This document shows, piece after piece, positions 1 through 64,000 of a stretch of DNA of 64,000 nt. The notes below the pieces were generated by a model. The model saw only the letters and a program-made list of their open reading frames with translations. It was not told the origin of the DNA and did not search any database. Each line of letters begins with the position of its first letter. Position 1 is the stretch's first letter. Made by a program: the position numbers and the translations under genes. Source of the stretch: Macrostomum lignano (taxonomy: Eukaryota); assembly GCA_002269645.1 (NCBI GenBank), contig NIVC01001748.1, forward strand, positions 124,001 through 188,000. The letters run 5' to 3'.

Positions 1-1622
1 GAAGTGACATCAGGCTTGTGGAATTCTTCAGAAGTGGCATCAGACTTGTGGAATTCTTCAGAAGTGACATCAGGCTTGTGGAATCCTTCAGAAGTGACAT
101 CAGGCTTGTGGAATTCTTCAGAAGTGACATCAGGCTTGTGGAATTCTTCAGAAGTGACATCAGACTTGTGGAATCCTTCAGAAGTGACATCAGGCTTGTG
201 GAATCCTTCAGAAGTGACATCAGACTTGTGGAATTCTTCAGAAGTGACATCAGGCTTGTGGAATCCTTCAGAAGTGACATCAGGCTTGTGGAATCCTTCA
301 GAAGTGACATCAGACTTGTGGAATCCTTCAGAAGTGACATCAGGCTTGTGGAATCCTTCAGAAGTGACATCAGACTTGTGGAATCCTTCAGAAGTGACAT
401 CAGACTTGTGAAATCCTTCAGAAGTGACATCAGGTTTGGGGAATCCTTCAGAAGTGGCATCAGGCTTGTGGAATTCTTCAGAAGGGACATCAGGCTTGTG
501 GAATTCTTCAGAAGTGGCATCAGACTTGTGGAATTCTTCAGAAGTGACATCAGGCTTGTGGAATCCTTCAGAAGTGACATCAGGCTTGTGGAATTCTTCA
601 GAAGTGACATCCGGTTTGGGGAATCCTTCAGAAGTGGCATCAGGCTTGTGGAATTCTTCAGAAGGGACATCAGGCTTGTGGAATTCTTCAGAAGTGGCAT
701 CAGACTTGTGGAATTCTTCAGAAGTGACATCAGGCTTGTGGAATCCTTCAGAAGTGACATCAGGCTTGTGGAATTCTTCAGAAGGGACATCAGGCTTGTG
801 GAATTCTTCAGAAGTGACATCAGACTTGTGGAATCCTTCAGAAGTGACATCAGGCTTGTGGAATCCTTCAGAAGTGACATCAGACTTGTGGAATTCTTCA
901 GAAGTGACATCAGGCTTGTGGAATCCTTCAGAAGTGACATCAGGCTTGTGGAATCCTTCAGAAGTGACATCAGGCTTGTGGAATTCTTCAGAAGTGACAT
1001 CAGACTTGTGGAATCCTTCAGAAGTGACATCAGACTTGTGGAATCCTTCAGAAGTGACATCAGGTTTGGGGAATCCTTCAGAAGTGACATCAGGCTTGTG
1101 GAATCCTTCAGAAGTGATTCCAGACTTGCGGAAGCCTTCAGAAGTGACATCAGGTTTGGGGAATCCTTCAGAAGTGGCATCAGACTTGTGGAATTCTTCA
1201 GAAGTGACATCAGACTTGTGGAATCCTTCAGAAGTGGCATCAGGCTTGTGGAATCCTTCAGAAATGACATCAGGTTTGGGGAATCCTTCAGAAGTGGCAT
1301 CAGGCTTGTGGAATTCTTCAGAAGGGACATCAGGCTTGTGGAATTCTTCAGAAGTGGCATCAGGCTTGTGGAATCCTTCAGAAATGACATCAGGTTTGGG
1401 GAATCCTTCAGAAGTGGCATCAGGCTTGTGGAATTCTTCAGAAGGGACATCAGGCTTGTGGAATTCTTCAGAAGTGACATCAGGCTTGTGGAATTCTTCA
1501 GAAGTGGCATCAGACTTGTGGAATTCTTCAGAAGTGGCATCAGACTTGTGGAATTCTTCAGAAGTGACATCAGGCTTGTGGAATCCTTCAGAAGTGATTC
1601 CAGACTTGCGGAAGCCTTCAGA
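1..1622. repeat. 30-bp minisatellite (GAAGTGACATCAGGCTTGTGGAATTCTTCA), truncated by window start
   Basis: Exact 30-bp period visible in sequence; about 54 units. Confidence 0.97.
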
Positions 1623-1713
1623 GAAGTGAAATTGAACTCGTGGAACCTACTGAAGACAATTCTTGACGACTTAATTAGAGGAAAGAAGACATAAATTTTC
1701 AACGCCGAAATTG

Positions 1714-2745
1714 TTGCAGGCTGTCTGTATCGCCAAAAATAGGCTGTCTGTATTGCCAAAAACAGGCTGTCTGTATCGCCAAAAACAGGCTGTCTGTATC
1801 GCCAAAAACAGACTGTCTGTATCGCCAAAAACAGGCTGTCTATATCGCCAAAAACAGGCTGTCTGTATCGCCAAAAACAGGCTGTCTGTATCGCCAAAAA
1901 CAGGCTGTCTGTATCGCCAAAAACAGGCTGTCTGTATCGCCAAAAACAGGCTGTCTGTATCGCCAAAAACAGACTGTCTGTATCGCCAAAAACAGGCTGT
2001 CTGTATCGCCAAAAACAGGCTGTCTGTATCGCCAAAAGCAGGCTGTCTGTATCGCCAAAAACAGACTGTCTGTATCGCCAAAAACAGGCTGTCTGTATCG
2101 CCAAAAACAGGCTGTCTGTATTGCCAAAAACAGACCATAAGCAGCTGTCTTGTTTGCCTTACCGCCAAAAACAGGCTGTCTGTATCGCCAAAAACAGGCT
2201 GTCTGTATCGCCAAAAACAGGCTGTCTGTATCGCCAAAAGCAGGCTGTCTGTATCGCCAAAAACAGGCTGTCTGTATCGCCAAAAATAGGCTGTCTGTAT
2301 TGCCAAAAACAGGCTGTCTGTATCGCCAAAGACAGGCTGTCTGTATCGCCAAAAGCAGGCTGTCTGTATCGCCAAAGACAGGCTGTCTGTATCGCCAAAA
2401 GCAGGCTGTCTGTATCGCCAAAAACAGGCTGTCTGTATCGCCAAAAACAGGCTGTCTGTATCGCCAAAAACAGACTGTCTGTATCGCCAAAAGCAGACTG
2501 TCTGTATCGCCAAAAACAGGCTGTCTGTATCGCGCCAAAAACAGGCTGTCTGTATCGCGCCAAAAACAGACTGTCTGTATCGCGCCAAAAACATGCTGTC
2601 TGTATCGCCAAAAACATGCTGTCTGTATCGCGCCAAAACAGGCTGTCTGTATCGCGCCAAAAACAGGCTGTCTGTATCGCGCCAAAAACAGGCTGTCTGT
2701 ATCGCGCCAAAAACAGGCTGTCTGTATCGCGCCAAAAACAGGCCT
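1714..2745. repeat. 23-bp minisatellite (AGGCTGTCTGTATCGCCAAAAAC), 25-bp variant at right end
   Basis: Direct periodicity; ORFs show a 23-aa period (3 x 23 bp). Confidence 0.95.
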
Positions 2746-3399
2746 TCATATTTTTATATGCTGCTTCTATCAACGAGAAGTTATGCTCCCCTCCGGCCGA
2801 AGCATACAATTTTCGATCGACTCGTGAGCACTAACAGACGGACTATTTAGCTAAGAGAATCGCAAGTGACAAGTGAAAAGAGTGACAACACTGTATCTTT
2901 GCATTCAGCCCATCAAATTAAAAGCAGAGTATGGGTTATAGTAACTTTTCCTAGGAGTAGCAATTAGCTGATTGAGTTTTGGGGGGGTTAGAAGCCTTTT
3001 TGATCTCGCTGAAGCGTTGATAGTATTAGGTAGGTTGAGCAGTCAGACTCTCAATCTCCCTCATCGCCTCTGTGAGTCTGATATCTATGTGTCTATTTAT
3101 CATCATCAATCTATTTGCGAGAATCGAGTTCCCTCTCGAGTATTGACAGCTGCTCTAGTTGTGTGAGTTTCTTCCTGACTCTCAGCTAGCTTGTTGAGCA
3201 CTGTGTTGCTCTGGGTTACTTTTGATGCATATGGTTTAGCATATGTAGACAATTCGATTGTAATAATTATAATCAACTAATTACCTTTCCTTGCCTTACC
3301 GAAATAAGAGGAATGATATAATACAGAATCTTGTACACCCATGGTTGATCTTGTACACTTGTGGTCTTATAATACAGGATCTTGTACATCCGTCACGAT

Positions 3400-3740
3400 C
3401 GACTAATATAACAGGATTGTGTACAACTTCTTGTACACCCTATGCCCATTGTACATCTTGTACACTCTATGGGTCATCGTACATCTTGTACATCCTATGC
3501 TCATCGTACATCTTGTACGCCCTATGCTCATCGTACATCTTGTACACCCTATGCTCATCGTACATCCTGTACGCCCTATTCTCATCGCACATCTTGTACA
3601 TCCTATGCTCATCGTACATCTTGTACGCCCTATGCTCATCGTAAATCTTGTACACCCTATGCTCATCGTACATCCTGTACACCCTATGCTCATCGTACAT
3701 CCTGTACACCCTATGCTCATCGTACATTCTGTACACCTTA
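3400..3740. repeat. 27-bp minisatellite (TCGTACATCTTGTACACCCTATGCTCA)
   Basis: Direct periodicity; 9-aa period in ORFs. Confidence 0.9.
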
Positions 3741-3771
3741 CATCGCCACTGTGCTCACCGAACTCGCGCAG

Positions 3772-4161
3772 GTAATCTACATCGACGTCGACGATTCAGC
3801 TCCTCCGGTGAACCTCCTGGACGAAGCCGAGCTGGCCGCCGCTCACACCAGACGAAACGTCATCATCATCATCATTCTGGCAGCTGTCTCAGCAGTCCTG
3901 GCCATCATCCTGATCGTTGCCATCACCTGCGTGAATCGCCCCTGCTGCGGAGTGTACGAAGGCGGCGCTGGCGGAGCCGGCGGGCGCGGAAAGCATCGAG
4001 GAGGTCGGCAGCGAAGAACCGACGGCATTGACGGCATGGGTGGAGGCGGTGGCGGTGGCGACATGCAGTACACAGAGCAGGCGCAGCATCTGACGGTGAC
4101 GGACTCAGAGATGGCCTGGGCCGGCTCAGGAGTGCTGCGGGCGCCTTCGATTGGCTCGCCT
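3772..4161 (+). CDS. Protocadherin-like gene, exon with end of last ectodomain strand, transmembrane helix and juxtamembrane region
   Basis: gcag| acceptor at 3771 and |gtgagt donor at 4162; 130 codons, phase 0-0; VIYIDVDD...NVIIIIILAAVSAVLAIILIVAITC. Ectodomain exons would lie upstream of the window. Confidence 0.75.
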
Positions 4162-4166
4162 GTGAG

Positions 4167-4500
4167 TGTACATCGTGCATTGTACATTGTGTAGTGTGTA
4201 CATCGTGCATTGTACATTGTGTAGTGTGTACATCGTGTATTGTACATTGTGTAGTGTGTACATCGTGTATTGTACATTGTGTAGTGTGTACATCGTGTAT
4301 TGTACATTGTGTAGTGTGTACATCGTGTATTGTACATTGTGTAGTGTGTACATCGTGTATTGTACATTGTGTAGTGTGTACATCGTGTATTGTACATTGT
4401 GTAGTGTGTACATCGTGTATTGTACATTGTGTAGTGTGTACATCGTGTATTGTACATTGTGTAGTGTGTACATCGTGTATTGTACATTGTGTAGTGTACA
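4167..4500. repeat. 30-bp minisatellite (TGTACATCGTGTATTGTACATTGTGTAGTG) starting at the splice donor
   Basis: Direct periodicity. Confidence 0.93.
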
Positions 4501-4655
4501 TTTTGAATTGTACATTTTTGGTTTACATTTTGATGTGTATATTTTGTAGTGCACATTGTGTAGTGTACATTTTTAAGTGTACATTGTGTACCTACATCGT
4601 GCTGGATTACATTTAAATCAATCTTTGATGATATGGTGTTTTTTATCTAACAAAG

Positions 4656-5220
4656 CCCGGCAAAAACATTCGCGCCCAGAGTCCAATAGTGACGACCTCG
4701 TTTGCGCTGCCGCAAAGTCACGACGCGAGCTGTTACTATGGAGGCGGCGGCGGCGGCGGCGGCGGAGCCTGCAGCACTCTGCCAAATCCGCGCCATCAAG
4801 TGGCTGGCGAGAGATCTGCTTCTAGAGGAGGAGCGCAGGCTTCGAGACCCGGTCAGGCCAAGAGCGATCAGGTGAACTTCTGGCTCTACCAGATCAAAGA
4901 GGATGCCGCCGCCTCGCCGCAGATGCAGCATCCGAGGTACTATCAGCAGCAGCAGCAGCAGCAGCAGCATCTCAACAATTTTTGTACTATTTCCCGCGGT
5001 CAGCACCAGGTGGTGCACTATGGACAGCCGCAGCACCAGCCGCAGCAGCCAAACCATCAAGACCAGCCTGTCGCTGACGGTGCCCAGTCCGATAGCGGCC
5101 GCGGCTGCTCAGACGAGGATCTGTCCTCGGGTCCGGGCTATCATAACCAGCAAGGTGGTAGCGGGACTGCCGCAGGCGCTGGAAGTCACCACCATCAGCA
5201 GGTGAAGGCTGCCTACAGAG
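4656..5220 (+). CDS. Protocadherin-like cytoplasmic exon
   Basis: caaag| acceptor in phase 0 and |gtgaga donor at 5221 in phase 1; contains DGAQSDSGRGCSDED resembling the protocadherin CM1-type S-DSG-G-SD motif; poly-G and poly-Q tracts. Confidence 0.72.
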
Positions 5221-5267
5221 GTGAGAGTGACTAGCTTTGGTCGTCCGGGCCGCTGGGGTTTAAGTTA

Positions 5268-5923
5268 CACTCAGCAACATTGAAAAGTGTCCACGTCTGC
5301 ACAAAAGGCTACACTAGCTGAACGATTAGGGATTAAAAGGGTTTTAACTATGTTTGGGCCATAGACAATCAAAATAAGGCAACAGAGAATGAACAGAGAA
5401 ACAAGTCCATGCCATTTCCACGCTGTGTACATGTCTAAAGCACAGTCAGTTACAGGTATAGATAGGAACCACGAGCATCCAACAGACCGCTCACTCGTCG
5501 AGGCATTCCCGAACAAGGCGCCGCAGAAAGTCTTGTGGAAGCTGTTGCCACGCGACTGAAAGCGCATTGCGCAGCTGGACCATGTTCTGAGGGGATAGAG
5601 ACTGTTGCACCGAATCGTGCGCTTCAGGGAATCCCACACGTGCTCAATCGGGTTCATATCCGGTGATCTGGATGGCCAACGCAAAGTGCGCCAATCAGTC
5701 ATTTGGCGGACTATCATTGTCACCTGCGTCCAGATGCCTCCAGTGAACTCCTGTACACTCGTTACTGTAACGCTTTTCCCTGTGACACCAGATATCGGTC
5801 TTTACACTTTCCTGTCCTTTTTTGCTCATTTGTCTATGGCCCAAAGCCAATTGGCGAAACCATCGATCGTGCTGCCCATGGACCCTTGGGGCAAGGGTGG
5901 ACACTTTTAAATATTGCTGAGTG
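5268..5923 (-). mobile_element. Internally deleted Tc1/mariner DNA transposon (656 bp, non-autonomous)
   Basis: About 27-bp TIRs (CACTCAGCAACATTGAAAAGTGTCCAC versus rc CACTCAGCAATATTTAAAAGTGTCCAC); TA at 5266-67 and 5924-25; minus strand encodes WPSRSPDMNPIEHVW and a frameshifted Tc1 C-terminus (LRNALSVAWQQLPQDFLRRLV / MPRRV). Confidence 0.9.
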
Positions 5924-6034
5924 TAGTTGGCAGTTATTGTAGTTAGTAGCCAATCGCCTTTTCTTAATGAATAATCACATCGAGCATTGGAATTATTATT
6001 TGAACCAATCATTTCAGCTGCAGTGAAAATTAAC

Positions 6035-7019
6035 TGAAGTAGAATGGTGTTTCTTCCCGGTTTAGCGCCCTTAAGTTTACCTTAAGTCGCGGCCTCTTCT
6101 TCTTGGGAAGTCTTCTCTCAACTCTCAGTAGCGTAGGTAGTGCTGCCACCAGTTCCTTCAGGTCTCGGCCTTCGATGAGGCGAGCTTCCCGTCGGAACGA
6201 AATAAACAAGTCAACGAACTCAGCACAGCGTGCAGATTTGTAGATTAATGAACAAAGCGTCCTGATCAGCAGATCCCCGCCGGGCTCAGGGGTGGCTGGG
6301 AAGGTAGTGTTAGCCTCACTTAGGCTTGGGCTTTAGTGGGGTCTCAGTCAGACCAGTACAAACGGATTCAGTACGCAAAGGGCACTTAGTTAGACACTGA
6401 CGCACACGGGATCTTAGTGAATTCTCCGCAGATAAGAAGCCAATCAATTCCTTGACGGAAACAAGGGGAGAGGGGTCCTATTTATAGCCGGGAAACACCC
6501 ACGCACAAGACCTCGTGACTTGTTCTATTTTTAGAACTGACGTCACTTGAGAGTCTTGGGTAGGGTACAAGCGTGCGGAAGACCTCGTGACTCGTTCTAT
6601 TTTTAGAACTGACGTCACTTGAGGTCTCCGGCCAGAGTACACGCGGCTGTGACTCAGTTGCTATTTTTAGCAACATGAGTCACTCCTCTCCTTAGAGAAG
6701 GGAGGGGTCCGAAAGCACGTGATTCTCCCGGTAAACAGGGCCAACGAGTGCAGTAAACATGTTTACTGCACTTTAGGACTCGAAGAACGCAGAGTCTGTC
6801 ATGTGACTTGCTCACATGACAGAGGAAAACGGGACGGGAACGAAACAGAGACAGCCCACAGCAGAGAAGCTGAGGGCTGAGAACAGAGACGCAGAAGGGC
6901 AGAACAGGCCAAGGGCAGCAACAGACGGGCCAAGGGGGGCGGGCGGGAAGCTGACCAGCGGCAGACAGCAACCCAGGGCGAGGGCGAGGGAGACTGCTGA
7001 CAAAGTGGGACGCCTAACA
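6035..7019 (-). mobile_element. Probable solo LTR (about 985 bp)
   Basis: TG...CA ends; flanks TTAAC and TCAAC (4/5 TSD match); minus-strand TATAAATA at 6479-6486; 45-bp direct repeats with 72-bp period in the putative U3. No internal region to confirm. Confidence 0.45.
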
Positions 7020-7251
7020 TCAACTAGCGGATCACTACATAACCAACACAAATATTCAAAGTCTGTGCATTTTTGTTTTACGATTTTTTCGCACTACATT
7101 TGTACATTTGTACTACCGATTTTGTAAATCAAGTTAGGATTTGAGAAATTTTAATACAGATATCGATCGATATTTGTACTATTTTTGATAAAATACTACA
7201 TACAGTTTGTACAACGTTATTTTTGTAATATACTATAACTATACAACGCAG

Positions 7252-7556
7252 ATCCCCAGCAGCAACAACAGCAGCAGCAGGCGCCAATACGGTTCACCCC
7301 AGTTCCGCAACTGAGCTCAGTGCAAACAAGTCGATCAGCGCCTTTGCCCAGTATTCAAAATCAGCCCCAGCCCCAGCAGCAGCCACAGCACCAGCAGGGA
7401 TCAAAGCCGCCAACCCCGCAGCCTCTGGCAACTGTTCACGCAGCCAGCGCTGGCCACAGCGCCTCCCCTGTGACCGCTGCCTCATCTGCAGCCAATCCAG
7501 CTGACCAGGTGTGCCGGCAGATCGACAACCTGTTCTTCAAGGATATGACTGTTTGA
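7252..7556 (+). CDS. Protocadherin-like terminal exon
   Basis: cgcag| acceptor in phase 1 matches the upstream donor; ends CRQIDNLFFKDMTV*, a PDZ-type C-terminus; followed by about 2.4 kb of AT-rich probable 3' UTR. Confidence 0.72.
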
Positions 7557-10120
7557 AAATATGTGGTTAGAGTGTGGATTGCAGGTGAAAATTGACTGTT
7601 GATTTTTCCGGGTTTTTTTTTATTATGCGATCGTACGCTAATTGTATTAACAATTTGAAGCACAACGCGATGCTTAAAATTGATAATTTTACTTTGGATT
7701 TTTTCCGCGCCATCTCACTAATCATATGATAAATATTCTAATACGCCTCATTTAATCTCATAGCATCAGATATTTGTCTCATTCCTAATTTTGCAAATCT
7801 CAGTCGATTCTGCTTATTTAAAATTTAAACTTTAAAGTTAAAAACCCCATGGTTGTTGTAACCAGTATTTCCGTGTATGCTGACAGTGCTATGAATCCGC
7901 AGGAACATAAAACGAAATAACATTCTGCCGGCAAAGTTATTTTGTTTTGTCTATAGAAAAAATATTATATTTATTATGGCTTCAAAATTTGTTATTTTAT
8001 AAATCCTCTAGTCACAACAATTTTCACCCTTTTCCTGTACAACAATTTCCAATGTCATGCAACGGTCAAAACGTAAAAAATTAGCTACATGATGACCGGC
8101 GCAATGTAAAAGAATCCATTTTCTATATACGCTTGCAGACGTGTATCGGAGTCGAATGTTTTACGGGTTTAAAACAATTGAACGTAACTAATTGTCCAAC
8201 TTTTCTATTTAATCGATCGTTTATTTTTAGTAGTTATGAATTAATAATGTATTATTTAGCCTCTTAATACTCGAGTACTGGACTGCCTTTGTGTTTTAAC
8301 AATTAAAGCGCGTCATACTAAAAATTATTTGCTCATCACCTCTAGTTCCTCGCAGTGAACAACCAGCTTTAAGTCTGTTTTGTTATATTTTTCATTTTAT
8401 TAAATATTTTAATATCAGTTTTTCATTTGAAGTGAAATAGTTAGCTATTAAAACTTACAATTTAACGATTTTTTTTAAAAACAAGCGTTTTGTTTTACCA
8501 GCATGCGCATCTGAATACTTCTGTTAATTAACGTAATCGTGCTAAAGCAACTTGTATTGGTTGCTAATGTACATTTATTGTTATTCCTCTCCATATTTTC
8601 TAAGGCAGTATTTTAGCTTCTAATTTTTGTTTTATTACTGCTATAATGCATTGACGGAGATTAGAGAATTAAATAGTTTTTTGAGAACTATTTTTGCTAT
8701 ATTTAAATAGCAGAAGCTATAAAAGCGTATCTGTTGCATTGAAGTTGTAAAACCCGGAGAATTTAGACTATTGGTTTGTACGAATAGAAGTTCAATTTCA
8801 AGCCTTAAAAGTTTTGTTTAATTATTTAAAAATATTTAACTAAGTCATGCTTAGGGATGAAACTTTAATGGCTTTAAGAAACCTATAATCATCTTTTTGT
8901 GGTGATTATTTTGTCAGATTGGACTAATAATTAATGAACAAACTCCCTTGTATATATTGACTGTGTTAGAAAAATGGTACGTGGCTAATGTGTATTGTGT
9001 ACATTGTCCCATAACTTTCATTTACGTTTATGCTGATATTGACGGCTAATGCAGCTAAGTTTATATTATAATTATAAATAATTTACAGTTTTCAACGAAC
9101 TAAAATGCCTGTGTAAAAATGATTCCTTTTGTTAGAATTACGCTAATATTTCCGTGCAAGAGTCAAACAGAGTGCTGGACCTTCGCTTCAAAATGATATA
9201 ATTTTTAATTAATTTTTCAATTAATTGCTATTATTCATATTATGTTTTCATGCAATATTGAGCTGATAAAATTACTAATGTCTGCATTCATTCATTGCTT
9301 ATTAGCCAAAGCGTTGACTCAATAACACGGCTAATCGATTTTATGCGGATATTAAATTTTACTATTCCCTCTCTCAGTACACTACTGTCGGAGCCTACTG
9401 TAAGTAGTACACTTCTCGTATTAAGTGGAAAATTTGTTATACCATGTGTTTCGTAAGCGTATTTTGTCTCGTTTTGCCAATATAAATATTACTAGTCGTG
9501 AAAATAAATGAGGGAAATAAGATCGACTAACTCATAAGCGAAGTCTTGAATTTGCAGATTGTGGCTCTGTGACTAAAAAAATTATCAGATCTAGCTACGA
9601 CTTAAATTTTATCCGTTTTATTATCGAATCATCGCATAATTAAGTTCTCAGTGTGCAAAGCACAAAAGTTCTATAAAACAGATGATTCAATAAGGAAGAA
9701 AGTAGTGTGTTGATTTTTTCCTAACAGTACACCAAACAAAAGGAAACACGTTGCAATACTCGTGTCATAATTTGGATATTTGGGTTGTCTGCGAATAAAG
9801 CGACTGAAACAAAACAAAATTTAAATTTAGCAAAGAAAAGAAAAGTTGTGCAGTCACAGTGTCGTTAACAAAAGCGTGTGAAACTGCCAACGAGACATCA
9901 ATTTTCCGGTACAAGAGAAACATTTTTTTCTCACGGACTCCTTGAAGGATAAAAATAAACAGCAGTTCCGACTATAGTCAAAAATAGTCCAGGTTTCAAA
10001 TTAAGAAACAGATTTATTTTTTATTGCGCAGTGACTTTGTCAATGAGATGCGAAAAGGCAGATAATGAATGGACACAAACAGACACGAAGCCAGAACAGA
10101 CAGAAAAAATATACATACAT

Positions 10121-10371
<251 letters not shown>

Positions 10372-10929
10372 CATAATACACAAACATTTTGACACCTCGA
10401 AGGAGGCAGAAGCGGCATTAATTATTGGAGTGTCTGTCTGCCTGTCATTTGCTGTTTTCACTCTCTCAGTACCCTGTCGCACATTGCCAACAGGAAAAGC
10501 CCTAATTATGTCACGCGTTGCAATTATGCTAATTAGACAAAGAACGCGAAAACAAAGCAAAGGACATGGCAAACTGGCATGACACGGGCCAACCTGGTCT
10601 GGCAACTGAGCTGAGAATGTCTACAGACCGAATATTTCCCAGGAAATGTACAACGGTGCTCGGGTTATGCTAAAATTCAGGCGCATGTTATTTTAGACAT
10701 CCAGAAATCTAACTGGCTGAGTGGCTGAGACTTGTTTTGCTTTTAGAGGCCACTGAATTCATATTTTTGTTTCTAGCCTTGCAATTCCTGTGTCAATGCC
10801 ACGTGACTAAAGTAGTGCGCATTTGCTTTCGTTGCCGAGGGAGCTAATTCTTTGAAATTGAGAGACGCCACAGAAATGTAATTAATTATGCTATTTTTCT
10901 ATTTTAAAGGGCTCGATTGCCGCTTTGGA

Positions 10930-11336
10930 AAGTTGTTAGTTTGGAAGGTTGTGAGTTTGGAAGATTGTCAGTTTGTGAGGTTGTCAGTTTGGGAGGTTGT
11001 CAGTTTGGAAGATTGTCAGTTTGGGAGGTTGTGAGTTTGGAAGATTGTCAGTTTGGGAGGTTGTGAGTTTGGAAGATTGTCAGTTTGGGAGGTTGTCAGT
11101 TTGGGAGGTTGTCAGTTTGTGAGGTTGTCAGTTTGGAAGATTGTCAGTTTGGGAGGTTGTCAGTTTGTGAGGTTGTCAGTTTGGAAGATTGTCAGTTTGG
11201 GAGGTTGTCAGTTTGTGAGGTTGTCAGTTTGGAAGATTGTCAGTTTGGGAGGTTGTCAGTTTGTGAGGTTGTCAGTTTGGAAGATTGTCAGTTTGGGAGG
11301 TTGTCAGTTTGGGAGGTTGTCAGTTTGGAAGATTGT
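10930..11336. repeat. 16-bp minisatellite (TTGTCAGTTTGGGAGG), left part of array split by LTR element
   Basis: Direct; continues at 15892. Confidence 0.93.
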
Positions 11337-11571
11337 TGTCGTATCGCGTGACTCAGCGGGTGTACATTGAGTACACTCGCTGTTTTATTTTATCGATTGT
11401 CTGACAATGCTTCATTGAGCGTGACTAGTGTGTGTGTTCTTTTAAAACCCTTGTGCTTTTATGCATCAATTATTCTTACGTTCGCTTGTACCAAAAATAT
11501 AAAAGTCGTCTAGTGAGCTCAGAGCTCAATACTTTTTGATTTCTCGCACTAACCACTATAGAGTTGTTTTA
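11337..11571 (+). repeat. 5' LTR of element 1 (235 bp)
   Basis: Matches 15656-15891. Confidence 0.95.
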
Positions 11572-11572
11572 G

Positions 11573-11585
11573 TGGCGACGAGGAT
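11573..11585 (+). promoter_or_regulatory. Primer binding site complementary to tRNA-Ser(GCU) 3' end
   Basis: TGGCGACGAGGAT is the reverse complement of the conserved ...AUCCUCGUCGCCA end of eukaryotic tRNA-Ser(GCU), recalled from knowledge. Confidence 0.8.
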
Positions 11586-11597
11586 TGTGGCTGAGCA

Positions 11598-14500
11598 ATG
11601 CCTAACCACGCAATCGGAGAATATGAGGACTCCGAGGAAACCTGGGATGAGTACCAGGAGCGTCTGGAGCAACATTTCCTGGCACAGGACATCACCGACG
11701 AAAGTAAAAAGAGGGCCACCCTGCTGAGCGTCTGCGGTAGGAAAACCTTCCAGTTGGCCAGAAGCCTCTGCTCTCCAGCCAAAGTCGCGGACAAATCCTA
11801 TGCCGAAATATGCGAGCTGCTGAGCGCTCATTTCAACCCAAGGCCGAGCGAAATCATTCAGAGGTTCCACTTCAATAACCGAGTTCAGCGCCCTGGAGAG
11901 TCGGTGGCAGAGTTCCTTGCGGAGCTGCGGAAGCTGGCGGAGTTCTGCAATTACGGCGGGAGCCTGTCTGACATGCTGCGCGACAGGCTGGTGTGCGGCA
12001 TCGCGGACCAGCAAATCCAGCGCCGGCTCCTGATGGAGGCCGAGCTGACCCTCGATACTGCCAAACAGATCGCGCAAGCGGGCGAGTCAGCAGCCAAAAA
12101 CTGTCAATCGCTGGGCTCAGCAAAACCTGCGGCAGTGACATCGGCATCGTCAGCGACAGAGAGCGACTCCGTGCTTCGAATGGAACGACAGCGACCGCAA
12201 GACAGCCGTCAGTCTGGAACAGAAGGCTGGCGGCGCTGTTTCCGCTGCTTGTCGACTCGCCATCCGGCAGCCAAATGTCCCTTCGCGGACAAACGCTGTT
12301 TCAACTGCAGCAAAACCGGGCACACCGCGAAGGCATGCAAGGCGGTGACACAGCAGCAGCAAATGCACCAGCTGGTTGACCAGCAGCCTTCAGACAGCAG
12401 CTCAGCTCAGGCCGCCGAGCCGCCCAGCCCAGCCGAGGTCGCTTATCCCTTCTACCATCTGGGTGCTGACCGATCGCAGGCCAGGTTTCCTCCAATCGTG
12501 ACCTCTGTCTTCATCGAGGAGAAGCGATTCGAGATGGAGGTGGACACGGGGGCATCCGTATCGCTGATGTCCGAACGTACGTTCAAGGAAAACCTGGGAA
12601 GCCGGATGTCTCTGTCTGCGTCAACGGTTCAGCTCAGTACGTACACCGGTCAAACCGTCCGTGTTCTCGGTCAGCTCTTCGTACGCGTGCGAGCTTCGCA
12701 AGGTTCGGCCGAGGAACAGCTGCCGCTGCTGGTTGTCGCCGGTTCTGGTCCGAGCCTCCTTGGTCGAGATTGGCTACACCGCCTGCGGCTGGACTGGCAA
12801 TCTATCAAGCGGATGGAAGAAGCTGATGCAGCCAAGGAGTTGCTACAGGAGTTCTCAGAAGTCTTCCAAGGTCTGGGCGAGTTCAGCGGCAAGCCGGTGT
12901 CCATCAGTCTGAAGGAGAACGCCAGACCAAGGTTCTATAAGGCGCGGCCGGTGCCGTTTGCGCTGCGCGAGAAGGTTGAGCAGCAGCTGCAGAAGGAAAT
13001 CGACCAAGGAATCCTGGTGCCGGTCAAAAACTCCGACTGGGCGTCCCCGATCGTGCCGGTAATGAAGTCCGACGGCAGCGTGCGCATCTGCGCTGATTTC
13101 AAGCAGTCGGTCAACGCAGCTATCCGGCCTGAGGCTTACCCGCTGCCGAACATCGACGAGCTATTTTCACGCTTGGCTGGCGGTAAGAAGTTCTCAAAAC
13201 TGGATCTGAGCCAGGCATTTTCGCAGCTTCCCCTGGATGAGGATGCTCAAGAGCTCTGTACCATCAACACCTCGCTGGGACTTCTTCGCTACACCCGTCT
13301 GCCTTTCGGCGTGTCGATCGCCCCCAGCGTGTTTCAGCGGGTGATGGACAGCTTACTGCGAGGAATTCCGCACTCTGCATCCTTCATCGATGATGTCATC
13401 ATCACAGGCGAAGACGACGCCAGTCACCTCCGCAACCTGAGAGCAGTTCTGAAGGTCTTCAAGGAGTCCGGGCTGACATGCAAGCTTGAGAAGTGCACCT
13501 TTTTCAAGGACGAAGTCACATACCTAGGCCACCGCATCGACGCCGAAGGGCTGCACCCGCTGGACGATAAGGTTCGAGCTGTGCTGGACGCGCCGGCACC
13601 GACTAACACGACTCAACTGAGGAGCTTCTTGGGCCTCATCAACTACTACGGCAAGTTTTTGCCAAATCTCTCTAGTGTTCTGGCCCCGCTGCACAGGCTC
13701 TTGGAGAAGAACTCAAGGTGGCAGTGGGATCGCAGCGAGGCGGACGCGTTCAGCGCGGCAAAGCAGCTGCTCACGCACCCCAGCGTCCTAGTCCACTATA
13801 ACGCTGCAGAAGAGCTCTACCTGGAGTGCGACGCATCGCAGTACGGGCTCGGTGCCGTCATATTCCACCGTCGGGACGGCATGGACAAGCCGATCGCGTA
13901 CGCTTCGCGCAGCCTCAGCTCAGCAGAGAAAAATTACTGCCAGCTGGAGAAGGAGGCCTTGGCGCTGGTTTTCGGTGTGAAAAAATTCCATCACTATCTG
14001 TTTGGTCGGGAGTTCAACCTGTTGACCGACCACCGGCCGCTTCTCGGCCTTCTAGGACAAGAGCGACCGCTTCCAGCCCTGGCTTCCGGCCGAGTCCAAC
14101 GATGGGCGTTGCTGCTGACCGCGTACCGGTACCGTCTTGTACACCGCAGCGGGGTCTCCATGCTCCGAGCAGACGCCTTAAGCCGCCTTCCTGCATCAGC
14201 TGGCCCTAAGGAAGTTCCGGTGCCTCCAGAAGTCGTGCAAGTGATGGACTGCCTGGACGCCGGGCCGGTGACTTCATCAGACGTGCGCACCTGGTCCCGC
14301 CGCGACCCTACATTGTCACGCGTAATTCTTTACTGTCTCTCGGCCTGGCCAGACCGGGATTCCTGGACTTCCGATTTGGTGCCCTTCGGAAAACGGCACC
14401 AGGAATTGTCAGTTCAAGACGGCTGTGTTCTCTGGGGCAGTCGTGTCGTCATTCCTGAAGTCGGCCAAAGCCGCTTGCTCGACTGCCTGCATGTTGGACA

Positions 14501-15689
14501 CCCTGGAGCATCCCGGATGAAGTCGCTTGCCAGAAGTTACATATGGTGGCCGGCCATGGATCGTGACATTGAGGCCAAGGCAGCAAGCTGCACGGACTGC
14601 CAGAAGCACCAGCGAGCCGGACCAGAAGCTCCGCTGCAGCCATGGCCGCTAACGGCAAGGCCTTGGTCGAGAATCCACGTCGATTTTGCCGGTCCCGTCC
14701 AAGGTCGGATGCTGCTGGTGGTGGTCGACTCCTTCTCAAAGTGGCTCGATGTGTACGTGACGACAGCGACGACGACCTTCGCAACAGTGGAAAAGCTGCG
14801 ACAGAGCTTCAGCACTCATGGCCTACCGGAGACCATCGTCTCGGACAATGGGCCCTGCTTTGCCAGCTTCGAGTTCGACGCCTTTTGTGCCAAGAACGGA
14901 ATTCGGCACATCCGCACGCCACCCTACCACCCGGCTTCCAATGGCCAAGCTGAGCGAGCAGTGCAAACTGTTAAGAACTCCCTGAAGAAGCAGGCCAATG
15001 ACGGCAGCTCCCTGGAGACCCAGCTGGCCAGATTCCTGCTCAGCTACCGTACTACACCGCATCCAACGACGGGAGTGGCACCGTGTGAGCTGCTGATGCA
15101 CCGGACGCTGCGTAGCCTGCTCGACGTACCGAGGCCAGACATCGCCAAGCGAGTTCTCGAGAGCCAGGAAAAGCAGAAGCAGCAGCACGACTCGGGCGCA
15201 CAAAGACGAGTCTTCGAGAAGGGCGAGGCGGTGTTCGTTCAAGACTTTAGCCGCGGGAAAGAGCGAACCTGGACATCGGCTATGGTGGTCGGCAAGGAGG
15301 GCAGCAACTGGTACAAGTGCATTCTGCCGAACAACCGGATGGTGCGGCGGCACACAGAACAGATGCGAATCGACAAGACTTCCCAGCGGCCTGGGCCGCT
15401 GCAGACGAATCCGGAATTTAGCGGTGAGCTCAGGCCTCCACTACCGCAACCGTTGGTTCCGCCGCCACCGCCGCTGCAGCTGCCACCGCCACCGCCACCG
15501 TCGCCGCCGCCGCCGCCGCCAACGCCGCCGCCAACGCCGCCGCCACCGTCGCAGCCTCGACCGCTGCAACTTCCAGATCAAGGACCAGCACAAGCTCTCA
15601 GAAGATCAAGCAGAGCTCGATCGATTCCCGTCCGCCTAAACTACGATGGGAGAGGTGTCGTATCGCGTGACTCAGCGGGTGTACATTGA
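11598..15689 (+). CDS. Gag-Pol polyprotein, single ORF of 1363 aa
   Basis: Two CCHC knuckles (CFRCLSTRHPAAKC, CFNCSKTGHTAKAC); protease VDTGAS; RT FIDD; RNase H CDASQYG; integrase HHCC and DDE (VDFAG/SDNG/AERAV); stop lies 34 bp inside the 3' LTR. Confidence 0.96.
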   Translation: MPNHAIGEYEDSEETWDEYQERLEQHFLAQDITDESKKRATLLSVCGRKTFQLARSLCSPAKVADKSYAEICELLSAHFNPRPSEIIQRFHFNNRVQRPGESVAEFLAELRKLAEFCNYGGSLSDMLRDRLVCGIADQQIQRRLLMEAELTLDTAKQIAQAGESAAKNCQSLGSAKPAAVTSASSATESDSVLRMERQRPQDSRQSGTEGWRRCFRCLSTRHPAAKCPFADKRCFNCSKTGHTAKACKAVTQQQQMHQLVDQQPSDSSSAQAAEPPSPAEVAYPFYHLGADRSQARFPPIVTSVFIEEKRFEMEVDTGASVSLMSERTFKENLGSRMSLSASTVQLSTYTGQTVRVLGQLFVRVRASQGSAEEQLPLLVVAGSGPSLLGRDWLHRLRLDWQSIKRMEEADAAKELLQEFSEVFQGLGEFSGKPVSISLKENARPRFYKARPVPFALREKVEQQLQKEIDQGILVPVKNSDWASPIVPVMKSDGSVRICADFKQSVNAAIRPEAYPLPNIDELFSRLAGGKKFSKLDLSQAFSQLPLDEDAQELCTINTSLGLLRYTRLPFGVSIAPSVFQRVMDSLLRGIPHSASFIDDVIITGEDDASHLRNLRAVLKVFKESGLTCKLEKCTFFKDEVTYLGHRIDAEGLHPLDDKVRAVLDAPAPTNTTQLRSFLGLINYYGKFLPNLSSVLAPLHRLLEKNSRWQWDRSEADAFSAAKQLLTHPSVLVHYNAAEELYLECDASQYGLGAVIFHRRDGMDKPIAYASRSLSSAEKNYCQLEKEALALVFGVKKFHHYLFGREFNLLTDHRPLLGLLGQERPLPALASGRVQRWALLLTAYRYRLVHRSGVSMLRADALSRLPASAGPKEVPVPPEVVQVMDCLDAGPVTSSDVRTWSRRDPTLSRVILYCLSAWPDRDSWTSDLVPFGKRHQELSVQDGCVLWGSRVVIPEVGQSRLLDCLHVGHPGASRMKSLARSYIWWPAMDRDIEAKAASCTDCQKHQRAGPEAPLQPWPLTARPWSRIHVDFAGPVQGRMLLVVVDSFSKWLDVYVTTATTTFATVEKLRQSFSTHGLPETIVSDNGPCFASFEFDAFCAKNGIRHIRTPPYHPASNGQAERAVQTVKNSLKKQANDGSSLETQLARFLLSYRTTPHPTTGVAPCELLMHRTLRSLLDVPRPDIAKRVLESQEKQKQQHDSGAQRRVFEKGEAVFVQDFSRGKERTWTSAMVVGKEGSNWYKCILPNNRMVRRHTEQMRIDKTSQRPGPLQTNPEFSGELRPPLPQPLVPPPPPLQLPPPPPPSPPPPPPTPPPTPPPPSQPRPLQLPDQGPAQALRRSSRARSIPVRLNYDGRGVVSRDSAGVH
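15648..15655 (+). promoter_or_regulatory. Polypurine tract of element 1
   Basis: GGGAGAGG directly before the 3' LTR. Confidence 0.8.
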
Positions 15690-15891
15690 GTACACTCGCT
15701 GTTTTATTTTATCGATTGTCTGACAATGCTTCATTGAGCGTGACTAGTGTGTGTGTTCTTTTAAAACCCTTGTGCTTTTATGCATCAATTATTCTTACGT
15801 TCGCTTGTACCAAAAATATAAAAGTCGTCTAGTGAGCTCAGAGCTCAATACTTTTTGATTTCTCGCACTAACCACTATAGAGTTGTTTTAA
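15656..15891 (+). repeat. 3' LTR of element 1 (236 bp)
   Basis: Matches 5' LTR; followed by TSD ATTGT. Confidence 0.95.
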
Positions 15892-16258
15892 TTGTCAGTT
15901 TGGGAGGTTGTCAGTTTGGGAGGTTGTCAGTTTGGAAGATTGTCAGTTTGTGAGGTTGTCAGTTTGGGAGGTTGTCAGTTTAGGAGGTTGTCAGTTTAGA
16001 AGATTGTCAGTTTAGGAGGTTGTCAGTTTGGAAGATTGTCAGTTTAGAAGATTGTCAGTTTAGGAGGTTGTCAGTTTGGGAGGTTGTCAGTTTGGAAGGT
16101 TGTCAGTTTAGAAGGTTGTCAGTTTGGGAGGTTGTCAGTTTGAGAGGTTGTCAGTTAGGAGGTTGTCAGTTTGGGAGGTTGTCAGTTTGGGAGGTTGTCA
16201 GTTTGGGAGGTTGTCAGTTTGGGAGGTTGTCAGTTTGGGAGGTTGTCAGTTTGGAGGG
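15892..16258. repeat. 16-bp minisatellite, right part of split array
   Basis: Resumes in register after the TSD. Confidence 0.93.
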
Positions 16259-16859
16259 GATGTTTCCAGTTTAGAAGGGAGTTTACCAGTTCGGAAGGTT
16301 GCCAAAGTTGAAGGAAACCTGTCGGTTTGAAATTACATCTTCCAGTTGGGAATAAAGCCTCTTCATTTGCTTGAAAATCTCGTTTAGCAATTCAATATGG
16401 TCAAAAGCAAAGTATCCGGCCAGACAGACAAGGGGTGACAGGCAGCGCGCTGCGTCACATGACTTGTTCCCGCGTGCACTTTATCGCCAAAGCCAGCAGG
16501 CGGAGGCAATCGTGCGCCTTTACCTGTGCACGCATTTGCAGATTAGAACTCATGGAACGCCCACGCATTCAGTGGGACAAAAAAGAGGAGTTTGGTGCAC
16601 GAATTGTCTGCTGAGAAGACAAACAGACTGAGAAAGAGGAGTGGAAGCAATCGCTACACACTCCCACTATCTGTATAGCTTGAGCACAGAGTAGGATATA
16701 GAAAATCGATATTCTCATATATAGACAAACTTATGTGTAGGCGTTTCTGCTTTGTTCAGACTATCGGTGGAATAATGCTCTCATAAAAGCTGCATTTGGC
16801 TCGATATGCGCACTGATAAAACAGGCACCGCAGAGCAGGGCTGCGGGGCAGGAGGGAGT

Positions 16860-17400
16860 CTCCAGTGGCGCTAAAATCCCCCCATTGGTGCTAAAATCTT
16901 CCCAGTGGCGCTAAAATCCCCCCATTGGTGCTAAAATCTTCCCAGTGGCGCTAAAATCTTCCCAGTGGCGCTAAAATCCCCCCATTGGCGCTAAAATCTC
17001 CCCAGTGGCGCTAAAATCTTCCCAGTGGCGCTAAAATCTCCCCAGTGGCGCTAAAATCTCCCCAATGACGCTAAAATCACTCCAGTGGCGCTAAAATCTC
17101 CCCAGTGGCGCTAAAATCCCCCCAGTGGCGCTAAAATCTCCCCAGTGGCGCTAAAATCTCCCCAGTGGCGCTAAAATCCCCCCAGTGGCGCTAAAATCCC
17201 CCCAGTGGCGCTAAAATCTCCCCAATGACGCTAAAATCACTCCAGTGGCGCTAAAATCTTCCCAGTGGCGCTAAAATCTTCCTAGTGGCGCTAAAATCTC
17301 CCCAGTGGCGCTAGAATCCTCCCATTGGCGCTAAAATCTCCCCAGTGACGCTGAAATCTTCCCAGTGGCGCTAAAATCTCCCCAGTGGCGCTAAAATCCC
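16860..17400. repeat. 20-bp minisatellite (CCCAGTGGCGCTAAAATCTC)
   Basis: Direct. Confidence 0.93.
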
Positions 17401-17414
17401 CCCATTAGGGCTTA

Positions 17415-17660
17415 AATCTCCCAAAATCTCCCTCACATCTCCCTAACATCTCCCTCACACCTCCCTAACATCTCCCTCACACCTCCCTCACATCTCCCTC
17501 ACATCTCCCTCACATCTCCCTCATATCTCCCTCACATCTCCCTCACATCTCCCTCACATCTACCTCACATCTCCCTCACATCTCCCTCACATCACCCTCA
17601 CATCTCCCTCACATGACCCTCATATCTCCCTCATGTCTCCCTTATATCTCCCTCACATAT
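17415..17660. repeat. 11-bp minisatellite (ACATCTCCCTC)
   Basis: Direct. Confidence 0.9.
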
Positions 17661-18287
17661 ACTTCTTTTTATAACTTTCAGATGGCACAGCAGTGGTTTT
17701 TCTGTGTGTAAAATTGCCAATCTAGAAACAACGGAAATGCATCATCGTATCAGATAGTCCAAACAGATACATTTATGCTTGATAATCTGCTACAATAGGT
17801 AGAAAAACACAGCATGATGTGGCTTCTATATTGCTACCAGCACAAGTCACGGGGTGCAAAGTATATTTTCTAGGAAACGCAAGCGGAAGGAGGTTCTTAG
17901 TAGTGCCAGAACTAAAAATAGTATAGTTAATATATAGTAATAACCATTTTCCCCAGCAGACATGGCGTAAGTGCACAGTTAGTTCGGTTCAGTCCCATGT
18001 GCAATATCATTTTAGCAGAGAAGTTGGCGGGAAACCAGATGCCGTTTGATCTGATTATTCAGTTCAAGCAGAGTGCGGTGCGTGGGAATGTGCTGTGAAG
18101 GATGTGAAAAAAGACAATTTTAGCCAAATAATTTCCGCATAAGATACAGTGATTAAAATTGAAATATTGAAAATACAAATTTCTCTGTAATGGATAATTA
18201 ATGACTGAGAGAGAAGAACAATAGTTTGCAATGAAGAGGAGGGTAGGGTAACGAAGGGATGAGAGGCTAAAAAAAGAGTGATAACGT

Positions 18288-18905
18288 AATGTGAGGGAGA
18301 GACGTGAGGGAGAGATGTGAGGGAGACGTGAGGGAGAGATGTGAGGGAGACGTGAGGGAGAGATGTGAGGGAGAGACGTGAGGGAGAGATGTGAGGGAGA
18401 GACGTGAGGGAGACGTGAGGGAGAGACGTGAGGGAGAGACGGAGGGAGAGACGTGAGGGAGAGACGTAAGGGAGACGTGAGAGAGATGTGAGGGAGACGT
18501 AAGTGATAGACTTGAGGGAGAGATGTGAGGGAGAGACGTGAGGGAGACGTGAGGGAGAGACGTGAGGGAGACGTGAGGGAGAGATGTGAGGGAGAGACGT
18601 GAGGGAGAGACGTGAGGGAGAGACGTGAGGGAGAGACGTGAGGGAGACGTGAAGGAGAGACGTGAGGGAGACGTGAGGGAGAGATGTGAGGGAGAGACGT
18701 GAGGGAGAGATGTGAGGGAGAGACGTGAGGGAGACGTGAGGGAGAGACATGAGGGAGAGACGGAGGGAGAGACGTGAGGGAGAGACGTAAGGGAGACGTG
18801 AGAGAGATGTGAGGGAGACGTAAGTGATAGACTTGAGGGAGAGATGTGAGGGAGACGTAAGTGATAGACTTGAGGGAGAGATGTGAGGGAGAGACTTGAG
18901 GGAGA
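18288..18905. repeat. 11/13-bp minisatellite (GTGAGGGAGA(GA)Y), inverted relative of 17415-17660
   Basis: Direct. Confidence 0.9.
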
Positions 18906-19348
18906 CACGTGAGATAGCACAGCAGACACGTGAGGGAGATGTGAAGGAGACGATAGGGAGATATTAATGAGAGATAGCACAGCAGACACATAAGGGAGAT
19001 GAGAAGGAGACGATAGGGAGATATTAATGAGAGATAGCACAGCAGACACGTGAGGGAGATGTGAAGGAGACGATAGGGAGATATTAATGAGAGATAGCAC
19101 AGCAGACACGTGAGGGAGATGTGAAGGAGACGATAGGGAGATATTAATGAGAGACAGCACAGCAGACACGTGAGGGAGATGTGAAGGAGACGATAGGGAG
19201 ATATTAATGAGAGATAGCACAGCAGACACATAAGGGAGATGAGAAGGAGACGATAGGGAGATATTAATGAGAGATAGCACAGCAGACACATAAGGGAGAT
19301 GAGAAGGAGACGATAGGGAGATATTAATGAGAGATAGCACAGCAGACA
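18905..19348. repeat. 60-bp minisatellite
   Basis: Successive 60-nt lines are near-identical. Confidence 0.93.
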
Positions 19349-19555
19349 CGAGAGAAAGCTGCAGGTGGCGTCTGGCAATAAAAGATTGACATGTTTAGCC
19401 ATGTCACGAGGCAGGCTAAGCTAATGTCAATTGTTTAAAGTCAATATAGACATAATCGTGGATTCCGCTGCACCGCTGCAGAAGAGAAAATAAAAGTACA
19501 ATTTGGCATGAATTCTTCAACAGGCCGCCTCCGACTGTCCCTGTGCCCTCTAGCG

Positions 19556-19579
19556 CACGTGATTTCTTCTGCAGCCAAT
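19556..19579 (+). promoter_or_regulatory. Possible promoter elements (E-box CACGTG, CCAAT) upstream of the PP2C-like gene
   Basis: Motif match and position only. Confidence 0.2.
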
Positions 19580-19939
19580 AGGGACAAAGCCAGACTAGCT
19601 TGGTGTCACCCCCAGTCTGCCCGCGTGTTATGTGGGCGGCTTGGGGTTAGCAAATGCTATTATATCTAAATGTATAATCGGCCGGCACCCTAAAGTTGCA
19701 GTTCAACCGAGTCGAGACTCTCAACTGAGAAAGGCTGTTGCTTCTAAAACTTTTTTAGAAGAATTTTTTCTAGACATCCGTAAGGATTATTTTTTTTATT
19801 AATCTGTAGTTTTTTCAAACAGATTAGATTGAAATTAGAACACTGAGTATACTAGCCATTCAATTGTATTTTCAGTCTTAGAATTTTTTCATTGGATTTT
19901 TAAATTTACTCAAAAATTGAGTACAATACAACAGCAGCG

Positions 19940-19976
19940 ATGAAGATGCTCAGCTGTCTACTGTACTCGGCTTTGG
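19940..19976 (+). CDS. Putative first coding exon of the PP2C/PDP-like gene (MKMLSCLLYSAL)
   Basis: ATG and |gtgagc donor; candidate acceptor at 20803, but that frame does not join the phosphatase frame without a +1 shift. Confidence 0.3.
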
Positions 19977-20019
19977 GTGAGCATGAGCAGATAATTGATA
20001 TTCTTGCTGCGAGGGGTAC

Positions 20020-20660
20020 AGTGGGAGGTAGAGAGAAAGGTAGAGTGGGAGGTAGAGAGAGAGGTAGAGTGGAAGATAGATCGAGAAGTAGATTGGAAGA
20101 TAGAGAGGTAGAGTGAAAAGTAGATAGGTAGATTGGAAGGTAGAAAGGTAGAATGGAAAGTAGATAGGTAGATTGGAAGGTAGAAAGGTAGAGTGTAAAG
20201 TAGATAGGTAGATTGGAAGGTAGAAAGGTAGAGTTGAAAGTAGATAGGTAGATTGGAAAGTAGAGAAGTAGATTGGAAGGTAGAAAGGTAGAGTGGAAAG
20301 TAGATAGGTAGATTGGAAGGTAGAAAGGTAGAGTGTAAAGTAGATAGGTAGATTGGAAGGTAGAAAGGTAGAGTTGAAAGTAGATAGGTAGAGTGGAAAG
20401 TAGAGAAGTAGATTGGACGGTAGAAAGGTAGAGTGGAAAGTAGATAGGTAGATTGGAAGGTAGAAAGGTAGAGTGGAAAGTAGATAGGTAGATTGGAAGG
20501 TAGAAAGGTAGAGTGGAAAGTAGATAGGTAGATTGGAAGGTAGAAAGGTAGAGTGGAAAGTAGATAGGTAGATTGGAAGGTAGAAAGGTAGAGTGGAAAG
20601 TAGATAGGTAGATTGGAAGGTAGAAAGGTAGAGTGGAAAGTAGATAGGTAGGATTGGAAG
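20020..20660. repeat. 40-bp purine-rich minisatellite (TAGAAAGGTAGAGTGGAAAGTAGATAGGTAGATTGGAAGG)
   Basis: Direct. Confidence 0.93.
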
Positions 20661-21070
20661 GTCGAAGACTACAATGACTATAGAGAACATGCTTAGTTCC
20701 TAGAATAAATAGTGAAAGGTTTTGAAACTGAATATCTCAACCTGAAAACATTCAATTAGCCTTCCAACGCCCATCAACCTGTCAATTGTCAAAAAGGCCG
20801 CAGTTACAACCAGCAGCAGAAGCAGGAGCAGAGCGGACCAGCTACGGAGCCCAACTCACCGGCAGCAGCCAGGGCCCGACCCTCAGACTGCTCAAAGCCG
20901 AGCAGCAGGACTCGAGCCCAGTCTCTACCGCAGAACTGCATCAGCCAGCACCGCGTCCTCACTAATTCGGCTAACGCTACTGCTTCTGGAAGCAGCAATG
21001 ACAGCCACTGCCCGGCTCTGGCGAAGAGCTGCACCCAAACGGCTCTCCGTCAGCTTCGCCACCGTCGCCC

Positions 21071-21760
21071 ATGTCGGCGGCTCCCAGATGGCCGCCTGTC
21101 GGCTTGCCGATTCAGCAGGAGACCACCGACTGCGGCAGGGTGCACTCGGCCTGCCGGCCAGCAGCGTCGGGCGGCAGCGTCTCCCCAGACTCCGTTGCCT
21201 CATCGGAATGGACAGCGGCCAGACTGACCCGAAGCTCATCGACATTCGCCGGTCTATTTGTCGGCGTCGGCGGTCGGCAGTGCGCCGCGGCGGTGGCGGC
21301 TCTGGCGGCGGACTACGCCGCGGCCGAGTTGGCTTCGAATTCGCCGATTGAAGCTCGCGACGCTCGGAGAAGTCTGCTCAGACAGTTCGACTGGAGCGAC
21401 AACGAGGACTGCTGCAGTAATAGTCACAGTCCGGGCGAAGACGCTGCTGCCGTCGATGGCAACGCGGACGTCCCGGCGGTGTCCCTTCGGCGGCCCGGCA
21501 GCGGCCAGTTCGTGCCCGAGGACCTGGTCTCCATGGCCAAGGCCGACTGGCTGACCGACAGGCTGCTGCGGGCGGCAAATTCCCAGCCCGACGCCGATTG
21601 CACAACTGCGGACCGACTGTGCCAGGCCATGATCAGGCTGGATGCCGATCTGTGCGGCGCGGCTGGGCAGTCGGCCTGGACTCTGCGGGCAGCCACCACG
21701 GGTGCCGTGGGATCCGCCTGTCTGATCTCTGGCGACGGGAGCCGGTGCTGCTTGATGCAG
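21071..21760 (+). CDS. PP2C-family, pyruvate dehydrogenase phosphatase-like protein, N-terminal half (probable pseudophosphatase); true start uncertain
   Basis: GLFVGVGGRQCAAAV aligns with PDP GVFDGHAGCACSQAV; LCQAMIRLDADL with LINAFKRLDNDI; TTGAVGSAC with FSGATAC; donor |gtaaag at 21761. Confidence 0.7.
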
Positions 21761-22012
21761 GTAAAGATTTTTGACTAGATTGGCTGAGTAAAGTTATTAA
21801 ACACTACATATCGGTAGATAGAAATCTTTTATGCATTAAAAATTGTTGAAATTAAAAAATCTCATTATAAAACTTACTATCGCTACATATCGGTAGATAG
21901 TAGTTATTTTACTTATTTGACAACTACCAGATTATAAATATCATCATAGAAAGTTATTTACCCAAAATATCGGCAGATTTGAGAAAAATGATACGAAATT
22001 GAACAATTTCAG

Positions 22013-22651
22013 ATCGGCAACAGCGCTGCCGTGATTGGCTCTCGAAGTGCCCCCATTGCCGCTGCCTCCGACGCCGAAGATGGCACTGACAGCGTCAACA
22101 ATGTCCAGACGGCCTGGCGATGGCGGCAGCCGCTCGCCCAGCAGACCATTGAGAATGGTCGGGAAGTTCGACGAGTTCTGGCCGAGCACCCGGCATCCGA
22201 GCGCGGCTCCGTGTTCGCCGGCAACCGCCTCCTCGGCCGCATGGAGGCGCTCAGAGCCTTCGGCCTGGTGCAGTTGAAGTGGCCGAAGGAGCGCCTGAAC
22301 TCTTGGACTTCTTGGCCAGCCGGCCAGTCGCCACCGAGCTGCGAGACGCCGCCCTACCTGACCGCCAGACCGGAAGTGATCGAGGTGGGCATCGACCCGG
22401 CCGCCGACCGCTTTATCATCCTGGGAAGCCCCGGCCTGTGGGACCGGCTGTCTCCCCAGCAGGCGGTGGCCTGCGTTGGCGGCCAGCTGTTGGCGGCGCA
22501 GTCCCAGGGTTCGAATCCTAGCGGAGAAAATCTTGCGGCCACTTTGGTGCAGCTGGCCGAGAGCTGCGGGCACAGGGACTCGGCGGCCGGCTTTAACGAG
22601 GCCGACTGGGAGAACGAGGAGGTGTCCGCCTGTATCGTGCTGCTGCACTGA
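22013..22651 (+). CDS. PDP-like protein, C-terminal exon
   Basis: ttcag| acceptor in phase 0; REVRRVLAEHP..ERGSVFAGNRLLG..ALRAFG..LKW..TPPYLTARPEV..DRFIILGSPGLW follow PDP1 motif order. Confidence 0.8.
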   Translation: MGNSAAVIGSRSAPIAAASDAEDGTDSVNNVQTAWRWRQPLAQQTIENGREVRRVLAEHPASERGSVFAGNRLLGRMEALRAFGLVQLKWPKERLNSWTSWPAGQSPPSCETPPYLTARPEVIEVGIDPAADRFIILGSPGLWDRLSPQQAVACVGGQLLAAQSQGSNPSGENLAATLVQLAESCGHRDSAAGFNEADWENEEVSACIVLLH

Positions 22652-22697
22652 CTGACTGTGCAACCCTGACCTCAGCTGGCTCGGTGTTTCTCTGTGT

Positions 22698-22716
22698 GTC
22701 TGTCTGTCTGTCTGTG

Positions 22717-22795
<79 letters not shown>

Positions 22796-22800
22796 ATGTG

Positions 22801-22869
<69 letters not shown>

Positions 22870-22870
22870 G
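22698..22870. repeat. (CTGT)n microsatellite
   Basis: Direct. Confidence 0.95.
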
Positions 22871-23839
22871 CCTTGCTGTATAAAGCATTCTGTTTCACCG
22901 TCTGTTTGCCTGTAAATCAAGCCAATGCAGGCAGCCTGTTTCATTCTGTGTCCTCAGTCAAGTGCTTGTCGTATCTTACGTTGGAATTTCTGAGCGTCTT
23001 GAACTGCATGCAAGCCCAGAGCTACCTCAGAAATCAATGATGAAGCTCCCATTACCAGTCTCACACTCGTATCCAGTCAGTTCATTCATGGAGGCTCTAA
23101 TTTTATTGCTCATGTTGTATTATTAATAGTCATGTTGCCATTTTTTCAGTTCATTCACTGCTTGGCACCGTAACTTTTCCAGTCTTGTACACAATTTCGA
23201 CTTCGACTTGTTGCTCATTCATCAAGTCTGCCTGGTTGTTTCAAGAAATTAATTGATCTATTTTTTCCATTCTACGCCCGCTGTACCAACCAAGATTTTT
23301 CGCAATCATTGTAAATATTAATTTGATTTTCTGATTTTCTGTATATTTTTCCGTATGGAAGCATTCAATGCTAAATCAGATTTGAAATTCTGTCTTACAG
23401 AAAGTGCAATGTGCTCAAAATATTAATGATAAGCGCGCACAAACACGCATGGGTATACACAATCACAATTATTGAAAAATATATATTATTGAACGATGGG
23501 AATTCTTTTGTAAAAATAAAATATCGATTTTATAAATCGAATGCTGTTTATTTTATTTATTTCGTTGTATAATTGAAAGCTTTCTGTGACTGTATTGTAT
23601 AACTTGTGAGAAAGGGACAGCAGATGGAGTTGAGAGGCTGGACACACTGACAAAAAGCTAAGGCAGTTGAAGCGTTTACGAGCGGTACAGATGAGGCATG
23701 TTCGCAGCCAAGTGTTTCCAGAGAGTCTGGGAGAGTACACGTACGCAAGGAGTTGTGCAAATAAACTTACTTTTGAACAATACATATATTATTGAAAATA
23801 ATAACTATGTATGCTTCGTACTCAACAGTCACAAGGCAG

Positions 23840-24600
23840 CGGAGAAGAGAGTAGAGAAAGAGCAGAGAGGGGAGCGGAGAAGGGAGAAGAGAAGTGTTTG
23901 GAAAAGGAAGCGGAGTAGAGCGCGGATGAGGAAGAGAAGGCAGCAGAGGAGAGAGCGGAGAAGGGAGAAGAGAAGGGGCGGAGGAGAGAGCGGAGGAGAG
24001 AGCGGAGGAGAGAGCGGAGGAGAGAGCGGAGAAGGCAGCGGAGGAGAGAGCGGAGAAGGGAGAAGAGAAAGGGCGGAGGAGAGAGCGGAGGATCGCGGAG
24101 AAGGGAGAAGAGAAGGGGGCGGAGAAGAAGGGAGAAGAGAAGGGGCGGAGAAGAGAGCGGAGGAGAGAGCGAAGAAGGGAGAAGAGAAGGGGCGGAGGAG
24201 AGAGCGGAGAAGGGAGAAGAGAAGGGGCGGAGGAGAGAGCGGAGGAGAGAGCGGAGGAGAGAGCGGAGGAGAGAGCGGAGGAGAGAGCGAGAGAAGGCAG
24301 CGGGAGGAGAGAGCGGAGAAGGGAGAAGAGAAGCGGAGGAGAGAGCGGAGGAGAGAGCAGGGGAGAGAGCGGAGAAGGGAGAAGAGAAGGGGGCGGAGAG
24401 AGAGCGGAGAGAGAGCGGAGAAGGGAGAAGAGAAGGGGCGGAGAAGAGAGCGGAGGAGAGAACGAAGAAGAGAAAAGAGAAGGCAGCGGACGAGAGAGCG
24501 GAGAAGGGAGAAGAGAAGGGGTGGAGGAGAGAGCGGAGAAGGGAAAAGAGAAGGGGCGGAGGAGAGAGCGGAGGAGAGAGCGGAGAAGGGAAAAGAGAAA
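23840..24600. repeat. GA-rich degenerate minisatellite
   Basis: GGAGAGAGCGGA / GAAGGGAGAAGAG modules. Confidence 0.85.
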
Positions 24601-25169
24601 GGGTCATTAGTGAATGAGTGCAGAGCTAGGTGCACTGACACAGGACAAGAGCAAATACCTGTAAAACTAATCACACGGCTAAGCACAGACAGAACGCAAG
24701 AAGCAGGTACAATCAGCTCATTAGTAAAGTGACGCAGTTCGCAAGTGTCACGTGGTCGATTCTGTTAAGTAATTGGCGCACAATGCACTAAGAAAATTTT
24801 CTAATCTCACTCTTAGTACATATCCCTATATATAGATAAAAGATAAAATAATTATTAGTAAGACAATTACCAAGTTATCAGACGCCTCGCTCTATACTGT
24901 AAAACGCATTTTAATCAGTATTTCTGAATAGAAAAAAATCTGTAGCTTGTATAACTAATTCTTTAAATTATGTACACTGGTTTGTGTGTGTGCCGGGGCG
25001 TGTCTTTTGCGACTATGGTAATTCTACGGTAACTATGGTAACTACGGTAACTATGGTAACATGGTAACGTTTTTAAAAGCAAAAGCTAAAAGTTGTATAA
25101 CGAGTGAATAAAGTTGCTCATCCTTAACTGGCTGGCGCTATTTCATGGATTGCGCTACTTCATGGATGA

Positions 25170-27387
25170 TGCTATTTGGTGTGGCGCTATTTAGTGTGGT
25201 GCTATTTAGTGTGGTGCTATTTAGTGTGGTGCTATTTAGTGTGGTGCTATTTAGTGTGGTGCTATTTAGTGTGGCGCTATTTAGTGTGGTGCTATTTAGT
25301 GTGGTGCTATTTAGTGTGGCGCTATTTAGTGTGGTGCTATTTAGTGTGGCGCTATTTAGTGTGGCGCTATTTAGTGTGGTGCTATTTAGTGTGGTGCTAT
25401 TTAGTGTGGCGCTATTTAGTGTGCGTGCTATTTAGTGTGGTGCTATTTAGTGTGGCGCTATTTAGTGTGGTGCTATTTAGTGTGGTGCTATTTAGTGTGG
25501 CGCTATTTAGTGTGGCGCTATTTAGTGTGGTGCTATTTAGTGTGGTGCTATTTAGTGTGGCGCTATTTAGTGTGGTGCTATTTAGTGTGGTGCTATTTAG
25601 TGTGGCGCTATTTAGTGTGGTCTAATTTAGTGTGGCGCTATTTAGTGTGGCGCTATTTAGTGTGGTGCTATTTAGTGTGGTGCTATTTAGTGTGGGCCTA
25701 TTTAGTGTGGCGCTATTTAGTGTGGCGCTATTTAGTGTGGCGCTATTTAGTGTGGCGCTATTTAGTGTGGCGCTATTTAGTGTCGCTCTATTTAGTGTGG
25801 TGCTATTTAGTGTGGCGCTATTTAGTGTGGCGCTATTTAGTGTGGTGCTATTTAGTGTGGCGCTATTTAGTGTGGCGCTATTTAGTGTGGCACTATTTAG
25901 TGTGGCACTATTTAGTGTGGTGCTATTTCATAGGTGGCGCTATTTAGTGTGGCGCTATTTAGTGTGGCGCTATTTAGTGTGGCGCTATTTAGTGTGGCGC
26001 TATTTAGTGTGGCGCCTATTTCATAGGTGGCGCTATTTAGTGTGGTGCAATTTAGTGTGGTGCTATTTAGTGTGGCGCTATTTAGTGTGGCACTATTTAG
26101 TGTGGCGCTATTTCATAGGTGGCGCTATTTAGTGTGGCGCTATTTAGTGTGGCGCTATTTAGTGTGGCGCTATTTAGGTTGGCGCTATTCGGTGTGGTGT
26201 TATTTAGTGTGGCGTAATTTAGTGTGGCGCTATTTCATAGGTGGCGCTATTTAGTGTGGTGCTATTTAGTGTGGCGCTATTTAGTGTGGCGCTATTCGGT
26301 GTGGCGCTATTTAGTGTCGCTCTATTTAGTGTGGTGCTATTTAGTGTGGCGCTATTTAGTGTGGCGCTATTTAGTGTGGCGCTATTTAGTGTGGTGCTAT
26401 TTAGTGTGGTGCTATTTAGTGTGGTGCTATTTAGTGTGGCGCTATTCGGTGTGGCGCTATTTAGTGTCGCTCTATTTAGTGTGGCGCTATTTAGTGTGGC
26501 GCTATTTAGTGTGGCGCTATTTAGTGTGGCGCTATTTAGTGTGGTGCTATTTAGTGTGGTGCTATTTAGTGTGGCGCTATTCGGTGTGGCGCTATTTAGT
26601 GTCGCGCTATTCGGATGGCGCTATTTAGTGTTGCTCTATTTAGTGTGGCGCTATTTAGTGTGGCGCTATTCGGTGTTGCGCTATTTAGTGTTGCTCTATT
26701 TAGTGTGGCGCTATTTAGTGTGGCGCTATTCGGTGTGGCGCTATTTAGTGTTGCTCTATTTAGTGTGGCGCTATTTAGTGTGGCGCTATTTAGTGTGGCG
26801 CTATTTAGTGTTGCTCTATTTAGTGTGGCGCTATTTAGTGTGGTGCTATTTAGTGTGGCGCTATTCGGTGTGGCGCTATTTAGTGTCGCGCTATTTAGTG
26901 TGGAGCTATTTCATAGATGGTGTTATTTAGTGTGGTGCTATTTAGTGTGGTGCTATTTAGTGTGGTGCTATTTAGTGTGGTGCTATTCGGTGTGGCGCTA
27001 TTTAGTGTCGCGCTATTTAGTGTGGCGCTATTTAGTGTGCGCTATTTAGTGTGGCGCTATTTAGTGTGGCGCTATTTAGTGTGGCGCTATTTCGGTGTGG
27101 CGCTATTTAGTGTTGCTCTATTTAGTGTGGCGCTATTTAGTGTGGCGCTATTCGGTGTGGCGCTATTTAGTGTTGCTCTATTTAGTGTGGCGCTATTTAG
27201 TGTGGCGCTATTCGGTGTGGCGCTATTTAGTGTTGCTCTATTTAGTGTGGCGCTATTTAGTGTGGCGCTATTTAGTGTGGCGCTATTTAGTGTGGTGCTA
27301 TTTAGTGTGGCGCTATTTAGTGTCGCTCTATTTAGTGTGGCGCTATTTAGTGTGGCGCTATTTAGTGTGGCGCTATTTAGTGTGGCG
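25170..27387. repeat. 15-bp minisatellite (GTGGCGCTATTTAGT)
   Basis: Direct; about 145 units. Confidence 0.96.
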
Positions 27388-27423
27388 AATACGTACAAGT
27401 ACTCAACGGCTAATCACGGGGGA

Positions 27424-27429
27424 TTTATT
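27424..27429 (-). promoter_or_regulatory. Candidate poly(A) signal of the TRPC gene
   Basis: AATAAA about 10 nt after the TGA stop. Confidence 0.35.
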
Positions 27430-27439
27430 ACGCTACTTT

Positions 27440-27768
27440 TCACACCAGGTCGCTTCGCTGAACTCCACCTGTGGTCCCGCCGCTGTCCACAGCTGGTTCC
27501 GCGTCCGAGGACCAGCTAAATGAAACTTTTTTATTGGCAATGGGCTCGAGCGAAGTGTACGCTAGCCGGCTGGGATTCAGGGTCACCTCCTCTTTCTGGA
27601 GATGCGGTTGCTGCACTGGAGGCTGCGGAGGCTGCAGCGGTGGCTGTTGGGACTCCAAGCTGGTGCCAATTGAAGCATTGGAAACTGTTGAAGAGGGGCC
27701 TGAGCCTCCGAAGCGACCGAATCTGCGGCTCTGCATTGATCGCTTGCTCCCGCGGCGTCTGAGTTTGG
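27440..27768 (-). CDS. TRPC: TRPC channel, terminal exon
   Basis: ccattctag| acceptor in phase 1 matches the upstream exon; TKLRRRGSKRSMQSRRF...QRSDLV* with PDZ-like end. Confidence 0.7.
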
Positions 27769-27770
27769 CT

Positions 27771-28785
27771 AGAATGGGATTTGATGGGTGACAGAATGGG
27801 ATCTGAAGTGGGATCTGAGGTGACAGAATGGGATCTGAGGTGACAGAATGGGATCTGAGGTGACAGAATGGGATCTGAGGTGACAGAATGGGATCTGAGG
27901 TGACAGAATGGGATCTGAAGTGACAGAATGGGATCTGAAGTGACAGAATGAAATCTGAGGTGACAGAATGGGTTTTGAGGTCACAGAATGGAATTTGAGG
28001 TGACAGAATGGATCTGAAGTGACAGAATGGGATTTAGGGTGACAGAATGGAATTTGAGGTGACAGAATGGAATTTGAGGTGACAGAATGGGATTTGAGGT
28101 GACAGAATGGGTTTTGAGGTGACAGAATGGGTTTTGAGGTGACAGAATGGAATTTGAGGTGACAGAATGGGATTTGAGGTGACAGAATGGGATTTGAGGT
28201 GACAGAATGGGTTTGAGGTGACAGAATGGGATCTGAAGTGACAGAATTGGATCTGAAGTGACAGAATGGATTTAGGGTGACAGAATGGAATTTGAGGTGA
28301 CAGAATGGAATTTGAGGTGACAGAATGGGATTTGAGGTGACAGAATGGGATTTGAGGTGACAGAATGGGTTTGAGGTGACAGAATGGGATCTGAGGTGAC
28401 AGAATGGGTTTTGAGGTGACAGAATGGGATCTGAGGTGACAGAATCGGATCTGAGGTGACAGAATGGGATTTAGGGTGACAGAATGGAATTTGAGGTGAC
28501 AGAATGGAATTTGAGGTGACAGAATGGGATTTGAGGTGACAGAATGGGATTTGAGGTGACAGAATGGGTTTTGAGGTGACAGAATGGGATCTGAGGTGAC
28601 AGAATCGGATCTGAGGTGACAGAATGGGATCTGAAGTGACAGAATGGGATCTGAGGTGACAGAATGGGATTTGAGGTGACAGAATGGGTTCTGAGGTGAC
28701 AGAATGGGATCTGAGGTGACAGAATGGGATCTGAGGTGACAGAATGGATCTGAGGTGACAGAATGGGTTTTGATGTGACTTATCT
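27771..28785. repeat. 20-bp minisatellite (GTGACAGAATGGGATCTGAG)
   Basis: Direct. Confidence 0.94.
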
Positions 28786-29144
28786 GTCCCAATTTTCTGT
28801 CACACACCGCACCCCAGTCTCTCCAACCTCTACCGCACTCTCAATGCTATGCAGACTGGAAGCATTGTAGACCCCATCATGCATCAAGCGCGTGCACGCT
28901 TCACATCAGTCGGAGCTAAAAATAGAAACAGCGCGTGCCTAGATGTGCGTGGATCAATAATGAAAATTGTATTCTCATGCCAAGGTAACACGCATACGCC
29001 CGTATTTGCTCCAGAGTACAGGCGGCTGAGGGCTACAGTTGCTCGCTCGAGCACGTGGTGGGTGATGCCAGTTTGCCAGCACTAAGTTTTTTGCATTGTA
29101 AATTTGCCAAGCATAGGTTTAGCCCATGGTTTTGCATCTACTGC

Positions 29145-30330
29145 CTTCTCGCTGCCTTCTTCGCTCTCTTCTCCGCTCTCTTCTCCGCACTCTTCTCCGC
29201 TCTCTTCTCCGCTCTCTTCTCCGCTCTCTTCTCCGCTCTCTTCTCCGCACTCTTCTCCGCACTCTTCTCTTCTCTCTTCTCCGCTCTCTTCTCCGCTCTC
29301 TTCTCCGCTCTCTTCTCCGCTCTCTTCTCCGCTCTCTTCTCCTCACTCTTCTCCCTTCTCCGCACTCTTCTCCGCTCTCTTCTCCGCTCTCTTCTCCGCT
29401 CTCTTCTCCGCTCTCTTCTCCGCTCTCTTCTCCTCACTCTTCTCCCTTCTTTGCTCTCTTCTCCGCACTCTTCTCTGCACTCTTCTCTGCTCTCTTCTCC
29501 GCTCTCTTCTCCGCACTCTTCTCCGCTCTCTTCTCCGCTCTCTTCTCCACTCTCTTCTCCTCACTCTTCTCCCTTCTCCGCTCTCTTCTCCGCTCTCTTC
29601 TCCGCTCTCTTCTCCGCTCTCTTCTCCTCACTCTTCTCCCTTCTCCGCTCTCTTCTCCGCTCTCTTCTCCGCTCTCTTCTCCGCACTCTTCTCCCTTCTC
29701 CGCTCTCTTCTCCGCACTCTTCTCCCTTCTCCGCTCTCTTCTCCGCACTCTTCTCCCTTCTCCGCTCTCTTCTCGCTCTCTTCTCCGCTCTCTTCTCCAC
29801 ACTCTTCTCCCTTCTCCGCTCTCTTCTCCGCACTCTTCTCCTCACTCTTCTCCCTTCTCCGCTTTCTTCTCCGCACTCTTCTCCTTCTCCGCTCTCTTCT
29901 CCGCACTCTTCTCCTCACTCTTCTCCCTTCTCCGCTCTCTTCTCCGCTCTCTTCTCCGCACTCTTCTCTGCTCTCTTCTCCCTTCTCCGCTCTCTTCTCC
30001 GCACTCTTCTCCGCACTCTTCTCCGCTCTCTTCTCCGCACTCTTCTCCCTTCTCTGCTCTCTTCTCCGCTCTCTTCTCCGCTCTCTTCTCCTCACTCTTC
30101 TCCCTTCTCCGCTCTCTTCTCCGCTCTCTTCTCCGCTCTCTTCTCCGCACTCTTCTCCGCTCTCTTCTCCGCTCCCTTCTCCGCTCTCTTCTCCGCTCTC
30201 TTCTCCGCTCTCTTCTCCGCTCTCTTCTCCGCTCTCTTCTCCGCTCCTTCTCCGCTCTCTTCTCCGCTCTCTCTCCGCTCTCTTCTCCGCTGCCTTTTCC
30301 GCTTCTTTCCAAACCCCAGTCCGCTCTCTT
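29145..30330. repeat. 12-bp CT-rich minisatellite (CCGCTCTCTTCT)
   Basis: Direct; 4-aa period in ORFs. Confidence 0.93.
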
Positions 30331-30904
30331 CTCCATCAGTTCTCAATAAGCACCCATTTCTTATCGCACTTTCTCACAGTGCAGAAACTTTTCAAGTGCA
30401 ATTTCGAAATCAGTGAGTGTTTTTATCGCTGCCGCTGCAAGAATCACGTGCTAAAATAGCTTCTGTATGAGTTCACTATTGACAAAGTCTTTTGCCTTAC
30501 CTACTTTTATGCTGGCAAGAAGCCAAAAATATAATACTCATATCTTACGTCGTCTCAATTCAACGAGCTGTCGGAATTGAATGGAAATTTCCACAGTGTG
30601 GCTTGACAATGCATGCTGGTCGGGTTGATTTCATTCTTATCTCTCTGCTGGACTGGCTTCTCTGTAAGGTCTGAGGTCGCTGCTGGACTCTACAAAATAT
30701 AGCTTATAGATAGATAAAAAGAAATTAGATTTAAGCAGATTTAGTTAGCTTCTACTACATGTAGCTATAGAGTTTTCGATGACTGCCAGTTGCACTACTT
30801 AGTTAGTAGGATAGGTTGAATTAGATATAAGGATATATTAAAATAGATAGTGGGACTTTGTTTCTGATATTCAGCGAAAAACTAAATCCAGAATCAAGCT
30901 GCGG

Positions 30905-32350
30905 TATTAGAGAGTCTCTAGCTGGGTATTAGAGAGTCCTAGCTGGGGTATTAGAGAGTCTCTAGCTGGGTATTAGAGAGTCTCTAGCTGGGGTATTAGA
31001 GAGTCTCTAGCTGGGGTATTAGAGAGTCTCTAGCTGGGTATTAGAGATTCTCTAGCTGGGGTATTAGAGAGTCTCTAGCTGGGGTATTAGAGAGTCTGGC
31101 TGGTATTAAAGAGTCTCTAGCTGGGTATTAGAGATTCTCTAGCTGGGGTATTAGAGAGTCTCTAGCTGGGGTATTAGAGAGTCTCTAGCTGGGGTATTAG
31201 AGATTCTCTAGCTGGGGTATTAGAGAGTCTCTAGCTGGGGTATAAGAGATCTCTAGCTGGGGTATTAGAGAGTCTCTAGCTGGGGTGTTAGAGAGTCTGT
31301 AGCTGGGGTATTAGAGAGTCTGTAGCTGGGGTATTAGAGAGTCTATAGCTGGGGTATTAGAGAGTCTGTAGCTGGGTATTAGAGAGTCTGTAGCTGGGGT
31401 ATTAGAGAGTCTGTAGCTGGGGTATTAGAGAGTCTATAGCTGGGGTATTAGAGAGTTCTGTAGCTGGGGTATTAGAGAGTCTTAGCTGGGGTATTAGAGA
31501 GTCTGTAGCTGGGGTGTTAGAGAGTCTCTAGCTGGGGTATTAGAGAGTCTGTAGCTGGGGTATTAGAGAGTCTGTAGCTGGGGTATTAGAGAGTCTGTAG
31601 CTGGGGTATTAGAGAGTCTATAGCTGGGTATTAGAGAGTCTGTAGCTGGGGTATTAGAGAGTCTATAGCTGGGGTATTAGAGAGTCTGTAGCTGGGTATT
31701 AAGAGTCTATAGCTGGGGTATTAGAGAGTCTGTAGCTGGGGTATTAGAGAGTCTATAGCTGGGTATTAGAGAGTCTCTAGCTGGGGTATTAGAGAGTCTC
31801 TAGCTGGGGTGTTAGAGAGTCTGTAGCTGGGTATTAGAGAGTCTGTAGCTGGGGTATTAGAGAGTCTATAGCTGGGGTATTGAGAGTCTATAGCTGGGGT
31901 ATTAGAGAGTCTCTAGCTGGGGTGTTAGAGTCTGTAGCTGGGGTATTAGAGAGTCTGTAGCTGGGGTATTTAGAGAGTCTATAGCTGGGGTATTAGAGAG
32001 TCTCTAGCTGGGGTGTTAGAGAGTCTGTAGCTGGGGTATTAGAGAGTCTGTAGCTGGGGTATTAGAGAGTCTATAGCTGGGGTATTAGAGAGTCTCTAGC
32101 TGGGGTGTTAGAGAGTCTGTAGCTGGGGTATTAGAGAGTCTGTAGCTGGGGTATTAGAGAGTCTATAGCTGGGGTATTAGAGAGTCTGTAGCTGGGGTAT
32201 TAGAGAGTCTGTAGCTGGGGTATTAGAGAGTCTATAGCTGGGGTATTAGAGAGTCTGTAGCTGGGGTATTAGAGAGTCTATAGCTGGGGTATTAGAGAGT
32301 CTCTAGCTGGGGTATTAGAGAGTCTGCAGCTGGGGAATTAGGGAGTCTGT
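30905..32350. repeat. 23-bp minisatellite (TAGAGAGTCTNTAGCTGGGGTAT)
   Basis: Direct. Confidence 0.94.
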
Positions 32351-32405
32351 AGCTGGGGAATCAGAGAATCCCTAGCTGAGGAATCAGAAAATAACCGCCA
32401 CTCAC

Positions 32406-32589
32406 TCGAACGCTGTTCGGTATAAGCTGGCGTTTTCATTCCATTCGTTCGCAGAATCTCAAGCAGCTCGAATCTGAATGCGCTGATGTCGCCTTTGATT
32501 TCGTTCAGGTCGTCTTCCGTGACGCCCTGCTTCTCATCGGATCTCTGCCGGGCTGCCAGGTAGCGCTTGACGAGGGAGCGCATGACCGA
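32406..32589 (-). CDS. TRPC: TRPC exon (C-terminal rib helix and coiled coil)
   Basis: SVMRSLVKRY...GVTEDDLNEIKGDISAFRFELLEIL; AG/GT sites, phase 0-1. Confidence 0.92.
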
Positions 32590-32634
32590 CTGAGGAAGAA
32601 TGCGAGTTGCGTAAGCGCTTATTGGGATATAGCA

Positions 32635-34675
32635 TGAGTCTAACATGGATCTAACATGGATTGAGCATGAATCTAACATGAAACTAACATGAATCTAGCA
32701 GGTATCTAACAGGAATATTACAGGGTCTATCAGGGATCTAACAGGTATCTAACAGGTATCTAACAGGGACCTAACAGGAATGTAACAGGAATCTAACAGG
32801 AATCTAACAGGGATCTGGAAGGGATCTAACAGGAATCTTACAGGAATCTAACAGGAATCTAACAGGAATCTAACAGGGACCTAACAGGAATCTAACATGA
32901 ATCTAACAGGAATTTAACAGGAATCTAACAGGAATCTAACAGGAATCTAACAGGAATTTAACAGGAATCTAACAGGAATCTAACAGGGATCTGGAAGGGA
33001 TCTAACAGGAATCTTACAGGAATCTAACAGGAATCTAACAGGAATCTAACAGGGACCTAACAGGTATCTAACATGAATCTAACAGGAATTTAACAGGAAT
33101 CTAACATGGACTTAACAGGAATGTAACAGGAATCTAACAGGAATCTAACAGGAATCTAACAGGAATCTAACAGGAATCTAACAGGAATCTAACAGGAATC
33201 TAACAGGAATCTAACAGGGACCTAACAGGTATCTAACATGAATCTAACAGGAATTTAACAGGAATCTAACATGGACTTAACAGGAATGTAACAGGAATCT
33301 AACAGGAATCTAACAGGAATCTAACAGGTATCTAACATGAATCTAACAGGAATTTAACAGGAATCTAACATGGACTTAACAGGAATGTAACAGGAATCTA
33401 ACAGGAATGTAACAGGAATCTAACAGGAATCTAACAGGAATCTAACAGGAATCTAACAGGAATCTAACAGGAATCTAACAGGAATCTAACAGGAATCTAA
33501 CAGGAATCTAACAGGAATCTAACAGGGACCTAACAGGTATCTAACATGAATCTAACAGGGACCTAACAGGAATCTAACATGAATCTAACAGGAATTTAAC
33601 AGGAATCTAACATGGACTTAACAGGAATGTAACAGGAATCTAACAGGAATCTAACAGGAATCTAACAGGAATGTAACAGGAATCTAACAGGAATCTAACA
33701 GGAATCTAACAGGAATCTAACAGGAATCTAACAGGAATCTAACAGGAATCTAACAGGAATCTAACAGGAATCTAACATGGATCTAACATGAAACTGACAT
33801 GAATCAGGCTGGTATCTAACAAGAATCTTACAGGGTCTATCAGGAATCTATTGTAACAGGAATCTAACAGGGACCTAACAGGTATCTAACAGGAATCTAA
33901 CAGGAATCTAACAGGAATCTAACACGAATCTAACAGGAATCTAACATGGATCTAACATGAAACTAACATGAATCAGGCTGGTATCTAACAAGAATCTTAC
34001 AGGGTCTATCAGGAATCTATTGTAACAGGAATCTAACAGGGACCTAACAGGTATCTAACATGAATCTAACAGGAATGTAACAGGAATCTAACACGAATCT
34101 AACAGGAATCTAACATGGATCTAACATGAAACTAACATGAATCAGGCTGGTATCTAACAAGAATCTTACAGGTCTATCAGGAATCTATTGTAACAGGAAT
34201 CTAACAGGGACCTAACAGGTATCTAACAGGAATCTAACAGGAATCTAACAGGAATCTAACAGGAATCTAACAGGAATCTAACAGGAATCTAACACGAATC
34301 TAACACGAATCTAACAGGAATCTAACAGGAATCTAACATGGATCTAACATGAAACTAACATGAATCAGGCTGGTATCTAACAAGAATCTTACAGGGTCTA
34401 TCAGGAATCTATTGTAACAGGAATCTAACAGGGACCTAACAGGTATCTAACAGGAATCTAACAGGAATTTAACAGGAATCTAACATGGACTTAACAGGAA
34501 TCTAACAGGATCTAACAGGAATCTAACAGGGATCTAACAGGAATCTAACAGGAATCTAACAGGAATCTAACAGGAATCTAACAGGAATCTAACAGGAATC
34601 TAACAGGGACCTAACAGGAATCTAACAGGAATCTAACAGGAATCTAACAGGGATCTAACAGGAATCTAACAGGAA
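32635..34675. repeat. 11-bp minisatellite (AGGAATCTAAC) with longer super-repeats
   Basis: Direct. Confidence 0.95.
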
Positions 34676-34737
34676 ACTGATTAAACTCTAACCGGGATAC
34701 TGTAACACGCATACAAAAGGCAGCTTTTAGACATTAC

Positions 34738-34779
34738 CTGATAGCGAATTTCTTTTTCATTGACTTTCCTAACAATATT
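34738..34779 (-). CDS. TRPC: TRPC 42-nt exon (NIVRKVNEKEIRYQ)
   Basis: ttttcag| and |gtaatg; matches the TRP-gamma KVINERDFKYQ segment missing between the neighbouring exons. Confidence 0.85.
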
Positions 34780-34883
34780 CTGAAAATAATTAATAAAAAA
34801 CAATACTCAGGTTTCGTCAAGCCAATAAATTTATTGATAGGATTTGACAATTAGCAATGAAAAAAGTGTGAATTTTTGCTTGC

Positions 34884-35078
34884 CCGAATGCTTTGCCACT
34901 TGCTGCGCTGATGTTTCTTAGAACAGGAGCACAGCTTGTCCTTCAGCCAGTACAGCGCGTACAGGAAAGTCTTCGGACTGGGCACGATGTTGAACGGCAC
35001 TGGCAGGGTGCCGCCCTCTTCGAAGTAGCTGATCCACAGCTTGCTGCGGGCGAACTTCCACTCTGTGTCCGATTGCAT
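34884..35078 (-). CDS. TRPC: TRPC exon with TRP box
   Basis: [31 protein letters not shown]; ends at a GC donor (CGG|GCAAG). Confidence 0.92.
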
Positions 35079-35109
35079 CTGCGGGGGCGGGGGCAGGGGA
35101 GACACTGCT

Positions 35110-35857
35110 TGACAGGGAGGTGTCAGATGGGTGAATTCCCTGTTTGAGAGGGAGGTGTCAGATGGGTGAATTCACTGTTTGAGAGGGAGGTGTCAGATAG
35201 GTAAATTCACTGTTTGAGAGGGAGGTGTCAGATAGGTGAATTCACTGTTTGAGAGGGAGGTGTCAGATAGGTGAATTCACTGTTTGAGAGGGAGGTGTCA
35301 GATTGGGTGAATTCACTGTTTGAGAGGGAGGTGTCAGATTGGGTGAATTCACTGTTTCACAGGGAGGTGTCAGATGAATGAATTCACTGTTTCACAGGGA
35401 GGTGTCAGATGAATGAATTCACTATTTCACAGGGAGGTGTCAGATGAATGAATTCACTGTTTCACGGGGAGGTGTCAGATGAATGAATTCACTGTTTCAC
35501 AGGGAGGTGTCAGATGAATGAATTCACTGTTTCACAGGGAGGTGTCAGATGAATGAATTCACTTTTTCACAGGGAGGTGTCAGGTGAATTCACTGTTTCA
35601 CAGGGAGGTGTCAGGTGAATGAATTCACTGTTTCACAGGGAGGTGTCAGGTGAATGAATTCACTGTTTCACAGGGAGGTGTCAGATGAATGAATTCACTG
35701 TTTCACAGGGAGGTGTCAGATGAATGAATTCACTGTTTCACAGGGAGGTGTCAGGTGAATTCACTGTTTCACAGGGAGGTGTCAGGTGAATGAATTCACT
35801 GTTTCACAGGGAGGTGTCAGGTGAATGAATTCACTGTTTGACAGGGAGGTGTCAGAT
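35110..35857. repeat. About 35-bp minisatellite (CACAGGGAGGTGTCAGATGAATGAATTCACTGTTT)
   Basis: Direct. Confidence 0.93.
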
Positions 35858-36289
35858 CATTAAAAATCACGGTTCGACAACAGATATCAGGGATTAGTTA
35901 GGATTACAATCTTAGGATTTATAAAACAGTTTTCAACTTCAGTTTGGTTCGTCTGCCAGTGGGTTATCCTCTTTTCAAAGAGATGCAAAAGTCTTATTTC
36001 CTTGGCTATATTGGCTTCGAAGTAAATATTTACAAAACCGCTGCATTAGAAGACTTAGAAAAAGGTCAAATGTTGAGAGGTAAAGAGGCGCGAAAGTTTT
36101 TTTGATTCAAGCTGAAGACATATTATGATCAACCTTTTTAAATGTGTTTAGAAGCTGGAATACCTTTATCTTTATTTTATGCGATGTGATGAAGCATGCT
36201 GATTTTTGTACCGTTTATAAGACAGTGAAGAAAAAGGACTGATAAACTCCTGTTGAGGAATAAATAGTTTCTAGGAAGGAATAGGAGGA

Positions 36290-36975
<686 letters not shown>

Positions 36976-36986
36976 ATGTCACGCAC

Positions 36987-37081
36987 CGCGATAAACTCAT
37001 AGCTGCAGTTCATCATGGCGATGAGCATGTTCAGCAGGACAACAAACGTGATTGCTGAGAACACGCCGTACATCAGTTTGC
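36987..37081 (-). CDS. TRPC: TRPC exon (S6 helix)
   Basis: GKLMYGVFSAITFVVLLNMLIAMMNCSYEFIA; phase 1-0. Confidence 0.93.
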
Positions 37082-37364
37082 CTGCGGAAATGAAGAAAAT
37101 GAACGGTTTTGCCTTTTTGATTGCATATATTACTAGCAGTAGTTTACAAAACCAAGAGCAAATAAATGCACAACTGTGTCAGCTAAAAATGCTGATATAT
37201 ATACCTTAAGCAGCAAACCCGCAGTTGCATTTCTACTGCAATTTCTGTTTCTTCAAATTCCTAGGAATCGAACTTGGGTCTCAATTTCAATCCATAGTAT
37301 TCACGGATGCCCGGTCAAATAGGACTAAACCTTAATGAGCTTAGTTTCAGCTTGGTACAGAATC

Positions 37365-38160
37365 TCTAATCTAATCTAATCTAATCTCTCTCACCCAGGG
37401 TCTCTAGTCTAATCTCACTCTCTTACTCAGAATCTCTAATCTAATCTCACTCAAAGTCTTTAATCTAATCTTACTTAAACGTCTCTAATTTAATCTCACT
37501 TAAACGTCTCTAATCTAATCTCACTGAAAAGTCTCTAATCTAATCTCACCCAAAGTCTCTAATCTAATCTCACCCAAAGTAATATAATCTAATCTCACCC
37601 AAAGTCTCTAATCTAATCTTACCCAAAGTCTCTAATCTAATCTCACCGAAGTCTCTAATCTAATCTTACCCAAAGTCTCTAATCTAATCTCACCGAAGTC
37701 TCTAATCTAATCTTACCCAAAGTCTCTAATCTAATCTCACCGAAGTCTCTAATATAATCTTACCCAAAGTCTCTAATCTAATCTCACCGAAGTCTCTAAT
37801 ATAATCTTACCCAAAGTCTCTAATCTAATTTCAACCGAAGTCTCTAATCTAATTTCATCCAAAGTATCTAATCTAATCTCACCCAAAGTCTCTAATCTAG
37901 TCTCACCCAAGTCTCTAATCTAATCTCACCCAAAGTCTCTAATCTAATCTCACCCAAAGTCTCTAATCTAGTTTCACCCCAAGTCTCTAATCTAATCTCA
38001 CCCAAAGTCTCTAATCTAATCTCACCCAAAGCCTCGAATCTAATCTCACCCCAAGTCTCTAATCTAATCTCACCCAAAGTCTCTAATCTAATCTCACCCA
38101 AAGTCTCTAATCTAATCTCACCCAAAGTCTCTAATCTAATCTGACCCCAAGTCTCTAATC
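37365..38160. repeat. 24-bp minisatellite (TCTCTAATCTAATCTCACCCAAAG)
   Basis: Direct. Confidence 0.9.
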
Positions 38161-38829
38161 TCAATTATTCTCTCATCCACCCCCGCCAACCTAAATCTGC
38201 CACCTACACAATCCTATGATAGAGTAAGTCAATTAGCATGCAACCATTGGCTCTGTGGAAAAACACGAATCATATCTTATTTATTTGTCCCGTCAACCAC
38301 CCAACTGCAAGATTAAAATTAACAGTTACGGCATTTACTTTTATTGGTAGGAAAAAAGTCATCTGAGGACATGAACTGGATGTGCATTGCTTGCTATTAT
38401 TTCTGATAAGTTGCAGAAAAGCACCGGAAACAAAAACTGCTTTTATAAACACTTTAAAGCGTTTACGAAACTAAACAGTAGCTGCGTACAGTCACTGCAA
38501 ACTTTGAACCCTGATCGTATAAGCCTAATCATCCAATATTTATCATCAGAATTTCTCAGTGTCCCTAACCAGACATTGAATATTAGAACACCTTGACAGT
38601 TGAAAATGTCCATCCATGGAGTGGGTTGACCTAGCTTGTTCATTACTAATGTAAACAAAGGGCATGTTAATTATAGCAATCCAAGTTTTAGTGTGACGAA
38701 ACTCGCGTATTTATCAACTTGAACAGGATGACAAGGCCTTATGCAGCGGTGCTATATTTTCCAGTGGTCAGTGCTGGGAATTTCTAGAATATCTTGGCAC
38801 TACGGAAGCTGGTACTGCTTCACAGCGCG

Positions 38830-38928
38830 ATGAAGAACTTGCCTCTGCTGTTGCAACAGTTTTCTGTTATCGTTCTTCTTATCAACGGACTTGTTCTTCA
38901 GCATCATCAAGTGGCTGCTAACTCGTCG
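38830..38928 (+). CDS. Nested Delta-like gene exon 1 (signal peptide)
   Basis: MKNLPLLLQQFSVIVLLINGLVLQHHQVAANSS|gtaagt, phase 0. Confidence 0.7.
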
Positions 38929-38944
38929 GTAAGTTAAACAGACT

Positions 38945-39300
38945 GTCAGAGAGTCAGGGGTGGAGAGAGTCAGGGGTTTAGAGAGTCAGGGGTGGAGAGA
39001 GTCAGGGGTGGAGAGAGTCAGGGGTGAAGAGAGTCAAGGGTGGAGCGAGTCAGGGTGTAGAGAGTCAGGGGTTTAGAGAGTCAGGGGTGGAGAGAGTCAG
39101 GGGTGAAGAGAGTCAAGGGTGGAGCGAGTCAGTGGTAGAGAGAATCAGAGGTAGAGAGAATCAGAGGTAGAGAGAGTCAGAAGTAGAATAGAGTCAGGGG
39201 TGGAGGGAGTCAGGGGTGTAGAGAGTCAAGGGTGGAGAGAGTCAGGGGTAGAATAGAGTCAGGGTTAGTGAGAATCAGAAGTGGAGAAAGTCAGAAGTGG
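38945..39300. repeat. 16-bp minisatellite (GAGAGTCAGGGGTGGA)
   Basis: Direct. Confidence 0.85.
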
Positions 39301-39464
39301 AGAGTCAGGCGAGAGTCAGGAATGAAAATAGTCAGAATGTAAAGTCAGGAGAGTCAGGAGACTGAGATTCAGTGGAAATATGGAATTAGTTAAAAGTCAG
39401 ATTTTTTCTCTGGAATAAATTTGAGACAGAAACAGAGTCTCAGGAGGGAAAAGTGAGACAGGAG

Positions 39465-40245
39465 CTGAGAGTCAGCAGGGAAAGTGAGACTGAGAGTCAG
39501 TCAGCAGGGAAAGTGAGACTGAGAGTCAGTCAGCAGGGAAAAGTGAGACTGAGAGTCAGTCAGCAGGGAAAGTGAGACTGAGAGTCAGTCAGCAGGAAAA
39601 GTGAGACAGGAGCTGAGAGTCAGTCAGCAGGGAAAGTGAGACTGAGAGTCAGTCAGCAGGGAAAAGTGAGACTGAGAGTCAGTCAGCAGGGAAAGTGAGA
39701 CTGAGAGTCAGTCAGCAGGAAAAGTGAGACAGGAGCTGAGAGTCAGTCAGCAGGGAAAGTGAGACTGAGAGTCAGTCAGCAGGGAAAGTGAGACTGAGAG
39801 TCAGTCAGCAGGGAAAGTGAGACTGAGAGTCAGTCAGCAGGGAAAGTGAGACTGAGAGTCAGTCAGCAGGGAAAGTGAGACTGAGAGTCAGTCAGCAGGG
39901 AAAGTGAGACTGAGAGTCAGTCAGCAGGAAAAGTGAGACAGGAGCTGAGAGTCAGTCAGCAGGGAAAGTGAGACTGAGAGTCAGTCAGCAGGGAAAGTGA
40001 GACTGAGAGTCAGTCAGCAGGGAAAGTGAGACTGAGAGTCAGTCAGCAGGGAAAGTGAGACTGAGAGTCAGTCAGCAGGGAAAGTGAGACTGAGAGTCAG
40101 TCAGCAGGGAAAGTGAGACTGAGAGTCAGTCAGCAGGGAAAGTGAGACTGAGAGTCAGTCAGCAGGGAAAGTGAGACTGAGAGTCAGTCAGCAGGGAAAG
40201 TGAGACTGAGAGTCAGTCAGCAGGGAAAAGTGAGACTGAGAGTCT
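39465..40245. repeat. 29-bp minisatellite (AGTCAGCAGGGAAAGTGAGACTGAGAGTC)
   Basis: Direct. Confidence 0.93.
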
Positions 40246-40286
40246 GAGCTAAAATGTTTCTAATTCACACCTGTTGCGTACAATAG

Positions 40287-40411
40287 GCCAGGCTGGTCCT
40301 CCGTCTGATCAGTTATGAAAATTTGGCCAACCTGAGAATCAGCGGAGCTAGCTGCGACTCAATGAGGTCGCCTTGCGATCCGTCCTTTGATGTTACCGCC
40401 ATCTGGGGCGG
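40287..40411 (+). CDS. Nested Delta-like gene exon 2 (start of MNNL/C2-like domain)
   Basis: aatag|ARLVLRLISYENLANLRISGASCDSMRSPCDPSFDVTAIWG|gtgagt, phase 0-2; resembles the Notch-ligand N-terminal pattern LEL-L--F-N--G----G-CCD---CD--F-V. Confidence 0.68.
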
Positions 40412-40550
40412 GTGAGTACATTGAAAACTGTCTATGACCCAAGGTTTGCGCTCCCAATCGACTTTCAAGCCAAAGTATCCTGATTCGATTCCGTGCACGA
40501 CCGAAAAAACAGTATTTTTGAATGAAATTAGATTCAACTTATTCATTCAG

Positions 40551-40671
40551 ACCAGACATTCGAGTCACTAGCCCCTGTCTAAGCAACGAGGAGCGAGTCT
40601 ACTTCCCAGACGAAGTGTCAAGACTGCCAGAGCTAGCCAAACCAATCAAAAGTCGAGACGGTCCGATGCCC
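40551..40671 (+). CDS. Nested Delta-like gene exon 3
   Basis: ttcag|...SPCLSNEERVYFPDEVSRLPELAKPIKSRDGPMP|gtaaga, phase 2-0. Confidence 0.62.
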
Positions 40672-40744
40672 GTAAGATTTTTATCATTTTTCATTTAGAA
40701 TAAATTTTTAGAGGCTATGAAATAGGTGTCTAAATTCAGCTGAA

Positions 40745-41055
40745 CAATAACAAATGGGGTGGGCGCAGTGAGGGGCAAGAAAAAAGGGGGGAGTGGAAAT
40801 AACGGGGGAGTGGGGGCGCAGTGAGGGTAGGAAATAACGGAGGAGTGGGGGCGCAGTGAGGGGCAAGAAATAACGGAGGAGTGGGGCGCAGTGAGAGTAG
40901 GAAATAACGGGGGAGTGGTGGGCGCAGTGAGGGTAAGAAATAACGGGGGAGTGGGGGCGCAGTGAGGGGCAAGAAATAACGGGGGGTGGGGGCGCAGTGA
41001 GGGTAGGAAATAACGGGGGAGTGGGGGCGCAGTGAGGGGCAAGAAATAACGGTGG
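40745..41055. repeat. About 35-bp G-rich minisatellite (GGGGCGCAGTGAGGG..AGAAATAACGGGGGAGT)
   Basis: Direct. Confidence 0.88.
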
Positions 41056-41104
41056 AATGGGGTGGGCTATCTGAGGACACTTTCAATGCCTCTTTCTTTT
41101 ACAG

Positions 41105-41379
41105 AGCTGGGCCGAGGTCCGCATTAGCATCTCAGACTGTCTGTACTCTTCGCCAACAGATTTAATAGCAAGGTTCCAATTGAATATCACCATCCCAATC
41201 GCCGAGTTTATCCCTACTAAGACGACTACTACCGTTGCCATGGATACCAACAGTAGTTTAAGCGTTAATCAAGATATTGGAAGCTTTAGTAAGGGCCAGC
41301 TGGTTCTTCACCCATCCTCAATGAAAGGTAATCCAGCCGTACTGTCGATGCAGCCAATTCATTCTCCAGAGTCAATCAG
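41105..41379 (+). CDS. Nested Delta-like gene exon 4
   Basis: ttttacag|SWAEVRISISDCLYSSPTDLIARF...|gtgaga, phase 0-2; resembles MNNL W-GTFSLIIEAW---DDLI-R. Confidence 0.68.
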
Positions 41380-41469
41380 GTGAGAAAAAGCTTTGGATGT
41401 CGAAGCAAAGTTACTGACTACGAGACACCAGCAGTTTAAAAATATTTATTTTTTTTCCAAAAAAAACAG

Positions 41470-41597
41470 AATGCGCATCTCAGTCTGGATCGAGTGCAGT
41501 CCCGGATTCTACGGCAGAGGCTGCGACGTGCGCTGCGAACCGCAGCGAGGCTGCTGCTGCGATTCGGAGGGTCTGTTGCGATGCGATGAAACAATTG
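41470..41597 (+). CDS. Nested Delta-like gene exon 5 (DSL-like domain)
   Basis: MRISVWIECSPGFYGRGCDVRCEPQRGCCCDSEGLLRCDETI; phase 2-1. Confidence 0.72.
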
Positions 41598-41639
41598 GTG
41601 AGATCGGTGTGCTATGTTTTTAGCTAGGCTACTCTGTGG

Positions 41640-41860
41640 GGGTGATGGGCGGAGTGAGGTGGGTGGTCTTGAGGGGTAGGAATCGACGCGGAGTGAGGTG
41701 TGTGGTCTTGAGGGTAGGAATCGACGCGGAGTGAGGTGGGTGGTCTTGAGGGTAGGAATCGACGCGGAGTGAGGTGTGTGGTCTTGAGGGTAGGAATCGA
41801 CGCGGAGTGAGGTGGGTGGTCTTGAGGGGTAGGAATCGACGCGGAGTGAGGTGGGTGCAT
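41640..41860. repeat. 38/39-bp minisatellite
   Basis: GAGGTGGGTGGTCTTGAGGGTAGGAATCGACGCGGAGT units. Confidence 0.88.
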
Positions 41861-42088
41861 TCTGAGGGGTAGAATCAGTTAAATCAGGGGTTGGCAAGCT
41901 TTTTAATTTAAGGGCTAGATATAGAATCTAGCACATGACTGCGGACTAGAGAGGGGAGAAAGAAGGGGAGAAAGGAAAGTAGATGAAAGACCCAAGGGCG
42001 CGATAGAGAGGCTTCGCGGGCCGGAGGTTGTCGACTCCTAAGTAGAATAACGAGTAGTTCATACGTAGAAATTTTCATATTTCCGCAG

Positions 42089-42192
42089 ACTGCTCAGCCC
42101 AGCTGGCCACGAAACCGGCATTCCCAACCAGCGGACCCGGAGGCGCGGGATCAAGCAATGGCAATTCCGACAATCGAAACAGAGATGAAGCT
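42089..42192 (+). CDS. Nested Delta-like gene exon 6 (last Cys and Gly/Ser/Asn stalk)
   Basis: ccgcag|(D)CSAQLATKPAFPTSGPGGAGSSNGNSDNRNRDEA|gtgagt, phase 1-0. Confidence 0.7.
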
Positions 42193-42266
42193 GTGAGTTG
42201 AAGATTTGTGTAAATTCGTTGAAGTCAGTCGCAACAGTTCAACGTTAAAAAATTTTTTCGCTTCAG

Positions 42267-42370
42267 ACCAGCGTTCTTTTCATAGCCGTGATGGCCTCCT
42301 CAATGACCAGCATTTTCATATTGGCTGTCATTGCTCTTGTGGCCATCAAAATGTGCAAAGCGTCGGAGAG
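42267..42370 (+). CDS. Nested Delta-like gene exon 7 (transmembrane helix)
   Basis: cttcag|TSVLFIAVMASSMTSIFILAVIALVAIKMCKASE|gtgaga, phase 0-2. Confidence 0.75.
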
Positions 42371-42384
42371 GTGAGAGCGAAGCG

Positions 42385-43557
42385 CCTCTGTAGCTGGCGC
42401 CCCTCTGTAGCTGGCGCCCCTCTGTAACTGGCGCCCCCCTCTGTAGCTGGTGCCCCTCTGTAGCTGGCGCCCCTCTGTAGCTGGCGCCCCCCTCTGTAGC
42501 TGGCGCCCCTCTGTAGCTGGCGCTCCTTCTCTGTAGCTGGCGCTCCCTCTGTAGCTGGCGCCCCCTCTGTAGCTGGTATCCCCTCTGTAGCTGGCGCCCC
42601 CTCTGTAGCTAGCGCCCCTCTGTAGCTGGCGCCCCCTCTGTAGCTGGCGCCCCTCTGTAGCTGGCGCCCCTCTGTAGCTGGCGCCCCTCTGTAGCTGGCG
42701 CCCCTCTGTAGCTGGCGCCCCCCCTCTGTAGCTGGCGCCTCCCTCTGTAGCTGGCGCTCCCTCTGTAGCTGGCCACCCTCTGTAGCTGGCGCTCCTTCTC
42801 TGCAGCTGGCGCCTTCCTCTGTAGCTGGCATCCTCTCTGTAGCTGGCGCCCCTCTGTAGAGGGCGCCCCCTCTGTAGCTGGCGCCCCCTCTGCAGCTGGC
42901 GCCCCTCTGTAGCTGGCGCCCCTCTGTAGCTGGCGCTCCCTCTGTAGCTGGCGCCCCTCTGTAGCTGGCGCCCCCTCTGTAGCTGGCCACCCTCTGTAGC
43001 TGGCGCTCCTTCTCTGTAGCTGGCGTCCTCTCTGTAGCTGGCATCCTCTCTGTAGCTGGCATCCTCTCTGTAGCTGGCATCCTCTCTGTAGCTGGCGCCC
43101 CTCTGTAGAGGGCGCCCCCTCTGTAGCTGGCGCCCCCTCTGTAGCTGGCATCCCCTCTGTAGCTGGCGCCCCCTCTGCAGCTGGCGCCCCTCTGCAGCTG
43201 GCGCCCCTCTGTAGCTGGCGCCCTTCTGCAGCTGGCGCTCCTTCTGTAGCTGGCGCCCCTCTGTAGCTGGCGCCCCTCTGTAGCTGGCGCCCCCCTCTGT
43301 AGCTGGCGCCCCTCTGCAGCTGGCGCCCCTCTGTAGCTGGCGCCCCTCTGTAGCTGGCGCCCCTCTGTAGCTGGCGCCCCTCTGCAGCTGGCGCCCCTCT
43401 GTAGCTGGCGCCCCTCTGTAGCTGGCGCCCCTCTGCAGCTGGCGCTCCTCTGTAGCTGGCGCCCCTCTGTAGCTGGCGCCCCTCTGTAGCTGGCGCCCCT
43501 CTGCAGCTGGCGCCCCTCTGTAGCTGGCGCCCCTCTGTAGCTGGCGCCCCTCTGCAG
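42385..43557. repeat. 17/18-bp minisatellite (CTGGCGCCCCTCTGTAG)
   Basis: Direct. Confidence 0.93.
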
Positions 43558-43600
43558 CGGATGCGCACATGTAGCTACTGGATCTCAATTTAAATTTCAG

Positions 43601-43991
43601 CAACGCCCTTATCATCAGCCGCCTGGTGTCTCAAGACGCTTCAGTGTCATCCGTAGACGCAGACAGCACCGTGCTGAACCTCAGACGTCAGCAGAATCAC
43701 TACCAGCTGCAGCACCAGAATCTGGGCTACTTCAATCCAGCCTCGTACAACACTCTCACCTCCCAGGTGACCAATTTGTCAACTATTGTATCCACCTCGG
43801 CGGTGCCTGCTAATAACAGGACCGACTCTGGGGTGTACGAGGACCCTCAGGAGCCGCCAGCTGGTGACCCCAGCGAGACGCCGCCGCCGCCGCCCCCGCC
43901 GCCGCGGCCGCTGCAGTCCAGACAGAGCGAAGACATTCAAAGGATGCCTCAGTCGAAGAGTTACAGTCGCAAAGCTGCTGCCAAAGAGTAG
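43601..43991 (+). CDS. Nested Delta-like gene exon 8 (cytoplasmic tail)
   Basis: tttcag| acceptor in phase 2, joins ORF 43626-43991; Tyr motifs (GVYEDP), poly-Pro, stop TAG. Confidence 0.72.
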
Positions 43992-44371
43992 CACCCAAAT
44001 TCCTTAGAGTTCTCATGACTACAGACTGTTTAATCTGTCAAATCTCAAAATCTCAGATTTCGTGTATTGATAAATTGATCAATGTTCTTCTATCTAGAAC
44101 AAAAACAGCAAAACCAACCTTGCGTTTTTGCACTTCAATTATGCGTATATATGTGCCGAAAATTGTTAACTGTATACTCGAAGCTTCGAAAATATTTATG
44201 ATAAAAATTAATTTGTTATAAATGCTGCCTAAGTTTATTGTTGTCAATAAATCTAGTGAATAATTTTTTTTTTCATAATTTGATTGTGCCTCGTACCTTG
44301 TACCTTGTACCTTGTACCTTGTACCTTGTACATTGTACATTGTAAACAAAAGCCTTCCATTATGAACTCAC

Positions 44372-44472
44372 CAACAAACTCGGTGAATGAGTGCTGATAC
44401 TCCAGATCTGTGTTGCTCAGCTCAACCAGACCGTAGGTTGACCAGTAGAGCGACTGCGTGATCTCAAACAGA
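44372..44472 (-). CDS. TRPC: TRPC exon (pore helix and filter)
   Basis: NLFEITQSLYWSTYGLVELSNTDLEYQHSFTEFVG; phase 2-1; too short for the ORF track. Confidence 0.92.
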
Positions 44473-44696
44473 CTGCATGGCAGGGAGAAAATTGAGGTCT
44501 AGATTTTAGTCCTTTATCACTGTAGCTCTGTTGCTTTCGGGAATCTCCGTTTTTATGATCTGACTGATTTCATGGAAATCCTAGACTTTACTTCGAAGTA
44601 ATCGGCTTATTCATTGTGTTTGACTTTCCTCATTTGATATTCGGCTGATTTTAATGCGATTTTATTCTATAAAATATTTTCGAAAGACAGTTAAAC

Positions 44697-46206
<1,510 letters not shown>

Positions 46207-46604
46207 TCCCCTTGGGCAGACACTTGCAAGAGTTTTGGAAGAAAACAAAGTTAAAAAGATTTGCGAAATTGCGGACTTAATTAGACTTTTTCGACTACTG
46301 CGCTTACTGCGCTCTGATTTAATTCAAGCTTCAATCGGAAATGACGCTATTCAGACAGAAGGACGGAATAAAGGCAACAGAAGAAAAAGAAGATTGAAGA
46401 AATATTTCCTTAGAGAAAAACAAAATAAGACTTTGCTTTGAAGCTTTTGCTACTTGGATAGTTGAGCGACACAAAGAAGGAAGTCGGCAACTCTAAGTAG
46501 TTACAATGGTTGTGTACTCTTTTAGATCCGATTTGAATCTAAAAAAGTAGAATTAGTACTCGCTCTCGCTGCCTTCACTCCCCTCACCGCCATGACAAAT
46601 TCTC

Positions 46605-47035
46605 CCTCTGATCTTCCTCTGACCTCTCTCTGATCTCTCTCTGACCTCTCTCTGACCTCTCTCTGACCTCTCTCTGACCTCTCTCTGACCTCTCTCTGAC
46701 CTCTCTCTGACCTCTCTCTGACCTCTCTCTGACCTCTCTCTGACCTCTCTCTGACCTCTCTCTGATCTCTCTCTGACCTCTCTCTGACCTCTCTCTGACC
46801 TCTCTCTGACCTCTCTCTGACCTCTCTCTGACCTCTCTCTGACCTCTCTCTGACCTCTCTCTGACCTCTCTCTGACCTCTCTCTGACCTCTCTCTGACCT
46901 CTCTCTGACCTCTCTCTGACCTCTCTCTGACCTCTCTCTGACCTCTCTCTGACCTCTCTCTGACCTCTCTCTGACCTCTCTCTGATCTCTCTCTGATCTC
47001 TGTGTGATCTTTCTCTGATCTCTCAGGTCTCTCTC
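46605..47035. repeat. 11-bp minisatellite (GACCTCTCTCT), left part of array split by LTR element
   Basis: Direct; continues at 51495. Confidence 0.93.
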
Positions 47036-47281
47036 TGTAGTGACTTGGTTTGTGTTGTGTGGGGTGCTGGGGGTTGCTGCGTACACTTTACCGTCGTACC
47101 CTTTAACTCTCTCCTTCGCTTGTTCTTTTGTGCGTACGTGCACGTGACTAATATGTCTATTTTACAGTCCCCAAATTATTGATCGGTTAAAATACTATTT
47201 CGACAAATACATATATGAATGATTTTATCATGCTATCGCATAAGCATCTTTCTGCCACGCAAACTAAGTGAAGTCTTTACA
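47036..47281 (+). repeat. 5' LTR of element 2
   Basis: Identical to 51249-51494 by inspection. Confidence 0.95.
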
Positions 47282-47282
47282 G

Positions 47283-47293
47283 TGGCGACGAGG
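47283..47293 (+). promoter_or_regulatory. PBS, tRNA-Ser(GCU) type
   Basis: TGGCGACGAGG, with the gag ATG 1 nt downstream. Confidence 0.78.
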
Positions 47294-47294
47294 C

Positions 47295-50200
47295 ATGAGC
47301 TTGGTTGGCTCAATAGAACCCTATGAAGAGGGCACTGAAAAGTGGATTCAGTACCAAGAAAGACTGGAGCAGTATTTTGAGGCCAATGATATCAAAGAAG
47401 AGAAGAAGCGTGCCGTTCTCCTTAGCGTCTGCGGCAAGAAGACGTATCAGTTGCTTGCCAGCCTGCTGTCTCCAGAGTCGCCTGCCCAGTCCAGCTACAC
47501 AGCGATCTGCGCTAAGCTGAAAGAGCATTTCGACCCTGAGCCCCCTGAGATCGTGCTACGTTACCGTTTCTACTCCAGGAGTCGCCAAGTTGGTGAATCG
47601 ATTGCGGATTTTCTCGCGGATCTTCGCAGACTGGCACGGGACTGCAACTTCGGCGGCAGCCTGAATGACATGATCAGAGACCGGCTCGTGCTTGGCATCG
47701 CTGACGACAACATCCAGCGAAGGCTTCTTTCGGAGAAGAAGCTGACTCTCGAAACCGCAATATCTCTGGCGCAAGCTCAAGCGTCGGCCGCTGAGGGCAA
47801 TCTTCTCGTGATGAAATCTGCGAGTCAGGACGCCTTTCAGATAGCACACCAGCCACAGTCCACTAGACGATGTTTTCGTTGCCGGTCACAGCGGCACGTC
47901 GCGGCGAAGTGCCCGTTTGCTGACAAGAAGTGCTTCAACTGTTCGAAGGTGGGCCATACGGCTGCTGCCTGTAAGTCTCCTGCGGGTTCGAATCGTCGCA
48001 TGGACCATAATGTGAGAGAGGTTGAGGTCGATGAAGAAGAGGCACATTCGCTGCACGTGATGGCTGAACGGTGTGGGAAGATTCCACCCATCGAGACCAC
48101 GGTCATCATCGAAGGCACGCCAGTTCGGATGGAGGTCGACACGGGTGCATCTGTCTCGCTCATATCTTCAGAAACATTTCGCTCAGAGCTGCGGGAAGGA
48201 CCAAAGCTAGAACCTGCCAACACTAAGCTGCGCACCTACTCAGGAGAGCCGGTCCCCCTGCTAGGTAAAATTACCGTCCGAGTGCAAGCTGCCGGAGCTG
48301 CCAAGGAGCTTCCACTGCTCGTAGTCGAGGGCTCTGGTTCGAACCTGATCGGCCGTGACTGGCTGGCATGTTTGCCGCTGGACTGGAGCAGCATCAACCA
48401 GGTGCGAAAAGACAGTGAGCACCCTGGAATCCGCGCCCTGCTGGACCAGTATGCCGAGGTTTTCGAGACGGGACTCGGCAAGTACAACGGACCGCCTGTG
48501 CAGCTGCATCTGAAAACTGGGGCCCGGCCTCGATTTTTCAAGGCACGCAACGTCCCGTTTGCTCTTAAGACTAAGGTGGAGGCTCAGCTCGACAAGGAAA
48601 TTGAGCAAGGTGTGCTCAGACCAGTCAACAACTCGGACTACGCCTCGCCGATTGTGCCAGTGCTCAAGTCGGACGGTTCAATACGCATCTGTGCCGACTT
48701 CAAACAAACGGTAAATCTCTGTGTTGAACCTGACAAATATCCGCTACCGAGAATCGAAGAGCTTTTTGCTAAGCTGGCAGGTGGAAAAAATTTACGAAGC
48801 TCGACTTGTCGCAAGCCTATTCTCAACTGCCACTGGACGAAGCAGCCCAAGAGATTTGTACAATTAATACGTCCAAAGGCCTTCTGCGCTACACCCGTCT
48901 GCCTTTTGGAGTTGCTCCGGCCGTCGGTATTTTCCAACGACACATGGACAATCTGCTGCAGTCGATTCCGCATGTCGCCTGTTTTATCGACGATCTGATT
49001 ATCACCGGTGTTGACGACGAAAGTCACTTGCGCTCACTAGAGTCAGTGCTCAAGAAATTGCACCAAAGCGGACTGCGCTGCGGCCTGAGCAAGTGCGACT
49101 TCATGCAGGACAGTGTCAGCTATCTGGGCCACCGGATAGACGCTGACGGTCTGCATCCGCTACCGGACAAGGTTCGTGCCATCGCCGACGCTCCAGCACC
49201 ACGAGACGTGACACAGCTTCGCAGTTTTCTTGGACTTGTCAACTATTACGGGAAGTTCATGCCCAACTTGTCCGCGGAGCTGTCGCCGCTGCATCGTCTG
49301 CTCAACCAAGGTGCCCAGTGGCGCTGGGGCACTCAACAGGAGACCGCATTTAGGAAGTGCAAGTCGCTTCTCAGCAAAGCGCCGGTCCTCGCGCACTTCG
49401 ACGAAAGTAAGCCGCTGATCCTGGAGTGCGACGCGTCGCCCTACGGCGTCGGAGCGGTCATCAGTCATCGGATTGATGGTATCGATCAGCCGATTGCGTT
49501 CGCTTCGCGCTCTTTGCACGATGCTGAGACCAGGTACTCCCAGTTGGACAAAGAGGCTCTGGCGGTCGTTTTCGGAGTAAAGCGGTTTCATGCGTATCTG
49601 TACGGCCGGAAGTTTACACTGATCAGCGACCACAAACCGCTATTGGGTCTGCTACACGAGTCCAAGCCGATTCCAGCAATGGCATCCGGTCGAATTCAAA
49701 GGTGGGCGCTCATCCTGGCAGGCTACAGCTACACGATGGAGCACCGATCAGGTCGGTCGCTGCTCCGTGCGGACGCGCTGAGTCGACTGCCGCTGCCAGA
49801 GAGACCAGCAAAGGCACCGACACCAGCCGATGTGGTGCTAGTCATGGACACGCTTGATGAGGGACCAGTGACTGCCGGAGACATTCGAGCTTTGACTAGA
49901 ACGGACCCGATCCTGTCCAAGGTGCTGCAGTTTACCGAGTCTGGCTACTGGCCCGAGCGAGTAACTCAAGAGCTACAGCCGTTCAAAAATCGGGCTAATC
50001 AGCTGAGTGTCCAAGATGGCTGTCTCCTCTGGGGCACAAGAGTGGTGATACCGCAAGCTGGCCGCTCGGCGGTTCTGCAGTGCCTGCACCAAGGACACCA
50101 GGGCGCCTCTAGAACGAAGGCGCTCGCCCGCAGTTTTTTCTGGTGGCCAAAGCTGGATGAATCCATTGAGCACCTGTCCAGTGCGTGCTCCGAGTGCCGT

Positions 50201-51157
50201 GAGCTGCTGAAGTCACCGGCGCCGGTTCCGCTGCACCCATGGGCATTGCCGGACAGACCCTGGTCGCGTCTTCATCTCGACTTTGCTGGTCCGGTAGAAG
50301 GAAAAATGCTTCTGGTGATCGTGGACGCTCATTCGAAGTGGATGGAAGTTCATGTAATGATGTCGACGACTTCAACGGCCACGATTCAGAGACTGCGGCA
50401 GAGTTTCGCTACTCACGGTCTGCCAGACATCGTCGTTACGGACAACGGGCCAAATCTAGTCAGCGAAGAGATGAGCGAATTTCTACGGAAAAACGGCATT
50501 CGGCACGTGCGAACTGCACCGTATCACCCAGCATCCAACGGCCAGGCGGAGCGCGCGGTGCAAACGCTGAAGAAGTCGCTGGCCAAGCAGAAAGGCGGCT
50601 CGCTCGAAGACCGAGTAGCGCGGTTCCTGCTGACATACCGCGTGACGCCACATGCCACGACTGGCACGCCGCCGTGCGAGCTGCTGATGGGAAGGCGACT
50701 GCGCTCTCTGCTCGATCGAGTGCGTCCCGACGTGCCGGCCAGGGTTGCAGTGCAGCAAGCGATGCAAAAGCAGCATCACGACGCCAACGCTCACGATCGC
50801 CGCATTGAGGTCGGCGATGCCGTGGTTGCCAGGGACTTCGCTGATGACAGCAGATGGAAGCCGGCGGTGGTGACTGCCAGCTCTGGAGCAGCGTCGTTCT
50901 CGTGCCAGTTTGATGACGGCCGGGAGGTCCAACGGCACATCGACCAAGTTCGCAGACCCGCGGATGCTGTACCGGCTGGCGAAGTTCCCGAGGCTGAGCC
51001 GGTCGCTGATCCGCCGGAAGATCCGCCAGCAGCGGCCGGCGCAGCTGGTGCCCCCGGCCTGGCGGACGCCTGCGACGCCACGAATGCGAGCGATTTGGCG
51101 TTGCCGCGGCGCTCGACCAGGATCCGAACTGAGCCTAATCGACTGTGTTACCAGTGA
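47295..51157 (+). CDS. Gag-Pol polyprotein with one 1-nt frame break at about 48790
   Basis: Two CCHC knuckles, VDTGAS, FIDD, CDASPYG, HHCC/DDE; frame changes at GGAAAAAATTTACG (A6 where A7 would give GKKFTKLDLSQ). Confidence 0.9.
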
Positions 51158-51239
51158 CTGTGATTCCGTTATTTAGTGCTCTTTGAGTTGCGGACTAAAT
51201 AGTTTCTTTTATTTCCTGTTCCCTGCTTCTGCAGTTGTT

Positions 51240-51248
51240 GGGGAGGAG
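51240..51248 (+). promoter_or_regulatory. Polypurine tract of element 2
   Basis: GGGGAGGAG directly before the 3' LTR. Confidence 0.8.
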
Positions 51249-51494
51249 TGTAGTGACTTGGTTTGTGTTGTGTGGGGTGCTGGGGGTTGCTGCGTACACT
51301 TTACCGTCGTACCCTTTAACTCTCTCCTTCGCTTGTTCTTTTGTGCGTACGTGCACGTGACTAATATGTCTATTTTACAGTCCCCAAATTATTGATCGGT
51401 TAAAATACTATTTCGACAAATACATATATGAATGATTTTATCATGCTATCGCATAAGCATCTTTCTGCCACGCAAACTAAGTGAAGTCTTTACA
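51249..51494 (+). repeat. 3' LTR of element 2
   Basis: Identical to 5' LTR; followed by TSD. Confidence 0.95.
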
Positions 51495-52135
51495 CTCTCT
51501 CTGACCTCTCTCTGACCTCTCTCTGATCTCTCTCTGACCTCTCTCTGATCTCTCTCTGCTCTCTCTGATCTCTCTCTGATCTCTGTGTGATCTTTCTCTG
51601 ATCTCTCAGGTCTCTCTCTCTGACCTCTCTCTGATCTCCCTCTGACCTCTCTCTGATCTCCCTCTGACCTCTCTCTGCTCTCTCTGATCTCTCTTTGATC
51701 TCTGTGTGATCTTTCTCTGATCTCTCAGGTCTCTCTCTCTGACCTCTCTCTGCTCTCTCTGATCTCTCTCTGATCTCTGTGTGATCTTTCTCTGATCTCT
51801 CAGGTCTCTCTCTCTGACCTCTCTCTGATCTCTCTCTGATCTCTCTCTGATCTCTCTCTGATCTCCCTGACCTCTCTGACCTCTCTCTGATCTCACTCTG
51901 ACCTCTCTCTGACCTCTCTCTGACCTCTCTCTGACCTCTCTCTGATCTCTCTCTGATCTCTCTCTGATCTCTCTCTGATCTCTCTCTGATCTCTCTCTGA
52001 TCTCTCTCTGATCTCTCTCTGATCTCTCTGACCTCTCTCTGATCTCTCTCTCATCTCTCTGACCTCTCTCTGATCTCCCTCTGATCTCTCTGATCTTTCT
52101 CTAATCTCTCTGCTCTCTCTGATCTCTCTGGTCTC
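51495..52135. repeat. 11-bp minisatellite, right part (more degenerate)
   Basis: Direct. Confidence 0.9.
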
Positions 52136-52219
52136 TCCCTGATATCCCGGTGATCTTGTTTCTCTACCAGCCATAAACGGACACATCAAACAGCTAGCAG
52201 TCAGTGCAAGCCAACTCAC

Positions 52220-52593
52220 TTTGAGAACACTCTCCCCCTTGTTACGCAGTACTGATACTTCTCCAGATCCTGGCCCGTGATGCCAAACCACCAGCGGTTG
52301 GACTTGCAGTATTTGTTCCTCTCATAGGCGTAGAACCAATACAGCTGGTTGAACCCGCAGGCGAAGCTGCACAGCACCAGCAGCACTACGAACAGAAACT
52401 TTAAAATGTCCGACAGCATCCGTCCCAGAGAGATCTGCAGTGGCCCCAGATGCGGGTTCACCGTGAAAATGTACACCAATTTGAGCATAGAGAATATGTT
52501 AGCTGTGGCGAACAGGCACTCCGAGATCAAGGTGGGATCGTAGGCGTCCCAGTGCTGGCGGTGCACGCTGCGGAGCTCAGGCCTGCGCTGCAC
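52220..52593 (-). CDS. TRPC: TRPC exon (S3-S4 loop, S4, S5, turret)
   Basis: [45 protein letters not shown]...[12 protein letters not shown]; phase 0-2. Confidence 0.95.
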
Positions 52594-52611
52594 CTGGCGA
52601 GAGTGGAATGG

Positions 52612-53010
52612 GTGTGAGATTCCAGAGTGAGATTCCAGTGTGAGATTCCAGTGTGAGGTTCCAGTGTGAGATTTTCGGTGCAAGATTCCAGTGTAGGATT
52701 TCCAGCATGAGATTCCAGTGTAAGATTCTAATGTGAGATTCCTATTGTGAGATTCCAGGGGGAGATTCCAGTGTGAGATTGCAGTGTGAGATTCCAGTGT
52801 GAGATTCAGGTGTGAGATTCAGGTTTGAGATTTAGGTGTGAGATTCCAGTGTGAGATTCCAGTGTGAGATTCCAGTGTGAGATTCCAGTGAGAGATTATA
52901 GTGTCAGATTCCAGTGTGAGATTCCAGTGTGAGATTCCAGTCTGAGATTACAGTTTGAGATTCCAGTGTGAGATTCCAGTGTGAGAATTCCAGAGTGGGA
53001 TTTCAGTATG
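52612..53010. repeat. 13-bp minisatellite (GAGATTCCAGTGT)
   Basis: Direct. Confidence 0.9.
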
Positions 53011-53449
53011 AGATTCCTGACTCCAATATGACATTGACTATGAGATCTCATATAATATTAAGCATTCAATAGCAATGTGCTTAGTCAAGTGGCATAGAAC
53101 AGCTAAGTGCAATGCAGAGGACCAGAGAACAAGGTGAGGTTTTATTGAGACGAGAATAAGAGCGAAGTTTATTATTCCCAAGCAATTAGTCGCATAGCAC
53201 CTCCACCCCACTGCGCCAGCTCTTCAGACTGTCCCAGACTGCTTATTTGGGAACCAGAGTCACAGACAGAGAGGACTAGCCTGCCCCCCAGTGATTGATC
53301 GACCCCAACAACAATGCTCACACCAAATATAATTTTCCAGCCTCAGGCTTAACGACATTAACTTTGTGTGCGATGCTGTGCATGCAGGTATGGCACTAAT
53401 AATCAGTACAAAGGTTGAGCCCGAGCTCGCAGTGGCAACCCGACGCAAC

Positions 53450-55345
53450 CTTCACAATCCTCAATATTCACAATCCTCAATATTCACAATCCTCAATATT
53501 CACAATCCTCAATATTCACAATCCTCAATATTCACAATTCTCAATATTCACAATCCTCAATATTCACAATCCTCAATATTCACAATCCTCAATATTCAAA
53601 ATTCTCAATATTCACAATCCTCAATATTCACAATCCTCAATATTCACAATCCTCAATATTCACAATCCTCAATATTCACATTCCTCAATATTCACAATCC
53701 TCAATATTCACAATCCTCAATATTCACAATCCTCAATATTCCCATTCCTCAATATTCACAATCCTCAATATCCTCAATATTCACAATCCTCAATATTCAC
53801 AATCCTCAATATTCACAATCATCAATATTCACAATCTTCAATATTCACAATCCTCAATATTCACAATCCTCAATATTCACAATCCTCAATATTCACAATC
53901 CTCAATATTCACAATCCTCAATATTCACAATCCTCAATATTCACAATTCTCAATATTCACAATCCTCAATATTCACAATCCTCAATATTCACAATCCTCA
54001 ATATTCAAAATTCTCAATATTCACAATCCTCAATATTCACAATCCTCAATATTCACAATCCTCAATATTCACAATCCTCAATATTCACATTCCTCAATAT
54101 TCACAATCCTCAATATTCACAATCCTCAATATTCACAATCCTCAATATTCCCATTCCTCAATATTCACAATCCTCAATATCCTCAATATTCACAATCCTC
54201 AATATTCACAATCCTCAATATTCACAATCATCAATATTCACAATCTTCAATATTCACAATCCTCAATATTCACAATCCTCAATATTCACAATCCTCAATA
54301 TTCACAATCCTCAATATTCACAATCCTCAATGCTCACAATCCTCAATATTCACAATCCTCAATATTCACAATCCTCAATATTCACAATCCTCAATGTTCA
54401 CAATCCTCAATATTCACAATCTTCAATATTCACAATCCTCAATATTCACAATCCTCAATATTCACAATCCTCAATATTCACAATCCTCAATATTCACAAT
54501 CCTCAATATTCACAATCCTCAATATTCACAATCCTCAATATTCACAATCCTCAATATTCACAATCCTCAATATTCACAATCCTCAATATTCACAATCCTC
54601 AATATTCACAATCCTCAATATTCACAATCCTCAATATTCACAATCCTCAATATTCACAATCCTCAATATTCACAATCCTCAATATTCACAATCCTCAATA
54701 TCCTCAATATTCACAATCCTCAATATTCACAATCCTCAATATTCACAATCCTCAATATTCACAATCTTCAATATTCACAATCCTCAATATTCACAATCCT
54801 CAATATTCACAATCCTCAATATTCACAATCCTCAATATTCACAATCCTCAATGCTCACAATCCTCAATATTCACAATCCCCAATATTCACAATCCTCAAT
54901 ATTCACAATCCTTAATGTTCACAATCCTCAATATTCACAATCTTCAATATTCACAATCCTCAATATTCACAATCCTCAATATTCACAATCCTCAATATTC
55001 ACAATCCTCAATGCTCACAATCCTCAATATTCACAATCCTCAATATTCACAATCCTCAATATTCACAATCCTCAATATTCACAATCCTCAATATTCACAA
55101 TCCTCAATATTCACAATCCTCAATATTCACAATCCTCAATATTCACAATCCTCAATGCTCACAATCCTCAATATTCACAATCCTCAATATTCACAATCCT
55201 CAATATTCACAATCCTCAATATTCACAATCCTCAATATTCACAATCCTCAATATTCACAATCCTCAATATTCACAATCCTCAATATTCACAATCCTCAAT
55301 ATTCACAATCCTCAATATTCACAGTCCCCAACATTCACAATCCTC
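53450..55345. repeat. 16-bp minisatellite (TTCACAATCCTCAATA)
   Basis: Direct. Confidence 0.95.
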
Positions 55346-55835
55346 AATCGCTCAGTTTCATAACCTCGTTCACACTTGTCTCTCAGTTTGTCACAGGACA
55401 AAATAAGCTAAGAGAGAGAGAGAGAGAGAGAGATATTGAGTTATCCACTTAGCGACAACTTTGAGTGGCATGAGGTGGAATTAGATTCAATCAGATACTG
55501 ACGCATCCAAGCAGCCTAAGTTCAATCTTCTATCCAGCAGAATTTTCAAAGCCTCATTCCACATTCAGAAAGAGTTGTTTTCAATTTTCTAAATTATTGC
55601 CAAAATAGGAGGCGCAGAGGAAGAAGACCTACAGGAAAGACTCACTGTTGTACTTTCTTGTGGACCTGTTCTCAATAGTCTCCGTCTACATTAAACATGT
55701 AGGCTTAGTACTAGCTATTATTTTATTATATGCGTGATTTTAATCAGTAAATCCGTGATTCAAGATTTCTAATCAGTATGCAGGATTAAATTTGTAATTA
55801 ATAGCTGAAAGTGTACAAACCGGCGGGAGCCTTAC

Positions 55836-55975
55836 CATGTACCAAGCCACGCCGCGAAGTGTGATGGTTGCGATGTACAGAGCATTGGTGGCGAAATCCA
55901 ACAGGTTCCACATATCGGTGACGTAGGCCTTCGCGCCTTCGCTCCACAGCTGCTTCACTTCTTGCCAAACGAAAC
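55836..55975 (-). CDS. TRPC: TRPC exon (S2-S3)
   Basis: GFVWQEVKQLWSEGAKAYVTDMWNLLDFATNALYIATITLRGVAWYM|gtaagg; phase 1-0. Confidence 0.95.
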
Positions 55976-56019
55976 CTGCATTGAAACAGTGAGTATGATG
56001 AGTCAAGGTTCTTTTAATA

Positions 56020-56170
56020 TGCCGTTCCCCAAGCTTCACAATCCCCAATGTTCACAATCCCCAAGCTTCACAATCCCTAATCTTCACAATCCCCAATATT
56101 CACAATCCCCAATCTTCACAATCCCCAAACTTCACAATCACTAGCTTCACAATCACTAGCTTCACAATCA
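56020..56170. repeat. 16-bp minisatellite (TTCACAATCCCCAAGC)
   Basis: Direct. Confidence 0.85.
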
Positions 56171-56524
56171 CTAGCTTCACTAGCTGCCAAAAAAAGTGAA
56201 TAAAAAATTCAGAAGAAATCAGTAGGGCAAACCACGGATCGAGTCGTTTCCCCCCACTTTCGAATTTACGAACTTCCCGCAGCTCCGCTGGGAATCGGCT
56301 GGCCAAACAGCAGATGCTGAAGCTGGATGCTGGCCTACGCAACATCAATTCGGTTAGAGAGAGAGAGGGAGGGCACGGCGAGAGAGTCAGCTCGAACTAA
56401 TAAAGTTTCAGCTCGGCAGCTCAGAAATCCTACTACAGATTATATTTAAAATGGCTCGGTAAGGCCCGTATAAAATATTTCCATCTCCAATACGGGACAT
56501 TGGAGTTTACTATGAGTGAAGTTT

Positions 56525-57665
56525 CAATTGTGAATGTTAGGGATTGTGAAACTTAGGGCAAACTTGGGGATTGTGAAGTTTGGGGATTGTGAATGTTGGG
56601 GATTGTGAAACTTAGGGATTGTGAAGCTTGGGGATTGTGAAGCTTGGGGATTGTGAAGCTTGGGGATTGTGAAGCTTGGGAATTGTGAAGCTTGGGGATT
56701 GTGAAGCTTGGGGATTGTGAAGCTTGGGGATTGTGAATTTTGGGGATTGTGAAGCTTGGGGATTGTGAAGCTTGGGGATTGTGAAGTTAGGGGATTGTGA
56801 AGCTTGAAGATTGTGAATGTTGGGGATTGTGAATTTTGGGGATGGTGAAACTTGAAGATCGTGAAGCTTAGGGATTGTGAATGTTGGGGATTGTGAAGTT
56901 AGGGGATTGTGAAGCTTGGGGATTGTGAATGTTGGGGATTGTGAATTTTGGGGATTGTGAATTTTGGGGATCGTGAAACTTGGGGATCGTGAAGCTTAGG
57001 GATTGTGAATGTTGGGGATCGTGAATTTTGGGGATTGTGAATTTTGGGGATTGTGAATTTTGGGGATTGTGAATTTTGGGGATTGTGAAACTTGGGGATT
57101 GTGAAGCTTGGGGATTGTGAATGTTGGGGATTGTGAAGCTTGGGGATTGTGAAGCTTGGGGATTGTGAAGCTTGGGGATTGTGAAGCTTGGGGATTGTGA
57201 AGCTTGGGGATTGTGAAGCTTGGGGATTGTGAAGCTTGGGGATTGTGAAGCTTGGGGATTGTGAAGCTTGGGGATTGTGAAGCTTGGGGATTGTGAAGCT
57301 TGGGGATTGTGAAGCTTGGGATTGTGAAGCTTGGGGATTGTGAAGCTTGGGGATTGTGAAGCTTGGGGATTGTGAATCTTGGGGATTGTGAAGCTTGGGG
57401 ATTGTGAAGCTTGGGGATTGTGAAGCTTGGGGATTGTGAAGCTTGGGGATTGTGAAGCTTGGGGATTGTGAAGCTTGGGGATTGTGCAGCTAAGGATTGT
57501 GAAGATTGAGGATTGTGAATGTTGGGGATTGTGAAACTTGGGGATCGTGAAGCTTGGGGATTGTGAATGTTGGGGATTGTGAAACTTGGGGATCGTAAAG
57601 CTTGGGGATTGTGAATGTTGGGGATTGTGAACATCGAGGATTGTGAATATTGAGAATTAGTGAAA
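56525..57665. repeat. 16-bp minisatellite (GCTTGGGGATTGTGAA), reverse complement of 56020-56170 unit
   Basis: Direct. Confidence 0.93.
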
Positions 57666-58004
57666 CTTGGGATTGAGAACACTGGAATTGAAAGTATCAA
57701 ATATCGAAAATTGAGACTATTGAAGATTGTAGAAAACGACAAAACAATGGGAGCTGGATATTAGACTCACACTTAGAAAAAAAGATATGACAAAGTGAAA
57801 ATCAATGCACAAAGTAATAGAAGACATGCAACCGAAATCCAGAGCAAGGCTTATTTATTTAAAAAACATGTACATAGGACGAACTAACAGAAACCAGTGC
57901 AAAAAGTAGCAAATTAAGATTTGCTTCCTTCGAGGCCTAGAATGTCCTCAGCCACAGATTACAGATGCTAATTAATAACACTAATTCATCCATACAGGCG
58001 TATA

Positions 58005-58510
58005 TATATCACACTAATCCATCACTGTGTATCACACTAATCCATCTCTATATCACACTAATCCATCACTGTGTATCACACTAATCCATCTCTATATCAC
58101 ACTAATCCATCTCTATATATCACACTAATCCATCTCTATATATCACACTAATCCATCTCTATATATCACACTAATCCATCTCTATGTATCACACTAATCC
58201 ATCTCTATATATCACACTAATCCATCTCTATATATCACACTAATCCATCTCTATATATCACACTAATCCATCTCTATATATCACACTAATCCATCTTTAT
58301 ATACCACACTAATCCATCTCTATGTATCACACTAATCCATCTCTATATATCACACTAATCCATCTCTATATATCACACTAATCCATCTTTATATATCACA
58401 CTAATCCATCTCTATATATCACACTAATCCATCTCTATGTATCACACTAATCCATCTCTATATATCACACTAATCCATCTCCATATCACACTAATCCATC
58501 TCTATATGAT
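58005..58510. repeat. 23-bp minisatellite (TCACACTAATCCATCTCTATATA)
   Basis: Direct. Confidence 0.92.
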
Positions 58511-58582
58511 AATAATCCAGACCTCACGTTAATCCAGTATCATATTACACTAATCACGCTAATCCATAAGTAAACCACTCAC

Positions 58583-58940
58583 CCAGCACGTAGACAACGA
58601 TAATCCACTCCACAACCGACGGAGGCGAGCCTCTCTCGGCCAGCTTAGCTTCCATTGTGTCCAACAGGACGTCCTCGATGCGCACGGCAGCCAACACCAG
58701 AAATCCCAAAAACAGCAGGTACGAAGCGCTGTGACAGATGAACTTTATAAACGGTTTCCTCATCTGTTGGCCAAGCCGTGAGCTGGGGACGAGCAGATAG
58801 ACCAGAGCCAACAGAGGGAACACTGCAGCGTACGCTGAGATCATGCTGACTTGAAAGAACAGCGGTTTTCTCCGGAAACCCGGCAGGCCTTCGTACCAAA
58901 GTGCCGCGAGTAGCTGCTGACAGTGCGGATGGGCCACGAA
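58583..58940 (-). CDS. TRPC: TRPC exon (pre-S1, S1, S2 start)
   Basis: FVAHPHCQQLLAALWYEGLPGFRRK...KPFIKFICHSASYLLFL; phase 0-1. Confidence 0.95.
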
Positions 58941-59039
58941 CTGCAGTTTTTGGGTTTGGGTTGGAGGGTCAGTTTGGATGACCGCATCGAATGACCTTGG
59001 AGAGGGGGGGGGGGCTGCATAAGCCTCCAAAGTTACATA

Positions 59040-60462
59040 CCGAGGGACTTGAGTACTGTAGCAGTGGCTTATCTACCGATGGACTTGAGTACTGTAGCAG
59101 TGGCTTATCTACCGAAGGATTTGAGTACTGTAGCAGTGGCTTATCTACCGATGGACTTGAGTACTGTAGCAGTGGCTTATCTACCGATGGACTTGAGTAC
59201 TGTAGCAGTGGCTTATCTACCGAAGGATTTGAGTACTGTAGCAGTGGCTTATCTACCGATGGACTTGAGTACTGTAGCAGTGGCTTATCTACCGATGGAC
59301 TTGAGTACTGTAGCAGTGGCTTATCTACCAAAGGATTTGAGTACTGTAGCAGTGGCTTATCTACCGAAGGATTTGAGTACTTTAGCAGTGGCTTATCTAC
59401 CGAAGGATTTGAGTACTTTAGCAGTGGCTTATCTACCGATGGACTTGAGTTCTGTAGCAGTGGCTTATCTACCGAAGGATTTGAGTACTTTAGCAGTGGC
59501 TTATCTACCGAAGGATTTGAGTACTTTAGCAGTGGCTTATCTACCGAAGGATTTGAGTACTGTAGCAGTGGCTTATTTACCGAAGGATTTGAGTACTTTA
59601 GCAGTGGCTTATCTACCGAAGGATTTGAGTACTTTAGCAGTGGCTTATCTACCGAAGGATTTGAGTACTTTAGCAGTGGCTTATCTACCGAAGGATTTGA
59701 GTACTTTAGCAGTGGCTTATCTACCGAAGGATTTGAGTACTTTAGCAGTGGCTTATCTACCGATGGACTTGAGTACTTTAGCAGTGGCTTATCTACCGAA
59801 GGATTTGAGTACTTTAGCAGTGGCTTATCTACCGAAGGATTTGAGTACTTTAGCAGTGGCTTATCTACCGAAGGATTTGAGTACTTTAGCAGTGGCTTAT
59901 CTACCGATGGACTTGAGTACTTTAGCAGTGGCTTATCTACCGAAGGATTTGAGTACTGTAGCAGTGGCTTATCTACCGAAGGATTTGAGTACTTTAGCAG
60001 TGGCTTATCTACCGAAGGATTTGAGTACTTTAGCAGTGGCTTATCTACCGATGGACTTGAGTACTTTAGCAGTGGCTTATCTACCGAAGGATTTGAGTAC
60101 TTCAGCAGTGGCTTATCTACCGAAGGATTTGAGTACTTTAGCAGTGGCTTATCTACCGAAGGATTTGAGTACTTTAGCAGTGGCTTATCTACCGAAGGAT
60201 TTGAGTACTTTAGCAGTGGCTTATCTACCGATGGACTTGAGTACTTTAGCAGTGGCTTATCTACCGAAGGATTTGAGTACTTTAGCAGTGGCTTATCTAC
60301 CGAAGGATTTTAGTACTTTAGCAGTGGCTTATCTACCGAAGGATTTGAGTACTTTAGCAGTGGCTTATCTACCGATGGACTTGAGTTCTGTAGCAGTGGC
60401 TTATCTACCGAAGGATTTGAGTACTGTAGCAGTGGCTTATCTACCGATGGACTTGAGTACTC
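59040..60462. repeat. 36-bp minisatellite (GAGTACTTTAGCAGTGGCTTATCTACCGAAGGATTT)
   Basis: Direct; 12-aa period in ORFs. Confidence 0.96.
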
Positions 60463-61114
60463 ACTGTATCTGCCAAACGACCTTTCACTACCTCATTCTC
60501 CCCTAGATACCGAATTCACGATAAAAAAATCAATTAATAGTACAACAGAATCACTATCACGACTATGAGAGTCTCTATTTGAGCAACAGGTTCAAAACTG
60601 CTCACACCCGGAGATAACCAAGCAGATCCCAACGCAGTTCCCCATCTGACTGTCTGCCTCGCCACGTCAGACGGTGTTCAAATCCAATAAGTGGCTACAG
60701 AAAGCCTACCGTGTTTGCTGAGAGCATTGTATAATCAGAACCTAATAGCTGATGGCCTACTAAGCAGAACTGCAGGTTTGCGAAATCCTGCCCCTGAAGC
60801 CCGAGTAAACAAAAAAATGGGAAAAAATCCCCACCCCCAACCCAGCAAGTTAAACTGACTTGTTCACTTCGGGTTATTTCGCAGACAGAAGGGAAAAGTT
60901 GGGTTAAAAAACATTTTCATTCCTGTAGGAAAACACAAGTCAAGTAAAAGCTCCCAAAATTTTTGCTCCATCGCTGCAGGTAAACAGAGCGGTATTGACA
61001 GATGACTTGAGCTACCAAATTTTTCTATCAGATGGTTGTACATTCGGGAGAATCTCAGCCTGATGCAGTTAAATGACCTTTACTGAATTTGAGACGGGAT
61101 TTGATGGTATTGGG

Positions 61115-61765
61115 ATAAATACAGTCTTCATATGGGATCTATGAAAATTACTGTGTGGATATGGGATCTGGGATAAATGCCTTCATATGGGATCTGGGAT
61201 AGTTACAGTCTTCATATGGGATCTGGGAAAATTACAGTGTTGATATGGGATCTGGGATAAATAAGGTCTGAATATGGAATCTGGGATGATTACAGTCTTT
61301 TAATTATATGGGATCTGGCATTATTACAGCGTGGATATGGGATCTGGGATAAATAATAGCCTTCATATGGGATCTGGGATAAATCAAGTCTGAATATGGG
61401 ATCTGGGATAATTACAGTGTTGATATGGGATCTGGGATAAATAATAGCCTTCATATGGAATCTGGGATAAATCAAGTCTGAATATGGGATCTGGGATAAT
61501 TACAGTGTGGATATGGGATCTGGGATAAATAATAGCCTTCATATGGGATCTGGAATAAATCAAGTCTGAACATGGGATCTGGGATAATTACAGTCTTCCT
61601 ATGGGATCTGGGATAATTACAGTCTTCATATGGGATCTGGGATAAATAAGGTCTGAATATGGGATCTGGGATAATTACAGTCTTTATATGGGATCTGGGA
61701 TAATTACAGTCTTCATATGGGATCTGGGATAATTACAGTCTTCATATGGGATCTGGGATATTTAC
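61115..61765. repeat. About 29-bp minisatellite (ATATGGGATCTGGGATAATTACAGTCTTC)
   Basis: Direct. Confidence 0.88.
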
Positions 61766-62454
61766 CGTCTGGGATGCGGTAACACTGGGATAGAAAAATG
61801 TCTGGCATTGATTAGAACACGCCAATATTTGTCCATGCAGGAATAGAAAGAAAGTTCTTTCGCACCAAAGAGCTGCAGAATTAGCCCAGTCTCCCGAGGA
61901 CACTGGCTACAAGAGAGCCACAAAAAAGTTTATAGGCTACAAAGCGACTTTATGACTGGCGGACTGCATGGTTGCTTCCAACCCCGAAAGATAACCTGAA
62001 GTGCAGAGACCAACCTGCTTGAGTTGCTTTTGCTATGAGCAAGAAAAAAATCTGCCGCTGGAAAATTAATGAAATAATTTTATGCAAATTAATGCAAACC
62101 TCATTCTCGTAGTCAGTAGAAACTGCAAATGTCAACTTGGCTCCCTCTCGCCGCCTCCCAAACGATCGGGTTGTCAAGCAGGAGGCGGGGAAAAGGTTGC
62201 TTTTCCCTGAAGAGGATTAACTCGAAGGGATTCCTGTAGCTCAGCTAAAAGCCTGGAATCCTTCTCTGATCCCAATATGCTTCGGATTCCCTTGACGGCT
62301 TTGAGGGGAAGAATCTTTGACAGCAAGCGGAAATGATCCCATCAAATCGGACATGCACCTGGGAAGGCGCTGACTGACCTGGGTTGCCTATGACAGGCTG
62401 CCACCATGTTAATAGGACTTGTGATTGGGATTAAAGCTGCCGAGCTTTTTGGGA

Positions 62455-62812
62455 TTTTGGGATCATAATTGTCAACCTGGAATCTAACAGGTATTTTGGG
62501 ATCATAACTGTTTACCTGGAATCTAACAGGGATTTTGGGATCATAACTGTTTACCTGGAATCTAACAGGGATTTTGGGATCATAACTGCCAACCTGGAAT
62601 CTATCAGGGATTTTGTGATCATAACTGTTTACCTGGAATCTAACAGTGATTTTGGGATCATAACTGTCAACCTGGAATCTAACAGGGATTTTGTGATCAT
62701 AACTGTCAACCTGAAATCTATCAGGGATTTTGGGATCATAACTGTCAACCTGGAATCTAACAGGGATTTTGAGATCATAACTGTCAACCTGGAATCTAAC
62801 AGGGATTTTGGG
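62455..62812. repeat. 39-bp minisatellite (GGAATCTAACAGGGATTTTGGGATCATAACTGTCAACCT)
   Basis: Direct. Confidence 0.9.
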
Positions 62813-63114
62813 ATAAATTAATCATTCTAAAGATTAAATCCATGGAGGTTTCGAGTTGACTCACTCCTTGAGATAACTCTGGATCTTAATGGGATTTTTG
62901 GGGATAATTTTGGATCTAATGGGATTTTTGGGGATGATTCTCGATCTTGGTGGCATTTTTTGGGATAAATTCTGGATCTTGATGGGATTTTCGGAAGAAC
63001 TGTAGATAAGTGGGGATTTTTGTAAAGAAATTGAATGCTATATAGCGTCTTTGGCAAGCTTATTTTCCAGAATACATCATGTCCCCGATCTCATTTTTGC
63101 CAAGTGGGACAGCT

Positions 63115-63585
63115 GACTCCCTTGACCTCCCCTGACCTCCCCTGACCTCCTTGACCTCCCCTGATTCCCTTGACCTCCCCCTGATTCCCTTGAACTCCCC
63201 TGTCCCCTTTGACCTCCCTGATCCCCTTGACCTCCCCTGACCCCTTGACCTCCCCTGACCCCTTGACCTCCCTGACCCCTTGACCTCCCCTGACCCTCTT
63301 GACCTCCCCTGACCCGCTTGACCTCCCCTGACCCGCTTGACCCCCCTGACCCGCTTGACCTCCCCTGACCCCCTTGACCTCCCCTGACCCCCTTGACCTC
63401 CCCTGACCCCCTTGACCTCCCCTGACCCCCTTGACCTCCCCTGACCCGCTTGACCTCCCCTGACCCGCTTGACCTCCCCTGACCCGCTTGACCTCCCCTG
63501 ACCCGCTTGACCTCCCCTGACCCGCTTGACCTCCCCTGACCTGCTTGACCTCCCCTGACCCCCTTGACCTCCCCTGACCCCCTTA
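63115..63585. repeat. 19-bp minisatellite (GACCCGCTTGACCTCCCCT)
   Basis: Direct. Confidence 0.9.
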
Positions 63586-63631
63586 ACCATCTCAATACCG
63601 CAGGCTTATCAAAATTCCTGACTGAAAGCAC

Positions 63632-64000
63632 CTTCTTCTGCTTGTACTTTATCGCCAGTTTAAGCCGCGCCAGTCTCAACCGCTCAGCGCCAGCCTCCCC
63701 CGTTGCCGTCAGCGTGGCCAGCGGCCGTTGCGGCAGTCCACGGGCGGCGCCGACCTCGTGGTTGAGCACCACAGCGAGCTCCTCGGAGCTCCGAGTCTGC
63801 TCAAGCAGCGCAGTGGCGTAGTCCTGGCATTTCGCCGCCAGCTGCTCGTACTCGCTGGTGAACTCATTCTCCAGCTTCCCTAGCCGCTTCATCTCCCAGC
63901 TAAGCTCGAAAGCGGTCAGTATCGGGTCTTTACTTGATAGTGAGATTAGCGAGGGACTGGCCAGAGCCTTGTAGGCGCTGATGCGGGATTTGGAGTGCCG
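63632..64000 (-). CDS. TRPC: TRPC (TRP-gamma-like) exon, post-ankyrin linker; 5' end outside window
   Basis: RHSKSRISAYKALASPSLISLSSKDPILTAFELSWE...CQDYATALLEQTRSSEEL...RLKLAIKYKQKK|gtgctt. Confidence 0.95.

What the first reader, a model, noticed from the sequence alone, without database searches (positions are those of the whole stretch)
21071..22651. PDP-like PP2C that appears to lack every metal-binding aspartate (candidate pseudophosphatase)
Seen, by manual alignment to remembered PDP1 motifs: ED becomes EW (least certain), FDGH becomes FVGV, GDS becomes GNS, DH becomes QQ, RAFGD becomes RAFGL, TDGLW becomes SPGLW, and DDIT becomes EEVS. Structural motifs (RLDxD, EHP, RLLG, LKW, TPPYLTAxPEV) and the intron are kept with an open frame. 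Known: PPM phosphatases need these Asp residues to bind Mg/Mn. Inference: a conserved catalytically dead scaffold or substrate trap, perhaps regulating pyruvate dehydrogenase; TAB1 is a precedent for a PP2C-fold pseudophosphatase.
Basis: partly seen in the sequence, partly recalled or inferred. Interest (0 to 1): 0.7.

Follow-up and report, generated by a model that had tools for sequence, protein, structure and literature searches.

The report
Catalytically dead flatworm PDP-like phosphatase
This flatworm (Macrostomum lignano) gene is a diverged extra copy of pyruvate dehydrogenase phosphatase that keeps the enzyme's fold but has lost every residue needed to hold its catalytic metals, so it is very probably a selected, non-catalytic "pseudophosphatase" of unknown role: a modest addition to a known class.

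Summary
Window 21071-22651 is the annotated two-exon CDS BOX15_Mlig026859g1 (PAA64467.1, 442 aa, "hypothetical protein") of Macrostomum lignano contig NIVC01001748.1. It is a PP2C-fold protein whose best sequence and predicted-structure matches are PDP1.

In an alignment with 106 PDP relatives it has no Asp or His at any of the 8 catalytic or metal-site columns (S/W, V, V, N, L, P, E, E). It keeps 31 of the 37 other columns that are at least 90% conserved (Fisher p = 1.4e-5). No relative lacks more than three.

It is not a decaying pseudogene. Three genomic copies share all the substitutions and have intact frames with no CDS indels. They differ by 11 synonymous and 6 non-synonymous changes (omega about 0.19, p = 8e-4). 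All three are in an annotation built only from RNA-seq.

M. lignano also has a canonical PDP with an intact site, so this is an extra paralogue. The "intron kept" claim fails, because the canonical gene has no intron there. A role in PDH regulation, mitochondrial targeting and the true N-terminus are untested. This copy carries a 1-nt deletion that cuts off the N-terminal extension seen in both sister copies.

It is a new member of the known PPM pseudophosphatase class (TAB1, PHLPP). Interest is moderate to low.

The parts
19940..19976 (+). 5' exon with an ATG (MKMLSCLLYSAL-G). It is the CDS start in the two sister copies' annotations. The donor G|GTGAG follows at 19977.
   Evidence: P0001 and P0314 begin MKMLSCLLYSALG|RSYNQ. 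The same sequence and splice sites are present in the window.
19977..20796 (+). 5' intron (GT...AG) that contains a 40-nt tandem array (20058-20666).
20797..21070 (+). Segment that encodes a 91-codon low-complexity N-terminal extension in the sister copies. In this window a 1-nt deletion in a C run (CCC at 21031-21033 against CCCC) puts it out of frame. The upstream ORF then ends after 155 codons, and the PP2C-like ORF can only start at ATG 21071.
   Evidence: The three differences between the sister copies inside the extension are all synonymous.
21071..21760 (+). Coding exon, aa 1-230. It includes SSEW (21200-21211, in place of the ED motif), FVGVGG (21257-21274, in place of FDGHGG) and RLDAD (21635-21649).
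21761..22012 (+). Phase-0 GT-AG intron, 26% GC, with internal repeats. It is spliced out in the transcript-derived annotation. The three copies differ here by indels, including an internal duplication of roughly 250 nt in L002.
   Evidence: P0001, P0314 and P0315 read CCLMQ|IGNS across the junction.
22013..22651 (+). Coding exon, aa 231-442 plus the TGA stop. Altered motifs are GNS (22016-22024), QQ (22139-22144), RAFGL (22253-22267), SPGLWD (22427-22444) and NEEVS (22613-22627). Retained motifs are EHP (22184-22192), RLLG (22226-22237), LKW (22274-22282) and TPPYLTARPEV (22346-22378).

Best explanation
The locus is one of three near-identical copies of a transcribed M. lignano gene. It descends from pyruvate dehydrogenase phosphatase (PDP, PPM/PP2C family) but is a pseudophosphatase.

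The PP2C beta-sandwich and the PDP-type flap are kept. Every side chain that builds the binuclear Mn/Mg centre is replaced: the equivalents of PPM1A D38, D60, D239 and D282, the third-metal or structural Asp of GDS and RAFGD, and the general-acid His of DGH. Several replacements cannot ligate a metal at all (Val, Leu, Pro). It therefore cannot hydrolyse phospho-serine by the PPM mechanism. This step is an inference from established PPM enzymology; the residue states themselves are shown.

Selection still maintains the protein. It most likely acts by binding rather than catalysis, through surfaces it retains from PDP (the flap segment TPPYLTARPEV and RLLG...RAFG...LKW). Its partner is unknown. 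Modulating or competing with the canonical PDP or the PDH complex is the obvious candidate but is pure inference.

The canonical, intact PDP coexists in the same genome, so PDH dephosphorylation does not depend on this gene. The gene lacks all three introns of the canonical PDP gene and has one of its own. This suggests origin as a retrocopy followed by fast divergence.
For: Identity and fold:
- Pfam PP2C hit.
- PDP1 is the best PDB sequence hit.
- The AF2 model (pLDDT 69.5, pTM 0.71; core blocks 84-92) matches PDP1 structures 6v0t, 3mq3 and 2pnq at E 1e-17 to 1e-16 and TM 0.6-0.7, against 1e-8 to 1e-7 for all other PP2Cs including TAB1.

Selective loss of the site: 0 of 8 catalytic columns are kept against 31 of 37 other conserved columns, p = 1.4e-5.

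Not an artefact: three loci (window, L001, L002) share all the substitutions.

Constraint:
- 11 synonymous against 6 non-synonymous differences among the copies; omega about 0.19, binomial p = 7.8e-4.
- In aa 46-442 the counts are 8 against 2; omega about 0.085, p = 4.8e-4.
- No indels in 1326 nt of CDS, but several in the 252-nt intron.
- Zero stops in frame, against 3-10 in the other five frames; GC3 is 0.78 against 0.26-0.40 in the flanking non-coding DNA.

Transcription and splicing: the GenBank annotation of this assembly is built only from RNA-seq transcript assemblies plus TransDecoder (PMC5730564). It lists all three copies with the intron removed.

Extra paralogue: the canonical M. 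lignano PDP (P0021, BOX15_Mlig030750g1, plus two more copies) has all 8 residues intact.

Origin: NJ places the candidate with the flatworm PDPs in 268 of 500 bootstraps, on a branch about 0.5 substitutions per site longer than the canonical PDP's. The intron positions differ from the canonical gene.

Enzymology: mutation of any metal-coordinating residue abolishes PPM activity (review PMC13358185).
Against: - Constraint is measured only among copies that are about 99% identical (17 substitutions in all). No orthologue from another species could be examined.
- Expression is inferred from how the annotation was made. No read counts or expression tables were found.
- The N-terminus is unstable among copies: a frameshifting 1-nt deletion here and Met to Lys at codon 1 in L001. 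A decaying gene would look the same.
- Two Glu (E432, E433) sit where the last Asp pair was, so residual binding of a single metal cannot be formally excluded.
- No activity, localisation or partner data exist.
- The PDP1-specific insert thought to take the lipoyl group (PDP1c residues 98-151, PMC12146199) corresponds to the least conserved, low-pLDDT part of this protein (aa about 90-175). That weakens a PDH-complex docking role.
Confidence: 0.68

Rival explanations
1. It is an expressed but functionless duplicate, a retrocopy on its way to becoming a pseudogene. The open frame and low dN/dS among copies would then reflect the youth of the genome duplication, or gene conversion, rather than selection on the protein.
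For: - Very long branch.
- No orthologue outside M. lignano.
- The N-terminal region differs between copies by a frameshift and a lost ATG.
- GC3 of 0.78 is lower than the 0.94 of the canonical PDP exon.
- Two long low-confidence segments in the model.
Against: - The protein has diverged to about 30% identity from every PDP yet has no stop or frameshift in 442 codons in any of three copies.
- 84% of the non-catalytic conserved columns survive. A sequence drifting neutrally that far would not keep them.
- The 11:6 synonymous to non-synonymous ratio departs from neutrality (p = 8e-4).
- Indels accumulate in the intron but not in the CDS.
Confidence: 0.17
2. It is still an enzyme. It would use either a rebuilt metal site (E46, N233, E432, E433, D374) or a different chemistry on the PP2C scaffold.
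For: - Two Glu replace the last Asp pair, and D374 of the LWD motif is kept.
- Precedents exist for PP2C folds with non-phosphatase chemistry, for example SidD de-AMPylation (cited in PMC13358185).
Against: - The two central ligands (PPM1A D60 and D239 equivalents) are Val and Pro, and the general-acid His is Val.
- Single mutations at these sites abolish PPM activity.
- No compensating acidic residues were seen at neighbouring aligned columns.
Confidence: 0.05
3. It is an alignment, annotation or assembly artefact. The true gene would have the Asp residues in another exon or frame.
For: - Default MAFFT misaligned the C-terminus.
- The older ML2-assembly proteins of this gene are full of frame errors (P0002, P0003).
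Against: - All motifs lie in two continuous ORFs with their conserved neighbours in register (FxGxGG, GxS, RAFGx, xGLWD).
- Three independent loci agree.
- tblastn with canonical PDPs finds nothing else in the window.
- HMMER, L-INS-i and the AF2 topology give the same equivalences.
Confidence: 0.01

Closest known systems
PDP1/PDP2, the catalytic subunits of pyruvate dehydrogenase phosphatase (PPM family, EC 3.1.3.43), including M. lignano's own canonical PDP (BOX15_Mlig030750g1)
   Same: - Best sequence and predicted-structure match.
- PP2C beta-sandwich.
- PDP-specific motifs EHP, RLLG, RAFG-, KW, TPPYLTAxPEV and GLWD.
- The flatworm-type short C-terminal region that ends ...VLLH.
   Different: - All metal-ligand Asp residues and the catalytic His are replaced.
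- About 30% identity only.
- The insert after the DGH helix has diverged.
- No clear mitochondrial presequence.
- Different intron positions.
TAB1 (TAK1-binding protein 1), a PP2C-fold pseudophosphatase
   Same: A PPM fold that has lost metal-binding residues and works, in TAB1's case, as a binding scaffold through non-catalytic surfaces. It serves as a functional analogy.
   Different: Not an orthologue. TAB1 structures match at Foldseek E about 1e-7, like any PP2C, against 1e-17 for PDP1. There is no TAB1 hit in the sequence search at E up to 1. TAB1 is pan-metazoan, whereas this gene is known only from M. lignano.
PHLPP1/PHLPP2, and the PP2C domain of fungal Cyr1, argued to be PPM pseudophosphatases (PMC13358185; bioRxiv 10.1101/2024.12.03.625870)
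   Same: An independent loss of metal-coordinating residues in a PPM domain that is nevertheless retained by selection.
   Different: They belong to a different PPM subfamily, are multidomain proteins and lost activity long ago. Here a single-domain, lineage-restricted PDP paralogue sits next to an intact parent gene.

Membership tests
PPM / PP2C fold (Pfam PF00481) | Significant match to the family profile | tested here: met
   50.6 bits against a gathering score of 20.3, E 2.8e-13, aa 209-419.
PPM / PP2C fold (Pfam PF00481) | PP2C beta-sandwich architecture | tested here: met
   AF2 model with pTM 0.71. 103 PDB matches at E up to 1e-3; all 50 listed are PP2C-fold proteins, with PDP1 on top. 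This is a prediction, not an experiment.
PDP subfamily (pyruvate dehydrogenase phosphatase) | Closest relatives are PDPs and the PDP-specific motifs are present | tested here: met
   The top hits named by their sources are PDPs, and the other top hits carry the PDP motifs. TPPYLTARPEV, EHP, RLLG and LKW are present. NJ places it with the flatworm PDPs in 54% of bootstraps, which is weak support.
PDP subfamily (pyruvate dehydrogenase phosphatase) | Binuclear Mg/Mn centre: Asp of ED, DGH, DG(L/I)W and (R)DD/DN, plus the His of DGH | tested here: not met
   The residues are S/W, V, P, E/E and V. The Asp of GDS and RAFGD are N and L.
PDP subfamily (pyruvate dehydrogenase phosphatase) | Mitochondrial matrix targeting | tested here: inconclusive
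   No targeting predictor was available. By eye, the short form (MSAAPRWPPVGLPIQQETTDC...) has acidic residues early. The long form (MKMLSCLLYSALGRSY...) is only weakly presequence-like. The canonical P0021 has a classic Arg-rich presequence.
PDP subfamily (pyruvate dehydrogenase phosphatase) | Dephosphorylates PDH E1alpha and docks on the E2 lipoyl domain | not testable with these tools
   This needs biochemistry.
PPM-type pseudophosphatase (class of TAB1 and PHLPP) | Phosphatase fold with essential catalytic residues missing | tested here: met
   The criterion is as stated in PMC13358185.
PPM-type pseudophosphatase (class of TAB1 and PHLPP) | A maintained gene rather than a pseudogene: transcribed, intact and under purifying selection | tested here: met
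   Omega about 0.19 (p = 8e-4) from 17 substitutions among three copies; intact frames; RNA-seq-derived annotation. Power is limited and there is no cross-species test.
PPM-type pseudophosphatase (class of TAB1 and PHLPP) | No phosphatase activity in vitro | not testable with these tools
   This needs recombinant protein assays.
TAB1 orthologue | TAB1 is the best match | tested here: not met
   PDP1 is the best match by ten orders of magnitude in E-value.

The most novel reading that the evidence does not exclude
The dead PDP paralogue is imported into mitochondria and binds the pyruvate dehydrogenase complex or the active PDP, or competes for the E2 lipoyl-domain docking site. It would then add a non-catalytic, pseudoenzyme layer to control of PDH phosphorylation in this regenerating flatworm. 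No such mode of PDC regulation has been described in any animal.
Probability: 0.1. Interest if true: 0.6.

Novelty: new member of a known kind. Interest (0 to 1): 0.35.

Why it matters
Pseudoenzymes in the PPM family (TAB1 and, more recently, PHLPP) show that a dead phosphatase fold can become a signalling scaffold. I found no description of a PDP-derived example. Two literature searches for PPM or PP2C pseudophosphatases returned none, and the gene is only annotated as a "hypothetical protein".

If it acts on the PDH complex, it would be a new kind of regulator of a central metabolic switch. M. lignano offers transgenesis (PMC5730564) and, from my own knowledge, RNAi, so this could be tested.

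If it acts elsewhere, it is a clean, recent case of a metabolic phosphatase turned into a binding protein while the intact parent is still present for comparison. Either way its reach is limited. It is so far a single-species gene without functional data.

Tried and rejected
1. Default MAFFT left the C-terminus unaligned. L-INS-i and the AF2 topology resolve NEEVS as the equivalent of RDDIT. The alternative 'GHRDS' (D417), which the end of the Pfam match suggests, was rejected because no beta-strand follows it.
2. I searched with the top non-self hit P0006 hoping it was the worm's canonical PDP. It is arthropod-like, so the search was wasted. The canonical PDP was then recognised among the representatives (P0021) and confirmed by cluster look-up.
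3. Cross-species dN/dS could not be done. No orthologue exists in the 15-billion-protein collection. A control search with the canonical PDP shows that the collection has no close relative of M. lignano at all (next hit 36-42% identity). Absence of orthologues therefore says nothing about other Macrostomum species.
4. Expression tables gave nothing. The gene ids were not found in full texts or in the supplements of two M. lignano transcriptome papers.
5. The PDP1 structure papers (PMC1994205, PMC7336360) are not held. PPM1A and PDP1 residue roles therefore rest on general knowledge and on two reviews.
6. 'Intron kept' is rejected.
7. The first NJ bootstrap run timed out and was repeated with 38 taxa.
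8. A TAB1 relationship is rejected.

Full report
**What the window is**

The 64-kb window is identical to part of contig NIVC01001748.1 of the Macrostomum lignano Mlig_3_7 assembly (GCA_002269645.1). Window position 1 corresponds to record position 124001.

The finding's coordinates, 21071-22651, are exactly the annotated CDS of BOX15_Mlig026859g1 (PAA64467.1, 442 aa, "hypothetical protein"; UniProt calls it a "PPM-type phosphatase domain-containing protein").

The gene model I built from the sequence translates to that protein:
- exon 21071-21760;
- GT-AG intron 21761-22012;
- exon 22013-22651.

**Checking the observation**

The protein matches Pfam PP2C (PF00481, 50.6 bits, E 2.8e-13). Its best solved relatives by sequence are rat and bovine PDP1 (2pnq, 3mq3; E about 4e-17).

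An exhaustive HMMER search of 1.84 billion representative proteins found 802 relatives. Only M. lignano's own versions score below 1e-30. The next hits, at about 1e-24, carry the PDP motifs, and those with a source name are called PDP.

I aligned the protein with 106 of these relatives using L-INS-i and read the catalytic columns:

| Family motif | Family residue | Candidate |
|---|---|---|
| ED | Asp (98 of 106) | S45, or W47 with a two-residue shift |
| DGH | Asp | V64 |
| DGH | His | V66 |
| GD(S/C) | Asp | N233 |
| RAFGD | Asp | L315 |
| DGLW | Asp (106 of 106) | P370 |
| RDD | Asp, Asp | E432, E433 |

That column is only D or E in 90 of 106 sequences, and Q is common at the second position, so it carries little weight.

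The loss is selective:
- Of the 45 columns that are at least 90% conserved in the family, the candidate keeps 31 of the 37 non-catalytic ones.
- It keeps 0 of the 8 catalytic ones (Fisher p = 1.4e-5).
- Fragments aside, no other sequence in the set is changed at more than three of the eight.

Several replacements need two nucleotide changes (Asp to Leu, Asp to Pro, His to Val). The site has therefore been free to drift for a long time.

**Fold**

The AlphaFold2 model, built on a 41-sequence alignment, has pTM 0.71 and mean pLDDT 69.5. The beta-sandwich core scores 84-92. Confidence is low only at the N-terminus (1-42), at 110-132 and at 418-432.

Foldseek against the PDB puts the three PDP1 structures first, at E 1e-17 to 1e-16 and TM 0.6-0.7. 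All other PP2Cs, TAB1 included, score 1e-8 to 1e-7.

The model's last strand (437-441) follows NEEVS, as the last PP2C strand follows (R)DDIT. This supports the L-INS-i equivalence rather than the default-MAFFT gap.

**Is it a live gene?**

The assembly holds three copies:
- this one;
- BOX15_Mlig012261g1 (L001, NIVC01000850);
- BOX15_Mlig008876g1 (L002, NIVC01000399).

L001 is syntenic with the window over more than 25 kb. This fits the known large-scale duplication in this worm's genome (PMC5730564). All three copies carry the same dead site.

The evidence for constraint is as follows:
- Over the 1326-nt CDS the copies differ by 11 synonymous and 6 non-synonymous substitutions and by no indel. 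With 339.5 synonymous and 986.5 non-synonymous sites, omega is about 0.19 (binomial p = 7.8e-4).
- For residues 46-442 the counts are 8 and 2, giving omega of about 0.085 (p = 4.8e-4).
- The 252-nt intron has several indels between copies, including an internal duplication of roughly 250 nt in L002.
- The coding frame has no stop, while the other five frames have 3-10.
- GC3 is 0.78, against 0.26 in the intron and 0.37-0.40 in other flanking non-coding DNA.

The GenBank annotation of Mlig_3_7 was made only from RNA-seq transcript assemblies (StringTie/TACO, TBONE, TransDecoder; PMC5730564). The three entries, each with the intron spliced out, are therefore indirect evidence of transcription and splicing.

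I found no expression values.

Together this argues against an ordinary pseudogene. The test rests on 17 substitutions between very similar copies.

**Relation to the real PDP**

M. lignano has a canonical PDP (P0021, BOX15_Mlig030750g1, plus two further copies) with all eight catalytic residues intact. The candidate is therefore an additional paralogue, not the worm's only PDP.

- It is 30% identical to that PDP, no closer than to PDPs of other phyla.
- It shares the short flatworm-type C-terminal region and the ...LLH ending.
- It joins the flatworm PDPs in 268 of 500 NJ bootstraps, on a branch about 0.5 substitutions per site longer.
- The canonical gene has at least three introns, near codons 92/93, 181-192 and 355-369. 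It has none at the site of the candidate's intron (codon 230/231, equivalent to 255/256).
- The candidate has none of the canonical introns.

A retrocopy origin with a later-acquired intron is plausible but unproven.

No orthologue was found outside M. lignano. A control search with the canonical PDP also finds nothing between 42% and 100% identity except M. lignano entries. The collections simply lack close relatives, so the age and spread of the gene within Macrostomum remain open.

**The N-terminus**

Both sister copies are annotated as 546 aa. They have a 5' exon (window 19940-19976, MKMLSCLLYSAL-G), a GT-AG intron (19977-20796) that contains a 40-mer array, and then a 91-codon low-complexity extension that runs into the PP2C-like ORF.

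The three nucleotide differences between the sister copies in that extension are all synonymous. This hints that the extension is coding.

In the window copy a 1-nt deletion in a C run (21031-21033) breaks this frame. The upstream ORF ends after 155 codons, and the annotated protein starts at the internal ATG 21071. In L001 that ATG is AAG.

The window copy is thus N-terminally truncated, or poorly translated, or carries a homopolymer assembly error. Which start is used, and whether either form is imported into mitochondria, could not be tested.

**Mechanism**

What is shown: the fold prediction, the residue states, an intact and constrained ORF, and an intact parent gene.

What follows from established PPM enzymology (Das et al. 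1996 for PPM1A, from my own knowledge; review PMC13358185): without the Asp ligands the binuclear metal centre cannot form. Single mutations at these positions already abolish activity. The protein is therefore not a PPM phosphatase.

What is inferred: it acts by binding, as TAB1 does, probably through the retained flap-region surfaces.

A role at the PDH complex is possible but unsupported. The region corresponding to the PDP1-specific insert proposed to hold the lipoyl group (PDP1c residues 98-151; PMC12146199) is the most diverged and least confidently modelled part.

**Comparison with what is known, and verdict**

PPM-fold pseudophosphatases are an established class: TAB1, and by recent argument PHLPP1/2 and the Cyr1 PP2C domain.

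Two literature searches for PPM or PP2C pseudophosphatases returned nothing on a PDP-derived one. The gene carries no functional annotation.

I file it as a new member of a known kind.
- Confidence that it is a selected, catalytically dead PDP paralogue: about 0.68.
- That it is a functionless expressed duplicate: about 0.17.
- That it retains some catalytic activity: about 0.05.
- Interest: 0.35.

Noticed in passing
window 11598-15689 (+), within about 11336-15892: There is an intact 1363-aa gag-pol ORF of a Ty3/gypsy-type LTR retrotransposon (gag, aspartyl protease, RT, RNase H, integrase). The stretch of roughly 4.5 kb has no counterpart in the syntenic sister copy L001, so it is an insertion specific to this copy.
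   Followed up: partly
window 47268-51157 (+): A second gypsy-type element has protease and RT-RNaseH-integrase split over two overlapping ORFs, so its frame is broken.
   Followed up: no
window 21031-21033: The C run is CCC here but CCCC in both sister copies. This 1-nt difference throws the 104-codon N-terminal extension out of frame in this copy only. It may be a real disabling mutation or a homopolymer assembly error.
   Followed up: partly
window 21761-22012; L002 intron: The candidate's only internal intron is 26% GC and holds repeats of CTACATATCGGTAGATAG. In L002 it carries an internal duplication of roughly 250 nt. The canonical PDP gene has no intron at this position. A gained intron is possible, perhaps from a repeat or transposon insertion.
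   Followed up: partly
window 18291-19354, 20058-20666, 22691-22870, 23833-24603, 25171-27387: Dense tandem arrays surround the gene: a 13-mer and a 60-mer upstream, a 40-mer x15 inside the 5' intron, (TCTG)45 just after the stop codon, a purine-rich 12/24-mer array, and a 15-mer x147 of 2.2 kb. They create long spurious ORFs on both strands.
   Followed up: no
P0020 (Glossina PDP1-like), P0113 (Halyomorpha PDP2), P0015 (Artemia), P0110 (Podila): A few other PDP-family proteins have partial losses at catalytic columns, for example Glossina with GD to GG and RALGD to RALGN. They may be partly degenerate PDP paralogues in insects. I did not check them for annotation errors.
   Followed up: no
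L001 1-1842, matching window about 4538-7500: The upstream neighbour in the sister locus is a large cadherin/FAT-like gene (Pfam Cadherin). The ML2-assembly protein P0005 ('Protein grainyhead') is an artefactual fusion that ends in this gene's N-terminal extension.
   Followed up: no

What the first reader, a model, noticed from the sequence alone, without database searches (positions are those of the whole stretch)
38830..43991. Hidden EGF-less Delta/DSL-like membrane protein nested antisense inside a TRPC intron
Seen: eight short exons with GT-AG introns and matching phases (0,2,0,2,1,0,2) splice into a 1347-nt ORF (448 aa). It has a signal peptide, an MNNL/C2-like domain, a DSL-like Cys domain, a short G/S/N stalk, a TM helix and a tail with YEDP and poly-Pro. 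Known: canonical Delta/Serrate ligands carry EGF repeats after DSL and an RDDxFGH-type loop that contacts Notch. Here EGF repeats are absent and that loop is replaced by EPQRGCCC, with two extra Cys. Inference: a divergent ligand-like protein that could be a Notch decoy or cis-inhibitor, or a receptor with another partner. It lies wholly between the TRPC pore exon and S6 exon, so the two genes may interfere transcriptionally.
Basis: partly seen in the sequence, partly recalled or inferred. Interest (0 to 1): 0.75.

Follow-up and report, generated by a model that had tools for sequence, protein, structure and literature searches.

The report
EGF-less Notch-ligand-like gene in TRPC intron
A real flatworm (Macrostomum lignano) gene encodes a membrane protein that keeps only the C2-DSL "head" of a Delta/Jagged Notch ligand, has lost every EGF repeat and the usual Notch-contact residues, and has stayed nested backwards in the same intron of a TRPC ion-channel gene through an old gene duplication.

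Summary
Eight GT-AG exons (38830-43991, + strand; phases 0,2,0,2,1,0,2) splice into a 1347-nt ORF of 448 aa. It is not "hidden": it is identical to GenBank PAA64468.1 (BOX15_Mlig009932g1, Macrostomum lignano), a model derived from transcripts, which UniProt auto-names "DSL domain-containing protein". It lies in the pore-to-S6 intron of a TRPC4/5-like gene on the opposite strand.

The protein belongs to a small family found only in M. lignano, with two subfamilies about 28% identical. Both have signal peptide, C2/MNNL-like domain, shortened DSL, short stalk, TM helix and tail, with no EGF repeats. Homology to the Notch-ligand head is supported by profile-versus-PDB hits to DLL1, Serrate and Delta only, by hhalign (96.7%, with shuffle controls), and by Foldseek (top 24 hits all ligand C2-DSL). 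Pfam thresholds are not met.

Recent copies show omega of about 0.29. A tail motif, VYE[DT]P[QE]EP, is one of the two most conserved segments.

The diverged paralogue sits in the same intron of a paralogous TRPC (host dS about 0.96), so the nesting is ancestral. Function is untested.

The parts
38830..38928 (+). Exon 1: start codon and signal peptide (aa 1-33)
   Evidence: hydrophobic segment at about residues 4-24. An AG sits 4 nt upstream of the ATG (38824-38825).
40287..40411 (+). Exon 2: first strands of the C2/MNNL-like domain, with conserved C56 and C63. It is 125 nt in both subfamilies.
   Evidence: hhalign of the N-domain alone against the canonical MNNL profile gives P=7e-5, and 0 of 400 shuffles reach the real score. 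The 'ASCDS..CDP' segment is one of the two most conserved windows between subfamilies A and B.
40551..40671 (+). Exon 3: C2/MNNL-like domain, including conserved C84
   Evidence: C84 aligns with the invariant canonical 'PC' cysteine
41105..41379 (+). Exon 4: C2/MNNL-like core strand (SWAEVRISISDC, C127) plus a T/S-rich insert specific to subfamily A, which is predicted disordered
   Evidence: pLDDT below 50 for ectodomain residues 120-173
41470..41597 (+). Exon 5: last C2 strand (MRISVWIE) and DSL-like cysteines C216, C225, C229, C237 and C245
   Evidence: the profile hits only DLL1, Serrate and Delta, at this junction; DSL alone 95%
41537..41560 (+). Loop EPQRGCCC (aa 230-237), which replaces the canonical RPRDDxFGHxxC. 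It is 4 residues shorter, and C235 and C236 are extra cysteines found only in subfamily A.
   Evidence: Notch-face residues are listed in PMC3415683.
42089..42192 (+). Exon 6: last DSL cysteine (C251) and the G/S/N-rich stalk (about 35 aa)
   Evidence: The phase-1 intron before this exon is absent from subfamily B.
42267..42370 (+). Exon 7: transmembrane helix (aa about 287-312; 42273-42350)
43601..43991 (+). Exon 8: cytoplasmic tail of about 132 aa and the stop codon
43833..43859 (+). Tail motif VYEDPQEPP (aa 397-405), followed by the poly-Pro/PxxPxR run at about 43881-43910
   Evidence: It lies within one of only two 12-residue windows with at least 7/12 identity between subfamilies.
44246..44251 (+). 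AATAAA, the likely poly(A) signal of the nested gene, about 120 nt from the host pore-exon splice donor
   Evidence: Read directly from the sequence. Its use as a poly(A) signal was not verified.
44372..44472 (-). Host TRPC pore-helix/selectivity-filter exon (…SLFEITQSLYWSTYGLVELSNTDLEYQHSFTEFV)
36987..37081 (-). Host TRPC S6 exon (…KLMYGVFSAITFVVLLNMLIAMMNCSYEFIA)
37082..44371 (-). Host TRPC intron (7.3 kb) that contains the whole nested gene
   Evidence: The same intron hosts the subfamily B gene at loci L003, L004 and L005.

Best explanation
This is a genuine, transcribed, selectively maintained gene of Macrostomum lignano. It encodes a type I membrane protein descended from a Delta/Serrate/Jagged-type Notch ligand. 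The protein keeps only the ligand 'head': an N-terminal C2/MNNL beta-sandwich followed by a DSL module with its six cysteines but shortened C3-C4 and C5-C6 loops. The head is mounted directly on a flexible stalk of about 35 residues, a TM helix and a disordered tail of about 130 residues. All EGF repeats are gone, and so are the DSL residues that canonical ligands use to contact Notch EGF11.

Those steps are shown. The following steps are inferred. The protein is probably no longer a canonical trans-activating Notch ligand. It most likely acts as a fast-evolving, lineage-specific cell-surface recognition or signalling molecule. In that reading, its C2-DSL head binds a partner, either an EGF-repeat protein through a re-modelled surface or a membrane through the C2 domain. 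Its output would run through the cytoplasmic tail, whose VYE[DT]P[QE]EP motif (a pYxxP-type SH2-docking or Abl-type site) and PPPxPxR motif (a class II SH3 ligand) have resisted otherwise rapid divergence.

The gene has been nested antisense in the pore-to-S6 intron of a TRPC channel gene since before the duplication that produced the two subfamilies. The nesting is therefore ancestral and stably tolerated. Whether the two genes are functionally coupled is unknown.
For: Gene reality: the model was rebuilt exactly and is identical to transcript-derived GenBank PAA64468.1. Five loci keep the ORF open with homologous intron positions and phases. Omega is 0.28-0.30 among the subfamily B copies, binomial P=8e-4.

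Ligand-head homology: the family profile against all PDB sequences hits only DLL1 (E=0.003), Serrate (0.0096) and Delta (0.02), at the C2/DSL junction, while the DLL1 EGF repeats score negative. hhalign against 21 canonical MNNL-DSL sequences gives 96.7%, P=4e-10, over 146 colinear columns. The real score of 66.9 compares with a maximum of 24 for column shuffles and 40 for block shuffles. The N-domain alone gives P=7e-5, and 0 of 400 shuffles reach its score. MAFFT places 8 Cys columns as invariant across the family and the canonical ligands. The AF2 model (pLDDT 60, core 70-87) retrieves only Notch-ligand C2-DSL structures as its top 24 Foldseek hits, followed by generic C2 domains.

EGF loss: the TM exon follows the DSL and stalk, and the introns hold no Cys-rich exon. 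The paralogue at 28% identity has the same architecture.

Notch face lost: 0 of 5 of F199, R201, R203, D205 and F207 are kept in this protein, and 2 of 5 in subfamily B.

Tail function: the motif lies in one of the two most conserved windows of the protein.

Ancestral nesting. Host exons have dS 0.96 and dN 0.044, against nested-gene dN 0.89.
Against: Pfam MNNL and DSL do not reach threshold, and P0001 gives no hit at all.

By sequence alone, MNNL support covers only about the first 35 residues of the N-domain.

The AF2 model is of medium confidence, and its MSA contained canonical ligands, so the Foldseek result is partly circular. The single-sequence model failed (pLDDT 39).

The family profile is shallow (Neff about 1.6).

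No binding, localisation or expression-pattern data exist.

The SH2/SH3 reading of the tail rests on general motif knowledge and was not tested.

EGF-less LAG-2 is reported to remain functional in C. elegans (cited in PMC11843878), so loss of EGF repeats alone does not exclude Notch signalling. Subfamily B retains 2 of the 5 DSL face residues.
Confidence: 0.6

Rival explanations
1. It is still a Notch-pathway component: a minimal ligand, a cis-inhibitor or a decoy. In this reading it binds Notch through its C2-DSL head, using a co-evolved interface.
For: C2 and DSL are the two principal Notch-contact modules of canonical ligands (structures retrieved; PMC5538765 abstract). LAG-2 lacking its EGF repeats is reported to remain functional (PMC11843878). 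DLK1, another truncated ligand relative, can modulate Notch (PMC2268666 abstract). The short stalk would favour same-membrane (cis) encounters; this last point is inference.
Against: All five conserved DSL face residues, which are required for both trans-activation and cis-inhibition, are missing, and the loop that carries them is shortened by 4 residues. The C5-C6 'GWxG' loop is also deleted. The ectodomain has diverged very fast between paralogues (dN about 0.9), which is unlike canonical ligands. The tail carries pYxxP and PxxP-type motifs. It lacks the PDZ-binding end that PMC3415683 describes for some vertebrate ligands, and, from my own knowledge, the lysine-rich ubiquitination tail typical of ligands.
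Confidence: 0.25
2. The nested gene and its TRPC host are functionally coupled. The coupling could be antisense transcriptional interference, or co-expression in the same cells, and that coupling would explain why the nesting has been retained.
For: The same intron of two paralogous TRPC genes hosts the two subfamilies, despite host dS of about 1. The nested 3' end lies about 120 nt from the host pore-exon splice donor.
Against: Nested genes are normally inherited passively with their host, so conservation of position is expected without any coupling. The distances to the flanking host exons differ widely between loci: 0.48 and 1.36 kb in L003, against 1.75 and 0.38 kb here. No expression data could be obtained.
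Confidence: 0.12
3. It is a decaying remnant or an annotation artefact, i.e. a truncated Delta pseudogene or a chance ORF among minisatellites.
For: The protein is lineage-restricted, has no Pfam hit, lies in a repeat-rich locus, and one sister copy (P0024) has a frameshifted tail.
Against: The model is transcript-derived. The ORF and intron phases are conserved in 5 loci and across 28%-identity paralogues. Omega is about 0.29, P=8e-4. All 10 structural cysteines and a tail motif are conserved. The P0024 frameshift is a 1-nt change in a C-run, which is a typical long-read assembly error.
Confidence: 0.04
4. The Cys module is only a generic EGF/laminin-type repeat, and the upstream region is not C2-like.
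For: Pfam DSL is below threshold, and the DSL fold itself resembles a truncated EGF pair (PMC3415683).
Against: The profile scores the DSL of DLL1 at +20.6 bits, but every DLL1 EGF repeat scores negative. The C-x8-C-x3-C spacing and the YYG/FYG motif are DSL-specific. There is no EGF Pfam hit. The N-domain aligns with MNNL independently of the DSL. The fold search returns C2 domains.
Confidence: 0.03

Closest known systems
Canonical DSL Notch ligands (Delta/DLL1/DLL4, Serrate/Jagged1/2)
   Same: Type I topology. N-terminal C2/MNNL domain followed directly by a DSL module with six cysteines. The C1-C2 and C2-C3 spacings are identical (8 and 3 residues), and the Y-Y/F-G and C-x-P motifs are present. 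The alignment is colinear and the predicted fold is shared.
   Different: There are no EGF repeats at all, whereas known ligands have 16, 5-9, or at minimum 1 (PMC3415683). The C3-C4 loop is shortened from 11 to 7 residues and lacks RDDxFGH. The C5-C6 loop is shortened and lacks GWxG. None of the 5 Notch-face residues is kept. The tail has pYxxP and PxxPxR-type motifs. The protein is fast-evolving and restricted to this lineage.
C. elegans DSL family (LAG-2, APX-1, DSL-1) and engineered EGF-less LAG-2
   Same: These are reduced ligands. DSL-1 has a single EGF (PMC3415683). The LAG-2 EGF repeats are reported to be dispensable for function (PMC11843878). So a head-only ligand is mechanistically conceivable.
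   Different: Natural nematode members still carry at least one EGF repeat according to the review read here. There is no detectable sequence relationship beyond the DSL. The nematode DSL domains are functional Notch binders, whereas the contact loop here is replaced.
DLL3 (divergent vertebrate Delta-like)
   Same: It is a ligand-family member with a degenerate DSL, which domain scans score as absent (PMC12166595). From my own knowledge (Ladi et al. 2005), it does not trans-activate Notch and acts only in cis.
   Different: DLL3 keeps its EGF repeats. The protein here keeps the six-Cys DSL scaffold but loses the EGF repeats.
DLK1/DLK2
   Same: These are truncated relatives of Notch ligands that can still modulate Notch (PMC2268666 abstract).
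   Different: The truncation is the opposite one. DLK proteins keep the EGF repeats and lack MNNL and DSL. This family keeps MNNL and DSL and lacks the EGF repeats.
Nested intronic genes (host-guest gene pairs)
   Same: A complete protein-coding gene lies on the opposite strand inside one intron of a larger gene.
   Different: Here the same guest family occupies the same intron of two paralogous hosts, while having diverged about 20 times faster than the host at non-synonymous sites.

Membership tests
DSL (Delta/Serrate/LAG-2) Notch ligands | N-terminal MNNL/C2 domain (PF07657) | tested here: inconclusive
   There is no Pfam hit. The family profile aligns with the canonical MNNL profile: N-domain alone P=7e-5, with 0 of 400 shuffles as high, and full colinear alignment at 96.7%. 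The AF2 model gives a C2 beta-sandwich and Foldseek returns ligand C2-DSL and then generic C2 domains, but the MSA included canonical ligands. Homology is therefore likely, but the curated threshold is not met.
DSL (Delta/Serrate/LAG-2) Notch ligands | DSL domain (PF01414/PROSITE PS51051): six Cys, spacing C-x8-C-x3-C-x11-C-x7-C-x8-C | tested here: inconclusive
   Six conserved Cys have spacing 8, 3, 7, 7(9), 5(4). Pfam gives no hit for this protein and E=0.006 (17.2 bits, below the gathering score of 24.2) for paralogue P0018. Profile versus PDB gives E=0.003-0.02, to DSL ligands only. hhalign on the DSL alone gives 95%. UniProt labels all five proteins 'DSL domain-containing'. This is a shortened variant of the domain.
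DSL (Delta/Serrate/LAG-2) Notch ligands | Tandem EGF-like repeats after the DSL (at least 1 in all described members) | tested here: not met
   The DSL is followed by a 35-aa low-complexity stalk and then the TM helix. There is no EGF Pfam hit and no Cys-rich exon in the introns. Paralogues have the same architecture.
DSL (Delta/Serrate/LAG-2) Notch ligands | Conserved Notch-binding face of the DSL (human Jagged-1 F199, R201, R203, D205, F207) | tested here: not met
   The aligned residues are R, E, Q, G and a deleted position, so 0 of 5 are kept. Subfamily B keeps F and R, so 2 of 5. The face residues are as defined in PMC3415683.
DSL (Delta/Serrate/LAG-2) Notch ligands | Type I single-pass membrane topology | tested here: met
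   There is an N-terminal hydrophobic signal and one TM segment at about residues 287-312.
DSL (Delta/Serrate/LAG-2) Notch ligands | Binds and activates (or cis-inhibits) Notch; endocytosis driven by Mib/Neuralized | not testable with these tools
   This needs binding and reporter assays.
TRPC channels (host gene) | S5-pore-S6 and TRP box (EWKFAR) with TRPC-type sequence | tested here: met
   The concatenated window exons hit TRPC4, TRPC5 and TRP-gamma structures at E about 1e-70. One window exon matches Ion_trans. The paralogous host in L004 is annotated with Ank, TRP_2 and Ion_trans.
Nested antisense intronic gene | The entire transcription unit lies inside one intron of a host gene, on the opposite strand | tested here: met
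   The CDS at 38830-43991 (+) and the putative poly(A) signal at 44246 lie inside host intron 37082-44371 (-). UTR ends were not mapped.

The most novel reading that the evidence does not exclude
The C2-DSL module has been re-used in flatworms for a Notch-independent receptor system, and it is evolutionarily locked to a TRPC channel. In this reading, guest and host have been kept as a unit since before the subfamily split because they are co-regulated or act together, for example in the same sensory cells. The DSL-derived protein would signal through a phosphotyrosine/SH3-adaptor tail. That would be a new function for the Notch-ligand head and an example of a functionally coupled host-nested gene pair.
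Probability: 0.12. Interest if true: 0.7.

Novelty: new variant of a known kind. Interest (0 to 1): 0.45.

Why it matters
Every described Delta/Serrate/LAG-2 protein carries EGF repeats after its DSL domain. Here a naturally occurring family under selection consists only of the C2-DSL head on a stalk, with the canonical Notch-contact loop rewritten. This shows that the head can be maintained as an autonomous module. It also gives a natural test case for what C2-DSL can do without EGF repeats: lipid binding, a new partner, or a minimal Notch interaction.

The ectodomain evolves fast, but a tail motif is strongly conserved, which suggests the protein acts as a receptor rather than a ligand.

The same guest family is retained in the same TRPC intron across an old duplication. 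That gives a dated example of how stable a nested gene can be, and a tractable pair for testing host-guest transcriptional interplay in a transgenic flatworm model.

If the protein turns out simply to bind Notch weakly, or to have a redundant role, the finding is a modest, lineage-specific curiosity.

Tried and rejected
- A Pfam scan of the spliced protein gave no MNNL, DSL or EGF hit, only noise (PRIMA1, cadherin tail).
- phmmer against PDB found nothing.
- A single-sequence AF2 model was unusable, with pLDDT 39.
- An exhaustive phmmer of the ectodomain against 1.84 billion representatives found only M. lignano proteins. The one outside hit, P0019, is a low-complexity repeat protein.
- A profile search of the 5.8-billion-protein database likewise returned only M. 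lignano.
- The many UniProt hits named WAP, CUB, Rho-GAP, Elicitin, GRANULINS and so on (P0002-P0017, P0025, P0026) are chimeric or frame-shifted gene models from the older ML2 assembly of the same loci. They are not additional subfamilies.
- No hidden EGF exons were found in the introns. The only Cys-rich translations there are minisatellite artefacts.
- No paper text mentions any of the five Mlig identifiers. They are also absent from the supplementary files held for three M. lignano papers, so no expression pattern was obtained.
- dN/dS between the two subfamily A copies is uninformative, because there is one substitution plus a 1-nt indel.
- dS between subfamilies A and B of the nested gene is saturated.

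Full report
OBSERVATION. The exons are 38830-38928, 40287-40411, 40551-40671, 41105-41379, 41470-41597, 42089-42192, 42267-42370 and 43601-43991 on the + strand. All seven introns are GT...AG, phases are 0,2,0,2,1,0,2, and the CDS is 1347 nt, giving 448 aa. The introns are almost entirely minisatellites: a 16-mer x22, a 29-mer x26, a 36-mer x7.6, a 38-mer x5.4 and a 17-mer x67. A hydropathy scan finds two hydrophobic segments, an N-terminal signal and a TM helix at about residues 287-312. No Cys-rich exon is hidden in the introns.

IDENTITY OF THE LOCUS. The protein is 100% identical over its full length to GenBank PAA64468.1, 'hypothetical protein BOX15_Mlig009932g1' of the free-living flatworm Macrostomum lignano. 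UniProt auto-names it 'DSL domain-containing protein'. The locus is on scaffold NIVC01001748.1 of assembly GCA_002269645.1. That GenBank annotation was produced solely from genome-guided RNA-seq and de novo transcript assemblies plus TransDecoder (Wudarski et al. 2017, PMC5730564). An identical eight-exon model is therefore indirect transcript support for all seven junctions. The gene is not 'hidden', but I found no paper that mentions it or its paralogues.

HOST GENE. Minus-strand translations show a TRPC channel gene. The S4-S5 exon is at about 52.2-52.7 kb. The pore exon is 44372-44472 ('SLFEITQSLYWSTYGLVEL...HSFTEFV'). The S6 exon is 36987-37081 ('YGVFSAITFVVLLNMLIAMMNCSYEFIA'). The TRP box (EWKFAR) is at about 35.0 kb. 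The concatenated exons hit TRPC4, TRPC5 and TRP-gamma structures at E about 1e-70.

WHAT THE PROTEIN IS. An exhaustive phmmer of the ectodomain against 1.84 billion representative proteins finds only M. lignano sequences. Among them is P0018 (404 aa; BOX15_Mlig032942g1, with near-identical copies Mlig019093g1 and Mlig014464g1). P0018 is only about 28% identical but aligns end to end and has the same architecture: signal peptide, N-domain, six-Cys module ('CEQFYYGQDCSKFCRPLPGLSC...'), stalk, TM helix and tail, with no EGF repeats. P0018 gives a sub-threshold Pfam DSL hit (E=0.006). The family therefore has two subfamilies. Subfamily A comprises the window gene plus P0024, and subfamily B has three copies. 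The many other UniProt hits are chimeric or frame-shifted models of the same loci from the older ML2 assembly.

A profile of the family ectodomain searched against all 177,635 distinct PDB sequences returns exactly three hits: human DLL1 (E=0.003), Drosophila Serrate (0.0096) and Drosophila Delta (0.02). Each aligns at the last C2 strand plus the DSL. The EGF repeats of DLL1 score negative.

I then collected real canonical ligands from the database, using N-terminal DLL1, Delta and JAG1 sequences only as bait. I trimmed 21 of them to MNNL-DSL and ran hhalign. The result was probability 96.7%, P=4.4e-10, over 146 colinear columns, from the first beta-strand to the 'CRP/CEP' of the DSL. In the controls, the real score of 66.9 compares with 14.3 +/- 2.9 (max 24.1) for 100 column shuffles and 26.4 +/- 3.5 (max 40.5) for 100 block shuffles. 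The reversed profile gives 10%. The DSL half alone gives 95%.

The N-domain alone against the canonical N-domain alone gives 62.6%, P=7e-5, score 32.6. None of 400 shuffles exceeds 24.9. That local match covers only about the first 35 residues ('LVLRLISYEN...C...CDPSF' against 'FELxLxxFxN...CC...CxTFF'). MAFFT independently reproduces the register, with eight cysteine columns invariant across all 23 sequences and the strand motifs aligned.

AF2 with that alignment gives mean pLDDT 60 and pTM 0.54. The beta-core and DSL blocks reach 70-87, and two loops are disordered, including a T/S-rich insert specific to subfamily A. Foldseek against PDB returns Notch-ligand C2-DSL structures as its top 24 hits (Jagged-1 4cc0 at E=1.5e-6, then Jagged-2, Serrate, DLL4, Delta and DLL1; TM 0.45-0.53). 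Generic C2 domains follow at E about 1e-2. Because canonical ligands were in the MSA, this fold result shows compatibility and is not independent proof. The sequence-profile results are the independent evidence.

My conclusion is that the ectodomain is a divergent C2/MNNL plus DSL head of a Notch ligand. The alternative, a generic EGF/laminin Cys repeat with no C2 upstream, is rejected at the level testable here.

WHAT IS MISSING. Canonical DSL spacing is C-x8-C-x3-C-x11-C-x7-C-x8-C. The family has 8, 3, 7, 7(9) and 5(4). The 4-residue deletion removes the RDDxFGH segment, and the C5-C6 deletion removes 'GWxG'. The review of Chillakuri et al. (PMC3415683) states that Jagged-1 F199, R201, R203, (D205) and F207 form the conserved DSL face. 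It also states that mutating them abolishes both trans-activation and cis-inhibition. The window protein has R, E, Q, G and a deleted position there, so 0 of 5 are kept. Subfamily B keeps F and R, so 2 of 5.

SELECTION AND HISTORY. I derived exact exon chains for all five loci. Subfamily A has 8 exons with phases 0,2,0,2,1,0,2. Subfamily B has 7 exons with phases 0,2,0,2,0,2. The first four introns are homologous, and exon 2 is 125 nt in both. Subfamily A has one extra phase-1 intron just after the DSL. Among the three B copies, dS is 0.03-0.055 and dN is 0.010-0.016, giving omega of 0.28-0.30. That is 14 non-synonymous against 16 synonymous changes where 3:1 is expected, binomial P=8e-4. This indicates purifying selection.

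All B copies lie on the opposite strand inside an annotated ion-channel gene. The host in L004 is 1028 aa with Ank, TRP_2 and Ion_trans domains. tblastn places the nested gene between the pore and S6 exons of that TRPC paralogue, which is the same intron as in the window. The host exons of the A and B loci are 79-97% identical in protein, with dS of about 0.96 and dN of about 0.044. The nested genes have dN of about 0.89. The host-guest pair was therefore duplicated as a unit long ago, well before the recent duplications that give copies at least 95% identical (PMC5730564). Since then the guest has evolved about 20 times faster than the host at non-synonymous sites.

Between subfamilies, only two 12-residue windows reach at least 7/12 identity. 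One is the N-domain 'A.CDS..CDP'. The other is the tail 'R[TP][DE]S[GD]VYE[DT]P[QE]E', which is followed by the conserved PPPxPxR and a C-terminal 'QR.P.S[KR]S[YF]S[KR]'.

MECHANISM. Shown: this is a selected, transcribed type I membrane protein with a ligand-type C2-DSL head, no EGF repeats, a re-modelled DSL contact loop and a conserved tail motif. Inferred: it is probably not a canonical activating ligand, and on present knowledge of the DSL face probably not a classical cis-inhibitor either. I favour a neofunctionalised recognition or signalling receptor. In that reading the head binds a new partner, or a membrane, since C2 domains of Notch ligands bind lipid (PMC5538765 abstract). The VYExP motif would act as an Abl-type substrate or pYxxP SH2-docking site, and PPPxPxR as a class II SH3 ligand. 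These two motif assignments come from my own knowledge of consensus motifs and were not tested.

The Notch-modulator rival keeps about 25%. C2 and DSL are the main receptor-contact modules, EGF-less LAG-2 is reported to be functional (PMC11843878), and interfaces can co-evolve. Functional coupling with the TRPC host is possible but is not required to explain the conserved nesting.

COMPARISON AND NOVELTY. The closest known kind is the DSL ligand family. This protein fails two defining features, EGF repeats and the Notch face, and meets the domain models only below curated thresholds. It is therefore best described as a new, lineage-restricted variant derived from that family and not as a member in good standing. 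DLL3 (degenerate DSL, EGF repeats kept) and DLK1/2 (EGF repeats kept, no MNNL or DSL) are truncations of a different kind. C. elegans DSL-1, with one EGF, is the nearest natural reduction. The gene is already deposited as a hypothetical protein, but I found no description of its EGF-less architecture, its loss of the Notch face or its conserved nesting in TRPC.

VERDICT. Interest is moderate (0.45). This is a well-supported oddity of the Notch-ligand family with an unusually stable nested-gene arrangement, but no functional data exist and only one species is represented in the databases searched.

Noticed in passing
window 47036-51494 (+), in the TRPC S5-to-pore intron: An LTR retrotransposon of Ty3/gypsy type, with two 246-nt LTRs that are 100% identical (47036-47281 and 51249-51494). 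It has long open gag-protease (576 aa) and RT-RNaseH-integrase (783 aa) ORFs. It is absent from the sister locus L002 and from the B loci, so the insertion is very recent. One old UniProt model (P0004) fuses the nested gene's tail to this element's gag.
   Followed up: partly
L003 10001-14578, L004 10001-14188, L005 10001-15345: The 28%-identical paralogue subfamily (404 aa) is nested antisense in the same pore-to-S6 intron of a paralogous TRPC gene. Host exons have dS of about 0.96, and the guest gene evolves about 20 times faster than the host.
   Followed up: yes
L002 (P0024), last exon; corresponds to window about 43890-43900: The sister copy of the window gene differs by a 1-nt deletion in a C-run of the (CCG)n poly-Pro tract. 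This shifts the frame of the last ~35 codons and removes the family-conserved C-terminal motif. It is either a long-read homopolymer error or a real frameshifted copy.
   Followed up: partly
window 38948-39304, 39470-40244, 40796-41062, 41649-41857, 42385-43558; also 36.2-37.0 kb, 44.7-46.2 kb, 53.4-55.4 kb: Almost every intron of both the nested gene and the TRPC host is filled with a different minisatellite (units of 16-38 nt, up to 67 copies), with strong strand-compositional skew. Copy numbers differ between the duplicated loci.
   Followed up: no
window 27-59 kb (-) versus GenBank annotation: The TRPC host gene is not among the called genes at this locus in the GenBank annotation. Its paralogue at the B locus is annotated (1028 aa). 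The annotation pipeline removed transcripts that overlap repeats (PMC5730564), which may explain the gap.
   Followed up: no
window 38824-38829: An AG preceded by a short pyrimidine-rich stretch lies 4 nt upstream of the ATG (…ctgcttcacag|cgcgATG). About 39% of M. lignano genes are SL trans-spliced, so this could be a spliced-leader acceptor.
   Followed up: no
window 44284-44344: A (TTGTACC)n microsatellite occupies most of the ~120 nt between the nested gene's AATAAA and the splice donor of the host pore exon.
   Followed up: no
window about 11.5-15.5 kb: Antisense translations here resemble those of the 47-51 kb retrotransposon (for example '...CLKSAQMR..PSD..TGTIG'). This suggests a second, related retroelement copy upstream of the TRPC gene.
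   Followed up: no
UniProt/ML2-assembly proteins P0002-P0017, P0025, P0026: Older gene models of these loci are chimeric or frame-shifted. They carry misleading automatic names (WAP, CUB, Rho-GAP, Elicitin-like, GRANULINS, LRRNT, P-type domain-containing). One of them reads into the antisense strand of the TRPC S5 exon.
   Followed up: partly
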